Origin: Eledone cirrhosa
Lineage: Eukaryota
Length of the DNA: 64,000 nucleotides
NCBI GenBank assembly: GCA_964016885.1
Contig: OZ024740.1
Coordinates: forward strand, 76,694,001-76,758,000
Direction of reading: 5' to 3'
Numbering within the stretch: position 1 is the first letter of the stretch; each line of letters begins with the position of its first letter. The notes below the pieces were generated by a model. It was not told where the DNA came from. It did not search any database and worked only from the letters and a program-made list of their open reading frames with translations. The position numbers and the translations under genes are program-made. Positions 1 to 64,000 of the stretch are shown here, in pieces.

Positions 1-548
1 GATGGGCAGGGTGTTCCACTGGCACCTATGCAAAGTAAACAATTTACCACATTCTGAGAAGTGGTATGAGCATAAGCCAGAGTCGGTGATAGAAAACGAT
101 CAGGTGAAGGTGCTGTGGGATTTTAGGATACAGACGGACAAGAAACTGGAACATAATAAACCTGACCTGGTGGTTGTGGACAAAGAAAAAAGATCGTGCC
201 TGATTGTGGATGTGGCCTGCCCATTCGACACGAGAGTGCAAGAGAAGGAGAGGGAGAAAATTAACCGATACCAGGACTTAAAGTGGGAAGTAAAAAGGAT
301 TTGGAACTGCCATGAAGTCAAAGTGATCCCGATTGTCATAGGCGCGCTAGGGACTATCTCAAAAAGTTTCCAGGGATGGTTAAAGAAAATTGGCCCCTTC
401 ACGCTTTTTGGAACGCTTCAAAAGGCATGCTTGCTGGGAACAGCAAGAACCCTCCGATACGTCCTGAATATCTGAGGCTGCAGGTAGTGGCTTGATATTT
501 ATTTCAACAAACTTTCCAGTTAACTAACTTCAATGACTGAGACTCAAA

Positions 549-549
<1 letters not shown>
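1..549 (+). mobile_element. 3' end of R4/Dong-type non-LTR retrotransposon (copy 1), cut by the window start
   Basis: ORF 2-475 encodes a restriction-like endonuclease (KPDLVVVDK...IVDVACPFD...EKEREKINRYQDL) ending LQKACLLGTARTLRYVLNI. A short 3' UTR runs into (TAA)n. Nearly the same sequence occurs at about 8382-8930. Confidence 0.88.
2..475 (+). CDS. C-terminal PD-(D/E)xK restriction-like endonuclease domain of R4/Dong ORF (partial)
   Basis: PD...D...K..RY motif typical of RLE-type retrotransposons; open to its natural stop; 5' part outside the window. Confidence 0.8.
   Translation: MGRVFHWHLCKVNNLPHSEKWYEHKPESVIENDQVKVLWDFRIQTDKKLEHNKPDLVVVDKEKRSCLIVDVACPFDTRVQEKEREKINRYQDLKWEVKRIWNCHEVKVIPIVIGALGTISKSFQGWLKKIGPFTLFGTLQKACLLGTARTLRYVLNI

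Positions 550-588
<39 letters not shown>
550..588 (+). repeat. (AAT)n microsatellite spacer
   Basis: Perfect AAT run between the Dong 3' end and the Tx1-type 3' end. Confidence 0.97.
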
Positions 589-590
<2 letters not shown>

Positions 591-3500
591 TTTCTTTATT
601 AACCACAAGGCTTTACATAAAGTAGACATTAAGGACAGTGCAAGACAATACAGGACGGTACAAATTGGCATTTCTGCGTGTAAAAAACAAAAGCAGAGGA
701 TGTAACAAAAAAATAACAATGAAAAATTCCCCAATAGGGGGGAGACTTCGGAGGGACATTTGTGGAGAAAGCCCAGTAAAAGGCCACAGTGACCTGACCA
801 CCAAGGCAAGTGCCCTCTCCCAGTTTTCCACCTTTAATTTACAGATACGTACTCAGAGTAGGCCCATTCACTCGGGCCATTCTTGCTTCTCTCACCCATC
901 TTTCAACAAAATGCTGGGAAGAGAGCACTTCCCTTTCTACTCTGATTTTCCTTTTCAAATGAAATTTGAAAAAGTCAATCAGAGCATCACCGAAGAGGTA
1001 AGTGCTCGTCTTCAGCCCTTTCAAATTTGTCCACCATACTATCTCTTTCGCCATGGCCACCAGACAGATAAAAATTGCCTGCCCTTCCCGGCTAAAGGAA
1101 GAGGGCGGGGCAATCCTCACGATGGACTCAGATGATAGCCGGATCCGTCCTACACGCGACAGCAGGTGTTCGACATAAACCCACAAGTCAGCAATTTTCG
1201 GACACTGGACGAGTGCGTGCAGGACGGTTTCGTCGCCCTGTGCGCATCTCGGACATGCCCGGCTGACGGCACCTCCATGCTTGTAGAGTTTATCCCGAAC
1301 TGGCAAGGCTCCTCGGTAGCACTGCCAGGCCAGAGATTTCTGGAAGTTGTCCAAGGTCCCGGCCCGAAAGTTCTTCCGAAGAGATTGGCTAGTTGATTTT
1401 CGTCGACGCCTAGAGTTTCCCCAAGTACGTCGTGGCTCTTCCCCTCCACTAATCATCTATAGAACGCCGAGGTGGAGTTTCCACCGATCACATTGCCCGA
1501 TTGGTCGAGGGCTCTGAGCGCCTGAAGACATTCCAGTCTCCGTCGAGGAAGAGGTGGAGATGTCGTAGCCCGAGCGCGTGTCTGCGCATCATCAGCCACG
1601 GCATTCCCAGCCCTCCACGTAGCGGGTGTTGACAGCAGATGGACCGCCTGACCAACGGAGAACGTCCCTTCCTCAAAAAGCGAAAGAGCAAACGTTCCAG
1701 CGCAGTCAGGCGGGGCTTAGGACAAGGTACGACGGTCAGGCGGTAGCAGATGACAGACGCGATGTACGCGTTAGCCACCTCCGCTCGACCTTTCAGGGAT
1801 AGCTTCCTCTCCGCCCATTTCAGGGTGAGAGAAGCTACCCTGCTCGTCACCTCGTCCCAGTTTTTGTCCGTCTGGAGGTCCGGACCGAACCAGACCCCTA
1901 GCAATTTAACCGGTCCGTCCGTCCAGCGTCCGACGACGCTGTTGGACAGCATGGACCTGCCTCTCCAGGAGCCGAACTGCAGGCCCACTGACTTTTCCTG
2001 GTTGATCATTGCTCCTGTCACCGATCGCCTCGATGTGTTTGGCGTTCGACACCACTACGGTGACATCGTCCGCATATGCTGACACGGATCTTCCGTATCC
2101 TAGTTCGCGCGGGACGCCCCTCAACGTCTCCAGTTTGTGCAGTAATGGCTTGAGAGTCAATACGTACAAGAGGGACGAGAGGGGACATCCTTGGCGGACC
2201 GAGCACATGATGTTGAACGGTTCCGAAAGGTGACCGTTCACGCTCACCACAGAGCAGATGTCGTTGTGCATGGCAGCGATCCAGCCTCTGAAGACGGGCC
2301 CAAAGCCAGCCGCCCTCAGGACTGCCGCTAGGTAACGATGGTCGACCCTATCGAAAGCTTTCGACTGATCTAAATTGATCAAGGACCCACCCGTGCCAGG
2401 TTCCCTAGCTACCCTCTCTACGATGAATCGCATGAAGTGGAGGTTGTCGTGGATCGATCTGTCGGGAATGGCGCATGTCTGCGCCTCTCTCACCAGACCA
2501 CCAACGACAAGCGCCAACCTCTTTGCTAGCACCTTGGTCAAAATCTTGAACTCTGTGTTTAGCAGAAGAATGGGCCTGAAATTATCTATGTTATCCCCCG
2601 TGTTCGGATCCTTTCTCAGCAGTGCCACCGCTCCTCGGCTCACAGAGCTGGGAATTCTCCCGTTCTGTTGCCAGTTGCAGTAGAGGTTCGCCAAGAGGCC
2701 TCCGAACAAGTCTGGCATCTGTATGTAAAGTTCATAGCCAGACCATCCAAACCAGGCGATTTACCCCTTGTACAGCCAGTCATTGCCTCCCGTACTTCAG
2801 CGGCTGTTATTGGCTTTTCGCAACACTCCGCCTCAGTGGCCGAGAGCCGCGGCAGTACGTCAAGGTAGACACTAAAGTCCATCCCTCGACCCGACCCAAG
2901 GCTACCCCCGAACAGCTGAGCGAAGTGTCACTGAAAAGCTTCACACATTTGCCCGGGATCGAGTAGCATGCGCCCGTCGTCGTCCACCAAACCGGATCGT
3001 GGCTTTGTTGCCACGACGCGCCTCCGCCACTCGGGCCCATTGAACGGCTTTCGTCCCCTCGTGTCTGAGAGCACGCACCCTAGCTCCTACAACGCAGCCT
3101 TCGTGCTTTGCATTGAAGAATTGGTCAAGGGCCAATTTCGCCGCAAGCACGTCGGTCGCGATGCCTTTGCTAAGCGCCTCGTCTAATTTTCTAACTAGTT
3201 ATCCCCCTGCTCTATTTTTCTCTATTGCTAAAGCCTTACTAAACCTAATGGATTCTATTCTAATCGCTCTTTTCAGAGCAAACTACCACTTGTTGTTGAC
3301 GATGGCCCCGTCAACGCCCGCTTAACTAGTTCGCTAATCCGGCCTCTGTAGGCCTTGCGCGCTGGTAAGGACGCGTTTAGCTTCCAGTAGCCGGGTCCTG
3401 GTCTATGAAACCTATCTAAGTCAAGCACACAGATCACGAATTTGTGGTCCGTGTAGCTGACTATCTTGAATTGTGGACAGCCTATGCTAAACCTATCTAT

Positions 3501-6487
3501 TTCCCTACAAAATACTCTATCTAGATATGATATGGATGACCCTATGCGATTTGTCCAGGTCCACATTGGTACATTCGGGAAATCCAATCGGTACCTGTCA
3601 GACAGTTCAAAACTCCTGAGCAGGTTGGTGAGGCTCTTGCACCCTCCACCCCTATCCGCTAATCACACAGTCCCAGCGTGCATCTAAGATCCCGTTCCAG
3701 TCGCCCACTAACACTAAAGAGCGGGACGTTCCAAGAAAGGTCTCCAGACGCCGGAAGAAATCAGGCCGCCCTGCTCCTGTCGGGGCATTGACGGCCACTA
3801 ACCTGAAAGCTTGCCCGTCTCCGCTGGTCACGTCCAGCACCACCAACTTACACTCTTGGGTCAGGAAGATGGCCCGTATGGCGAGATACAAACCTCTCCG
3901 AAAAATCACAGCAACTCCTCCCTCTGATCCAGGACGTCTGGGAGATGCGTACACATCGTAGCCGCCGAAGATCGGTGCGAAGGCCCGTGCTTCGGAGATT
4001 CTGGTCTCGCTGATGGCCACTACATCTATGTTTAGTGACCTGAGGTCGTTGAGCAGGTGGCCCTGCTTCCATGACGACCCCAAGTCACGCGCATTTATGC
4101 TGCCTATTCTGAGTGAGGTATAGTTTAAAATAGAGTGGAAAAGATGGAAAAGACCACTTACCGTACTTTTCGTAGAGGAAGGATGGTTTCTCCAACCCTT
4201 TTCACTTGATCGTCTGGTGAAGGGACCGTTGAATCGTCCCTTCGGCTGGTCGTCGGCTCTTCTATGAGTATGTCCGAATATACTCTCCGGTTGAGAGTCC
4301 CTCCTAGATCTCTGAAATCACCAACTGCGTTGGGAATTTCGTTTTAATGTTTGTGTATTGTTTCTGTGCTATTTTTAGCAGTCTCATGTTCGTTGGCGTT
4401 TTGATTGGTGCTGGTATTATGTAGTCGTGCTGTGAAATGTCTGTGTGTTCAATTATGTAAGTCATTAGTTTCTTGTTGTGTGTATTTATTGCCGTGCATT
4501 TGTTTTTCTGGGGATGGGGTGTGGTCCTGCTATTTAATTGTCATTGTTGCTAGGTGTGTGTGTTTTGTTGTTGTGTTTGCGATGTTGGTGCTTGTGGTGG
4601 TGGTGTTGAAGGTGTTGTTGTTGTTGGCGGTGGGGTTGTCGCCGGTGTTGGTGGTGTTGCTACTGTGAGTCTCTTTGCAGTAGCCTTTACCCTTTTTTCA
4701 TTTCTTTCCTCCCTTTTCGAAGGCGACGATGCGCTGTTTCTGCGTTTGTGCCTTCTTACAACCTTTTGCCATCCCTCTCCCACCTCACACTCTATGTCTG
4801 ATTCTGTGAGGTCGGGGAGGGGTACCAGCTCCACTCTTTCACTTGTTGTTGTTGGTAATGTTTGCAATGGAGTCTCTGTTGCAGCTGCATCTGGTATTAC
4901 TGTTGTTGTTGTTAATACTTCCACTGCTACTGCTGTTCTTGATTTCCGTGGCGTGGGTATGGGTGCCACGGACCTATCGTTCCTTGTTGCCGCTTGTCCT
5001 GTTGCTGGTAGCCGTGGAGCCGGTTTCTGAAGGAGGGGGTTTTCTCCTTTCTCAGGGTCTTCTCGTTGCAGAAGGCCCTGAGGTGTGTCTTCGATCCACA
5101 GCGAAAGCATTTCGGGCGTTTGCCCTCAACACTTATGGGCAGTTGAGTGCCGTTATCGAAGTCTATCACATCCGGGATAGCTTCGATGCACTCCTGGTTG
5201 GTTTAGATTAACATCTCAATGGAGGTGCCGACCCAATCTTCTCTTACTTTTTTCTGTACTTGCAGTACAGTTGTTTTGTCCTCGATTCCGACGAGGACAG
5301 ACGCGGCCAGCCAAGAAGGGGCCATCCCGGGGGGGAGGGGGGGACCTGGGTCAGTTTGACCCTCACAATTTTTTGCCTGCAGTAGGAGGGCACCAACACC
5401 ATTTCCCCGCTCCTTAGGGCTACTAAGGATTGAGCCTTTGCCTCCTGGGGTGTGGCAAAAAGCATGTCTACGGTGGTATATTTCTTGCCTCAGGTGATAT
5501 GCGTTTTCCGCTGCTACACAGACTCTAAGCCTTTTTGTATTTGAGCCTCTGTGGCTCTTTCAACCCTACGGGATTTTGTGCTTACTGTACGGTACGTGAC
5601 CGTACAGTGCTGTTGGGTTTCGAAACATTTTTCGGCTGCCTTGCAGATTGCTCGGTGTCCGGTTTTCGTCACCATCTTCTTCGCTTCCTCTAATTCCTCA
5701 TTTGTTATGAGGATGGTTTCCAGGTTCTTTGCGATACCTGCAAACGAGATGGTTTTTCTTTGCTGCTGTTGTTGTTGTTGTTGTTGTCGTCAGAGCTGCT
5801 GTTACTTTTGTTGTTGCTGCAGGTACTACGACTACTGCCGCCGCTGCTGTTGCTGTGGTTGTTGTTGTTGTTGTTGCTGCTGCTGCTGCTGTTGTTGTTG
5901 CTGTTGCTGCTAATGCTGTTGTTGTTAATGCTGCTGCTGATGCTGTTGCGGCTGCTACTGTTGTTTTCCTTGTCACTGTTGCTGCTGCTGCTATTATTAC
6001 GGCTGCTACTGCTATTATTCATGACGTCAGATGAATGAAATGGGTTTTTGTATTTCCCGCACACCTTTTTCGTCGTTGTCGTCGTGGAGAAATTTTGCAC
6101 GCTTTCTACGTGATTTTTCTTTACTGGCGTCGCTTGCGAAAGAGAAGGGAGGGAGAGAGACACATTTAGAGAAGGGAGGGAGAGAGACAATCTTCTCTCT
6201 GCTGTAGTGACGATTGAGGAAGAAGAAGATGGAATGAGTGGGAGTGACCTATGAAAATTCTTTTTCGTAGCCATATTTTTTTTGTTTAAAATAAATATTG
6301 GGCACAAAACCTCAATAAGCGGTTATTTAACCCCGAAGGGCCAAATAACGGACAGAAAGACCCCTCTCACGAGGAGGAGGGTGCTTTTGTCTACAATTTG
6401 GTGAAAGTTTTAAACAATTTACAATTGTCATAGCGGTCAAAATTTACAATACCTTACAGAGCCGAGCCTCCGTCAACCATAGCCTTC
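589..6487 (-). mobile_element. Full-length but decayed L1/Tx1-type LINE (family A, copy 1)
   Basis: Colinear with 9132-15160 from 5' end to 3' tail. ORF1 and ORF2 are broken into fragments (839-1456, 1488-2021, 1906-2718, 3273-3587, 3652-4083, 4550-5110, 4927-5169, 5705-6307). The ORF2 ATG is lost and there are deletions near 1540 and 2022. Confidence 0.93.

Positions 6488-6538
<51 letters not shown>
6488..6538 (+). repeat. (AAT)n microsatellite spacer
   Basis: Perfect AAT run between the Tx1-type 5' end and the Dong 5' junction. Confidence 0.97.
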
Positions 6539-6540
<2 letters not shown>

Positions 6541-8933
6541 CAACACAGAACCGCATGTTCGACAACAACCAGAAGATGCTGTTTGGACAGCTTGAGGGGA
6601 AAGAAAGAGGCAACGACTTGATCCCTGAGGCGGAACAGACTAAAACATTCTGGAGAGGAATATGGGAGCAGGATGTTAGACATAATGACCAGGCAGGGTG
6701 GATTGAGAGAGTACAGAGGGAGATCGGTGAGCAGGCACACCAACAAACAGGGGTATTGGATTAAAAATATAACATCCCTCCACCCGAATCTGACAACCAT
6801 GTTCAATGACTGCTTGATGTCAGGTGAGGTACCAGAGTGGTTGACAAAAGGTACCACAGTTCTGATAATGAAAGACCGAATCAAGGGTAATGATGTTACC
6901 AACTATAGACCTATCACATGTCTGTCCGTAATGTGGAAACTGTTGACGAGCATTGTGTCTGAGGAAATCTACCCTCACCTCCACACAAACAACTTGTTAC
7001 CGGACAAACAGAAAGGATGCCGAAAGAAGTCACGTGGTACAAAGGACCAGTTACTTATTGATAAGATGGTAATGAGGAATTGCAAGAGGAGACACACTGA
7101 TCTTGCCATGGGATGGATAGACTACAGAAAGGCATTTGACATGGTGCCTCATTCTTGGATCACCAAAAGCCTGGAGATCTTCAAGGTGGCAGATAACATC
7201 AGACAGTTGCTGGGCAAGAGTATGAGGTCCTGGGAAACAGAGTTGACATCAACTGGAGAATCCTTGGGAAGCGTGAAGATCAAGAGAGATATCTTCCAGG
7301 GAGATAGCCTGTCCCCTCTGTTGTTTGTCCTTGCCCTGATGCCCCTGACCAGTGTACTGCGAAAAGTGAGAGCAGGATACGGGTTGGGAAAGGTAGGGCT
7401 TACCATCAGTCACCTCCTCTTCATGGACGATCTTAAGCTCTTCGGGAAGAGTGAGAAGGAGTTGGATGTGCTTGTTGACACTGTCCGTATTTTCAGCAGT
7501 GATATATGTATGCAGTTTGGTATTAGTAAGTGTGGAGTCATGTGATGAGGAGGGGTAAATTGAGCAGAGGGTAACGGAATCCAGATACCAACAGGTGAGA
7601 TGATAAAGGAAATTGACTCTGAGGAAGGATACAAGTATTTGGGCGTTCTGGAGGCTGATGGCATAAAGAACAAAAAAATGAAGGAATTGTTAAGAACTGA
7701 ATACATTCGGAGAGTAAGGAGCGTATTGAAGTCACATCTGAACAGCAGAAATGCCATAAGCGCAGTAAATTCCCGAGCTGTGTCTATTATTAGGTACAGT
7801 GCGGGAATTCTGAGATGGAATGTTGCTGAACAAAAAGAAATGGATAGGAAGACTAGGAAGCTATTGACTATCTACAACATGTTCCACAAGAGGAGTGATG
7901 TCGATAGACTCTACTTAAGGAGATCTGAGGGTGGAAGAGGTCTTATCAGCATAGAGGACTGTGTTCAGATGGAGAAAAACAACCTACACAAATACGTGAC
8001 TGATAGTAAGGAGCCAATGCTCAGAACTGTACTGAAGGAGGGGACAATAGGCCAGGAGATATCCAAGGAGGAATTAACATCAAGGAGAAAGAGCAGCCTT
8101 CAGGAAAAATCCTTCCATAGTACCTTCTTTGAGAAAACTGAATTTAGAGATCCACAGACATGGAACTGGTTGAGAAGAGGAGACCTTAAAAAGGCTACAG
8201 AAGGAATGTTAATGGCTGCGCAGGAGCAGGCCCTCAAAACGAAGTGGTTGAAACACCATATTTACAAGGAGCAGGCTAGCCCACTGTGCATGATCTGTGG
8301 AGAGAGAGAGGAGACTGTGGCTCACATTGTATCTGAGTGTAAACACCTAGCCCAGACCCACTATAAGGGCTGGAGACATGATGTGATAGGCAGGGTGATC
8401 CACTGGCAGCTGTGCAAAGTAAACAATTTACCACATTCTGAGAAATGGTATGAGCATAAGCCAGAGGCGGTGATGGAGAGCGATCAGGTGAAGGTGCTGT
8501 GGGATTTTAGGATACAGACGGACAAGAAACTGGAACACAATAGACCTGACCTGGTGGTTGTGGACAAAGAAAAAAGATCGTGCCTGATTGTGGATGTGGC
8601 CTGCCCATTCGACACGAGAGTGCAAGAGAAGGAGAGGGAGAAAATTAACCGATACCAGGACTTAAAGTGGGAGGTAAAAAGGATTTGGAACTGCCATGAA
8701 GTCAAAGTGATCCCGATTGTCATAGGCGCACTGGGGACTATCTCCAAAAGTTTCCAGAGATGGTTAAAGAAAATCGGCCCTTCACGCTTTTTGGAACGCT
8801 TCAAAAGGCATGCTTGCTGGGAACAGCAAGAACCCTCCGATACGTCCTGAATATCTGAGGCTGCAGGTAGTGGCTTGATATTCATTCCAACGGACTTTCC
8901 AGTTAACTAACATCAATGACTGAGACTCAAGGA
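6539..8933 (+). mobile_element. 5'-truncated, frameshifted R4/Dong-type retrotransposon (copy 2)
   Basis: RT motifs NYRPITCL, IDYRKAFDMVPH, FQGDSLSPLLF, HLLFMDDLKLF (6673-7545). CCHC motif CMICGEREETVAHIVSEC, RHD motif and RLE domain (7600-8850). Frame breaks near 7545 and 8780, apparent internal deletion near 6745, ends in (TAA)n. Confidence 0.9.
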
Positions 8934-8963
8934 GTAATAACAATAATAATAATAATAATAATA

Positions 8964-9063
8964 ATAATTGTTTCTACATTAGGCACAAGGCCAGCAATTA
9001 CCCAGTGTATTACTGGTACTTTATTTTATCGACCCCGTAAGGATGAAAGGCAAAGTTAACCTC
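8964..9063 (-). mobile_element. 5'-truncated tRNA-derived SINE inside the (AAT)n tract
   Basis: Matches the 3' half of the SINE at 34844-35036 and 53683-54613; flanked by AAT runs (8935-8968, 9066-9131). Confidence 0.88.
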
Positions 9064-9065
9064 TC

Positions 9066-9133
<68 letters not shown>

Positions 9134-9395
9134 TTTCTTTATTAACCACAAGGGTTTACATAAAGTAGACATTAAGGACAGTGCAGGACAATGCAGGACG
9201 GTACAAATGGGCATTTCTGCGTGTAAAAAAAAACAAAAACAGAGGATGTAACAAAAATAACAATGAAAATAACAATGAAAAATTCCCCAATAGGGGGGAG
9301 ACTTCGGAGGGACATTTGTGGAGAAAGCCCAGTAAAAAGCCACAATGACCCTGACCACCAAGGCAAGTGCCCTCTCCCAGTTTTCCACCTTTAGT

Positions 9396-12300
9396 TTACA
9401 GATATATACTCAGAGTCGGCCCATTCACTCGGGCTATTCTTGCTTCTCTCACCCATCTTTCAACAAAATGCTGGGAAGAGAGCACTTCCTTCTCTACTCT
9501 GATTTTCCTTTTCAAATGAAATTTGAAAAAGTCAATCAGAGCATCACCGAAGAGGTAAGTGCTCGTCTTCAGCCCTTTCAAACGTGTCCACCATACTATC
9601 TCTTTCGCCATGGCCACCAGACAGATAAAAACTGCCTGCCCTTCCCGGCTAAATGAGGAGGGCGGGGCAATCCTCACGATAGACTCAGATGATAGCTGGA
9701 TCCGTCCTAAACGCGACAGCAGGTGTTCGACATAAACCCACAAGTCAGCAATTTTCGGACACTGGACGAGTGCGTGCAGGACGGTTTCGTCGCCCTGCGC
9801 GCATCTCGGACATGCCCGGCTGACGGCACCTCCATGCCTGTAGAGTTTATCCCGAACTGGCAAGGCTCCTCGGTAGCACTGCCAGGCCAGAGATTTCTGG
9901 AAGTTGTCCATAGGCCCTGGCCCGAAAGTTCTTCCGAAGAGATTGGCTAGTTGATTTTCGTCGACGCCTAGAGTTTCCCCAAGTACGTCGTCGCTCTTCC
10001 CCTCCACTAATCCTCTATAGAACGCCGAGGTGGAGTTTCCACCGATCACATTGCCCGATTGGTCGAGGGCTGTGAGCGCCTGAAGACATTCCAGTCTCCA
10101 GGCGCTCCCTCTCGGTCTTCGCTTGACCCAGGACTGCAGCTCCGTCAAGGAAACGAGCTGGGGAAAAACGCGTCTAGCAAACGGCGACCACACCTGATCA
10201 CCGTCGAGGAAGAGGTGGAGATGTCGTAGCCTGAGCGCGTGCCTGCGCATCATCAGCCACGGCATGCCCAGCCCTCCACGTAGCGGGTGTTGACAACAGA
10301 TGGACCGCCTGACCATCGGAGCACGTCCCTTCCACAAAAAGCGAAAGAGCAAACGCTCCAGCGCAGTCAGGCGAGGCTTAGGACAAGGTACGACGGTTAG
10401 GCGGTAGCAGATGACAGACGCGATGTACGCGTTAGCCACCTCCGCTCGACCTTTCAGGGATAGCTTCCTCTCCGCCCATTTCTGGGTGAGAGAAGCCACC
10501 CTGCTCGTCACCTCGTCCCAGTTTTTGTCCGTCTGGAGGTCCGGACCGAACCAGACCCCTAGCAATTTAACCGGTCCGTCCGTCCAGCGCCCGACGACGC
10601 TGTTGGACGGCATGGACCTGCCTCTCCAGGTGCCGAGCTGCAGGCCCACTGACTTTTCCTGGTTGATCATTGCTCCTGTCACCGCTTCGTATTCTCTTAG
10701 TGTAGTGCCGATCGCCTCGATGTGTTTGGCGTTCGACACCACTACGGTGACATCGTCCGCATATGCTGACACGGATCTTCCGCATCCTAGTTCGCGCGGG
10801 ACTCCCCTCAACGTCTCCAGTTTGTGCAGTAATGGCTCGAGCGTCAATACGTACAAGAGGGACGAGAGGGGACATCCTTGGCGGACCGAGCGCATGATGT
10901 TGAACGGTTCCGACAGGTGACCGTTCACTCTCACCACAGAGCAGATGTCGCTGTGCATGGCAGCGATCCAGCCTCTGAAGACGGGCCCAAAGCCAGCCGC
11001 CCTCAGGACTGCCGCTAGGTAACGATGGTCGACCCTATCGAAAGCTTTCGACTGATCTAAATTGATCAAGGACCCACCCGTGCCAGGTTCCCTAGCTACC
11101 CTCTCTACGATGTATCGCATGAGGTGGAGGTTGTCGTGGATGGATCTGTCGGGAATGGCGCATGTCTGCGCCTCTCCCACCAGACCACCAACGACAAGCG
11201 CCAACCTCTTTGCTAGCACCTTGGCCAAAATCTTAAACTCTGTGTTTAGCAGAGTTATGGGCCGGAAATTTTCTATGTTATCCCCCTTGTTCGGATCCTT
11301 TCTCAGCAGTGCCACCGCTCCTCGGCTCACAGAACTGGGAATTCTCCCGTTCTGTTGCCAGTTGCAGTAGACGTCCGCCAAGAGGCCTCCGAACAAGTCT
11401 GGCATCTGTACGTAAAGTTCATAGGGCAGACCATCCAAACCAGGCGATTTACCCCTTGTGCAGCCAGTCATTGCCTCCCTTACTTCAGCGGCTGTTATCG
11501 GCTTTTCGCAACACTTCGCCTCAGTGGCCGAGAGCCGCGGCAGTCCGTCGAGGTAGACACTAAAGTCCATCCCTCTACCCGGCCCACCGCTGCCCCCGAA
11601 CAGCTGAGCGAAGTTGCGCTGAAAAGCTTCACACATTTGCCCGGGATCGAGTAGCATGCGCCCGTCGTGGTCCACCAAAGACCGGATCGTGGCTTTGTTG
11701 CCACGACGCGCCTCCGCCACTCGGGCCCATTGAACGGCTTTCGTCCCCTCGTGTCTGAGAGCACGCACCCTTGCTCTGACAACGCAGCCTTCGTGCTTTG
11801 CATTGAAGAATTGGTCAAGGGCCAATTTCGCCGCAAGCACGTCGGTCGCAATGCCTTTGCTAAGCGCCTCGTCTAATTTTCTAACTAGTTCTCCCTCTGC
11901 TCTATTTTTCTCTATTGCTAAAGCCTTACTAAATCTAATCGATTCTATTCTAATCGCTCTTTTCAGAGCAAACCACCACTTGTTGTTGACGATGGCCCCC
12001 GTCAACGCCCGCTTAACTAGTTCGCTAATCCGGTCTCTGTAGGCCTTGCGCGCTGGTAAGGACGCGTTTAGCTTCCAGTAGCCGGGTCCTCGTCTATGAA
12101 GCCTATCTAAGTCAAGCACACAGATCACGAATTTGTGGTCCGTGTAGCTGACTATCTTGAATTGTGGACAGCCTATGCTAGACCTATCTATTTCCCTACA
12201 AAATACTCTATCTAGATATGATCTGGATGACCCTATGCGGTTTGTCCAAGTCCACATTGGCACATTCGGGAAATCCAATCGGTACCTGTCAGACAGTTCA

Positions 12301-12815
12301 AAACGCCTGAGCAGGTTGGTGAGGCTCTTGCACCCTCCACCCCTATCCGCTAATCCCACACAGTCCCAGCGTGCATCTAAGATCCCGTTCCAGTCGCCCA
12401 CTAACACTAAAGAGCGCGACGTTCCAAGAAAGGTCTCCAGACGCCGGAAGAAATCAGGCCGCCCTGCTCCTGTCGGGGCATAGACGGCCACTAGCCTGAA
12501 AGCTTGCCCGTCTCCGCTGGTCACGTCCAGCACCACCAGCTTACCCTCTGGGTCCAGGAAGATGGCCCGTATGGCGAGATCCAAACCTCTCCGAAAAAGT
12601 ACAGCAACTCCTCCACCGGATCCAGGACGGCTGGGAGATGCGTACACATCGTAGCCGCCGAAGATCGGTGCGAAGGCCCGTGCTTCGGAGATTCTGGTCT
12701 CGCTGATGGCCACTACATCTATGTTTAGTGACCTGAGGTCGTTGAGCAGGTGACCCTGCTTCCATGACGACCCCAAGCCACGCGCATTTATGCTGCCTAT
12801 TCTGAGTGAGGTCAT
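9396..12815 (-). CDS. ORF2: APE endonuclease + reverse transcriptase + C-terminal Cys/His motif, 1139 aa
   Basis: APE motifs VVAISET, GGVAVLF, VYAP, LVGDWN, YLDRVF, TDHK. RT motifs KSPGLDG, FRPITLLN, LDQSKAFDRVDH, VRQGCPLS, AYADD. L1/Tx1-like LSLKGRAEVAN and GGLGMP; CPRCAQGDETVLHALVQC. Confidence 0.96.
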   Translation of the reverse strand: MTSLRIGSINARGLGSSWKQGHLLNDLRSLNIDVVAISETRISEARAFAPIFGGYDVYASPSRPGSGGGVAVLFRRGLDLAIRAIFLDPEGKLVVLDVTSGDGQAFRLVAVYAPTGAGRPDFFRRLETFLGTSRSLVLVGDWNGILDARWDCVGLADRGGGCKSLTNLLRRFELSDRYRLDFPNVPMWTWTNRIGSSRSYLDRVFCREIDRSSIGCPQFKIVSYTDHKFVICVLDLDRLHRRGPGYWKLNASLPARKAYRDRISELVKRALTGAIVNNKWWFALKRAIRIESIRFSKALAIEKNRAEGELVRKLDEALSKGIATDVLAAKLALDQFFNAKHEGCVVRARVRALRHEGTKAVQWARVAEARRGNKATIRSLVDHDGRMLLDPGQMCEAFQRNFAQLFGGSGGPGRGMDFSVYLDGLPRLSATEAKCCEKPITAAEVREAMTGCTRGKSPGLDGLPYELYVQMPDLFGGLLADVYCNWQQNGRIPSSVSRGAVALLRKDPNKGDNIENFRPITLLNTEFKILAKVLAKRLALVVGGLVGEAQTCAIPDRSIHDNLHLMRYIVERVAREPGTGGSLINLDQSKAFDRVDHRYLAAVLRAAGFGPVFRGWIAAMHSDICSVVRVNGHLSEPFNIMRSVRQGCPLSSLLYVLTLEPLLHKLETLRGVPRELGCGRSVSAYADDVTVVVSNAKHIEAIGTTLREYEAVTGAMINQEKSVGLQLGTWRGRSMPSNSVVGRWTDGPVKLLGVWFGPDLQTDKNWDEVTSRVASLTQKWAERKLSLKGRAEVANAYIASVICYRLTVVPCPKPRLTALERLLFRFLWKGRAPMVRRSICCQHPLRGGLGMPWLMMRRHALRLRHLHLFLDGDQVWSPFARRVFPQLVSLTELQSWVKRRPRGSAWRLECLQALTALDQSGNVIGGNSTSAFYRGLVEGKSDDVLGETLGVDENQLANLFGRTFGPGPMDNFQKSLAWQCYRGALPVRDKLYRHGGAVSRACPRCAQGDETVLHALVQCPKIADLWVYVEHLLSRLGRIQLSSESIVRIAPPSSFSREGQAVFICLVAMAKEIVWWTRLKGLKTSTYLFGDALIDFFKFHLKRKIRVEKEVLSSQHFVERWVREARIARVNGPTLSIYL

Positions 12816-12850
12816 GTTTAAAATAGAGTGGAAAAGATGGGAAAGACCAC

Positions 12851-14947
12851 TTACCGTACTTTTGGTAGAGGAGGGATGGTTTTTACATCCCTTTTCACTT
12901 GATCGTCTGGTGAAGGGACCGTTGAATCGTCCCTTCGGCTGGTCGTCGGCTCTTCTAAGAGAATGTCTGAGTATACTCTTCGATTGATGGTTCCTCCTAG
13001 GTCCCTGAAATCACCAACTGCGTTGGGGAATTTCGTTTTAATATTTGTGTATTGTTTCTGTGCTATTTTTAGCAGTCTTATGTTAGTTGGCGTTTTGATT
13101 GGTGCTGGTATTATGTAGTCCTGTTGTGAAATGTCTGTGTGTTCAATTATGTAAGTCATTAGTTTCTTGTTGTGTGTATTTATTGCCGTGCATTTGTTTT
13201 TCTGGGGGTGGGGTGTGGTTCTGCTATTTTCTTGTCGTTGTTGCTGGGTGTGTGTGTTTTGTTGTTGTGTTTGCGATGTTGGTGCTTGTGGTGGTGGTGT
13301 TGAAGGTGTTGTTGGCGGTGGGGTTGTCGCCGGTGGTGATGGTGGCGCTAGTGTGGGTGGTGATGGTGTTGGTGTTGTTGCTGCTGTGGGTCTCTTTGCA
13401 GTAGACTTTACCCTTTTCTCATTTCTTTCCTCCCTTTTCAAAGGCGACGATGCGCTGCTTCTGCGTTTGTGCCTTCTTACGACCTTTTGCCATCTCTCTC
13501 CCACCTCACACTCCATGTCTGATTCTGTGAGGTCGGGGAGGGGTACCAACTCCACTCTTTCACTTGTTGTTGTTGGTGATGTTTGCACTGGAGTCTCTGT
13601 TGCAGCTGCATTTGGTATTGCTGTTGTTGTTGTTAGTATTTCCACTGCTGCTGCTGTTTTTGATTTCCGTGGAGTGGGTATGGGTGCCACGGGCCTATCG
13701 TTCCTGGTTGCCGCTTGTCCTGTTGCTGGTAGCCGTGGAGCCGGATTCGGAAGGAGGGGGGTTTTCTCCTTTCTCAGGGTCTTCTCGTTGCAGAAGGCCC
13801 TGAGGTGAGTCTTCGATCCACAGCGAAAGCATTTCGGGCGTTTGCCCTCAACACTTATGGGCAGTTGAGTGCCGTTATCGAAGTCTATCACATCCGGGAT
13901 AACTTCGATGCACTCCTGGTTGGTTTGGATTAGCATCTCAATGGAGGAGCCGACCCAATCTTCTCTTACTTTTTTCTGTACTTGCAGTACAGTTGTTTTG
14001 TCCTCGATTCCGACGAGGACAGACGCGGCCAGCCAAGAAGGGGTCATTCCGGGGGGGACGTGGGTCAGTTTGACCCTCACAATTTTTTGCCCACAGTAGG
14101 AGGGCACCAACACCATTTCCTCGCTCCTTAGGGTCACTACTGATTGGGCCTTTGCCTCCTGGGGTGTGGCAAAAAGTACGTCTACGGTGGCATATTTTTT
14201 GCCTCGGGTGATGTGCGTTTTCCGCTGCCACACAGACCCCAAGGCTTTTTGTATTTGGGCCTCTGTGGCTCTTTCCACCCTACGGGATTTTGTACTTACT
14301 GTACGGTACGTGACCGTACAGTGCTCTTGGGTTTCGAAAAAATTTTTCGCTGCCTTGCAGATTGCTCGGTGTCCGTTCTTTGTCACCATCTTCTTCGCTT
14401 CCTCTAATTCCTCATTTGTTATGAGGATTGTTTCCAAGTTTTTCGCAATACCTGCAAATGAGATTGGTTTTTCTCTGCTGTTGTTGTTGTCGTCAGAGCT
14501 GCTGGTACTTTTGTTGTTGCTGCAGGTACTACGACTACTGCCTCCGCCGCTGTTGCTGTGGTTGTTGTTGGTGTTGCTGCTGCTAATGCTGTTGTTGTTT
14601 ATGCTGCTGGTGATGCTGTTGCGGCTGCTACTGTTGTTTTCATTGTCACTGTTGCTGTTGTTATTACGGCTGCTACTGCTATTATTCCTGACGTCAGACG
14701 AATGAACTGGGTTTTCGTATTTCCCGCACACCTGTTTCGTCGCTGTCGTCGTCGTCGTGGAGAAACCTTGCACGCTTTGCACGAGACTTTTCTTTTCTTT
14801 CGTCGCTTGCGAAAGAGAAGGGAGGGAGAGAGACACATTTAAAGAAGGGAGGGAGAGAGACAATCTTCTCTCTGCTGTAGTGATGATTGAGGAAGAAGAA
14901 GACGGAATGAGTGGGAGTGACGTATGAAATTTCTTTTTCGTAGCCAT
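12851..14947 (-). CDS. ORF1: gag-like nucleic-acid-binding protein with CCHC zinc knuckle (698 aa from first ATG)
   Basis: CFRCGSKTHLRAFC = CX2CX4HX4C; Asn/Ser-rich N-terminus and Pro/Thr-rich linker; lies just upstream of ORF2; ATG of MATKK at 14947. Confidence 0.9.
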   Translation of the reverse strand: MATKKKFHTSLPLIPSSSSSIITTAERRLSLSLPSLNVSLSLPSLSQATKEKKSLVQSVQGFSTTTTTATKQVCGKYENPVHSSDVRNNSSSSRNNNSNSDNENNSSSRNSITSSINNNSISSSNTNNNHSNSGGGSSRSTCSNNKSTSSSDDNNNSREKPISFAGIAKNLETILITNEELEEAKKMVTKNGHRAICKAAKNFFETQEHCTVTYRTVSTKSRRVERATEAQIQKALGSVWQRKTHITRGKKYATVDVLFATPQEAKAQSVVTLRSEEMVLVPSYCGQKIVRVKLTHVPPGMTPSWLAASVLVGIEDKTTVLQVQKKVREDWVGSSIEMLIQTNQECIEVIPDVIDFDNGTQLPISVEGKRPKCFRCGSKTHLRAFCNEKTLRKEKTPLLPNPAPRLPATGQAATRNDRPVAPIPTPRKSKTAAAVEILTTTTAIPNAAATETPVQTSPTTTSERVELVPLPDLTESDMECEVGERWQKVVRRHKRRSSASSPLKREERNEKRVKSTAKRPTAATTPTPSPPTLAPPSPPATTPPPTTPSTPPPQAPTSQTQQQNTHTQQQRQENSRTTPHPQKNKCTAINTHNKKLMTYIIEHTDISQQDYIIPAPIKTPTNIRLLKIAQKQYTNIKTKFPNAVGDFRDLGGTINRRVYSDILLEEPTTSRRDDSTVPSPDDQVKRDVKTIPPLPKVR

Positions 14948-15432
14948 GTTTTTTTGTTTAAAATGAAATTTTGGGTACAAAACCCCAATAACTGGTTATT
15001 TAACCCCGAAGGGCCAAACAACGGACAGAAAGACCCCTCTCACGAGGAGGAGGGTGTCTTTATCAACAATTTGGTTCAAGTTTTAAACAATTTACAATTG
15101 TTTTAACGGTTAAAAATTACTATACCTTACAGAGCCGAGCCTCCGTCAACCATGGCATTCAATAATAATAATAATAATGATTTCATTTATTGGCCACAAG
15201 GGCCGACATATAGGGGACAACACAATAGACAGGGACAGTGGGGGTTTACATAGAGATCGAGTAAGTATAAATAACAAAAAAAACAAAATAACAATAAAAA
15301 TACAACAATGAAAGTTCCCCAATAAGAGGGATCACCACCCAGGGTTGACTCAAGCACCCCACCAGTCCTGAGCCACCCGACGCTCCTAGGGCACCCGGGA
15401 AGGGCACCCCTCTCCTTCTCGAATTCACCAGC

Positions 15433-18400
15433 CTACAGGCGCATGATCAGAGTAGGCCCACTCACGCGGGCCATTCTCGCCACATTCACCCACCTTTCAG
15501 TAAATGTACTGGGGGGCAGCACTTCTCTCTCCACCCTCACCTTCCTTTCCAAGTGAAACTTGAAGAAGTTGATGAGGGATTGGCCGAAGAGAAAAGTGTC
15601 TGTCTTCAGTCCTTTCAACCTGGTCCACCATGCAACCTCTTTCGCTACTGCCACCAGGCAGAGGAAAATTGCCTGCCCTTCCTGACCAAAAGAAGGCGGC
15701 GGGTCAATCTTCACTATGGACTCGGACGATAGCCGGATCCGTTCTACACGCGACAATAGCTGTTCGACATAACCCCACAAGTCAGCAATGCACGGACACT
15801 GGACGAGTGCGTGCAGAACGGTTTCGTCGCTCTGCGCGCATCTCGGGCAGGTTCGTCTGACAGCACTTCCGTGCCTGTAGAGTTTATCCCGAACCGGCAG
15901 CGCCCCCCGGTAGCACTGCCAAGCGAGGGATTTCTGGAAGTTATCCATCGTCCCCGGCTCGAAAGTCCTCCGGAACATACTGGTCAGTTCTACTTCGTTG
16001 ACGCCCAGAGCCTCTCCTAGTACGTCATCGCACTTGCCCTCCACTAATCCTCTATAGAAATCTTGAGTGGAAGTTCCACTGACCGCATTGCCCACCTTGC
16101 AGAGTGCAGTGAGCGCCTGGCAACATTCCAGATGCCAGTCGCCCAGTCTCGGTCTCTTCTTGACCCAGGACTGCAGCTCAGTCAAAGAGATGAGCTGCGG
16201 AAAGGCCCGTCTAACAAACGGCGACCACACCTGTTCACCGTTTAGGCAAAATATCTGGAGATGTCGCAGCCTCAGCGCATGTCTGCGCATCATTAGCCAC
16301 GGCATGCCCAGCCCTCCACGAAGAGGGTGCTGGCAGCAGATGGACCGCCTCACCAACGGGACCCGTCCCCTCCACAAAAATTTGAAAAGGAGCCGTTCCA
16401 AATTGGCGAGGCGTGGACGGGGGCAAGGCACGACGGTCAGGCGGTAGTAGATGACGGACGCGATGTACGCGTTCGCCACCTCCGCCCGCCCTTTCAGTGA
16501 TAGCTTTCTCTCAGCCCATTTCTGGGTGAGGTTGGCTATCCTGCTCGTCACCTCGTCCCAATTCTTATCCACCTGGAGGTCTGGTCCGAACCAAACCCCG
16601 AGCAACTTTACCGGTCCGTCTGTCCAGCGCCCAACGACGCTGTTGGACGGCATGGACTTGCCTCTCCAGGTGCCGAGCTGCAAGCCCACCGACTTTTCCG
16701 GGTTAAGTTTTGCTCCCGTCAACCTTTCATATTCCTCCAAATGGGTGCGGATCACCTCGATTTCCGAGGTGTCCGACACCATCACGGTGATGTCGTCCGC
16801 ATAAGCGGACGCAGCCTTTCTACGTCCCGGTTCGAGCGGGATGCCCTGCAACAACTCCAGCTTCCGCAGTAGAGGCTCAAGAGTCAATACGTACAGAAGT
16901 GAGGAGAGAGGGCACCCTTGACGGACCGATCGAGAGATCTGAAACGGTTCCGAGAGGTGGCCATTAACTTTGACCACCGAGCGGATGCCGCTGTACATTG
17001 CAGCGATCCAGCTTCTGAAGACGGGGCCGAAGCCAGCCGCCTCGAGGACAGCCTCCAAGTACCGATGGTCGACCCTATCGAATGCTTTCGATTGATCTAA
17101 ATTGATCAGAGCCCCACCGAAGCCAGGTTTGCACCCAACCCTCTCTATGATGTATCGCATGAGGTGGAGGTTGTCGTGTATGGACCTGGTCGGGATTGCG
17201 CAAGTTTGCGCCTCCCCAACCAAATCTTTGACGACAAGCGCCAACCTTTTCGCTAACACCTTGGCCAAAATCTTAAACTCTGTGTTGAGCAGGGTTATGG
17301 GCCTGAAATTATCTAGTGTGTCCCTCTTGTTCTCGTCTTTCCTTATCAGCGTCACTACGCCACGGCTCACAGAACTGGGAATGCTCCCGTTCTGCTGCCA
17401 GTTGCAGTAGAGCGCTTCGAGGAGATCGGAGAACAAGTCTGGCATATTTACGTAAAGCTCGTAGGGCAGACCATCCAAACCGGGTGACTTGCGACTCGAG
17501 CAGCCGACAAGGGCGTCCTGAATTTCGGCTGATGTTATCGGCTCTTCGCAGCGCTCAGCGTCGGCCGTCGAGAGGCGTGGCAAGCCGTCGAGGTAGGGAC
17601 TGAAGTCCGCCGCCGTCTCCGACTCACCCATCCTCCCGAACAATCGAGCAAAGTGCTGGCGAAAGGCCTCACACATCTGCTTGGAATCGCTCAGTTCGTG
17701 TCCATCTCGATCCGTCAAAGACCGAATTGTGGTTTTATTTCCACGCTGCGTCTCTGCAAAGCGAGCCCATCGGGCAGCTTTGGTTCCCTCGTTCCTCAGA
17801 GCACGCGCCTTAGCTCTGACAATGCAACCTTCGTGTTTCGCATTGAAGAAATGGTCTAGTGCCATTCTCGCCGCTAGCACGTCTGTTGCAATGCCACTAC
17901 AAATAGCCTCGTCTAACTTAGCTATCAGCCCCTCCTCCTTTCTATTTTTCTCTATTGCTACTTCTTTGCTAAATCCTATCGAGGTTGCTCTAATCTCTCT
18001 TTTGAGTGCCCCCCACCACCTGTTGTTGACAACCCCCCCTGTCAACTTTTGCTTAACTAAGTTGTTGACCCGGTCCCTGTAAGCTTTACGTGCCGGAAAC
18101 GACATGTTTAGCTTCCAGTAGCTAGGTCCTAACCTACGTGTCTTATCTAGGTCGACCATACAGATCACAAGCTTGTGATCTGAATAGGCAACCGTTTTAA
18201 AATGTGGACATCCTACACTATTTCTATCTCTTTTCCTAATGAAAATCCTATCTATGTACGATCTAGATGACCCTATGCGATTGGTCCAGGTCCATACTGG
18301 CGCATTAGGGAAATCTAGTCGGTACCTGTCAGACAGTTGAAACTGGCTGATCAGGTACTTGAGGCTTTTGCACCCCCCGCTCCTATCAGATACTCCCACA

Positions 18401-18852
18401 CAATCCCAGCGTGCTTCTAAGATGCCATTCCAATCCCCTATTAACAGTAAAGGGCGAGACGTAAGCAGAAAGTTTTCCAGGCGCCTAAAGAAGTCCGGCC
18501 GACCGGCCCCAGTAGGGGCGTAGACGGCCACCAGTCTAAAGGCACCACCTTCGCTATTGCTCACGTCCAGGACCACCAACTTTCCGTCAGGATCCCGGAA
18601 GATTGACCTTACCTCGAGATCCAGACATTTCCTAAACAGCACAGCCACTCCACCTCCCATTCCCGGCCGACTAACAGATGCAAAGATCTGATAATCGTCG
18701 AAAATCGGCGCCAGTGCGCGTGTGTCGGAAATTCTGGTCTCGCTGATGGCAATTACATCCATTCCTAGTGACCTGAGGTCGTTGAGCAAGTGACCTTGCT
18801 TCCAGGGCGACCCCAGGCCACGAACATTTAAACTTCCTACTCTTATGGCCAT
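15433..18852 (-). CDS. ORF2: APE endonuclease + reverse transcriptase, 1139 aa
   Basis: VIAISET, IGDWN, YIDRIF, SDHK, LDQSKAFDRVDH, VRQGCPLS, AYADD, CPRCAQSDETVLHALVQC; colinear with 9396-12815. Confidence 0.96.
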   Translation of the reverse strand: MAIRVGSLNVRGLGSPWKQGHLLNDLRSLGMDVIAISETRISDTRALAPIFDDYQIFASVSRPGMGGGVAVLFRKCLDLEVRSIFRDPDGKLVVLDVSNSEGGAFRLVAVYAPTGAGRPDFFRRLENFLLTSRPLLLIGDWNGILEARWDCVGVSDRSGGCKSLKYLISQFQLSDRYRLDFPNAPVWTWTNRIGSSRSYIDRIFIRKRDRNSVGCPHFKTVAYSDHKLVICMVDLDKTRRLGPSYWKLNMSFPARKAYRDRVNNLVKQKLTGGVVNNRWWGALKREIRATSIGFSKEVAIEKNRKEEGLIAKLDEAICSGIATDVLAARMALDHFFNAKHEGCIVRAKARALRNEGTKAARWARFAETQRGNKTTIRSLTDRDGHELSDSKQMCEAFRQHFARLFGRMGESETAADFSPYLDGLPRLSTADAERCEEPITSAEIQDALVGCSSRKSPGLDGLPYELYVNMPDLFSDLLEALYCNWQQNGSIPSSVSRGVVTLIRKDENKRDTLDNFRPITLLNTEFKILAKVLAKRLALVVKDLVGEAQTCAIPTRSIHDNLHLMRYIIERVGCKPGFGGALINLDQSKAFDRVDHRYLEAVLEAAGFGPVFRSWIAAMYSGIRSVVKVNGHLSEPFQISRSVRQGCPLSSLLYVLTLEPLLRKLELLQGIPLEPGRRKAASAYADDITVMVSDTSEIEVIRTHLEEYERLTGAKLNPEKSVGLQLGTWRGKSMPSNSVVGRWTDGPVKLLGVWFGPDLQVDKNWDEVTSRIANLTQKWAERKLSLKGRAEVANAYIASVIYYRLTVVPCPRPRLANLERLLFKFLWRGRVPLVRRSICCQHPLRGGLGMPWLMMRRHALRLRHLQIFCLNGEQVWSPFVRRAFPQLISLTELQSWVKKRPRLGDWHLECCQALTALCKVGNAVSGTSTQDFYRGLVEGKCDDVLGEALGVNEVELTSMFRRTFEPGTMDNFQKSLAWQCYRGALPVRDKLYRHGSAVRRTCPRCAQSDETVLHALVQCPCIADLWGYVEQLLSRVERIRLSSESIVKIDPPPSFGQEGQAIFLCLVAVAKEVAWWTRLKGLKTDTFLFGQSLINFFKFHLERKVRVEREVLPPSTFTERWVNVARMARVSGPTLIMRL

Positions 18853-18881
18853 GCTGGCAGGATGAATGGGAGAGGAAAGGT

Positions 18882-20744
18882 TTACTTACCTTCCGGGGTC
18901 TTGTGAAGGTCGGGTGGTTCGACCTCCATGGTTTGTGGGGTTTCTTTTGGGAACCCCTTTAATAGTCTTGACGTGGGTTTTACGTTCGGGGTTCCCACAT
19001 CCCGAGGAAAGCTCTTTCGAATTTCTTTGTATGAAGCGAGCGACATTCGCATCAGAAGCAAATTATCTGGTACGCGAAATGTGCTCGCTTCAAATGTTTC
19101 CCCGTCTTTTTCGATGTTTGTGCTTCGTGCTACATGGGCCATCAATTCCTTGTTGGCCCTTCTGGCAAGCACGAAGTTTTTAATGTTTTGTTGCTCGGGT
19201 TTTATTTGTTCGTGTGATTGTGGTGGTGATAGCTTTGTTAGTGTTGTTTCTATTGTGTCTGCGTTTGTTGTGGGTGGGGTGTCTGTAGTTTCTGATGTTT
19301 GTGTGTCTATTTGTTCTTGTGTCTGTTTAGCTTGTTTGCGTTTGGGGGATTTTGGTGGTTGTGTTGGTGATGCTGTGGGGAAAATGTTTGTGTGGGTGGT
19401 GTGTGTATTTTTTTTTGTGGGGGTGTTTGTGCTTTGTGGATTTCTTTTTTTTTTGTGTTTTGTTTTTTGTATTTTGGGGGACTTTGGTTTTCCCTCATCT
19501 TCACTGCTGGAGGATGAGGGGTCTGTGGCTGTGAGCGTGTTTGTGTCTGAGTGAGTGTTTATGTTCTTGTTCGTGTGTGTATTTTGGGGGGGAGGGGGAA
19601 TGGGAGAGCTTTCCTCGTTTCCCCCCTGGGTGTGCAATTTTGGTGGTTCCATTGTTGACGGTGTTGCTGGTGGTCCTTGTCCCGGCGTCGCCAGCAGTGG
19701 AATCTTTCGACCCCTTGCGCTTTTCGGCAGTTGAGGGCAGAAGGCTCGCAAGTGTGTCGTTTCCCCACAAAGGAAACAATGCGGCCTTTTGCCCTCAGTC
19801 ATTATATGCAACACCCTCCCGTTTTGGAGGCGGATGTGGTCCGGGATTGTTTTTACGTTTTCGGGTCTGATTTGGAGCAGTATCTCCAGATCAACCCCGG
19901 ACCAGTCGTCCCTGGCAGTTCTCGTTGCCTCTACCGGGACTGTATCCGTTCCTTCCACGATTACGCAACCCAGGAGCCACCACATATCAAGTCCTGGTGG
20001 AATCCTGGGAATGCGCACACGTGCTATTCGTTTTCCCATGTGGGAGGGGTACATTATGACCTTGCTGGTTTTGCAAGGGGTCATTGAATGCTTCACAGCG
20101 AGGGCTTCAGACTTGAACAGCACCGAAACGGTGCCGTATTGCCTGCCCCTCTCTATGAAGTCTGTGTCCTCTCTGATGTGTTTCAGTGCGGCTTCTATGT
20201 CAGCTTGGGCGATTATCGCTGCCCTCTTTGTCTCTACTGAGATGCATCTGAAATGCACCGTTCTTTTTTCCACTGCCTCAATGGCTTCTGCCGGGACAGT
20301 TAAGTTTGCCCAGGTCTGCTCTTGATTTATGATTTTCCAGGCCTGGGCCAACTTTTCCTCTCTGTTGGTTAAGTCGATGCTGTAGCATGGTCTCCTTTTA
20401 GCCGCTGCCACAGCAGCGAAAGTGTTCTTGTTGGTGTTGTCACTGTTGTTGTTCTTGTTGGTGTTGCTGCTGCTATTGCTGTTGTTGTTCTCCCCTGTGT
20501 CGTGGTTACCTTCTGTGCTGTTGGCCTTGTTGGTGCTCTCGCTATTACCACCTTCTGCGCTGTTCGGCTTGTTGGTGTTGGTGTTGTCGCTGTTACCACC
20601 TTCCGCGCCGCTCGGCCCGTTGGTGCTGGCACTGTCGCTGCTCACATTCGTGCTGGTGGCGCTCCTCGCCTCACCTCTCCTCTCAACGCTCAAGTCGCCG
20701 TTGCACGACAGCAGACCCGCCTCTAGGGGGCGTGGCTCCGCCAT
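18882..20744 (-). CDS. ORF1: gag-like protein with CCHC zinc knuckle, 620 aa
   Basis: EGKRPHCFLCGETTHLRAFC knuckle shared with family A ORF1; low-complexity N- and C-terminal regions. Confidence 0.9.
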   Translation of the reverse strand: MAEPRPLEAGLLSCNGDLSVERRGEARSATSTNVSSDSASTNGPSGAEGGNSDNTNTNKPNSAEGGNSESTNKANSTEGNHDTGENNNSNSSSNTNKNNNSDNTNKNTFAAVAAAKRRPCYSIDLTNREEKLAQAWKIINQEQTWANLTVPAEAIEAVEKRTVHFRCISVETKRAAIIAQADIEAALKHIREDTDFIERGRQYGTVSVLFKSEALAVKHSMTPCKTSKVIMYPSHMGKRIARVRIPRIPPGLDMWWLLGCVIVEGTDTVPVEATRTARDDWSGVDLEILLQIRPENVKTIPDHIRLQNGRVLHIMTEGKRPHCFLCGETTHLRAFCPQLPKSARGRKIPLLATPGQGPPATPSTMEPPKLHTQGGNEESSPIPPPPQNTHTNKNINTHSDTNTLTATDPSSSSSEDEGKPKSPKIQKTKHKKKRNPQSTNTPTKKNTHTTHTNIFPTASPTQPPKSPKRKQAKQTQEQIDTQTSETTDTPPTTNADTIETTLTKLSPPQSHEQIKPEQQNIKNFVLARRANKELMAHVARSTNIEKDGETFEASTFRVPDNLLLMRMSLASYKEIRKSFPRDVGTPNVKPTSRLLKGFPKETPQTMEVEPPDLHKTPEGK

Positions 20745-21056
20745 GTTTTTTTGAGAAAAAAATTATTATTTTTTTCAAAATAAAGTTCAAATATTTGGGC
20801 CAAAAGGCCCAAATATTATGAGTTATTCCTTCACAGGATACAAATTAATGTCTTATAATGCTTCAGCGGTACAAAAAATAAACAATTCTCTACAATTAAT
20901 CCTCAAAAATTGCTTACTCACGGAGCTTCAAAAAACGTACATCCACTTTCGTCAATAATAATAATAATAATAATAATAGAGAAAGAGAAAAAGTGAAGTT
21001 GGAAAATATATTTTAGGGCCTGTTTTTCTTTTTTTCCTTTTCTTTGATTCGCCCAA

Positions 21057-21236
<180 letters not shown>

Positions 21237-21546
21237 TTTCCCCATTAAAATATTTTCCTCCCTTCTGACTTGTTTTCGTTCATTGTCTTCTCTTTGTTAA
21301 TTATCCTGATTTTATTATTATTAATCTGTGACGAATATATTTTCGCTCACATCACACCAAGGTGGTAATATATTACCTGCAGCATATCAGCATACTTGCA
21401 TAACTACCCCTCATAATTGCATGAGCTTCTGATGGTGTCACGTGGGGACTGTCAATGATATAAATATTGCATAATCATGTCATTGAAATATATATCATGC
21501 AATGAAACATTTATGTAAAAGTACCCCTATCTTAACAACAACATTT

Positions 21547-21631
<85 letters not shown>

Positions 21632-21790
21632 TTAGAATTTTCGCTCCAACATATAAGTATGTGAATTTTGTATATTTAATGATAAACGGTATGTTTACAA
21701 ATAAACATTTGGAAAGCCCTTTTGTGATGAATATTGAAAAGCTGAAGGCTAGAGTCGTCAAGCAGATTCCAGGAGAAGTAGCAGGGGATA

Positions 21791-21831
21791 ACTGTCAACG
21801 CGTTTCTGGCTTAGGCCGTCATCGGGACAGT
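21791..21831 (-). ncRNA. Minimal type I hammerhead ribozyme-like motif (core variant CCGAUGA)
   Basis: Minus strand reads ACTGTC-CCGATGA-cGGC ctaa GCCa-GAAAC GC GTT-GACAGT. Stems I and II pair and helix III is the palindrome ACGCGT. The U4-to-C change may inactivate it. Confidence 0.62.
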
Positions 21832-22974
21832 GCTTCCTTCACCCTGCTCTGTGCTTGAATTTGAAATAGGTGATAATATATAGTTTTTTCGCCTATGTAA
21901 CCATGCCACGCTAAATACTAGTATTTACGGATCTTAATCCATCATCAGTAGTGTTTACTCACTCGTTACTATCGTAAGGAAAGCTGATAGCATATACACA
22001 TATAGAAAGTGATTTTACAAACCTTTCCTGACTGCTAAGTGCACTGACTAGTGGTCTGTGATATAATGCTGAACGTTCCATATGATCTACTATTTGTTTA
22101 AAATAAGATGATACAATATAGAGAAAATTTTAAAATGCCTATAACGCAGTTAGTCTCAAACATTCCTTTTTAATGTCCCGGGCAGAACAATTTCCATGAT
22201 TAATATTTTCCTAGAGCATGGTAATTTGTCCTTCATCTATTTCATACTCTTGTAGCAGCAGTATTAATCTTAACCTGCTAACCCAACAAGCAATCAATTT
22301 TATGATCAACCATCGTGGTCTAACTATGCTTGTCCCCAAGGAAAGATAGAATGTAGTGTAATATTTCAGTCCCTTTCAATTCAAAATCAAAAGCTGAAAT
22401 GTAGAAATATGCATTCAATTTAACATACATTTAAAGAACATTTTAAAAATGAATGTTAGTGAAATCTACATAGGCTTGTTTCAAAGACCTATTGTGCCGG
22501 AGAGATCACTGAGAATACAGAAAACTAACTCACACAACAAACAGGACATGAAGATATTTTATATTTCATATCGTGAGAAGGGGTAAATTTGTCAACTCAT
22601 ATTGGTTTGGGGACGGTGTGCACGAGATGATAGACATCACGCATATATAGAGATTCATAGAAAATATGTGAGAGCGGATTATTAAATAAACAGAGGAAGG
22701 ACGTATTCTTTGGTCAACCACATAATTGAAATATATAAATATCGACCATATCAAATAAACGATTTGCCAAAGAGAACCGAAGTTTTCAAGAAAAGTATAA
22801 TGATACTTTTCTTGAAAACTTCGGTTCTCTTTAAAAAAAAGCATATTATGCAGAAATATACTATAATATGTCTGCATAATATGCTTTTTGGATTTCTAGA
22901 GCCCGCAAACTCATCAGGCTGGAATTTATCTCGGCTTCCATGGCATTAAGCGACTGAGAGTACAAGACTTCCAC

Positions 22975-23148
22975 CCTGGACAGGATGCCAGTTTATCGCA
23001 AAGCTATTGCTGGTACTTATTTTCAACGAAATATACAGGAGCAACGTGAAATATAATGTTTTATTCAAGAACACAACATAGTCCAGGAATCGAACTCACG
23101 ACATTAGATCATAAATTCAACACACTTACCATTAGGCCAGCGCCTCCA
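22975..23148 (-). mobile_element. Degenerate tRNA-derived SINE of a second family
   Basis: Minus strand has A-box-like TGGCCTAATGGTAAG and B-box GAGTTCGATTCC. Confidence 0.55.
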
Positions 23149-23399
23149 CTCTACGTAAAATTGCCATACGAAAAAATATAACATAAGACATTATAAACAA
23201 CACACGTTTAACGCATTAAATGGAAAGAGAAGATAGGAGGTAAAGATGTTTAAAACAGCTCTTTCGAAGCATCGGAAGTTTCTTTTTTTTATTTGACTAA
23301 GTGAAAATGCCGTAAGAGTAAGTGTTGCATTATAACTGGTGGAAATCACGCCCCGCCCCCGCAACTCAGTGTAGAACATCTCTCCAGCTCCGGAACCCT

Positions 23400-24140
23400 C
23401 ACCCTGTTCGTCTTCACACTGGATATCATTGAAAGCGGGAAATGAACACTGATTTCTACCGCAAGGCGGCTGGCAGGGACCTTTTCGTCCACCACAAATC
23501 TGCCCTTCCCAACCACTCTAGAAATGAGTACATTAGAAATGAAATTGCGCGCTTATGCAACAGATGCAGCGACGCTTCAATTATAGCCACCCACATTAAA
23601 CAGTTGCACAGGGTGTTAGAAACCAACGTCTACCCAGCCTCTTCCCCCACTCTACGGCGGAAACCCAAGAAGAACCAGCCCAGGCAGCAGTTGCTTCTTC
23701 AGGTTTTCACACCTCAGCGAAGAAATAAGCAACGCCATACACAGGGCCAACCGGAGGGAAGGCCATATCATCAAACAGGCCCACTCGGGACCTTCCATGC
23801 AGAGATGCTTATCTAAAAACAGCCCCTCAGCAAGAACATGTGCATCGTAAGCAATTGCCCAATACACATACTAATTATTGCCTGCGAACCAACCATGTGT
23901 ACAGCCTCGTATGCGGCATGTGCAGCCAATTCTATATCGGCAGCACTACTCGAGCCCTGCACCTCAGAATAAAAAAAACACATTACCACTAACGCCTCAT
24001 CGTTCTACAAGCACGTCATCAAATGTAAAATCAAAGATTAAAAAATAACTACTACCATCTTGGTTACGCAGTATAGGCTCCTTAAGAATCAAAACGGTCC
24101 TCCTGTTTAAATGAGTTGAGACCCCCATTAATACTAGAAT
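23400..24140 (+). pseudogene. Penelope-like element remnant (RT C-terminus + GIY-YIG endonuclease)
   Basis: TDFYRK...LFVHHKSALP...NEIARLCNRCS (PLE thumb region) and, at about 23895-23975, HVYSLVCGMCSQFYIGSTTRALHLRIK (GIY-YIG); frameshifted. Confidence 0.82.
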
Positions 24141-24423
24141 GGTAAGAAGCGAGGCACAGTACCTGGTCTAGCTTGATCCATCCTACATATATATGCAATC
24201 TACTTGAAGACATGTTCTCACACACGTTCTCACACACATGCACATATTCTTACATAAACACACAAACATATGTCACTGCATTTTCACACATACATACGCA
24301 TTTATATACTCACACACATATACACACATTCATGCACACACACACAAATATGCCATATACATACTTACACACGCTCTTGCATACGCGTTGAAACCGATAC
24401 ATATAAACATTAACAACACATGG

Positions 24424-24765
24424 TTATTTCCCACATGAGCAAACAAAACCTAACGCAAACCAATATTCACAAAAAATAAACAGACACCAAGAAGAAAATC
24501 TCGGCATGAGCTGGCGAGAGGAGTGGGCAAGGATGGGCTCGGTGGTGGGAGTGGAGTAAGAGGTGGGGTGGAACTTGAGACAGAATTCTCGGAGAATGAG
24601 GTGGAGACAGTGACTTAAAAATCTGATGTGACTGTTATATTTTATTTTGGTTAAGATGAGGTTGGAGAAGTGCACGGAGCATTGGATGCAAATAGGAGAA
24701 AGATGTTGGAGGAAGCGTTTGAGAGTGGAATGGAGCTGGCGGAGAAAATATTTGAGATTGGGCAT
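24424..24765 (-). pseudogene. Possible N-terminal fragment of a Penelope-like ORF
   Basis: SHIRFLSHCL...FCLKFH resembles the H..FL..C...P..F.LK N-terminal motif of PLE ORFs; recognised by eye only. Confidence 0.4.
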
Positions 24766-24869
24766 GATGAAGGTACTGGGGTGAGAGAGAAATAGACGAG
24801 TGAAAAGAAGAAGGTGGAAGTAAGAAGAATATAGTGGAGAAAAAGTGATAAAGGGTCATGGTGTATTTA

Positions 24870-25058
24870 AATAATTGTTTCTACTTTTGGCACAAGGCCA
24901 GCAATTACCCAGTGCATTACTGGTACTTTATTTTATCCACCCCGTAAGGATGAAAGGTAAAGTTAACCTCGGCGGGATTTGAACTCAGAATGGCAAGGGC
25001 CGTAACTCTATGCGTCAAAGCATGGCATCCGACCCTCTACCGATACTGCCAATCCACC
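24870..25058 (-). mobile_element. tRNA-derived SINE, near full length
   Basis: Reverse complement of 34844-35036; B-box GAGTTCAAATCC; tail GCCTTGTGCCAAAAGTAGAAACAATTATT. Confidence 0.9.
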
Positions 25059-25661
25059 AATGCAAGAAGTAAAGAAAATATCAGTGATACGAAAAGATTT
25101 CCCGGTGGAAGTTCAGGTAAACTCCGGGTTGGTATCCAGTTTCAGAGTGAAAATCCAATTTGAAAATCCAACGAATTTGAGAAGTCCAAGTAAGCGTTGA
25201 TATATCTAATATATATTTGTGAAATGGGTGGTGGTTGAAATTCAGTTGTGCACGGTTAAATGGTAGTAGACGTGGTCAGACGGACGTGAACATTTACACA
25301 CCTATGTAAAAAGTGCCAAGGAAGCAAATAGACGAGGTTTCAAATCTCTAACTTTAAAAATGTGGTCCCTAGGGCCCCAAAACGGTCTATTTACTATCGC
25401 TTCCGGTGAGTTATTTCCCCCTGTTCTAATACTTGGATGAGTTATTTTCCGTAGTCGCTTTCAATATTCATTGTCTTATTTACAATTTCATACAAATTTT
25501 TAAATTCATCAATTTTTTCATAACATATCAAACACAACGTTCTTTCGCTGTTTTTGAAAAATATTATTGAAAGTTTATTATAAAGAAGCAGTTTCAGGGA
25601 AAAAAAATAGAAATATGCACTTGGGGCTGGACGGCGTACAATGAGAAGTGGAGCGACGTGA

Positions 25662-26092
25662 AAAGCGTTGTTTATTAACAACGAAATAGCAATGTCCATG
25701 ATATACAAGTTTGAAAATGCAGATTATGAAGGTTTGTATGATAGTTTACACTTTGATTGCTCTGGTCAGCAAGAGGGGCCTCTATATATTAGACGTTAAC
25801 GATCATACAGTACCGTTTTATGAAATCGATTCTGCAGTAGAATTTTACGAAATGCCAAACCGAAAAAGGTCAGTTTTCTAACAAAAGAAATAAAACACTT
25901 ACATTGCGAACCCCCTGTTCTAATACTGGGGTTAGTTATTTCCCCCTCTTCTAATAAACGTCTAACATATAGAGGGCCCTCTTGCTGACCAGGGCAATCA
26001 AAGTGTAAACTATCATACAAAATTTCATAATCTGCATTTTCAAACTTGCTTGCATATCATCGACATTGCTATTTCGCTGTTAATAAACAACG

Positions 26093-26096
<4 letters not shown>
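25662..26096. repeat. Inverted repeat, arms about 25662-25797 and 25957-26096
   Basis: aaagcgttgtttattaaca...agacgtt versus aacgtcta...tgttaataaacaacgcttt; abuts (TA)n. Confidence 0.85.
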
Positions 26097-26171
<75 letters not shown>

Positions 26172-26176
<5 letters not shown>

Positions 26177-26400
26177 TAAAACATGTCTATAGAATCACCA
26201 AATAAAATATATACCGTTTCCTCTCCTAATTAGCATAATTAAAGGGGCTGCTTTCGGTTATTTGTCGGAGATTTCTTCATAGGAGCCTTTATTCTTATAG
26301 CTTGGTCTAATTGATTTTTATATGGTTAATTATGCTAATTGGGAGAGGAAACGGTATATATTTTATCTGGTGATTCTATAGACATGTTTTATGATATATA
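26172..26400. repeat. Inverted repeat, arms about 26172-26242 and 26326-26400
   Basis: atcataaaacatgtctatagaatcacca...taattagcataattaa versus ttaattatgctaatt...tggtgattctatagacatgttttatgat. Confidence 0.85.
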
Positions 26401-26498
26401 GCTCTGATTATTTAATTTATTAATTCTTCATTGAGCCACAAGGTGACCCGTTTCTAAACACATATATATCTATGACTTTATATATATATATGTAAACC

Positions 26499-26548
<50 letters not shown>

Positions 26549-26568
26549 TGTGTGTTTGTATGTATATA

Positions 26569-27603
26569 TCGATATATATAAAGTTGTAGTTCCTGCCTGT
26601 TTGTTTGTTTGTTTGTTCACGAACTCTTCCTATGGTTTTGGAGACAGACCCCCATAATCATATATATTCTGAAACTACATTGCCTAGGGTACTTGGATAA
26701 ATATATTTCATTTTAATCAAAGGGTTCCCCGGAGGCACAAACCACCGCTGAAATCTTTTTCCCTTCGATTTATATGAAATTTAAACCATGGGTAAATGAC
26801 AAGATATGATGCCTGTTCACAAAATTTCAGTAAATTTCAATAATATTAAGAAACCCTAATGGGGTTAATAGTGAAAATGTTGGCCAATAAATGGAACAAA
26901 ATGTGTTGTAACAAGATTGCATGAGAACTTGATTGAAGCAACCATTATATTCGGGGCTTACAAAGGTCAAGCTCTTCTCATTCCGAGGATTCCACTTATA
27001 CCAAGTGATAGCGTGTTGCCTTTTACATTTAAGATGCTGCAGTTTCCAGTGAGGCCATGTTTGCCATGAGCATCAATAAGAGTCAAGATCAAACTTTCAA
27101 AACTATTGGTATAGATCTGACAAACCCATGTTTCAGTCATGGCATGTTTTATGTGGCTGTTTCAAGAACTGGAACTTCAAAATATCTCTACATTTTAGTC
27201 AATCAAAGAAAGACAAGAAATGTTGTTTACCCTGAAGTTCTCCATGAGGACAAAGTATGAAATATATTTTCATGTATTTATTATGTTAAAAAATAAATAA
27301 TTAAAGAATTTCTAATTTGAAAATAATGCTTTACACAAAATTGAAATGATGAAGTTTTGAATTGATATTTCGAAAAAAATTATTTACAAGAAACAAAATA
27401 AGTATAAGATTTAATAATGTAATTTTGATTTGATGTATTACAAAAAATAATGTTTTCCAATTTTTCATACATTGCATTTTACATTGAGTAATATTGAAAT
27501 GTAGGGTTTTTCTCCATAAATTATATCACTGATTTAAAATCAATCATCATTTTCTTACAAACAAAACGTGTGAAACGCAGCAAGGCGCGGGTAATTCGGC
27601 TAG
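26569..27603 (+). mobile_element. Internally deleted Helitron
   Basis: 5' A|TC(g)ATATATATAAAG followed by (TTTG)n; Pif1-type helicase remnant; 3' GC-rich subterminal motif then CTAG|T at 27600-27603. Confidence 0.8.
26890..27260 (+). pseudogene. Helitron RepHel C-terminal Pif1-like helicase fragment
   Basis: NGTKCVVTRLHENLIEATI...IPRIPLIP...QFPVR, then a frameshift, then FAMSINKSQDQT...IDLTNPCFSHGMFYVAVSR...TRNVVYPEVL. Confidence 0.9.
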
Positions 27604-27639
<36 letters not shown>

Positions 27640-27671
27640 TGTATGTATGTATGTATGTATGTATGTATGCA

Positions 27672-28342
27672 TGTTTGTCAGGTCACCAGTTGGTGCTACT
27701 GGTAACATGTATCCCAGTACAACCTGTCTCATGGTCGGTTCGTTGGCGACTAAACTGGCAACCCCACCAATGTTTCTTGGTGAGGAGGGTGACTTTGGAC
27801 AACCTGCAGGACTAAAAACAAAATCTGTCAAAGGACAAAGGAGCTCTTAAGAGTCAATGGCCATCCAAAATCACCGGGAGAGATGACCCCTTAGCCTTTG
27901 TCAAGGCAGAATTCTAGGAGAAGGAAAACTCTGATATAACACCTGCAACCCTGATGATATCCAATGATGTTGACTTGTTCTTCTTTTTGGTAAATATAAT
28001 CTTGGTTAAGAGAGTGGGACTGGCTTTGTGCAGTGCCTTTGCTCACTATAAAAGCTTCATGGCACAGGCATTGCTTTATATCTGGAGATCTCTCTGCACT
28101 TGTCGTCACATGGTACCATGGGCCCAGCACTATGTGTCAATAATTGTCACAAGTGTAGTGTTTGTACCAGAGTTTTCAAGTGGCTGGCTGGACTAAAAAG
28201 TCACACTTGTTCAGCGCATCGGTAAGGATTCTCCTACATGGATATAAAGTAGTGGCCGTACTCGAAAACGAGTTGGCAGCCACCATGTATGTATGTATGT
28301 ATGTATGTATGTATGTATGTATGTATGTATGTATGTATGTAT
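27672..28342 (+). mobile_element. Non-coding retroposon-like repeat with (TATG)n tail, possibly RTE-derived
   Basis: A second copy lies on - at about 36800-37110, sharing gcacaggcattgc, agagtggga, ctaggagaagg and the terminal ctcga..acgag..ggcagcca-(TATG)n. Confidence 0.55.
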
Positions 28343-28399
28343 GGTTCGAAATAACAATAAACAAACAAACGCGGGATTAAATGTTATGTGTGTATATAT

Positions 28400-28448
<49 letters not shown>

Positions 28449-28449
<1 letters not shown>

Positions 28450-28560
28450 AAATGTTCAAAACCCCGACGGCAGAGGTCAAGCCGTTTCGACGGCTATTTC
28501 TGGACTCAGAAATAGCCGTCGAAACGGCTTGAGCTCGGCCGTCGGGGTTTTGAACATTTT
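28449..28560. repeat. Near-perfect hairpin within a dispersed (TA)n-associated repeat family
   Basis: aaaatgttcaaaaccccgacgg...tatttctg gact cagaaata...ccgtcggggttttgaacatttt. The family motif aagtattgagtactctggtgcgttatggtcc recurs at about 36690 and 43925, and partially at 63393. Confidence 0.85.
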
Positions 28561-28620
28561 CCTGTTACGCACTCTACTACCTTAAGTATTGAGTACTCTG
28601 GTGCGTTATGGTCCACTTGG

Positions 28621-28699
<79 letters not shown>

Positions 28700-28702
<3 letters not shown>

Positions 28703-28905
28703 AGGAGCAGATATTGCAATAGCCTGGGGTTCAAAGGCCCTCAACTCTTCAACAAGCTGCCAAGAAATTTGAGAGATGCGCAGGGTGTGGACGTGGATGT
28801 TTTCAAGAAACATCTTGATATTCTGCTATCCAGGCTCCCGGATGAGCCCACAGCATGGTATAAAGGTAACCTAATGGCAGCAACAACGAACTCCCTCTTA
28901 CACTA
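28700..28905 (+). pseudogene. 3' fragment of a CR1/L2-group LINE ORF2
   Basis: NSLGFKGPQLFNKLPRNLRD...DVFKKHLDILLSRLPDEP resembles CR1-group C-termini. Confidence 0.62.
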
Positions 28906-29049
28906 ATGGCCAACCAACACAGGCTGGAGATAGAACGTCTAACAACAAGGGCGGTGCTCCAGCATGGCCTCAGCCGGATGGCTGGAACAAGTAAAAGAGT
29001 AAAAGAGTATATTAACAGCCGAGTTGGAAATAGTATTGTGACTGGTGGG

Positions 29050-29750
29050 TGTAAAAGCATTCGGCTGGAATTTGCAGACGACATGAATTTGTTGCCGAAT
29101 GCTGAATGGCCGGAATGAAAATCAGTGCTGCGAAAACTGTGACATTCGTCCTACGAAGGAAGCCTGCATTTTAATGGAGTTCCACTGAAGCAGGTAGAGA
29201 AGTTCAAGTATCACGGAGACCGTGTTTACGAGTGATGGAAGGCAGGAGGCTGAATTAAGTACAAGAAATACTAAAACTGGTACAATAATGCACCAGTTTC
29301 AACATTCAGTAATCAGAGGAAGGGGGGGGGGGGGTAGGTAGGTGTAAAAGCCAAACTCGCTGTCTTCAATTTGGTATTCGTGCCAACCACTCTAACCTAT
29401 GACCATGAATCTTGGGTATTGGCCGAAAGAATACGATTGCGAATACAAGCGGCCGAAATGGGATTCCCTCGAAGAATTTTGGAGGAACGCTACTCAATAG
29501 AGTGCGTAACTCGGATATAAGAGAGGTCACTCCAGCTAGAGCCGCTACTTCGCATGGTTAGAATGTCTCAGGAAAGAATTGCTGGACATAATTTACGGGC
29601 AAAACCAACCGGCAAGTGACTCAGCGTTAAACCTCGAGCCAGATGGTTGGATAACATCTATGAGCTTAGCTGGTCTCACATGGGATCTAGTCGGATCAAT
29701 TGGAGGCGGTTGCTTCTGACAGGACCCGCTTGGAGGAGTGTTTGAGGACT
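29050..29750 (+). pseudogene. Decayed RTE-clade reverse transcriptase fragment
   Basis: LEFADD, MKISAAKT, LKQVEKFKY, VFTSDG, LTYDHESW, RIQAAEMGF, VRNSDIRE, PRARWLDNI across shifting frames. Confidence 0.8.
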
Positions 29751-31132
29751 ATTCTCATATATGTGTATGTGTACTATATATGCTGTGGTGGAAGAAGGGA
29801 AGCCCTGGCGCATTAATGATATGGGGGGTTTTCATCAGCTGTGAGAGCTGGTAGTGTGGCGTGCGACCGGATGATTGGTTATGTTTAAGAGTATTAAGAT
29901 TGAGTTTCAAGTATACTGTCTCACCAAAGGATCTTCTTGAACTTTTTTTCCTGTAGAATTTGTTGTTTTTGTATCACCACACTCCCTGACACTCTTCAGT
30001 TATACGAGTCTATTGTTGGTAGTGAGCTGCGCTGAATTACTCTGTACAATACTGTTCTGAGCCAGGCAAAGCGACACCATTCTTTGTAGGGCTGACATGA
30101 GACGTAACACGCAGTGCTGAACCATACCGAACAGGGCTGAACTCGCCTGTGATTTGCTGAGCTGAGTTGTGTGATAATGAGCTAAGTTGTGCTAAACCAA
30201 ACTATGCTATACCAGGTGTTGTTATTAAGTTAGGCATGACCTGGACCTATACTGGCCGAAACTTATCTTAGTTATCTAAGTTATACCAAGATGGACTGAA
30301 CAGTGTGGTATTGAGCGAATGAAGATCTATGTGCATAGAGGTATACTGAGATGAGACAAGATATATCAAAATAGGCTTAGCTGAGTCCCACTGAGCTGAG
30401 CTGAGACGTTAAGCTGAGATAAGCTGCGGTGAGATGAGCCGTGTTTTGCCGACATGTGCTGTGAGCATTAGTTTTAAAATATATTCTTACTACAGAACTA
30501 TATCATTTGTGTCCTTTTGGTGTCATTTTCACATTTTCAAGTAGTTCGGACTGCTAGCAAGTCAAGTGAGCGCCTAAATTTTACCTCATTGGACATGATG
30601 TATGTGTGCGCTGTGCGCGTGTATGCTGTTGTACATTGTGTGTGGGTTGTACGTGTGTGTGTCAATGTAGGTGTGTGTACGTATGGACATGTTTATGTGT
30701 ATGTGGGATGGGGGTGATTGCTTTCATACGTAACAGTATGCGTGCATACGGGACAGAATGCCTCTATATGCGTAAATGACTGGTGACTTCATTTTTGTCG
30801 CACTGTGTTTATACTTGTGTGCGTGTGGGTATGTTATGTGCGTGTGTGCGTGTGTGTACGCGAGCGTGAGTCTGTGTATATGTGTGATGTTTTATGTTCC
30901 TTTATGTGTCTATGAATCTTATATTGCGTGGTATGTGTAGATGAAAATTGATGTACATGAATACGTTTGTAAATAATATAGACATTTATCTATCTATATA
31001 TGTATATAAGTACATATTTGTGTGTACATACATATTCACATACAGTAGTACGTACTTTCAGGTATATAGCTCTCTCCCTCTATATATATACGTATATATT
31101 GGCAAACACACCCACAAATATAATATAATATA

Positions 31133-31207
<75 letters not shown>

Positions 31208-31276
31208 TGTGTGTGTGTGTACAAATATATATATACATATACAACTGTATATATATAAGTGTACACACACACACAT

Positions 31277-31378
<102 letters not shown>

Positions 31379-31612
31379 TAAGGCTGTTTAAAAAGCCTTG
31401 TAAACAACTTAAATTTGAAAAGTATTCGTCCAAACAGAGATGACCATAATAATAACTAACGTCTGAATATAATAGTTGAGAAAATAGAAAAGACACCGCA
31501 CAAAATAGAAATACACAATGAAATTAAATAAAATCCAATCCACTATACAATTCACTATAGAGAAAGCAAACCTGACTGTATATATTGGTATTTCTTTCTC
31601 ATTATGAGTACT

Positions 31613-31839
31613 TTAACCTTTTAGTATTTACATAACTGTATATTTACTATTATATTTTCACAGTAAAGGCTTTATCTTACATAATATCTCACATGACATT
31701 GAATCTATGAGATTTTGATATTATTTATTTTGAGAACAATACCTTAACAAAAGTATGAGAAGCCAATTACAGCCAGTTTGAACAGAAAGAGGCGAGAGAA
31801 CTCTGGCCGGATTCGACCGGTTTAAATGCTAAAGGGTTA
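31613..31839. mobile_element. Possible piggyBac-like MITE
   Basis: Imperfect TIRs ttaaccttttagtattta / taaatgctaaagggtta with TTAA-like ends. Confidence 0.45.
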
Positions 31840-32236
31840 GGGTCCCAAATAAAAGGAGTGTGGTGGAATAAGCGGAGGGGTGGAGGGGCATCGGTAATTT
31901 TTCTAAGTTGTCTCCCTTGAATTGTTTAGAAACCAGAATTAGTCGTTTAGTTTACATATTGAGAACACAACACTTCCTATTTATTTTATAACGAATGAGA
32001 TTTCTTGTAATGTTCTATTTCCTTTTAGTGCGTGTGTCATGTATAATGTTTTTAATGTCTAAAGAAAAATTTCGCCGGAGATAGATTAGTAAAATTTAAT
32101 AAGCGGGGGAGGGGTGTAATCGAGACCCGTGAGTACGTGTATGTATACAGTCACACAGGCAATCACAAGCATACACATATACTTATTTGTATGTATATAT
32201 TTACATAGAAGTACAAAACACGCACACATACACACC

Positions 32237-32313
<77 letters not shown>

Positions 32314-32342
32314 GTATATATATGTATATGTGTGTGTGTGTG

Positions 32343-32388
<46 letters not shown>

Positions 32389-32425
32389 AAAATATATATA
32401 TATGTATATATATATATATAAATAT

Positions 32426-32542
32426 AATAGAATATAAAAGAAAAACGAACATAGATATATAGATATATGTGTTCGAATCGTAAGGAACCTGATTTGAACA
32501 CATATATCTATATATCTGTGTTCGTTTTTCTTTTATATTCTA
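32426..32542. repeat. Hairpin (inverted repeat with about 11-nt loop)
   Basis: tagaatataaaagaaaaacgaaca...gtgttcgaatc gtaaggaacct gatttgaacac...tgttcgtttttcttttatattcta. Confidence 0.85.
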
Positions 32543-33434
32543 CTAGCAGTAAAGCCCGGCGTTGCTCGGGGTCGCTCAGTAGCTGTGTTAAAGTTACAAT
32601 GTTAAGTTTATTTTTTGGCTTAAAAACTGTAGTGTCTACTGTGCAGACTTGCATGTGGTGTTTTTGATTAATATTCCCTCAACCAACAATATGCCTTATG
32701 AAGTTAAGAAAACATAACGATAACCCGAATGTTATAACAAAAGAGGATGCTGGGGATAAAAACTGCACTGGTTATTTATTAACAAAGATCGAAAATGTAA
32801 ACACTGCAACGCAGAGAAAAACATTAGCGTAACCCAATTATCAGTTATGTCTGTCTGCACGCCTATATCACCTCTCTGCACGACTGTCTGTCTGCACGCC
32901 TATATCACCTCTCTGCACGACTGTCTGTCTGCACGCCTATATCACCTCTCTGCACGACTGTCTGTCTGCACGACTGTCTGTCTGCACGACTGTCTGTCTG
33001 CACGCCTAACGACGAAATATTTGCTTGTTTTACGTAGTCTTTAAATAGACTTGTTTTCAAGTAAAAATATTGTTTTAAAATGCTTTTAAATGGAAATGAA
33101 GCAAAACGGAAGTTTAGTGTTCGAACTGATGAATTTTGCAGGTCAATATTTTGCTGGCTCGACAACTGTTAAATCCAGCGTAATTTTTTACGTAAGACGC
33201 TCAATGTAAACAGAACAAAGGGAAATAACTGATAACTTACGCTCAAAAATCGATACATTATATTCGATTTCGTCACATAGGGTGGGTTAATTTGAAATTT
33301 ATTTTTCCGATGTCTTCGCTAGGGCTCAATGTACAAGTCTAGCAATTTTGGTGCAATTCCGTGAGAGATTCTAAGAGGAGATGTGTGCCAAAAATCGCTA
33401 GACAGACAGACAACCACAGTTTTATATATATAGA
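32543..33434 (-). mobile_element. Non-autonomous Helitron
   Basis: Minus strand: A|TCTATATATATAAAA...(CTGT)n at the 5' end; hairpin CCCGAGCAACGCCGGG then CTAG|T at the 3' end. Confidence 0.85.
32848..33008. repeat. Short minisatellite inside the Helitron
   Basis: Three copies of tgtctgtctgcacgcctatatcacctctctgcacgac, then shorter tgtctgtctgcacgac copies. Confidence 0.9.
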
Positions 33435-33526
33435 TTATAATATACGGCTCAGAAATATCTCTTTCTTAGAGCTTTTTGTTGTAAGAGACTATTTTGAGTT
33501 CCTAACTCAATATATACATTTAATAT

Positions 33527-33636
<110 letters not shown>

Positions 33637-33699
33637 ATACTTTGGGAGGGTCATGTTGCCAATAAGAAACACACGCACCATGCTTTCACTTCAATTTAT

Positions 33700-33839
<140 letters not shown>

Positions 33840-33862
33840 CATATATATATGTATATATATAT

Positions 33863-33903
<41 letters not shown>

Positions 33904-33958
33904 GGAAAGAGAGAAAAAGATAGAGAAAGATAGAAAGAGAAACAAATAGATAGATAGG

Positions 33959-33989
<31 letters not shown>

Positions 33990-34843
33990 GTAGATAGGTA
34001 GATACGTACATGCATGTATACATAGGCGTGCATGCGAATATCTGTTCATATCTACATAAATGCATGCACCATAACACATGCACATACATACATATTCACA
34101 CACATACATACACATAAACATACATACACATACACACGCATACATATACATACACTCCAAACTCATACACACATGCACATAAACATAAATACTCATACAC
34201 ATACATACTCATACACATACTCAACACATACATACGTACATGCTACAGACATACATGCATACTTGCATACATACATACATGCATGCATATATACATACAT
34301 AGATTCATACATACATGCATATATACATACACATGGATATATACATACATACATACATACATACATACAGGCATACATACATACATGCATACATACATAC
34401 ATGGATACATACATGCATACATACATACATAGATACATACATACATAAATGGATACATACATAAATAGATACATACATACAGGCATACATACATACATAC
34501 ATACATACATACATACATACATACATACATACATACATACATACATACATACATACATACACACATACATACATGCATACATACATACATGCATACATAC
34601 ATGGATATATACATATATACATACATATATTTATATATACATACATATATTTATACATATATACATACATATATTTATATATATATACATATATTTATAA
34701 ATATATGTGTACTTAGATAAATACTAAGGCGAGAATAAACATTTACACATTTAAAAAACAATTTCTACAGCTGATATTAGCATTACAATACGAACACCTG
34801 AGACATATCTATTTACCTCACCTCTATTATATATATGTATTAA

Positions 34844-35036
34844 GGGCGGTGGATAGGCAGTATCGGTAGAGGGTCGGACGTCATGCTTTGCAGCATAGAG
34901 TTACGGCCCTTACCATTCTGAGTTCAAATCTCGCCGAGGTTAACTTTGCCTTTCATCCTTACGGGGTCGATAAAATAAAGTACCAGTGATACACTGGTAA
35001 AATTGCTAGCATTGTGCCAAAAGTAAAAACAATAAT
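34844..35036 (+). mobile_element. tRNA-derived SINE, full length
   Basis: GGGCGGTGGATAGGCAGTATCGGTAGA (A-box-like), GAGTTCAAATC (B-box), body TTTGCCTTTCATCCTTACGGGGTCGATAAAATAAAGTACCAG, AT-rich tail. Confidence 0.9.
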
Positions 35037-35553
35037 ATATACATATTAAATATAGACTACACTACCAATATATTGTATGCATAGATTTTACCATAAAATT
35101 CATACATGCTGGTATTATAATCATTAATATTGCCACCGACCGTGAGATTTCACATAAAAAATATGTAATATGTTAATATCTGACACACAGACACACTCAC
35201 TCACACAGACACACACTCGCTCAGAAACACACACACAAACACACGCACACACAAGCACATATATATATATGTCTGTCTGTTTGTATGCATGTATGTGTAC
35301 ATGTATGTATGTGTGTGTGTGTGCGAGTGTGTGTACTTGTGTATTGAACTATGTAAATAAATGGGATCTTAATTCATTTTTTTTTACGTTCTTTTCAGAG
35401 GGCTGAGTCATCATAGTGTACAGATATAGGGGTTAGCAGGTGGGGATTATGTCACTACATCCCTGAACCGTCACACCGCCTTCCCCAGTAACAATACGCA
35501 CACGCATATATATATATATACACACACACACGCGCGCGCGCACACACACACGT

Positions 35554-35588
<35 letters not shown>

Positions 35589-35713
35589 CAAACATATATT
35601 TATATATAGTTTAGGGATAGTAACTTCAAGTAAATGTAGGCACTGGATGCGTGGTCTCAAATACTCTGGAGTTGTACTAAGCAGATTGTAATATTAATAA
35701 TAAATATTAATAT

Positions 35714-35791
<78 letters not shown>

Positions 35792-35970
35792 TATATACAT
35801 ATATATATATATACATATATAATATTAATATTTAATGCCACTCATTTCGAATTTTGTTTATCGTGAACTCGTGCGCCGATTTTTCGATACTCGATTATTC
35901 TACTATATATATATATATATATATAGTTTTGCGAGGTTTTTGATATTAAATCGTGTTTGAAACAAATATT

Positions 35971-36586
<616 letters not shown>

Positions 36587-37193
36587 TATATATATATATA
36601 TATATATTGTTATATATATAGGAAAAGGTATGACCCCGATGGCAGAGCTCAAGCCGTTTCGACGGCTATTCCCCACTCTACTACACTAAGTATTGAGTAC
36701 TCTGGTGCGTTATGGTCCATATGGTTCCTTACCACAATTCCTTTATTATATATATATATATACATTATATATTATTCATTGTACATACATACGTAAATAC
36801 ATACATACATACATACATACATACATACATACATACATACATACATACATACATACATGATGGCTGCCCCCTCGTTATCGAGTATGGCCATCTATCGTGC
36901 AATGCCTGTGCGTGAAGATATTTTTTAAAGTGACGAAAGACTGTGCACTGAGCCAATCCCACTCTCTGAGCTACAGTAGCTATAACCCGAAAAGAAGAAA
37001 AGATCAACATCATCGGTAACTACTGAGCTGCAGGTTTTATATCGGAGTTATCCCAGTTTCCTAAGTTGCCTTCTCCTAGAAGAATGCCCTGAGAAAGGCT
37101 AGGGGTCCCTTACTTACAGTGGTTTAACCGCGCGAACAGGTGTCCAGCCCGACTATTTCTATGTCTCCGCGCATATACACACACATTTACAGA

Positions 37194-37278
<85 letters not shown>

Positions 37279-37458
37279 GGGAGAGAGGGAGGGGGAGAGA
37301 GAGAGTGAGAGAGAGAGAAACAGAGAGAGAAACAGATAGAAAGATAAATAGGTGGGCAGATATATATATATATACATCATTTATCTATCTGTCCACCTAT
37401 TTATCTTTCTATATATATATATATTCTATATATATCCTATATATATATACATGCATAC

Positions 37459-37489
<31 letters not shown>

Positions 37490-37592
37490 CATATAATATA
37501 TACCTCTATATATATACATCATTTATCTATCTGTTCACCTATTTATCTTTTTATATATATTCTATATATATTCTATATATATACATGCATAT

Positions 37593-37712
<120 letters not shown>

Positions 37713-37995
37713 GTATGCATATATATATATGTGTGTGTGTATATATGTGTATATACATTAATATGTTTATATATATATAAGTTTATCCCTGGTTCAATCT
37801 GAGGTAACCACAGTAAGTGAGGTACTCAATACAAAGCAGAGTATACATATTTAATATAGAAAAGCGTCTACAAGACTAGAACTGTTTCATTCGTGAGAAA
37901 TCATCATCCTATATATCCTATATATATATATGTATATATATAATATATGTAAATATATATATATATGTATGCATATATGTATGTGTGTGTATGCT

Positions 37996-38039
<44 letters not shown>

Positions 38040-38060
38040 CATTAATATGCTTATATATAT

Positions 38061-38148
<88 letters not shown>

Positions 38149-38284
38149 TTATAAACTAAAAATAGTCTTTTACAGTTAAATAACTCATAGAAAGGAATAT
38201 TTCCGAGACGTGTAATACAGATGAATATATGATAGCGATAAACACATGTACACTTGTATCAGTGTTTATCCCTATCATATATTC

Positions 38285-38412
<128 letters not shown>

Positions 38413-38413
38413 T

Positions 38414-38563
<150 letters not shown>

Positions 38564-38586
38564 TGAGATACTACAGGACTAGAATT

Positions 38587-38786
38587 NNNNNNNNNNNNNN
38601 NNNNNNNNNNNNNNNNNNNNNNNNNNNNNNNNNNNNNNNNNNNNNNNNNNNNNNNNNNNNNNNNNNNNNNNNNNNNNNNNNNNNNNNNNNNNNNNNNNNN
38701 NNNNNNNNNNNNNNNNNNNNNNNNNNNNNNNNNNNNNNNNNNNNNNNNNNNNNNNNNNNNNNNNNNNNNNNNNNNNNNNNNNNNNN
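38587..38786. other. Assembly gap (200 N)
   Basis: Run of n; the round length suggests a scaffold join. Confidence 0.99.
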
Positions 38787-38803
38787 TCGCTGGCGCCTTA
38801 TAT

Positions 38804-38900
<97 letters not shown>

Positions 38901-38991
38901 TGTATGTGTGTGCGTATAAATATATAAATACATATCTATATATATATATATATATATACACACAAACATACATAAATGCACACGCACACTT

Positions 38992-39053
<62 letters not shown>

Positions 39054-39069
39054 ATATATATATATATAT

Positions 39070-39728
39070 ATCGTGTAAAATACTTGTGCAAATTTTGAAT
39101 TTGTTTATGTATGTTTTTATATTAAATTTATGGGGTCGGCTTTTATATGGATACTCCTCTTTTTAGGGGATGAAATTCACGCTAGAATCCAGTGTACCAC
39201 ATCAGTAACAGAAGCCTAACTGGTCTTTAAACAGATATAAATAAAGCCACAATGAATTACAGTAATATATCACCGATTCTATGTATCAAAACACACATCC
39301 ATGTAAATAACAAAAGGCCGTAAATGGATGATGGGACGATCGCTGACCTGTGTCTGGAAATGAGGGAAATATAAAGTTTGCAGGCTTGCAGTACATCTTG
39401 TACATACATTTTAGTAATGATGTAGTATCCATCAACCGATGTATAGTGCTCCCTATTATATAGTATTTTACTATAAGCACCAAGCATTACATACAGTAAG
39501 GAAGGCACACGTTTGGGTAAATTTTTAGTGTTATAATATGAATTTTCCTTAAATTCATGACAATTTTGTAACAGGATGATGCATTGACCCACAAATTTTG
39601 ACGAGTAATCTGTGAAATACTAGGGTCGACTTTTATAGGAGGTCTATGAAAAATTCAAGGTTTTTTGGCCCAAACTAGGGAAGGTTAACTGTTACATGAG
39701 ATCGACTATTATTCGAGTATATACTGTA
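39070..39728. mobile_element. Possible Tc1/mariner-pogo-like non-autonomous element
   Basis: Repeated gggtcg(a/g)cttttata subterminal motifs and right end tattcgagtatatactg|TA; left end degenerate. Confidence 0.4.
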
Positions 39729-39912
39729 TAAATATATGTATATGAATCCTGAAATAGTCTAACTGTTGAAGCTTCCTCTCTAACCTTTTTGCCTCTACTC
39801 TTTGTTGACATACATTATCAGCGCATATCTTCCTTGATTCATGTCTATTTGATCATATTCTTGTATAACTAGCTAATTGAATATGCTTCACTCAGGAGAT
39901 ATAATATGATTG

Positions 39913-40129
39913 AAACATGTCACAGGCTGTCTCATACTCTACATCAGGCATGCCAAACATGTCACAGGCTGTCTCATACTCTACATCAGGCATGCCAAAC
40001 ATGTCACAGGCTGTCTCATACTCTACATCAGGCATGCCAAACATGTCACAGGCTGTCTCATACTCTACATCAGGCATGCCAAACATGTCACAGGCTGTCT
40101 CATACTCTACATCAGGCATGCCAAACATG
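39913..40129. repeat. 42-bp minisatellite, 5 perfect copies
   Basis: Unit aaacatgtcacaggctgtctcatactctacatcaggcatgcc. Confidence 0.96.
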
Positions 40130-40317
40130 CGACTTGCGGGCTGCATGTAGCCTTCTACAAGCACACCTGCGGCTCGGTCAATGGTTTTTACAGCGCGAGC
40201 ATGTTTTATCTTCGTAAAATTAGTTGTAATGTGTGCAATTAGTTGTCGTGGGTGGCCCTCAGACAACACATATGCGACCCTTGTGGCCCTCGGGGAACTT
40301 TCAGTTTGACATGCCTG
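40113..40317. mobile_element. hAT (Charlie-like) MITE
   Basis: TIRs caggcatgccaaac / gtttgacatgcctg; 8-bp flanks ctctacat / ctctaggt resemble an NTCTAGAN target duplication. Confidence 0.72.
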
Positions 40318-41039
40318 CTCTAGGTTCTAGTGTAAGGTCTCAAACTGGTCCAAATGACAGGCTGCAGATGACCTGACCCTTGCTTCCTTTATATCCCCTG
40401 AACTAACGCTAGCAGCTGAAGATAATTTGAAATTGTTTTAGCGAACATAACGATCTGTATATTAAATTTACATTCATTTCTACCTGAGCTTAAATAAACT
40501 AAGAAACATATTAATTTTTAATGAAATATTTGCATCAAATATTTTTGCCTATTTCTATTAACATTTTTATTTTAAGGTTTTATAAATGTAATAAAATTAA
40601 TGGACACGTATTATATACATATAAACACATACAAACACTTACACATACACACACGTGCACTCACGCATACACATACATATACACATACGCATAGACATAC
40701 TCAGATATATAACTAACTATCTATTCATTTATAAAGTTCTTTCAGCTTCAACAGATCTTTACGAGAAAAATCAAAAGAAAATGAACTGCAGAAAAAAAAA
40801 AACCATAACAATTAGCAATAAGAATAAATAACAATAGATTTTCTCCATAAAACGAATATTTGTGAGTCTGAGATCTCAGAATAGTTCGACAATGACCACG
40901 TGAATAATATTCTTGTTTTAGATTAACTTCAAAGATATATACGCCTACTTCTGCTTCCAGAATTATCCGAAGTATCCATATCTGTGGTATTTATTTCGGT
41001 AAAGATGTTACGTTAAGTGCACTGTAAGTATGTATATAT

Positions 41040-41117
<78 letters not shown>

Positions 41118-41799
41118 GTGTGTGTGTGTGGTTGGGTGTTTGTATATTTGTATATACATACGTGATGATGGTGGCTGCAACTCAATTTCGGGTAATGCCA
41201 TCGCTTGATACTTAAACATGAGTGACCTCCCAGCGAGATGTTTTAATGGAGACTAGGAGTCTCCACTCCATAAAAAAAAAAAAAAACGCAGAGGGGCAAA
41301 ATTTGGTTGGTATCATCGGGATTCAAGTCGATATGGTATTTATGTTGACAATGTTTCTATGATTTTTATCTAGACTCTCAAATTGCACAGCAGAAGCACC
41401 AGATCAGATATGGCAACAGAACTGAATACAAGAACGGATAATTAATTTATAAGGATGTCATATACATTCAGGCGTAAAAGTTTTCTGACACAACACAGAG
41501 AACTAATTTTATAAGCAGCAAACTTGGCAATCAATGCCTTAATATCATTCCAGCTCAAATCAGTGGAAAATGTCAGACCAAAAAGGCGAAAAGCGTGTTC
41601 GCTTAGAGGTTATGATCAACCATACTAACGGAAGACTGACGTTGTGCTCTATGGGGAGTTAAATCATCTGTTTTGTCTTACATGCACCACGAAGAAAATC
41701 ACAGAATGAATCCCAGTCAGCTCGATGGTAACAAAAAGTATTATAAACTGGATGCTCCTGACTAATAGAGACAAAGGACATTGATTATAGTTATTTCTA

Positions 41800-42780
41800 A
41801 CAGCCAAAATGTAATTAATCGAGGTAAAATAGGTAAATACCCAATTAATACCTTTAAAGAACTAGGAGTTATTAATATTACTATATCGACCAATCTAACG
41901 ACATTTAACTTCTGAAAGGTTACCTTGGGTTTGAAGCTCCGTAGACATGAACCTGGCAGAAAACAAAATAAGGAACACATTTACATCTACAAAAACTCAA
42001 CCCTTCTCACCATTTTGGGCTATCTTCCCTGTGATATTTCTAGAAGGAGCTCTAGGTTCTCATCTGATAAAAGTACGTTTAATAATTGCAAATTACCTCA
42101 GCAAAACGTCTAGAACATTGGATTTGGAGAAAATGTTTATTCAAAAAGTTGTTTGTCGTAAACATGAACAACTTCATCTAAAAAAAAAAAAAAAAAAAAT
42201 TAACGTAACCATAATTTAAATTGATTTAACCTTTATAAACCCGCAATGAAGTACCTCATAAATCGAAATTATTCTTCGAAGTAATCCCGATTTTTGCAAT
42301 TTCAAATTACTTTACCGGAAAATGTTATAGCTTCCCTATAAATGCATGGTTAATATGTTAAACAACATCTTAGATAGTTCGCATACAAACCACCTAACAA
42401 GTCTAAGAACCAGCAAATCAATTCCATGGATAGTTATCCGAATAATCTGGTTAGCTCGGAATGATGATAAGCTACAACTATGACTCAATACTACTCCATC
42501 AAAGATATTGAGCTCTCTTTTACGTTGTTTGAAGTGTTACCGTATATGTAATAACACAAATATACAACTACTTAAATATTGCTTCCAAGAGGCCAGCATT
42601 CTCAACGAACCAAGAAAAATAGTTTGAATATGGATCTACATTCCCTCCCACACTTGAGGAAACCTATCCTTATACTAGTCTACAGAACAGAATCTATATA
42701 AAACGACTGATCAGTAAAAGTGGAAAACATTAAAAAATGAACTTTAAGCAACACTTTTACGAGAACAACGAAAGAAACAA
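41800..42780 (+). pseudogene. Old Penelope-like RT remnant
   Basis: FNF*KVTLGL...RKQNKEHIYIYKNS...LPCDISRR...SSDKSTFN resembles the PLE NFLDVTL...YRKPN...YI...SNHP...ISKR region; further decayed motifs downstream. Confidence 0.55.
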
Positions 42781-43751
42781 GTAGAAGCTGCCTCATTGGC
42801 ACGCACAGCTTCTTTCTCTATATTGCAAATACTTAATTAAAAAAAACATTTTCTTTCATACACATTAAATATAGGCGGCAAATTTGTAGAGCCGTTAGAA
42901 CGTCGGATAAAAGGCTCTGAGGTATTCGTTCCGGCTCTCTTCTCTCAAATTCCACAGAGCTCAAATTTGGCTTTCATCCTTTCGAGGTTGATAAAAAAAT
43001 GTATCAGTACAGTACTGTGGTCGATTCTCCCTGTACATCTCTTCCTCACTTTCACTCTCAATCATTGCCAGGAAGGAAACTGCTGTGTTCAGTCCTGGAG
43101 AGAGATCGTCTCCGCCACGCTTAAAATGTTCAAGAAACGCCGTATGCTTCTACGGCATCCCTACGACTATATCATACCACATTAAATACAAATGAAAATA
43201 TCGCAAATGACAGGAGTGAACCATCTCAAAGAAACTTTCCTGTTTAAGGAATATATCTGTATACGATCTATCTGTAGCTTGGTGAGCTGAGATGAATTGG
43301 AAAGACTCGCATGGCATATGTTACCCTATATAATCTCAGGCCCCACCATTCTAGGTTTCAAATTCAAATAAGGTTTCCATTCTTCCGCTAGAAAATATTA
43401 AATTAGTTTCATATATACATTTCAGTCGACTCAGTAGACCATACGCATCCCGTTAAAAATATGCTACTATACGTACAGTCATTAATTTTATCCATTAATT
43501 ATCTAATTGTTTAATTAACTAATCATCAAATTAATTATATGTAGTTTTTTGTGTGTGTGTTTGTGTGTGAGTTCGGGTGTATGTTTGTGTGAGTTTGGCT
43601 GTATGTAAGTATGCGTGTATAAATACATGTTTTGAAGGTTTGTGCACTTAAGATCATTGATCGTGCATCGAATAAAGGACTTAACTTTTTATTTAGTCAT
43701 ATATCGACAAAACCTCGAACTAAACCGGCATAGACATTAATAATGAATATA

Positions 43752-43845
<94 letters not shown>

Positions 43846-43995
43846 AGAAAGGAGTCAGGACCCCGACGGGTGAGCTCTGACTCTTTTCCTATGACCCATA
43901 TTATTACCCACACTACTACCCCAAGTATTAAGTAGTCTGGTGCGTTATGGTCCACCTGGTTCCTTACCACACCCTCTTTGTTATATATATGTATG

Positions 43996-44043
<48 letters not shown>

Positions 44044-44317
44044 CACAGTTATGCCAATGTCTTTTACTGTATCCTAGTATTGACTACTAGCTTGTACATG
44101 TGAAGTATGGTTGGTGGAAACTGTGTACCCCGATTTATTAGACAAGATTTATTAGACAAAAACCATGTACAAGCCCGACGTATATTTTTGACCTTCCTGC
44201 TGATTTCATACGAATGAAATATTTCTAGGCCTGTAGAAATCATTTCTATATAAGATAAAGATATATATTCTACTGATGTATTGAGTACTTTTTTAACTGC
44301 GGTCATCTCCCGATACC

Positions 44318-44354
<37 letters not shown>

Positions 44355-44499
44355 CTTATGGTACTGAGAGACCGAGGGGACCATTAAGGCTTGCTGAACG
44401 CACAAGCCGAAACTGTTTGGTGCCGCGGTCGGGATAGAACATCTCTCTTTCTCTCCCACCCCTCTCTCTCTCCCTTTCTCTCTCTCTCTACCCCCCCCC

Positions 44500-44536
<37 letters not shown>

Positions 44537-46421
44537 GCGTGTGCATGTATGAACGTGAGTATATGTGTGTGCCTACGTGTGTAAGTACGTGTCTGAGTGT
44601 GCATGCATGTGTGTTTACATGCATGCCTTCACTAAGTATTTAAATGCTTTATATTAGTATTTTCCCTGTGGAATAACACAAAGAAAGAAAACATTGTTAT
44701 TTTGTTTAACAATACTAAATTTAAATGTTCGTTCTTGTAGCATCAGTTTAATAGTTTGAGGCATCAGTTAAATCGTTTGTAGCATCAGTTTTAACAAGGC
44801 GTTTGTTTTTTTATAACGTTGTTGTCGTTGTCGTTGTTGTTGTTGATGTTGGTGTTGTTGTTGTTGTTGTTGTTTTTGTTGTTGTTTCTTTTTAAACTTT
44901 AATGTGAAAAGCAGACAAAACTGTTCAGAATGGGGAATTTACAACAAGCATACAGCTGCCACGTGGCCACCAAAACTTACAGATATATTTCGAAGACGGA
45001 AAGAAAGAGATATATAGTTGAGAATATCTTCGACAACCTCCTGGAATAATAAAATAATCTTTCTAGGTGTCAAATTCCCATCACTTATTCAGCCTGTCAG
45101 TTGTAACCACTACGTTACCATGTCTTTTTTTTCTAGCATATTATATCAATGGACATATAGCTCCTGCCGCAACTATATGTATCTTTTTTTAAATACTGTA
45201 GGAGTAAGTTTGTAAATTTGACAGCTATTTCTAGCTTGTTATATGACAGCGCAGAGGTCTGCTCATTTCCAGAAATAGACTAGATCGATTATAGAGTAAG
45301 TGTAGTAAGTTCAAATTATTCAAAATTATTCAAAATTGTGAGATTAACTTTGCTGCGATTTTACAATTTAGTAGTACTACTGTTGTTGCAGCCATTACTC
45401 GTAATTGAGTAAGGCTTGACAGTATGTATCATGCTTTCACTAAGGGTTTTACGTGACTATGCAGTTGCCGGCAGACATAATTATTATCCAATTCTCTAAA
45501 AAATCAGAGTTAGATTATTGACGTCAAATATACGAGGATCAGTTGCTTTGGTGCAAAATTATGGCCATGCTGTTATGACCTTTTCCAGTTGTGGATTTGA
45601 ACGATTATACAAGAATATCAGAGACCTTGTAGCCTTTGTCAAGAATAGTGGATTACATTCGTTTATTATTTGTAAAAAAAAAATAAAAAAATTATAAAAT
45701 CTTTTCATTTACAAAACAGACAAACACAATTTTAAAATAATATATTTTCAGTTAAAAAAAAATCTTTCACTTTGATCTAGAAATACACAGGTTTATTTGG
45801 AAATCGCTAAATTTGACTGTTATAGATTTCCAGCTTTAAGGTGGATGTGGCACCAAAGCAAAAAAAATCATTAAAAATTTCAAATTGACGTGGTCAAGAT
45901 AGACAAAGATGTGGGTTCGTGTCCCATGTACGTCAATGCTCATACTTTTTCCATTCTGTGGGTTTTTATAACTCCAACTATTAGGTTAATTTACTTAGTC
46001 ACAAATACGGCGGAAGCTCTATTTCACTATCTAATTTTATTCTTTGATGTTTTATGCATGTAAGGTGTATATGCAATCATTTAGAGGATAAATGGTGAAT
46101 GAGGCTGTTTTCGCCTCACACTAGGAAGGGCTGTACAATTGATGAAGGTGGGTCACATGTTCAAATATTTGGCAGGTCATGCTGGAGTACTATAATGTGT
46201 GAAAGACCACCCAATACGCATCTATTATAGTTATCAAGATGCAACTAATGAGCGATTCTCATTAGAACTGCTGGCAATGAATTTTAATCAACAGGTCTTG
46301 AAATTTGAGGATTCTGAAAGCTTTTTTGGAAAACCTCCCTTCGATAGCGTCAATCGGATAATGCTGTCCTCCGGCTACATGATATCGCTGTATGTTTAAT
46401 ACCTGAAACTTTCATTTAAAC

Positions 46422-46712
46422 CAGACGTGAGCAACCTTTTTCGAGAAGTGGGCCGTATGAGATATGGCTCATCATCAGGTGGGCCGCAAGCGCTGATTTA
46501 CATTCGTGCCCACATTAAAAAAAAAGTGTGGTAACTCAGGTTGTTTTGATTTGTTTCTTCAAAATTCGTACACGTTGTTTTCCTCGATCGTAAAAATGAT
46601 AGAGAGAGAAATTATGAATGAAAAGTTGGAGTAAATAAATCTGAAAGATTTCACTTAGGTGACTTAGGCGAGACATTCAGAAAGTTTCCGGGCCGCAGGT
46701 TGCCCATGACTG
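46422..46712. mobile_element. hAT-type MITE with exact 8-bp TSD
   Basis: TIRs cagacgtgagcaacct / aggttgcccatgactg; atttaaac duplicated at 46414-46421 and 46713-46720. Confidence 0.85.
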
Positions 46713-46921
46713 ATTTAAACAAAACCTGCAATACTGTGATCCATTAAACCATGGAGTTTCTTTATCGATGATCATCATATTTTGGGAGAGCGCTCAAATC
46801 TGTGGTCCCCTAGTTTCCAGAATTGTGACAAGGATGTGGAGTGTTGATGTAGGTAGGAAAGACTATTGAAAGTGTTCGCTGTGGGTTCCGTTTAATTACT
46901 TTCTTTTGAATATAGCCAGGT

Positions 46922-47089
46922 GGGTCGGACACCATGCTTTGACGCATAGAGTTACGGTCCTTGCCATTCTGAGTTCAAATCTCGCTGAGGTGAATTTTGC
47001 CTTTCATCCTTACGGGGTCGATAAAATAAAGTACCAGTAATGCACTGGGTATTTGCTGGCCTTGTGCCAAGAGTAGAAGCAATTATTAT
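46922..47089 (+). mobile_element. tRNA-derived SINE, slightly 5'-truncated
   Basis: Same family as 34844-35036; ends GCCTTGTGCCAAGAGTAGAAGCAATTATTAT. Confidence 0.9.
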
Positions 47090-47221
47090 ACAAGCTTAAT
47101 ATTTGACTACTTTGGTAAAACAGGCTCCACCAGGGTGTGTGCTTGTGTGTATGTGTGCATGCACGTGTATTTGTGTAATAGCAATATGCACGCACACACA
47201 CAGACAAACACACACACATAG

Positions 47222-47300
<79 letters not shown>

Positions 47301-47305
<5 letters not shown>

Positions 47306-47919
47306 AAATGGGGAGAAGAATACTGCAGGTTGCACATGGATAACATGTTATAAAATGAGTCCCTCGTCAGTGATTTGCCAACGATCATAGATATTTCATT
47401 GCATTAAAAATCATATACCTCACGTTGGTGCAATAATAACTAAATTAAGTTATTAGGACAATTAAAACGCGTAAAGCGAGTGAGACAAGTAAACAACAAA
47501 GAGGAAAGCTAACCGTAGATAGGAAGGGCACAAGCTACATAGTTATTCTGTCAGCATAAGCTGGGTGAATATATGAGCGCGTAGAAAAAAGACCTTTCGA
47601 GATGAATCCAAATGTAAGAAAGAAGGAAATTGTTTTCGTCGCGAACGGAGTGAAGTGAGAAGGGGAGAAACAGTGAGTGAGTGAGTGGAAGTGTGAGGAA
47701 GAGGTCAGTAGAGAGAAAGTGTTAATGACATGACAGAGGGGGCGAAAGAAAGTAAGAGAAACAGAGAGAACGAGGGAGCAGTAAGAGAGAGAGAGAGAAA
47801 AACAGAATCGCAGTTTAGGTAAATATATGTGAAAAAATGGGGAGAAGAATACCGCAGGTTGCACATGGATAACATGTTATAAAATGAGTCCCTCATCAGT
47901 GATTTGCCAACGATCATAG

Positions 47920-47923
<4 letters not shown>
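47301..47923. repeat. About 94-bp direct repeat at 529-bp spacing, bounded by (TA)n
   Basis: tgaaaaaatggggagaagaata...gatcatagatat at 47301-47394 and 47830-47923. Confidence 0.9.
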
Positions 47924-47961
<38 letters not shown>

Positions 47962-48081
47962 TATAGACATAGAATATTCGAAAATATTCTGTATGTTTAT
48001 AATAAACATTTTGAAGACCTAATCGCTATAGAATAGAATACGTCACGTATTACAATTAGATTCTCGATAAAAGCAAGGGAA

Positions 48082-48124
48082 GTAATCTACGCGTTTCATT
48101 CTTGTTAGAATTCATCAGGACTAC
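48082..48124 (-). ncRNA. Type I hammerhead ribozyme, first of 6 on - (others start at 48392, 48702, 49012, 49322, 49632)
   Basis: GTAGTC-CTGATGA-ATTCT aaca AGAAT-GAAAC GC GTA-GATTAC: complete core, stems I and II pair, palindromic helix III ACGCGT, GUA cleavage triplet. Confidence 0.85.
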
Positions 48125-50142
48125 ATATCCAGTGCTTTTATCGAGAATGACACAGCTAGAGACTTATAGAATACTTAGCTGTGTACTGGAACTGGTTTGA
48201 AAGAGCGGTTGCCGGTCCGGCAGAAATTAGAAATTGGAATAAATGCTCTGAAATAGCGATATATATGTGAGTATAGACATAGAATATTCGAAAATATTCT
48301 GTATGTTTATAATAAACATTTTGAAGACCTAATCGCTATAGAATAGAATACGTCACGTATTACAATTAGATTCTCGATAAAAGCAAGGGAAGTAATCTAC
48401 GCGTTTCATTCTTGTTAGAATTCATCAGGACTACATATCCAGTGCTTTTATCGAGAATGACACAGCTAGAGACTTATAGAATACTTAGCTGTGTACTGGA
48501 ACTGGTTTGAAAGAGCGGTTGCCGGTCCGGCAGAAATTAGAAATTGGAATAAATGCTCTGAAATAGCGATATATATGTGAGTATAGACATAGAATATTCG
48601 AAAATATTCTGTATGTTTATAATAAACATTTTGAAGACCTAATCGCTATAGAATAGAATACGTCACGTATTACAATTAGATTCTCGATAAAAGCAAGGGA
48701 AGTAATCTACGCGTTTCATTCTTGTTAGAATTCATCAGGACTACATATCCAGTGCTTTTATCGAGAATGACACAGCTAGAGACTTATAGAATACTTAGCT
48801 GTGTACTGGAACTGGTTTGAAAGAGCGGTTGCCGGTCCGGCAGAAATTAGAAATTGGAATAAATGCTCTGAAATAGCGATATATATGTGAGTATAGACAT
48901 AGAATATTCGAAAATATTCTGTATGTTTATAATAAACATTTTGAAGACCTAATCGCTATAGAATAGAATACGTCACGTATTACAATTAGATTCTCGATAA
49001 AAGCAAGGGAAGTAATCTACGCGTTTCATTCTTGTTAGAATTCATCAGGACTACATATCCAGTGCTTTTATCGAGAATGACACAGCTAGAGACTTATAGA
49101 ATACTTAGCTGTGTACTGGAACTGGTTTGAAAGAGCGGTTGCCGGTCCGGCAGAAATTAGAAATTGGAATAAATGCTCTGAAATAGCGATATATATGTGA
49201 GTATAGACATAGAATATTCGAAAATATTCTGTATGTTTATAATAAACATTTTGAAGACCTAATCGCTATAGAATAGAATACGTCACGTATTACAATTAGA
49301 TTCTCGATAAAAGCAAGGGAAGTAATCTACGCGTTTCATTCTTGTTAGAATTCATCAGGACTACATATCCAGTGCTTTTATCGAGAATGACACAGCTAGA
49401 GACTTATAGAATACTTAGCTGTGTACTGGAACTGGTTTGAAAGAGCGGTTGCCGGTCCGGCAGAAATTAGAAATTGGAATAAATGCTCTGAAATAGCGAT
49501 ATATATGTGAGTATAGACATAGAATATTCGAAAATATTCTGTATGTTTATAATAAACATTTTGAAGACCTAATCGCTATAGAATAGAATACGTCACGTAT
49601 TACAATTAGATTCTCGATAAAAGCAAGGGAAGTAATCTACGCGTTTCATTCTTGTTAGAATTCATCAGGACTACATATCCAGTGCTTTTATCGAGAATGA
49701 CACAGCTAGAGACTTATAGAATACTTAGCTGTGTACTGGAACTGGTTTGAAAGAGCGGTTGCCGGTCCGGCAGAAATTAGAAATTGGAATAAATGCTCTG
49801 AAATAGCGATATATATGTGAGTATAGACATAGAATATTCGAAAATATTCTGTATGTTTATAATAAACATTTTGAAGACCTAATCGCTATAGAATAGAATA
49901 CGTCACGTATTACAATTAGATTCTCGATAAAAGCAAGGGAAGTAATCTACAGGGAAGTAAACATACAGAATATTTTCGAATATTCTATGTCTATACTCAC
50001 ATATATATCGCTATTTCAGAGCATTTATTCCAATTTCTAATTTCTGCCGGACCGGCAACCGCTCTTTCAAACCAGTTCCAGTACACAGCTAAGTATTCTA
50101 TAAGTCTCTAGCTGTGTCATTCTCGATAAAAGCACTGGATAT

Positions 50143-50185
50143 GTAGTCCTGATGAATTCTAACAAGAATGAAACGCGTAGATTAC
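50143..50185 (+). ncRNA. Type I hammerhead ribozyme, first of 5 on + (others start at 50453, 50763, 51072, 51382)
   Basis: gtagtcctgatgaattctaacaagaatgaaacgcgtagattac; stem I is extended by a 16-bp helix attctcgataaaagca / tgcttttatcgagaat. Confidence 0.85.
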
Positions 50186-51577
50186 TTCCCTTGCTTTTAT
50201 CGAGAATCTAATTGTAATACGTGACGTATTCTATTCTATAGCGATTAGGTCTTCAAAATGTTTATTATAAACATACAGAATATTTTCGAATATTCTATGT
50301 CTATACTCACATATATATCGCTATTTCAGAGCATTTATTCCAATTTCTAATTTCTGCCGGACCGGCAACCGCTCTTTCAAACCAGTTCCAGTACACAGCT
50401 AAGTATTCTATAAGTCTCTAGCTGTGTCATTCTCGATAAAAGCACTGGATATGTAGTCCTGATGAATTCTAACAAGAATGAAACGCGTAGATTACTTCCC
50501 TTGCTTTTATCGAGAATCTAATTGTAATACGTGACGTATTCTATTCTATAGCGATTAGGTCTTCAAAATGTTTATTATAAACATACAGAATATTTTCGAA
50601 TATTCTATGTCTATACTCACATATATATCGCTATTTCAGAGCATTTATTCCAATTTCTAATTTCTGCCGGACCGGCAACCGCTCTTTCAAACCAGTTCCA
50701 GTACACAGCTAAGTATTCTATAAGTCTCTAGCTGTGTCATTCTCGATAAAAGCACTGGATATGTAGTCCTGATGAATTCTAACAAGAATGAAACGCGTAG
50801 ATTACTTCCCTTGCTTTTATCGAGAATCTAATTGTAATACGTGACGTATTCTATTCTATAGCGATTAGGTCTTCAAAATGTTTATTATAAACATACAGAA
50901 TATTTTCGAATATTCTATGTCTATACTCACATATATATCGCTATTTCAGAGCATTTATTCCAATTTCTAATTTCTGCCGGACCGCAACCGCTCTTTCAAA
51001 CCAGTTCCAGTACACAGCTAAGTATTCTATAAGTCTCTAGCTGTGTCATTCTCGATAAAAGCACTGGATATGTAGTCCTGATGAATTCTAACAAGAATGA
51101 AACGCGTAGATTACTTCCCTTGCTTTTATCGAGAATCTAATTGTAATACGTGACGTATTCTATTCTATAGCGATTAGGTCTTCAAAATGTTTATTATAAA
51201 CATACAGAATATTTTCGAATATTCTATGTCTATACTCACATATATATCGCTATTTCAGAGCATTTATTCCAATTTCTAATTTCTGCCGGACCGGCAACCG
51301 CTCTTTCAAACCAGTTCCAGTACACAGCTAAGTATTCTATAAGTCTCTAGCTGTGTCATTCTCGATAAAAGCACTGGATATGTAGTCCTGATGAATTCTA
51401 ACAAGAATGAAACGCGTAGATTACTTCCCTTGCTTTTATCGAGAATCTAATTGTAATACGTGACGTATTCTATTCTATAGCGATTAGGTCTTCAAAATGT
51501 TTATTATAAACATACAGAATATTTTCGAATATTCTATGTCTATACTCACATATATATCGCTATTTCAGAGCATTTAT

Positions 51578-51634
<57 letters not shown>

Positions 51635-51750
51635 TATATAATAATAATAATAGTAATAGTAATAAATTTGAAGACTAAAATCCAAAGAAGGCTCGATAAG
51701 GATAAATATATATCAAATATATAAGAACCGTAGAGCAAATATTTATAAAA

Positions 51751-52448
51751 ATAACAGATTAAAGTTTAAGCAAAGAATCGCTGCTTTCACCCTTAACGGG
51801 ATCTTTTGAAACTAACAAAGTCAATCTGTGAACGCAGAAGTGAATATTTCAAAAAACGTTGCAACCAGAGGAAGACAGGAAGACGATACTTTGGTTCGTG
51901 GAAACGTTCCCTGGCAAAGAACGGAAAAAACGAATATAATAGGTGTATGTATTTATTTAATTTCAATTACCTCTGTATTTTATTTACTTTAGTCTTAACT
52001 CTGAAGCCGAGAATCATTCGGTTTCCTAGTTAGAATTTTAGTCTACGACTTCAGTTATACCATTTACGCGGTTTTATCTTTGCGTGCAATTGTTCTCCAC
52101 GCTCCACATATGACGTATTATCTTCGTTTTTTCCGTTCATTGCCAGAGAACGTCTCTATGAACCACCTAATAGAATATTAGTCTACGACTTATTTTATAC
52201 CATAAACGTGGTTTTGTCTTAGCGTGTAATTGTTTTTCACCGCTCCAAATATTGACCTATTATATTCGTTTTTTCCCGTTCTTTGCCAGGGAACGTTTCC
52301 ACAAACCAAAGTATCGTCTTCCTGTCTTCCTCCGGTTGCAACGTTTTTTGAATATTCACTTCTGCGTTCACAGATTGACTTTGTTAGTTTCAGAAGATCC
52401 CCTTAAGGGTGAAAGCAGCGATTCTTTGCTTAAACTTTAATCTGTTAT
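51751..52448. repeat. Inverted repeat with about 195-bp arms (51751-51943, 52255-52448); family copies at 58420-58600 and 58725-58800
   Basis: ataacagattaaagtttaagcaaagaatcgc...gaatataataggt versus acctattatattcg...gcgattctttgcttaaactttaatctgttat; a partial third copy lies in the spacer. Confidence 0.9.
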
Positions 52449-52695
52449 CTTAATAAATATATATATAGTAAAAATTGAACGGGAACAAAATAGAGAGGCA
52501 GTACGAACAAAGGTTTATTAGTTTCACGCTCTTGAGAGTGGAGTGGTGGTGGATATATATATATATTTATACATATATATAAATATATACATAAATATAT
52601 ATATATAAACATACAACATATATATATATATACACATATATATATATACATACATATATATATATATAAATATATATATATATGTATATATATAT

Positions 52696-52782
<87 letters not shown>

Positions 52783-52795
52783 CATACATACATAC

Positions 52796-52860
<65 letters not shown>

Positions 52861-53407
52861 ACAAACACACGCAATCATACAAACGCAAGTATGTACACAC
52901 ACATACACGACAAAATTCATGTATGGTTAGATATCTGTACATAATACACACAAATGTTCTTTCAATAGTATGAATATGTGTTGCTCAGTGCAAGATGTAT
53001 AATAATTTGTAAAGCAAGCAATAAGTCGCATATATTACCCGATATGTCTTTTTTTTAAACAATTATAGGGTCACTAGCTCAACACAGTGGAATTATGTGA
53101 GGTAGGTACTTTGTAACATCAGGTGAGCTGACAATTAGGTGTGTTTGATTTTTACTGTGTGTTTTCTTTCTTTGGGGTGGAGTTTGTGTTTTCCTTTGTT
53201 TTATTTTTTTTAAATCGTTCTGTATCGAACAGGGATCTGATCATGGGTACAGTTCCAAGTGAAGTTTTTGTATTGTGTAGAAGCATTTCGTATGCACACA
53301 CACGCATATCCCCAACCCATATATATATATATATTTCCAGGTGGTGCTATTAAGTTAGACATAGCCTAGCCCGATCTGCTCATTAGACTTGTTAATCAAG
53401 CAAAGCC

Positions 53408-53455
<48 letters not shown>

Positions 53456-53571
53456 GGGGGGGGGGGGGGGGTATTTATATGTATATACATGGGTGGTGGT
53501 GGTGTTGTGGGTGGTGGTGGTGGTGATTTAGTAGGGGTTACATGAAGAGTTGGCATTCTCGGTGTTTCTAA

Positions 53572-54613
53572 CAAATAATTGTTTCTACGTTTGGCACAAG
53601 GCCAGCAAAAATCCAGTGCATTACTGGTACTTTATTTTATCGACCCCGTAAGGATGAAAGGCAAAGTTAACCTCGTTTCTAACAAATAATTGTTTCTACT
53701 TTAGGCACAAGGCCAGTAATTACCCAGTGCATTACTGGTACTTTATTTTATCGACCCCGTAAGGATGAAAGGCAAAGTTAACCTCGGCGGGATTTGAACT
53801 CAGATCGTAAAGGGACTTAACTATGCTGGAAAGCATGGCGTCCGACCCTCTACCGATACTGCCAATCAAATAATTGTTTCTACTTTAGGCAGAAGGCCAG
53901 CAATTACCCAGTGCATTACTGGTACTTTATTTTATCGACCCCGCAAGGATGAAAGGCAAAGTCAACCTCGGCGGGATTTGAACTCAGATCGTAAAGGGAC
54001 TTAACTATGCTGGAAAGCATGGCGTCCGACCCTCTACCGATACTGCCAATCAAATAATTGTTTCTACTTTAGGCACAAGGCCAGCAATTATCCAGTGCAT
54101 TACTGGTACTTTATTTTATCGACCCCGTAAGGATGAAAGGCAAAGTCAACCTCGGCGGGATTTGAACTCAGATCGTAAATGGACGTAACTATGCTGGAAA
54201 GCATGGCGTCCGACCCTCTACCGATACTGCCAATCAAATAATTGTTTCTACTTTAGGCACAAGGCCAGCAATTATCCAGTGCATTACTGGTACTTTATTT
54301 TATCGACCCCGTAAGGATGAAAGGCAAAGTCAACCTCGGCGGGATTTGAACTCAGATCGTAAAGGGACTTAACTATGCTGGAAAGCATGGCGTCCGACCC
54401 TCTACCGATACTGCCAATCAAATAATTGTTTCTACTTTAGGCACAAGGCCAGCAATTATCCAGTGCATTACTGGTACTTTATTTTATCGACCCCGTAAGG
54501 ATGAAAGGCAAAGTCAACCTCGGCGGGATTTGAACTCAGATCGTAAATGGACGTAACTATGCTGGAAAGCATGGCGTCCGACCCTCTACCGATACTGCCA
54601 ATCCACCGCGCCA
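53572..54613 (-). mobile_element. Head-to-tail tandem array of the tRNA-derived SINE (5 x 184 bp plus one truncated copy)
   Basis: caaataattgtttctac at 53572, 53683, 53867, 54051, 54235, 54419; only the last copy has the full 5' end (ccaccgcgcc on +). Confidence 0.95.
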
Positions 54614-55228
54614 TTTCAAATAATGGTTTCATGCATGATACGTCGTGCTTGGTTTCATGGTTCGGGATTTAAGTTGCGTGGGAGAAAAAAATCAAATGAC
54701 ATAAGGTGTGTGAACGTGGCAGGGGTTTGAAAACAGGACCAACAACTTTAGCAATGAGGAGGGACATGTTGGTAAAGAGAAATGGATGCCCTCGGCGTGA
54801 GCGGAGGTGAAGGGTAATTAGATGGTTGTGGTGGTAGTAGTGAGCCGCTGGCAATGAGGGGGTGGATACGGAACTGAGACGGAGCGAGTGTTGTTTGTTA
54901 AAATGTCAGGAGTGTAGTTGTGTATGTGTGAGTGCGTGAGTGTATGTTTGCGTGTGTGTGTGTACGTGAGTGTGTGTTTGTGTGTGAATATGTGTTTGTG
55001 TGTGAGTGTGTTTGTGTGTGAATGTGTGTTTGTGTGAGTGTGTGTTTGTGCGTGAGTGTGTTTGTGTGTGAATGTGTGTCTGTGAGTGAATGTGTGTTTG
55101 TGCGTGAGTGTGTGTTTGTGCGTGAGTGTATGTTTGTGCGTGAGTGTGTGATTTGACGATAGACAAACCTGTGCTCCACAGTGTAAATCTCAATTTGTTT
55201 AAAAACGAATTATTTCTTAATACGAAAA

Positions 55229-55425
55229 AATGATTTCACAAGGCCAACAATTTTGGGATAGGGGAAAGTCGATTAAATCGACCCTAGTACGTTACTGGTA
55301 TTTTATTTTATCGACCCCGTAAGGATGAAAGGCAAAGCTAACCTCGGCTAAATTCAGTACGTAAAGGGCCGTAACTATATGCCGCAAAGCATGTCCAACG
55401 CTCTACGCTCTGCCATCCACCGCCC
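55229..55425 (-). mobile_element. SINE, longer subfamily with extra GTCGATTAAATCGAC hairpin
   Basis: Same body as the main SINE plus ggggaaagtcgattaaatcgacc; a similar copy lies at 57396-57615. Confidence 0.8.
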
Positions 55426-55647
55426 TTCAATACAAAATAATGAAATAAACAAATAATAGATCTAGGAAAATAATGTTTATGTATTTACAAACAATTTCAT
55501 TTGCTTCTATTTTCGGTTATGAACAGCCACCACATATATCCTGTTCAAATTATCTTTTCTTTAAAATCTTCTATAATACCTGTTGCGTGATGAGCATTAA
55601 CATATAAGGAATATAAGGTATTTTTAACAATTGATCTGTATATATGC

Positions 55648-55805
55648 AGGCAGGGATGAATGGTTACGAAGTTCGCTTCGCAGTAATGCGGTTCCCTGTA
55701 CGATCTCACTACATAGCAACTTAGGAAAGTATCTTTACAATAGGCTCTTTTCCATGGAAGCCTTGTGAGTGAAATTGTGTAAACGGAAACTATGTAAAAG
55801 CCCGC
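55648..55805 (+). mobile_element. Degenerate SINE of another family
   Basis: tRNA-like head (tggttacgaagttcgcttc...ggttc) and 3' agccttgtgagtg...gaaactatgtaaaagcccg. Confidence 0.4.
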
Positions 55806-56238
55806 TCGAGAGATTTCACTTGTGATTCAAATGTCCAGCTTTGTCAAACATTGTGTCATGCTTATTTGGCCTTAGGAATTACACATTGGTGCAGTCTTGG
55901 CAACTCATTCTGTATATACACAGATGTAATTGTATTGTACACGGCGGCTGCTTAGCGCACTTCTTAATATATATCATAATACATATCTTAGTTAATTGAA
56001 TGCAAATTAGTATGTCCATTTCAGAATACTACTAAGAGCGAATGTATGTTTCCTTGTAGTTGTTTAGATGATATATACGCATTCTAATGAGGACCCGACT
56101 TGATCCGAATATCTATTGAAGGTGTTTATCATTTTCTCAAATCACATGGCAAGTTAACATGTCTACATAATAGATATGTGTATGTTTATATACAGTCTGT
56201 ATATATACAGATATAATTTTATCACATATATATTTATA

Positions 56239-56272
<34 letters not shown>

Positions 56273-56749
56273 TATAAGCACTTACTTCTGTTCACGTTTT
56301 GAGTTCAAATTTCGAGAGGGCTGTTTAATACACTCCTGGATAAAATCTAAACTCAGAACATATTAGAATGAGGTACCTTTCCTAACGCGCTGATGCTGCT
56401 ACCCACCATCCAATGTCGAACCTGTTAAATTTTATTTACTTTTTATGTAGTTGACCCATTTTAACACTCTGGTATTTTTAGTGCATTGTAAAAGTTCAAT
56501 GAGATTTTTTCTGGTGCCGAGTTTGTGCTAACTTACTATACCCAGTTCACTCGTTGCAGTGTTTATTGATCTACATTTAGGGCCAAGAAGGAAACCTTAT
56601 ATGCATGACTAAATATCCTCCTTCATCAACTATCTGTGAACAAGGCGCTTATGTTTGTGCTTCTTTGTTCGTTGTTTTTACACCTTTCGAAGGTGTTTAA
56701 AATACAAATTTCCCACTTTTATGCGTCAATCGTTACAAATGAAAAGGAA

Positions 56750-57050
56750 ATAATAGTGATGATAATAACCCTTTCTTTATAAAACACAAGGGTTTACAAA
56801 AGCTAGAAGACGATACAAGATGGTACAGTGTGGGTTGAATGAAAGTGTGAAAAAAGGAGAAATAAGAAAAACAAAAACAAAATGGGTAACAAGATAATTC
56901 AAACAAAAATGTTCGCCAAATCAGAAAGGAAACCTCGACGGCTACACGTGGTATTCACCCTCCTTACATACACAAAATTATGTGGTCAGTCCACTAAAGC
57001 AAGCGCTCTCTCTCAGCTGTTTTCTTTCAATGTACAGGTACATGTTCAGC
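56750..57050 (-). mobile_element. Old 3' fragment of the family-A Tx1-type LINE
   Basis: tttctttataaaacacaagggtttaca and ccactaaagcaagcgctctctctcag align with 9134-9159 and 9356-9380; preceded by decayed AAT/GAT repeats. Confidence 0.65.
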
Positions 57051-57395
57051 TGCTGCAGTTAGTAATATTGTTTGCCTTGGTGCTATCGTAGCTGTTACTG
57101 ATGGTGTTGTTGATCGTTGTTACTGTTGCTGTTGTTGTTCGCTGTTGCTGTTCTTGTTGTTGTTGTAGCCGTTGAGGCCCTGATGTTGACAGCCAGGGGA
57201 CCCTATGGTTATCCGTCTTCTGTTGAGTACAAAAAGCTCTTAAGTGTCCTGTTTTTCCACAGAAATGACAGCGGCGCTTTTACCCTAAAATATGAGCTAT
57301 AGCTCCATGCCACTCGCAAGGCAAATTAGGCCTGGGATAATTTCAGTCTTCACTGGTTTGATCTGAATAGATACTCCAGACTGATCCCGGATATA

Positions 57396-57615
57396 AAATA
57401 ATGGTTTCTGATTTAGGCACAAAGTCAACAATTTTTGGGGAGGGGAAAATCGATTAAATCAATCCCAGTGCGTTACTAGTACTTTATTTTATCGACATCA
57501 TAAGGATGAAAAGCAGAGCTAACCTCGGTTGGTTTGAACTCAAAATGTCAAGGAACGTAACTCTATCCCATAAAGCATGTTGTCTGACGCTCTACCAGTA
57601 CGGCCAATCCATCGC
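57396..57615 (-). mobile_element. Degenerate tRNA-derived SINE
   Basis: aataatggtttctgatttaggcacaa...ttttatcgac...aaggatgaaa...tttgaactca. Confidence 0.8.
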
Positions 57616-57899
57616 ACTTCAAGCGGTTATAAATAATACTAACGCTATATCCATGGACGAATCAATCAGTACCATAAACACCCATTTGAATTAGGATGTA
57701 CAGTAAATTTCGTAAGATTAGTCTATTGCGCTCTCTATGAAAATAATGTAATACCTAATTCAGAAGGGATTTTCACTGAAAAAAAGTTAGTTCCGAGGAT
57801 GCAATCTTTTACTGATAGTGTCCAAAATAAAAGCAAAATTACTAAAAAACCGTTGAACCATTTATCTAATGGACATAAATTAAGTACAGCAGTCAATGC

Positions 57900-58295
57900 T
57901 GGGCAAAAAGGTATCTTTTTTGCCTCTCATCCTGACCACATGTCCATAGTATCGGAGCTATGATTTTTCAATTCGGAGATGTAGCAGCTCTACTTGGAGC
58001 GACTCCCTGGTCTATCGAGTACGTTACTCCAAAGACCCTTCGGAGGAACCCCATTTCAGTATCTTGTGTTCGCGATCGTGTTCTTTCGGTCACTACTCAA
58101 GATTCATGACCATAGGTTGGTACGAATACCTAATGGTAAATAAGGAGGTTGGCCTTTACCCCTACATCTCGTCTTACCGAATGCTGAAGTTGGTGCATTA
58201 TTCACCATCTTCTACAATTCTTGCACATCATTCAGCTTCCTCCTTTCCATCATTCGTGAACACGGCCTCAACATACTTGAACTTCTCTAACTGCT
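57900..58295 (-). pseudogene. Decayed RTE-clade RT fragment
   Basis: ccatcattcgtgaacacgg...atacttgaacttctcta is the reverse complement of the VEKFKY...VFTSDG region at about 29195-29240. Confidence 0.55.
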
Positions 58296-58940
58296 TGTAT
58301 TTATGTACATATATGTGTGTATTTGGTGTGTATTTGGTATATACGTCCGTATGTGTCACGCGGGTTTATGTATGTGTGCGCGTGTTTAGGTGTACGTGCA
58401 TGTCCGCCGGGGCTGTGGGTGGCCGTTCATTGCCATGGAGCGTCTTCACGAACCAAAGTATCGTCTTCTGCTTTCCTTCGGTTGCAACATTTTTCCAAAA
58501 TATTTACTTCTGCGTTCACAGATTGATTTTTTTAGTTTCAGAAGATCCCGTTAAGGGTGAAAGCAGCGATTCTTTGCTTAAACTTTAATATGTTATTTTA
58601 ATATAGATATTCGTGTACTGATATTTTTGCATACACAAACATAAAATATAAACAAAAAAGGCCGGCGATTACATAATCACATGCATCACTGACAGATATT
58701 TTTGCATACACAAAAACATTACGAAATATTTACTTCTGCGTTCACAGATTGATCTTTTTTAGTTTCAGAAGATCCTTTGCTTGAACTTTAATCTGTTATT
58801 TTAATATATATATATATAATTATATATTCGTGTACAGATATTTTTGCATACACAATAACAAAATATAAACAAACGTATTTATTTCACGAGGCTCGATAAG
58901 GATAAATATATATCAAATATATAAGAACCCTAGAGCAAAT

Positions 58941-58968
58941 CCCGAGCAACGCCGGGCCATTCTGCTAG
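58941..58968 (+). mobile_element. Isolated Helitron 3' terminus
   Basis: CCCGAGCAACGCCGGG hairpin plus CTAG|T; same hairpin as at 32555-32570 on -. Confidence 0.75.
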
Positions 58969-58983
58969 TATATATATATAATT

Positions 58984-59255
58984 TTATCCCGGGTTCAATC
59001 GGGGGTAACCACAGTAAGTAAGGTACTCAATACATAGCAGAGTATACACATTTAATATAGAAATGGTTTCTACAGGACTAGAACTGTTTCATTCGGAATA
59101 AATCACCATTATACTCTGCTAGGTATTGAGTACCTTACTTACTGGGGTTGCCTTCGATTGAACCCGGGATAAACTTATCTTTTACCACTTTACTGTGCCC
59201 CTCTTAACCATCGGCTTCCTGATGGGTTCTCCCGAATGAAACAGTTCTAGGCCTG
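58984..59255. repeat. Fold-back element with decayed hammerhead-like core; family copy at 37783-37910
   Basis: Arms 58984-59046 and 59110-59172; CTGATGG-gttc tccc gaat-GAAACAGTT at 59219-59246. Confidence 0.7.
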
Positions 59256-59267
59256 CTATATTAAACG

Positions 59268-59367
<100 letters not shown>

Positions 59368-59884
59368 TACATATATATATATATATACATATAATTTTCA
59401 ACAGGCAAAGGCGAGTGCTAAGCTCTGATGATTACCAACAGTATGAAACAGATCTGTCAGCTTATCTCCCTTTGTTTGTTGAAAAAAGAAGTAAGAGGCA
59501 TGGGTAGTCACTACTTTAAAATAATAGCGCAAGGTCTTCAAAATGTTTTTAATTAAGCATACAGTATATTTCCAAATATAGTATATATACATTCATATAT
59601 ATATATATACATATATATTGTATATATATATATATATATATGAGAGGGGGGGGGAGTATGTGTGGGAGTGTGTGAGTGTGTGTGTGTGAGTGCATGTGTG
59701 TGTGTGTTTATGTCGGATATCAAAGAAAGCAATAGTCAATCTATTGCAAGCGACCTTGTTTGAACGCCCAATGAGTGGCCAGTTTGGAAGAAGCTCCTTC
59801 GCTATACTGTGGTGCCCATAATTAGACCTCGAAATCTAAGATCGTGCATATATGTTAAGTATATGAAACTGTATTTATGCTAAG

Positions 59885-60186
<302 letters not shown>

Positions 60187-60234
60187 CTCTCTCTCTAAAA
60201 ACATTTTTTTCCAATTCCATTCTTTCTCATTTTT

Positions 60235-60270
60235 TCTTCTGATGAAGGACTAGCGTCCGAAACGTTAAGA
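60235..60270 (+). ncRNA. Minimal type I hammerhead ribozyme motif
   Basis: TCTT-CTGATGA-a-GGAC tagc GTCC-GAAACGTT-AAGA: intact core, palindromic helix III AACGTT with no loop (dimer-type). Confidence 0.72.
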
Positions 60271-60355
60271 CTCTCTTCCTGCTATATCAAGTGTTAACCT
60301 AATATACACCTTCCATATACTGTACCAATTGTGTTGTTATTTCTGTTTAACTTTT

Positions 60356-60424
<69 letters not shown>

Positions 60425-60610
60425 AAAGGTAAACAGAAATAACAACACAATCGGTACAGTATATTGAAGGAATATATTAGGTTAACACTTGATATAGCAG
60501 GAAGAGGGTCTTATCAGAAGAAAGAATGAGAAATAAAATAAATTGAGGGGACGGGAGGGATGGAATTGGAAAAAATGTCTTCAGATAAAAAATAACAGGT
60601 CCATCCATGT

Positions 60611-60661
<51 letters not shown>

Positions 60662-62216
60662 TTTATATGCATTCATATACCTCTATATATGCACATATAC
60701 TTGTAGCGTGTCTCAGGAACTCAGGAATCTGACTGCCATTTTTTTTTCTTTTAACATTATTCTTTCATATACATATACATATGTACCCATCCACACCCAC
60801 ATACACACACTGGAGTTTACAAACTTACATACCAAACACACGCTCAGAAATATATTAACAGGCGTTTGTCTGTTGAGAATATTCCGGCAAGCAATATGGT
60901 GGACGACATACTGTGTTGTTTAGAATTGGTTAAGTGAAGGTTAAATGGACCTCAATTAATGAGACAGTAAAAACAATAACAGCTACTGGTTGGGTTTTAC
61001 TGACTTGACTACTGCTGCTTGATATTTACGATATCTCTCCTGCTAGAATCATCTCAGTCGGATGCCACCCTGCACTGGTGCCATTCTCGGAAGGTGTGCA
61101 TCGCTTCCCTCCACTTGATTCACTGTATACACGTGGCGGCCACCCAGTTTGAACGTCTGTGGGTGTCGTCTGCTGCGAACAGACCACACAACATGATGAC
61201 AAGAAGATTTTAACAGACGCAGTACGTCCCAGTCAAATAGGAAGATAATGTATCAAAGCACATCGGCCGAATTCTAGGAAAGAAAGAGAGAGTGAGGGTG
61301 CAGAAATCGGGAGAGACATAATCACTGAGTGAGTGAGGGGTGAAGAGAGTGAGAGAAAGAGAGAGGGGGGGGGGTGAGAGAGAGAGAGAGAGTGAGAGAG
61401 AGTGAGTGAGAGAACAAGAGAAAGGGGGCGGGCAATGGAAACATTAAAGAAACGTTTGTTGGTGATTGTAGATGGTGGGTACAAGAGAAATTTATTTGCG
61501 TAAGAGGGTATGTGAATGTACATATAAATTGACTTCTCATTTTCGTTTCCGCAATAAATAAAATGTTAATGTTGCTAAGAGAAAAAAAAACCGCGCATGT
61601 TAAAGCTTCGTCATTGAAATTCAAACTAAAACATGTATGACGTCACATACTGAACTGGTTAAATATCTTGCGTAATTTACTTGAATTCTGCTTACAGAAT
61701 AATTTAGACAATTTTGAGTATTGGTTTATTCATATTTTCAAATCTTAAACGGGATAGTCGTAAATTTTTTCAGAATTACTTCTTATACACTTAGTAATCT
61801 AACGAACTATTATTAGCACACCATATTCACTGAAAACTCCATCATTGAATTACCTAGCACCATATAACATCTTGTAACTACCTATCCAGGTGGCCATCTG
61901 CAATAGCCATCCATTTTGACTAATCACTAAGGCTATGCCACACTTTGTATATATATATATTGGTAATGTTTATCTATATTTTATTCTTCAAACTTACATT
62001 TTAGACTTAGCTCCGTTTAATTGATTATTTGTCTAGTTAATTGCTACGGACTAAGAGGAAAGACTAGGTAAATTTTGTCTGACTGTTCCTCACAGAGGAA
62101 AGTCTGTAACATTTATCTGTTATTTCTTCAAAGTTACATTTTAAACTTAGCTCCGTTTAAATGATTATTTATCTAGTTGATTTCTACGGACTAAGGAGGA
62201 AAAGAATTGGATAAAT

Positions 62217-62251
<35 letters not shown>

Positions 62252-62258
62252 ATATTCC

Positions 62259-62417
62259 AATAATTGTTTCTACTTTTGGCACAAGGCCATCAAATTACCT
62301 AGTACATTGCTAGTATTTTATTTTATCGACCCCGTAAGGGTGAAAGGCAAAGTTAACCTCGGCGGGATTTGAACTCAGACCGTAAAGGGACGTAACTATG
62401 CTGGAAAGCATGGCGTC
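62259..62417 (-). mobile_element. 5'-truncated tRNA-derived SINE with 12-bp TSD
   Basis: tattccaataat duplicated at 62253-62264 and 62418-62429. Confidence 0.9.
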
Positions 62418-62668
62418 TATTCCAATAATGAGCCCATAAAACTTCTCGTAAAAATAGTCTTATATTTATGTCAATCCATGTGAGTGATACATGAAGCATG
62501 AGCCGTCAGCTGTCTCATCGAACGTATTTAAAGAGCGGGTCAAATGAGTGCAATCTTATTTGCAATTGAGCTATATATGCAATAAGTTCCTTCTGAAATG
62601 AAATGTTGTTTACATTTAACGGACATGAATGTTTCGTGTGCGTATGCACATGGCCACCTGTGCGTGTA

Positions 62669-62754
<86 letters not shown>

Positions 62755-62902
62755 GTGTGCGTGTGAGTGTATGTGGGGTGTACGTGCATGTGTCCATAAT
62801 CTTTCACTATAGATTTAATGTCATAGCTCGAAACTATTCAACAATTTTGGTGAAAAATACCTCGCTGAGACTAATTATGACTTGCACACACACACACACA
62901 CT

Positions 62903-62958
<56 letters not shown>

Positions 62959-63599
62959 AAAAAGTATTACAATTCATCTATACAAAAGAGTTCATTTTAC
63001 AGTCTCCTTCTCAATACTCAATATTTAATAAGATGAATTTTAATAATACATCGAAACCGGTAATACTTTACATACATTATAAAACTCTTTTTTAAAAGAA
63101 TTGTCCCTCTCATTTTTTCAATAATGTCACTTTGACGAAAGGAAAAATAAAGAAAAACAGACCCTAAAAAATATTTCCGTGCTATTTCCAACATCCCATT
63201 TTCTCTATAACCATTGTTTTGGATAGAACCTTACTTCCCTTTTCTAATATATATATATACATATATATATATAAATAAAAATTAGAAAACGTCGGGGCCC
63301 GACATCTTACCGTTTCAAAAGCTAGTTCCAGCAGCTAGACCTCAGCCGTCGGGCCCCGGCGTTTTCTAATATAGTCATACTCAAATATCCCAAGTATCAA
63401 GTACTCTGTTGAATAATTAGTCTAACTAGTTTAATACTGTTTAATCCTGGAATATATGTTTTGCCAACACTCCAATAGACAAATATAAGCTCTTTATAAA
63501 CAATAATTTTGTGTATAAAAAAGAGGTTGTAAATCGGAAAACAAAAAGCCCTGTTAGCGGACAGATGTCCGAGGCGGTGGCGGACGATATACAACAACT

Positions 63600-64000
63600 C
63601 TTGGTGACTGGTGAGCAGTGCTGCAAAAATCCGATAACAGCAGCTCTGGGACTATACGAGGTGCATATCGTCCGGTTTTGATGGTCTGCGCTGTGAGTTT
63701 TACGTAGATATGTCAGACGTGTTTTCCATCTCTTCGAAACTGTCTACTGCAACTGACAACAAAATGGGAGAATTCCCAGTTCTGTGAGACGGGGCATAGT
63801 AACGCTGATGAGAAAAGACGAGAATAAGGGAGAGGTTATTGATAATTTCCGGCACATACTTCTGCTAAAGACAGAGTTTAAGATTTTGCCCTAGGTGTTA
63901 GTGAAAGGTTTGACGCCTGTCGTCGAAGATTCGGTTTGGAAGGCACAAACTTACACAATCCCGACCAGGGTTAGGAGTAAACCTGGTTTCGCTGGGGCTC
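63600..64000 (+). pseudogene. Decayed Tx1-type ORF2 (RT) fragment
   Basis: QNGRIPSSVRRGIVTLMRKDENKGEVIDNFRHILLLKTEFKIL*...AQTYTIPTR...KPGFAGA aligns with the intact ORF2s; stops and deletions. Confidence 0.85.

What the first reader, a model, noticed from the sequence alone, without database searches (positions are those of the whole stretch)
49930..49975. Array inversion breakpoint sits at the ribozyme cleavage site
Seen: the forward arm stops at ...agtaatctac (49950). The predicted cut on the ribozyme strand is GUA|GAUUAC, i.e. gtaatc|tac on +, so the arm ends 3 nt past the cut site out of 310 possible positions. A 10-nt re-copy of adjacent sequence follows (agggaagtaa at 49951-49960, equal to 49936-49945) and joins the inverted arm through a taa microhomology. 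Inference: reverse transcription reached the 5' end of a ribozyme-processed RNA, slipped and switched strand/template. This supports an RNA intermediate and in vivo ribozyme activity.
Basis: partly seen in the sequence, partly recalled or inferred. Interest (0 to 1): 0.8.

Follow-up and report, generated by a model that had tools for sequence, protein, structure and literature searches.

The report
Ribozyme repeat inserted from both ends
This is one of more than a thousand insertions of a 310-base repeat with a predicted self-cleaving ribozyme, whose two opposed arrays were likely copied from an RNA circle by a Penelope-type enzyme starting at both ends of a DNA break; the point where the arrays meet is scattered over the whole repeat in other copies, so its closeness to the cut site here is most likely chance.

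Summary
The sequence is as described: the left arm ends at 49950, three bases beyond the predicted hammerhead cut, a 10-nt re-copy follows, and TAA joins the inverted arm. The three extra bases (GUA) lie upstream of the cut, so a cleaved RNA would lack them. Among 228 arm ends at 114 junctions, 6 lie within 3 nt of the cut (5.2 expected) and none on it. Genome-wide, 53 ends fall in the cut window against 40 and 67 in two control windows. The real pattern is at the outer ends. Nearly all insertions sit in (TA)n as two head-to-head arrays, one starting at unit position ~138 and the other at ~164 (27 of 28 unbiased cases). Either arm can be longer, private variants are shared by all units of both arms, and junctions show microhomology or templated inserts. 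This fits a non-LTR retrozyme copied from both ends of a break by a Penelope-type RT, probably on a circular RNA, then end-joined. One other locus (L176) has both arms ending exactly at the cut, a rare trace of a cleaved linear template. The partner enzyme, expression and cleavage are not shown.

The parts
47916..47958 (.). (TA)n target tract, left side
   Evidence: the arm's AUAUAUAU end merges with it
47949..49950 (-). Left arm, about 6.5 units of 310 nt; RNA-3' end at phase 129-138 (tail-less start site A), RNA-5' end at phase 307
49948..49950 (-). GUA upstream of the predicted cut; would be absent from a cleaved RNA 5' end
   Evidence: sequence
49951..49960 (+). Junction insert: 7 nt belonging to neither arm (49951-49957) plus TAA shared with the right arm; together a direct re-copy of 49936-49945
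49958..51583 (+). Right arm, about 5.2 units; RNA-5' end at phase 88, RNA-3' end at phase 164 (start site B); one 1-nt gap near 50984
50143..50185 (+). One copy of the predicted type I hammerhead: stem I, CUGAUGA, stem II, GAAAC-GC-GUA with palindromic helix III, cut after 50179; 11 full copies in the element
   Evidence: (Rfam HH9, E 0.0035, below gathering score)
50119..50207 (+). Predicted 16-bp extension of stem I (50119-50134 with 50192-50207) around the hammerhead
   Evidence: fold
51558..51583 (+). 26-nt 'tail' (phases 139-164) present at this outer end only
51582..51665 (.). (TA)n/(TAA)n target tract, right side

Best explanation
The element is a 310-nt repeat with a predicted hammerhead ribozyme (a non-LTR retrozyme) whose two opposed arrays were likely reverse transcribed from both ends of a cut in a (TA)n tract and then joined in the middle at an arbitrary position, so the junction's closeness to the cut site is likely chance. 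Shown: the architecture, the two fixed outer ends (phases ~138 and ~164, one per arm), the scatter of junctions, microhomology and templated inserts at junctions, and shared variants across both arms. Inferred steps: (1) array transcripts self-cleave through dimeric hammerheads and the monomer is ligated into a circle; (2) a Penelope-like RT/GIY-YIG protein, probably a dimer, cuts both strands of (TA)n; (3) one 3' end starts cDNA at phase 164 and the other at phase ~138, where AUAUAUAU can pair with the target; (4) both roll round the same template for 0.3 to 20 turns; (5) the two cDNA ends are joined by microhomology-mediated end joining of the polymerase-theta type, which here left the 10-nt re-copy.
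For: Junction phases scattered, no excess at the cut. One A end and one B end in 27 of 28 inverted elements chosen without regard to ends (P about 1e-7 against free choice) and in 110 of 114 overall; genome-wide end counts 1,006 (B) and 1,210 (A). Outer ends lie in TA tracts: 108 of 117 A ends, 28 of 30 unselected B ends. Both RNA-3' ends face the target, as target priming requires. Either arm may be longer (51 vs 59). Microhomology of 2 nt or more in 54 of 87 junctions without insert, 18% expected; 27 of 114 have inserts, and 7 of the 17 inserts of 4 nt or more copy flanking sequence beyond shuffles. 14 private variants are fixed in all units of both arms in 13 of 107 elements. 214 of 225 arms cross the cut, 1,065 crossings in all, with 3 sporadic indels near it. 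The genome holds RT plus GIY-YIG elements (938-aa open frame in L230); in 6 of 6 inverted loci of that family one end has a tail and the other has none. A purified Penelope-like protein cuts and extends both strands, starts at two adjacent internal sites that bound the tail, is predicted dimeric and does not need ribozyme cleavage (PMC11167929).
Against: Junction phases are not perfectly even: chi-square P=0.046, Rayleigh P about 0.005 with mean phase 53. A-arm ends within 20 nt of the cut number 25 against 14.8 expected (P=0.006), and within 3 nt 5 against 2.5 (P=0.11); the densest 7-nt windows are at phases 16-19, not 0. No autonomous element with terminal repeats homologous to the unit was found among 45 PLE loci or beside 25 copies of a sister family. 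Three elements switch haplotype inside the insertion (L036, L081, L103), and two carry a variant once in each arm (L073, L087); 18 single-unit variants recur in two or more loci. These allow two templates or linear multimers. Arm lengths are weakly correlated (Spearman 0.24). 4 of 32 unbiased elements have one arm only. Neither the RNA nor cleavage was observed. Polymerase theta is named from the scar pattern alone.
Confidence: 0.75

Rival explanations
1. One reading: RT reached the 5' end of a ribozyme-cleaved RNA at this junction, added a few bases, slipped and switched strand or template.
For: End 3 nt from the cut and a 10-nt re-copy. Four of 228 sampled ends sit at phase 307. L176 shows that ends exactly at the cut occur, and 3 of 44 distinct cut-proximal junctions have both arms in the first turn against 1 of 110 elsewhere (Fisher P=0.07).
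Against: Needs TAC added by chance to match the template. The arm crosses six cuts first. No excess at the cut in sample or genome; 20 of 48 cut-proximal ends are compatible with phase 0 against 22.9 expected; phases 19, 6, 12 and 78 are as frequent as 307. Strand switching onto its own cDNA cannot explain fixed outer ends or either arm being longer.
Confidence: 0.05
2. Same two-ended priming, but on uncleaved linear multimeric transcripts (or two separate RNAs) instead of one circle.
For: Ribozyme cleavage is dispensable in vitro (PMC11167929). Haplotype switches in L036, L081, L103; variants seen once per arm in L073 and L087; 18 recurrent single-unit variants.
Against: Variants are mostly fixed in all units (287 fixed against 9 mixed locus-variant pairs), which needs a one-unit bottleneck somewhere. 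14 private fixed variants span both arms. Junctions do not cluster where a downstream RT would meet the upstream primer (9 vs 7.7 and 4 vs 7.6 expected).
Confidence: 0.15
3. Short inverted Penelope-type insertions were later expanded into arrays by DNA-level slippage or unequal crossing-over, as satellites are.
For: Satellite-type amplification is discussed for retrozymes (bioRxiv 10.64898/2026.07.22.740005). L073 has a variant pair repeated seven units apart.
Against: Units are nearly identical (0.34 private single-unit variants per kb), such variants are rarely duplicated (5 cases), and both arms are expanded at most loci while the outer ends stay intact.
Confidence: 0.04
4. Assembly artefact from a fold-back chimeric read.
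For: No read was seen to span this junction.
Against: Flanks are not mirror images; the arms end at different fixed phases; 114 junctions with their own flanks follow one rule.
Confidence: 0.01

Closest known systems
Metazoan non-LTR retrozymes (PMC7229834; bioRxiv 10.64898/2026.07.22.740005)
   Same: Tandem units of 170-400 nt, each with a type I hammerhead, no protein, PLEs in the same genome; a circular RNA template copied into tandem cDNA is the proposed cycle.
   Different: The passages read describe tandem arrays only. Here the rule is two head-to-head arrays with fixed, unequal outer ends in (TA)n. Expression and circles are not shown here.
EN+ Penelope-like elements (PMC11167929, PMC8557442, PMC3846280, PMC4209133)
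   Same: Inverted 5'-truncated copy, a tail at one end only, (TA)n targets, two adjacent internal RT start sites, hammerhead with short palindromic helix III.
   Different: No RT or endonuclease; tail is 26 nt (30-40 nt quoted for PLEs); both arms are long multimers. PMC3846280 explains head-to-head inversions by self-priming on an antisense template; these data favour priming from both target ends.
LINE-1 twin priming (mechanism recalled; search listing only)
   Same: Both target ends prime cDNA and the two products meet head to head with microhomology.
   Different: No poly(A) end; both primers start at fixed internal sites; the junction is not tied to the second priming site; inversion is the rule (28 of 32), not the exception.
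Polymerase theta-mediated end joining scars (features recalled; search listing only)
   Same: Microhomology of 2-6 nt and inserts copied from nearby sequence.
   Different: The joined ends are inferred to be two cDNAs; RT slippage on the RNA would give similar direct re-copies and is not excluded.

Membership tests
non-LTR retrozyme | tandem unit of about 170-400 nt | tested here: met
   310-nt period, 99% matches
non-LTR retrozyme | type I hammerhead motif in every unit | tested here: met
   core CUGANGA/GAAA/GUA in all 11 full units; variants keep stem I pairing in 18 of 21 listed haplotypes (three carry a 1-nt insertion) and core changes fall on the free N position; helix III forms in a two-copy fold. 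Rfam match is weak: HH9, 23 bits, gathering 52
non-LTR retrozyme | no protein coding | tested here: met
   no open frame of 150 aa or more in 47949-51583
non-LTR retrozyme | expressed as linear and circular RNA | tested here: inconclusive
   no RNA run was available to test; circle inferred from fixed private variants
non-LTR retrozyme | self-cleavage | not testable with these tools
   only a hint: both arms of L176 end exactly at the predicted cut
Penelope-type integration | inverted 5'-truncated copy next to the 5' end | tested here: met
   114 head-to-head junctions; 28 of 32 unbiased elements
Penelope-type integration | tail at one end, bounded by two internal RT start sites | tested here: met
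   ends at ~138 and ~164, one each in 27 of 28
Penelope-type integration | AT-rich or (TA)n targets | tested here: met
   108 of 117 A ends and 28 of 30 unselected B ends
Penelope-type integration | homology to the terminal repeat of an autonomous PLE | tested here: inconclusive
   none among 45 GIY-YIG loci out of 150 scored and 10,596 candidates; matches were to non-coding sister repeats only
Penelope-type integration | target-site duplication or deletion | not testable with these tools
   cannot be read inside (TA)n without empty alleles
LINE-1 twin priming | poly(A)-primed first strand | tested here: not met
   both outer ends are internal unit positions joined to TA tracts
LINE-1 twin priming | inversion point next to the second priming site | tested here: not met
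   9 vs 7.7 and 4 vs 7.6 expected

The most novel reading that the evidence does not exclude
These arrays record the Penelope integration cycle directly: a dimeric RT-endonuclease breaks (TA)n and its two subunits start at two different fixed sites on one circular RNA, one per DNA end, roll round it and are end-joined. One mechanism would then explain the inverted 5' copy, the one-sided tail and the tandem form of Penelope-like elements, and give genomic evidence that ribozyme-made RNA circles are retrotransposition templates, with L176 as the product of a cleaved linear monomer.
Probability: 0.5. Interest if true: 0.75.

Novelty: new member of a known kind. Interest (0 to 1): 0.5.

Why it matters
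How Penelope-like elements make their inverted and tandem insertions is named as an open question in PMC8557442, and the circular template of retrozymes is a hypothesis in PMC4209133 and PMC7229834. This young family, with an estimated 1,900-2,800 near-identical insertions, supplies a strict rule (one start site per target end, same template for both arms) that an existing in vitro assay (PMC11167929) can test directly. The finding as first worded, a breakpoint at the cut site, would not matter: it is a 1-in-22 coincidence.

Tried and rejected
Rfam at gathering threshold: no match in the window. Search for RNA runs: no RNA holder listed; this says nothing about expression. Laying contigs of runs X1-X4 on the junction: no listed piece spans it, and 725 pieces were not shown; no verdict. 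Raw Hi-C reads X21: 0 laid, no test. Search for the partner PLE: a helix-turn-helix family accession recalled from memory is not in the library; GIY-YIG loci gave PLEs with different terminal repeats; the sister family led to no adjoining RT frame that was examined (only frame lengths were listed). RT jumping between cleaved linear monomers: rejected because 1,065 crossings of the cut show 3 sporadic indels nearby. Fold-back on own cDNA: rejected by arm lengths. The excess at phase 308 among cut-proximal ends (18 of 48) was examined: many share TAG-type microhomology with the other arm, and the total compatible with phase 0 is not raised. A 1-nt insertion two bases after the cut, fixed in 6 loci, was considered as a ligation scar and rejected because it is not at the ligation point. 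Earlier findings of the scan: none returned. PMC9977147 passages added nothing on mechanism.

Full report
Observation. The window holds two arrays of a 310-nt unit, 47949-49950 and 49958-51583, in opposite orientation between TA tracts. Each unit carries a type I hammerhead motif: stem I GUAGUC, CUGAUGA, stem II, GAAAC-GC-GUA, then GAUUAC. I number the unit from the first base after the predicted cut (phase 0, e.g. 50180). The ribozyme strand is minus in the left arm and plus in the right arm, so the RNA 5' ends meet at the junction. The left arm's 5' end is at phase 307 and the right arm's at phase 88; seven bases belong to neither, and with the next TAA they repeat 49936-49945. But phases 307-309 are the GUA before the cut, which a cleaved RNA would not carry.

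The ribozyme. Rfam gives nothing at gathering level and a weak HH9 match at 50134-50199 (E 0.0035, 23 bits against 52). Among the hammerhead haplotypes listed, core changes fall on the free position of CUGANGA, and stem I changes keep pairing in 18 of 21 (including a family with GUAAUC/GGUUAC). Many haplotypes have a U-U mismatch at the base of stem II. Helix III (ACGCGU) forms only between two copies in the fold. PMC4209133 (passages read) describes this design: cleavage in multimers, avoided in monomeric circles. Cleavage itself is predicted, not shown.

The family. One exact hammerhead variant occurs 2,733 times. End patterns give 1,006 and 1,210 matches; scaled by their catch rate, about 1,900-2,800 elements. 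I fetched 124 stretches: 31 chosen from unit matches without regard to ends and 93 chosen by the phase-164 end on contig C1. The second set is biased for that end but not for junction phase.

Test of the claim. With the window these gave 114 head-to-head junctions and 228 5' ends. Within 3 nt of the cut lie 6 (5.15 expected); exactly on it, none; 44.5% of 7-nt windows are as full as the cut window. A genome-wide pattern that catches ends in a 5-nt window found 53 at phases 307-1, 40 at 187-191 and 67 at 57-61; the control counts were not inspected locus by locus and all three include some indel variants. I examined 50 of the 53; three were left out because their strings looked like 1-nt indel variants. 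45 were head-to-head junctions, 3 were joined to TA tracts and 2 were variants. Ends by phase were 307:12, 308:18, 309:6, 0:7, 1:5, and 20 of 48 were compatible with phase 0 given microhomology, against 22.9 expected. Against a flat null: ends are mildly uneven (chi-square P=0.046, Rayleigh P about 0.005, mean phase 53), and A arms show a broad excess within 20 nt of the cut (25 vs 14.8). The densest windows are at phases 16-19, inside the predicted 16-bp stem, which may stall RT (inference).

What is regular. The outer (RNA-3') ends fall in two clusters, phases ~126-138 and ~162-169, and join TA tracts. In 27 of 28 unbiased inverted elements, and 110 of 114 overall, one arm ends in each cluster. 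Four of 32 unbiased elements have a single arm. Either arm can be longer (51 vs 59), lengths run from 75 to over 6,000 nt, and the two junction phases are unrelated. Junctions show microhomology of 2 nt or more in 54 of 87 cases without insert (18% expected), and 27 of 114 have inserts; 7 of 17 inserts of 4 nt or more copy flanking sequence beyond shuffles, the window's at P=0.045. The window insert can also be read in two steps (TAC pairs with the other arm and gains AG, then AG slips back and copies GGAAGTAA); this reading is inference. So the re-copy is an ordinary scar of this family.

Template. Fourteen variants private to one of 107 elements are present in all units of both arms, in 13 elements. 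Of locus-variant pairs, 287 are fixed, 9 mixed and 100 single-unit. Arms cross the cut 1,065 times with 3 sporadic indels near it. This points to one monomeric template read repeatedly by both ends, most simply a circle. Against: haplotype switches in L036, L081 and L103, variants once per arm in L073 and L087, and 18 single-unit variants that recur between loci.

A trace of cleavage elsewhere. In L176 (G000:C3:172482940-172485965) both arms are in their first turn and both end exactly at phase 0, with a 5-nt insert. About 0.02 such elements are expected by chance, and under 0.001 with both arms in the first turn. That is what two RTs running off a cleaved linear monomer would leave. Two more junctions (L159, duplicated as L160, and L188) are compatible; 3 of 44 against 1 of 110 has P=0.07. 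It is one clean case, found after the fact, in a rearranged locus.

The enzyme. The genome holds many GIY-YIG elements (150 scored of 10,596 candidates). L230 has a 938-aa open frame with RT and C-terminal GIY-YIG. Its family carries a variant minimal hammerhead, ends in TA tracts, and has one tailed and one tail-less end in 6 of 6 inverted loci in hand. Its terminal repeat is not detectably like the unit, so the partner is not identified. A non-coding sister repeat, 77-82% like phases 59-154, shows the same inverted form.

Mechanism and literature. PMC11167929 (parts 1-2 of 4 read) reports that a Penelope-like protein cuts and extends both strands at AT-rich DNA, starts at two adjacent internal sites that bound the tail, is predicted dimeric, and does not need ribozyme cleavage; it saw no difference in start site between strands, which the strict pairing found here does not yet match. 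PMC8557442 and PMC3846280 (passages) describe the inverted copy, the one-sided tail and (TA)n targets; the second proposes self-priming on an antisense template. PMC7229834 (passages and Discussion) and PMC4209133 propose circular templates; bioRxiv 10.64898/2026.07.22.740005 (part 1 of 5 and passages) derives retrozymes from PLE terminal repeats and has no hit for 'inversion' or 'tail'. Searches showed no paper on head-to-head retrozyme arrays or on pairing of the two start sites with the two target ends; subscription journals are not covered, and no supplement was read (the model figure S9 of PMC7229834 and figure S2 of PMC11167929 may bear on this). LINE-1 twin priming and polymerase-theta scars are from recall plus search listings.

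Verdict. Observation right in letters, coincidence in meaning. The element is a new member of a known kind whose insertion pattern is a good handle on an open mechanism. My odds: junction position is chance 0.9; priming from both target ends 0.85; Penelope-type enzyme 0.85; circular monomer as usual template 0.7; polymerase theta for the join 0.5.

Noticed in passing
L176 (G000:C3:172482940-172485965): Both arms end exactly at the predicted ribozyme cut in their first turn; the junction is then repeated in rearranged form nearby.
   Followed up: partly
runs X4, X5, X14, X16: Runs under 17 other organism codes hold about half or more of the sampled words; X4, X5 and X14 hold the unit as one 340-base contig (closing on itself in X5 and X14). 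Cross-sample contamination, a shared element or an RNA circle cannot be told apart.
   Followed up: partly
L206:2424-2876; L250-L274: Sister hammerhead repeat, 77-82% like phases 59-154 of the unit, with the same inverted tail/no-tail form but no arrays in 25 loci; 1,420 candidates in the genome.
   Followed up: partly
L230:3809-6622 (-), L231, L235, L236, L241, L242: Penelope-like family with a long open frame and a variant minimal hammerhead (UUGAAAA core, palindromic ACCGGU); two 3' ends about 60 nt apart.
   Followed up: partly
window 51640-52460: Another head-to-head repeat insertion in an AT tract, 89-98% like copies at other loci; probably an older Penelope-type family.
   Followed up: partly
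window 1900-20800: Cluster of LINE copies (AP endonuclease, RT, zf-RVT), two with open frames of 1,204 and 1,150 aa, with (AAT)n tracts nearby.
   Followed up: no
window 53564-54603: Five tandem copies of a 184-nt repeat, 98% alike; a related copy lies near 47000; no hammerhead core found by the motif scan.
   Followed up: no
L062, L068, L088, L096, L114, L152: Subfamily with a 1-nt insertion two bases after the cut, fixed in all units; it bulges stem I yet has spread.
   Followed up: no
L236:8990-9205; L100; L240: Further short hammerhead-bearing repeats in TA tracts, some in the same inverted form.
   Followed up: no
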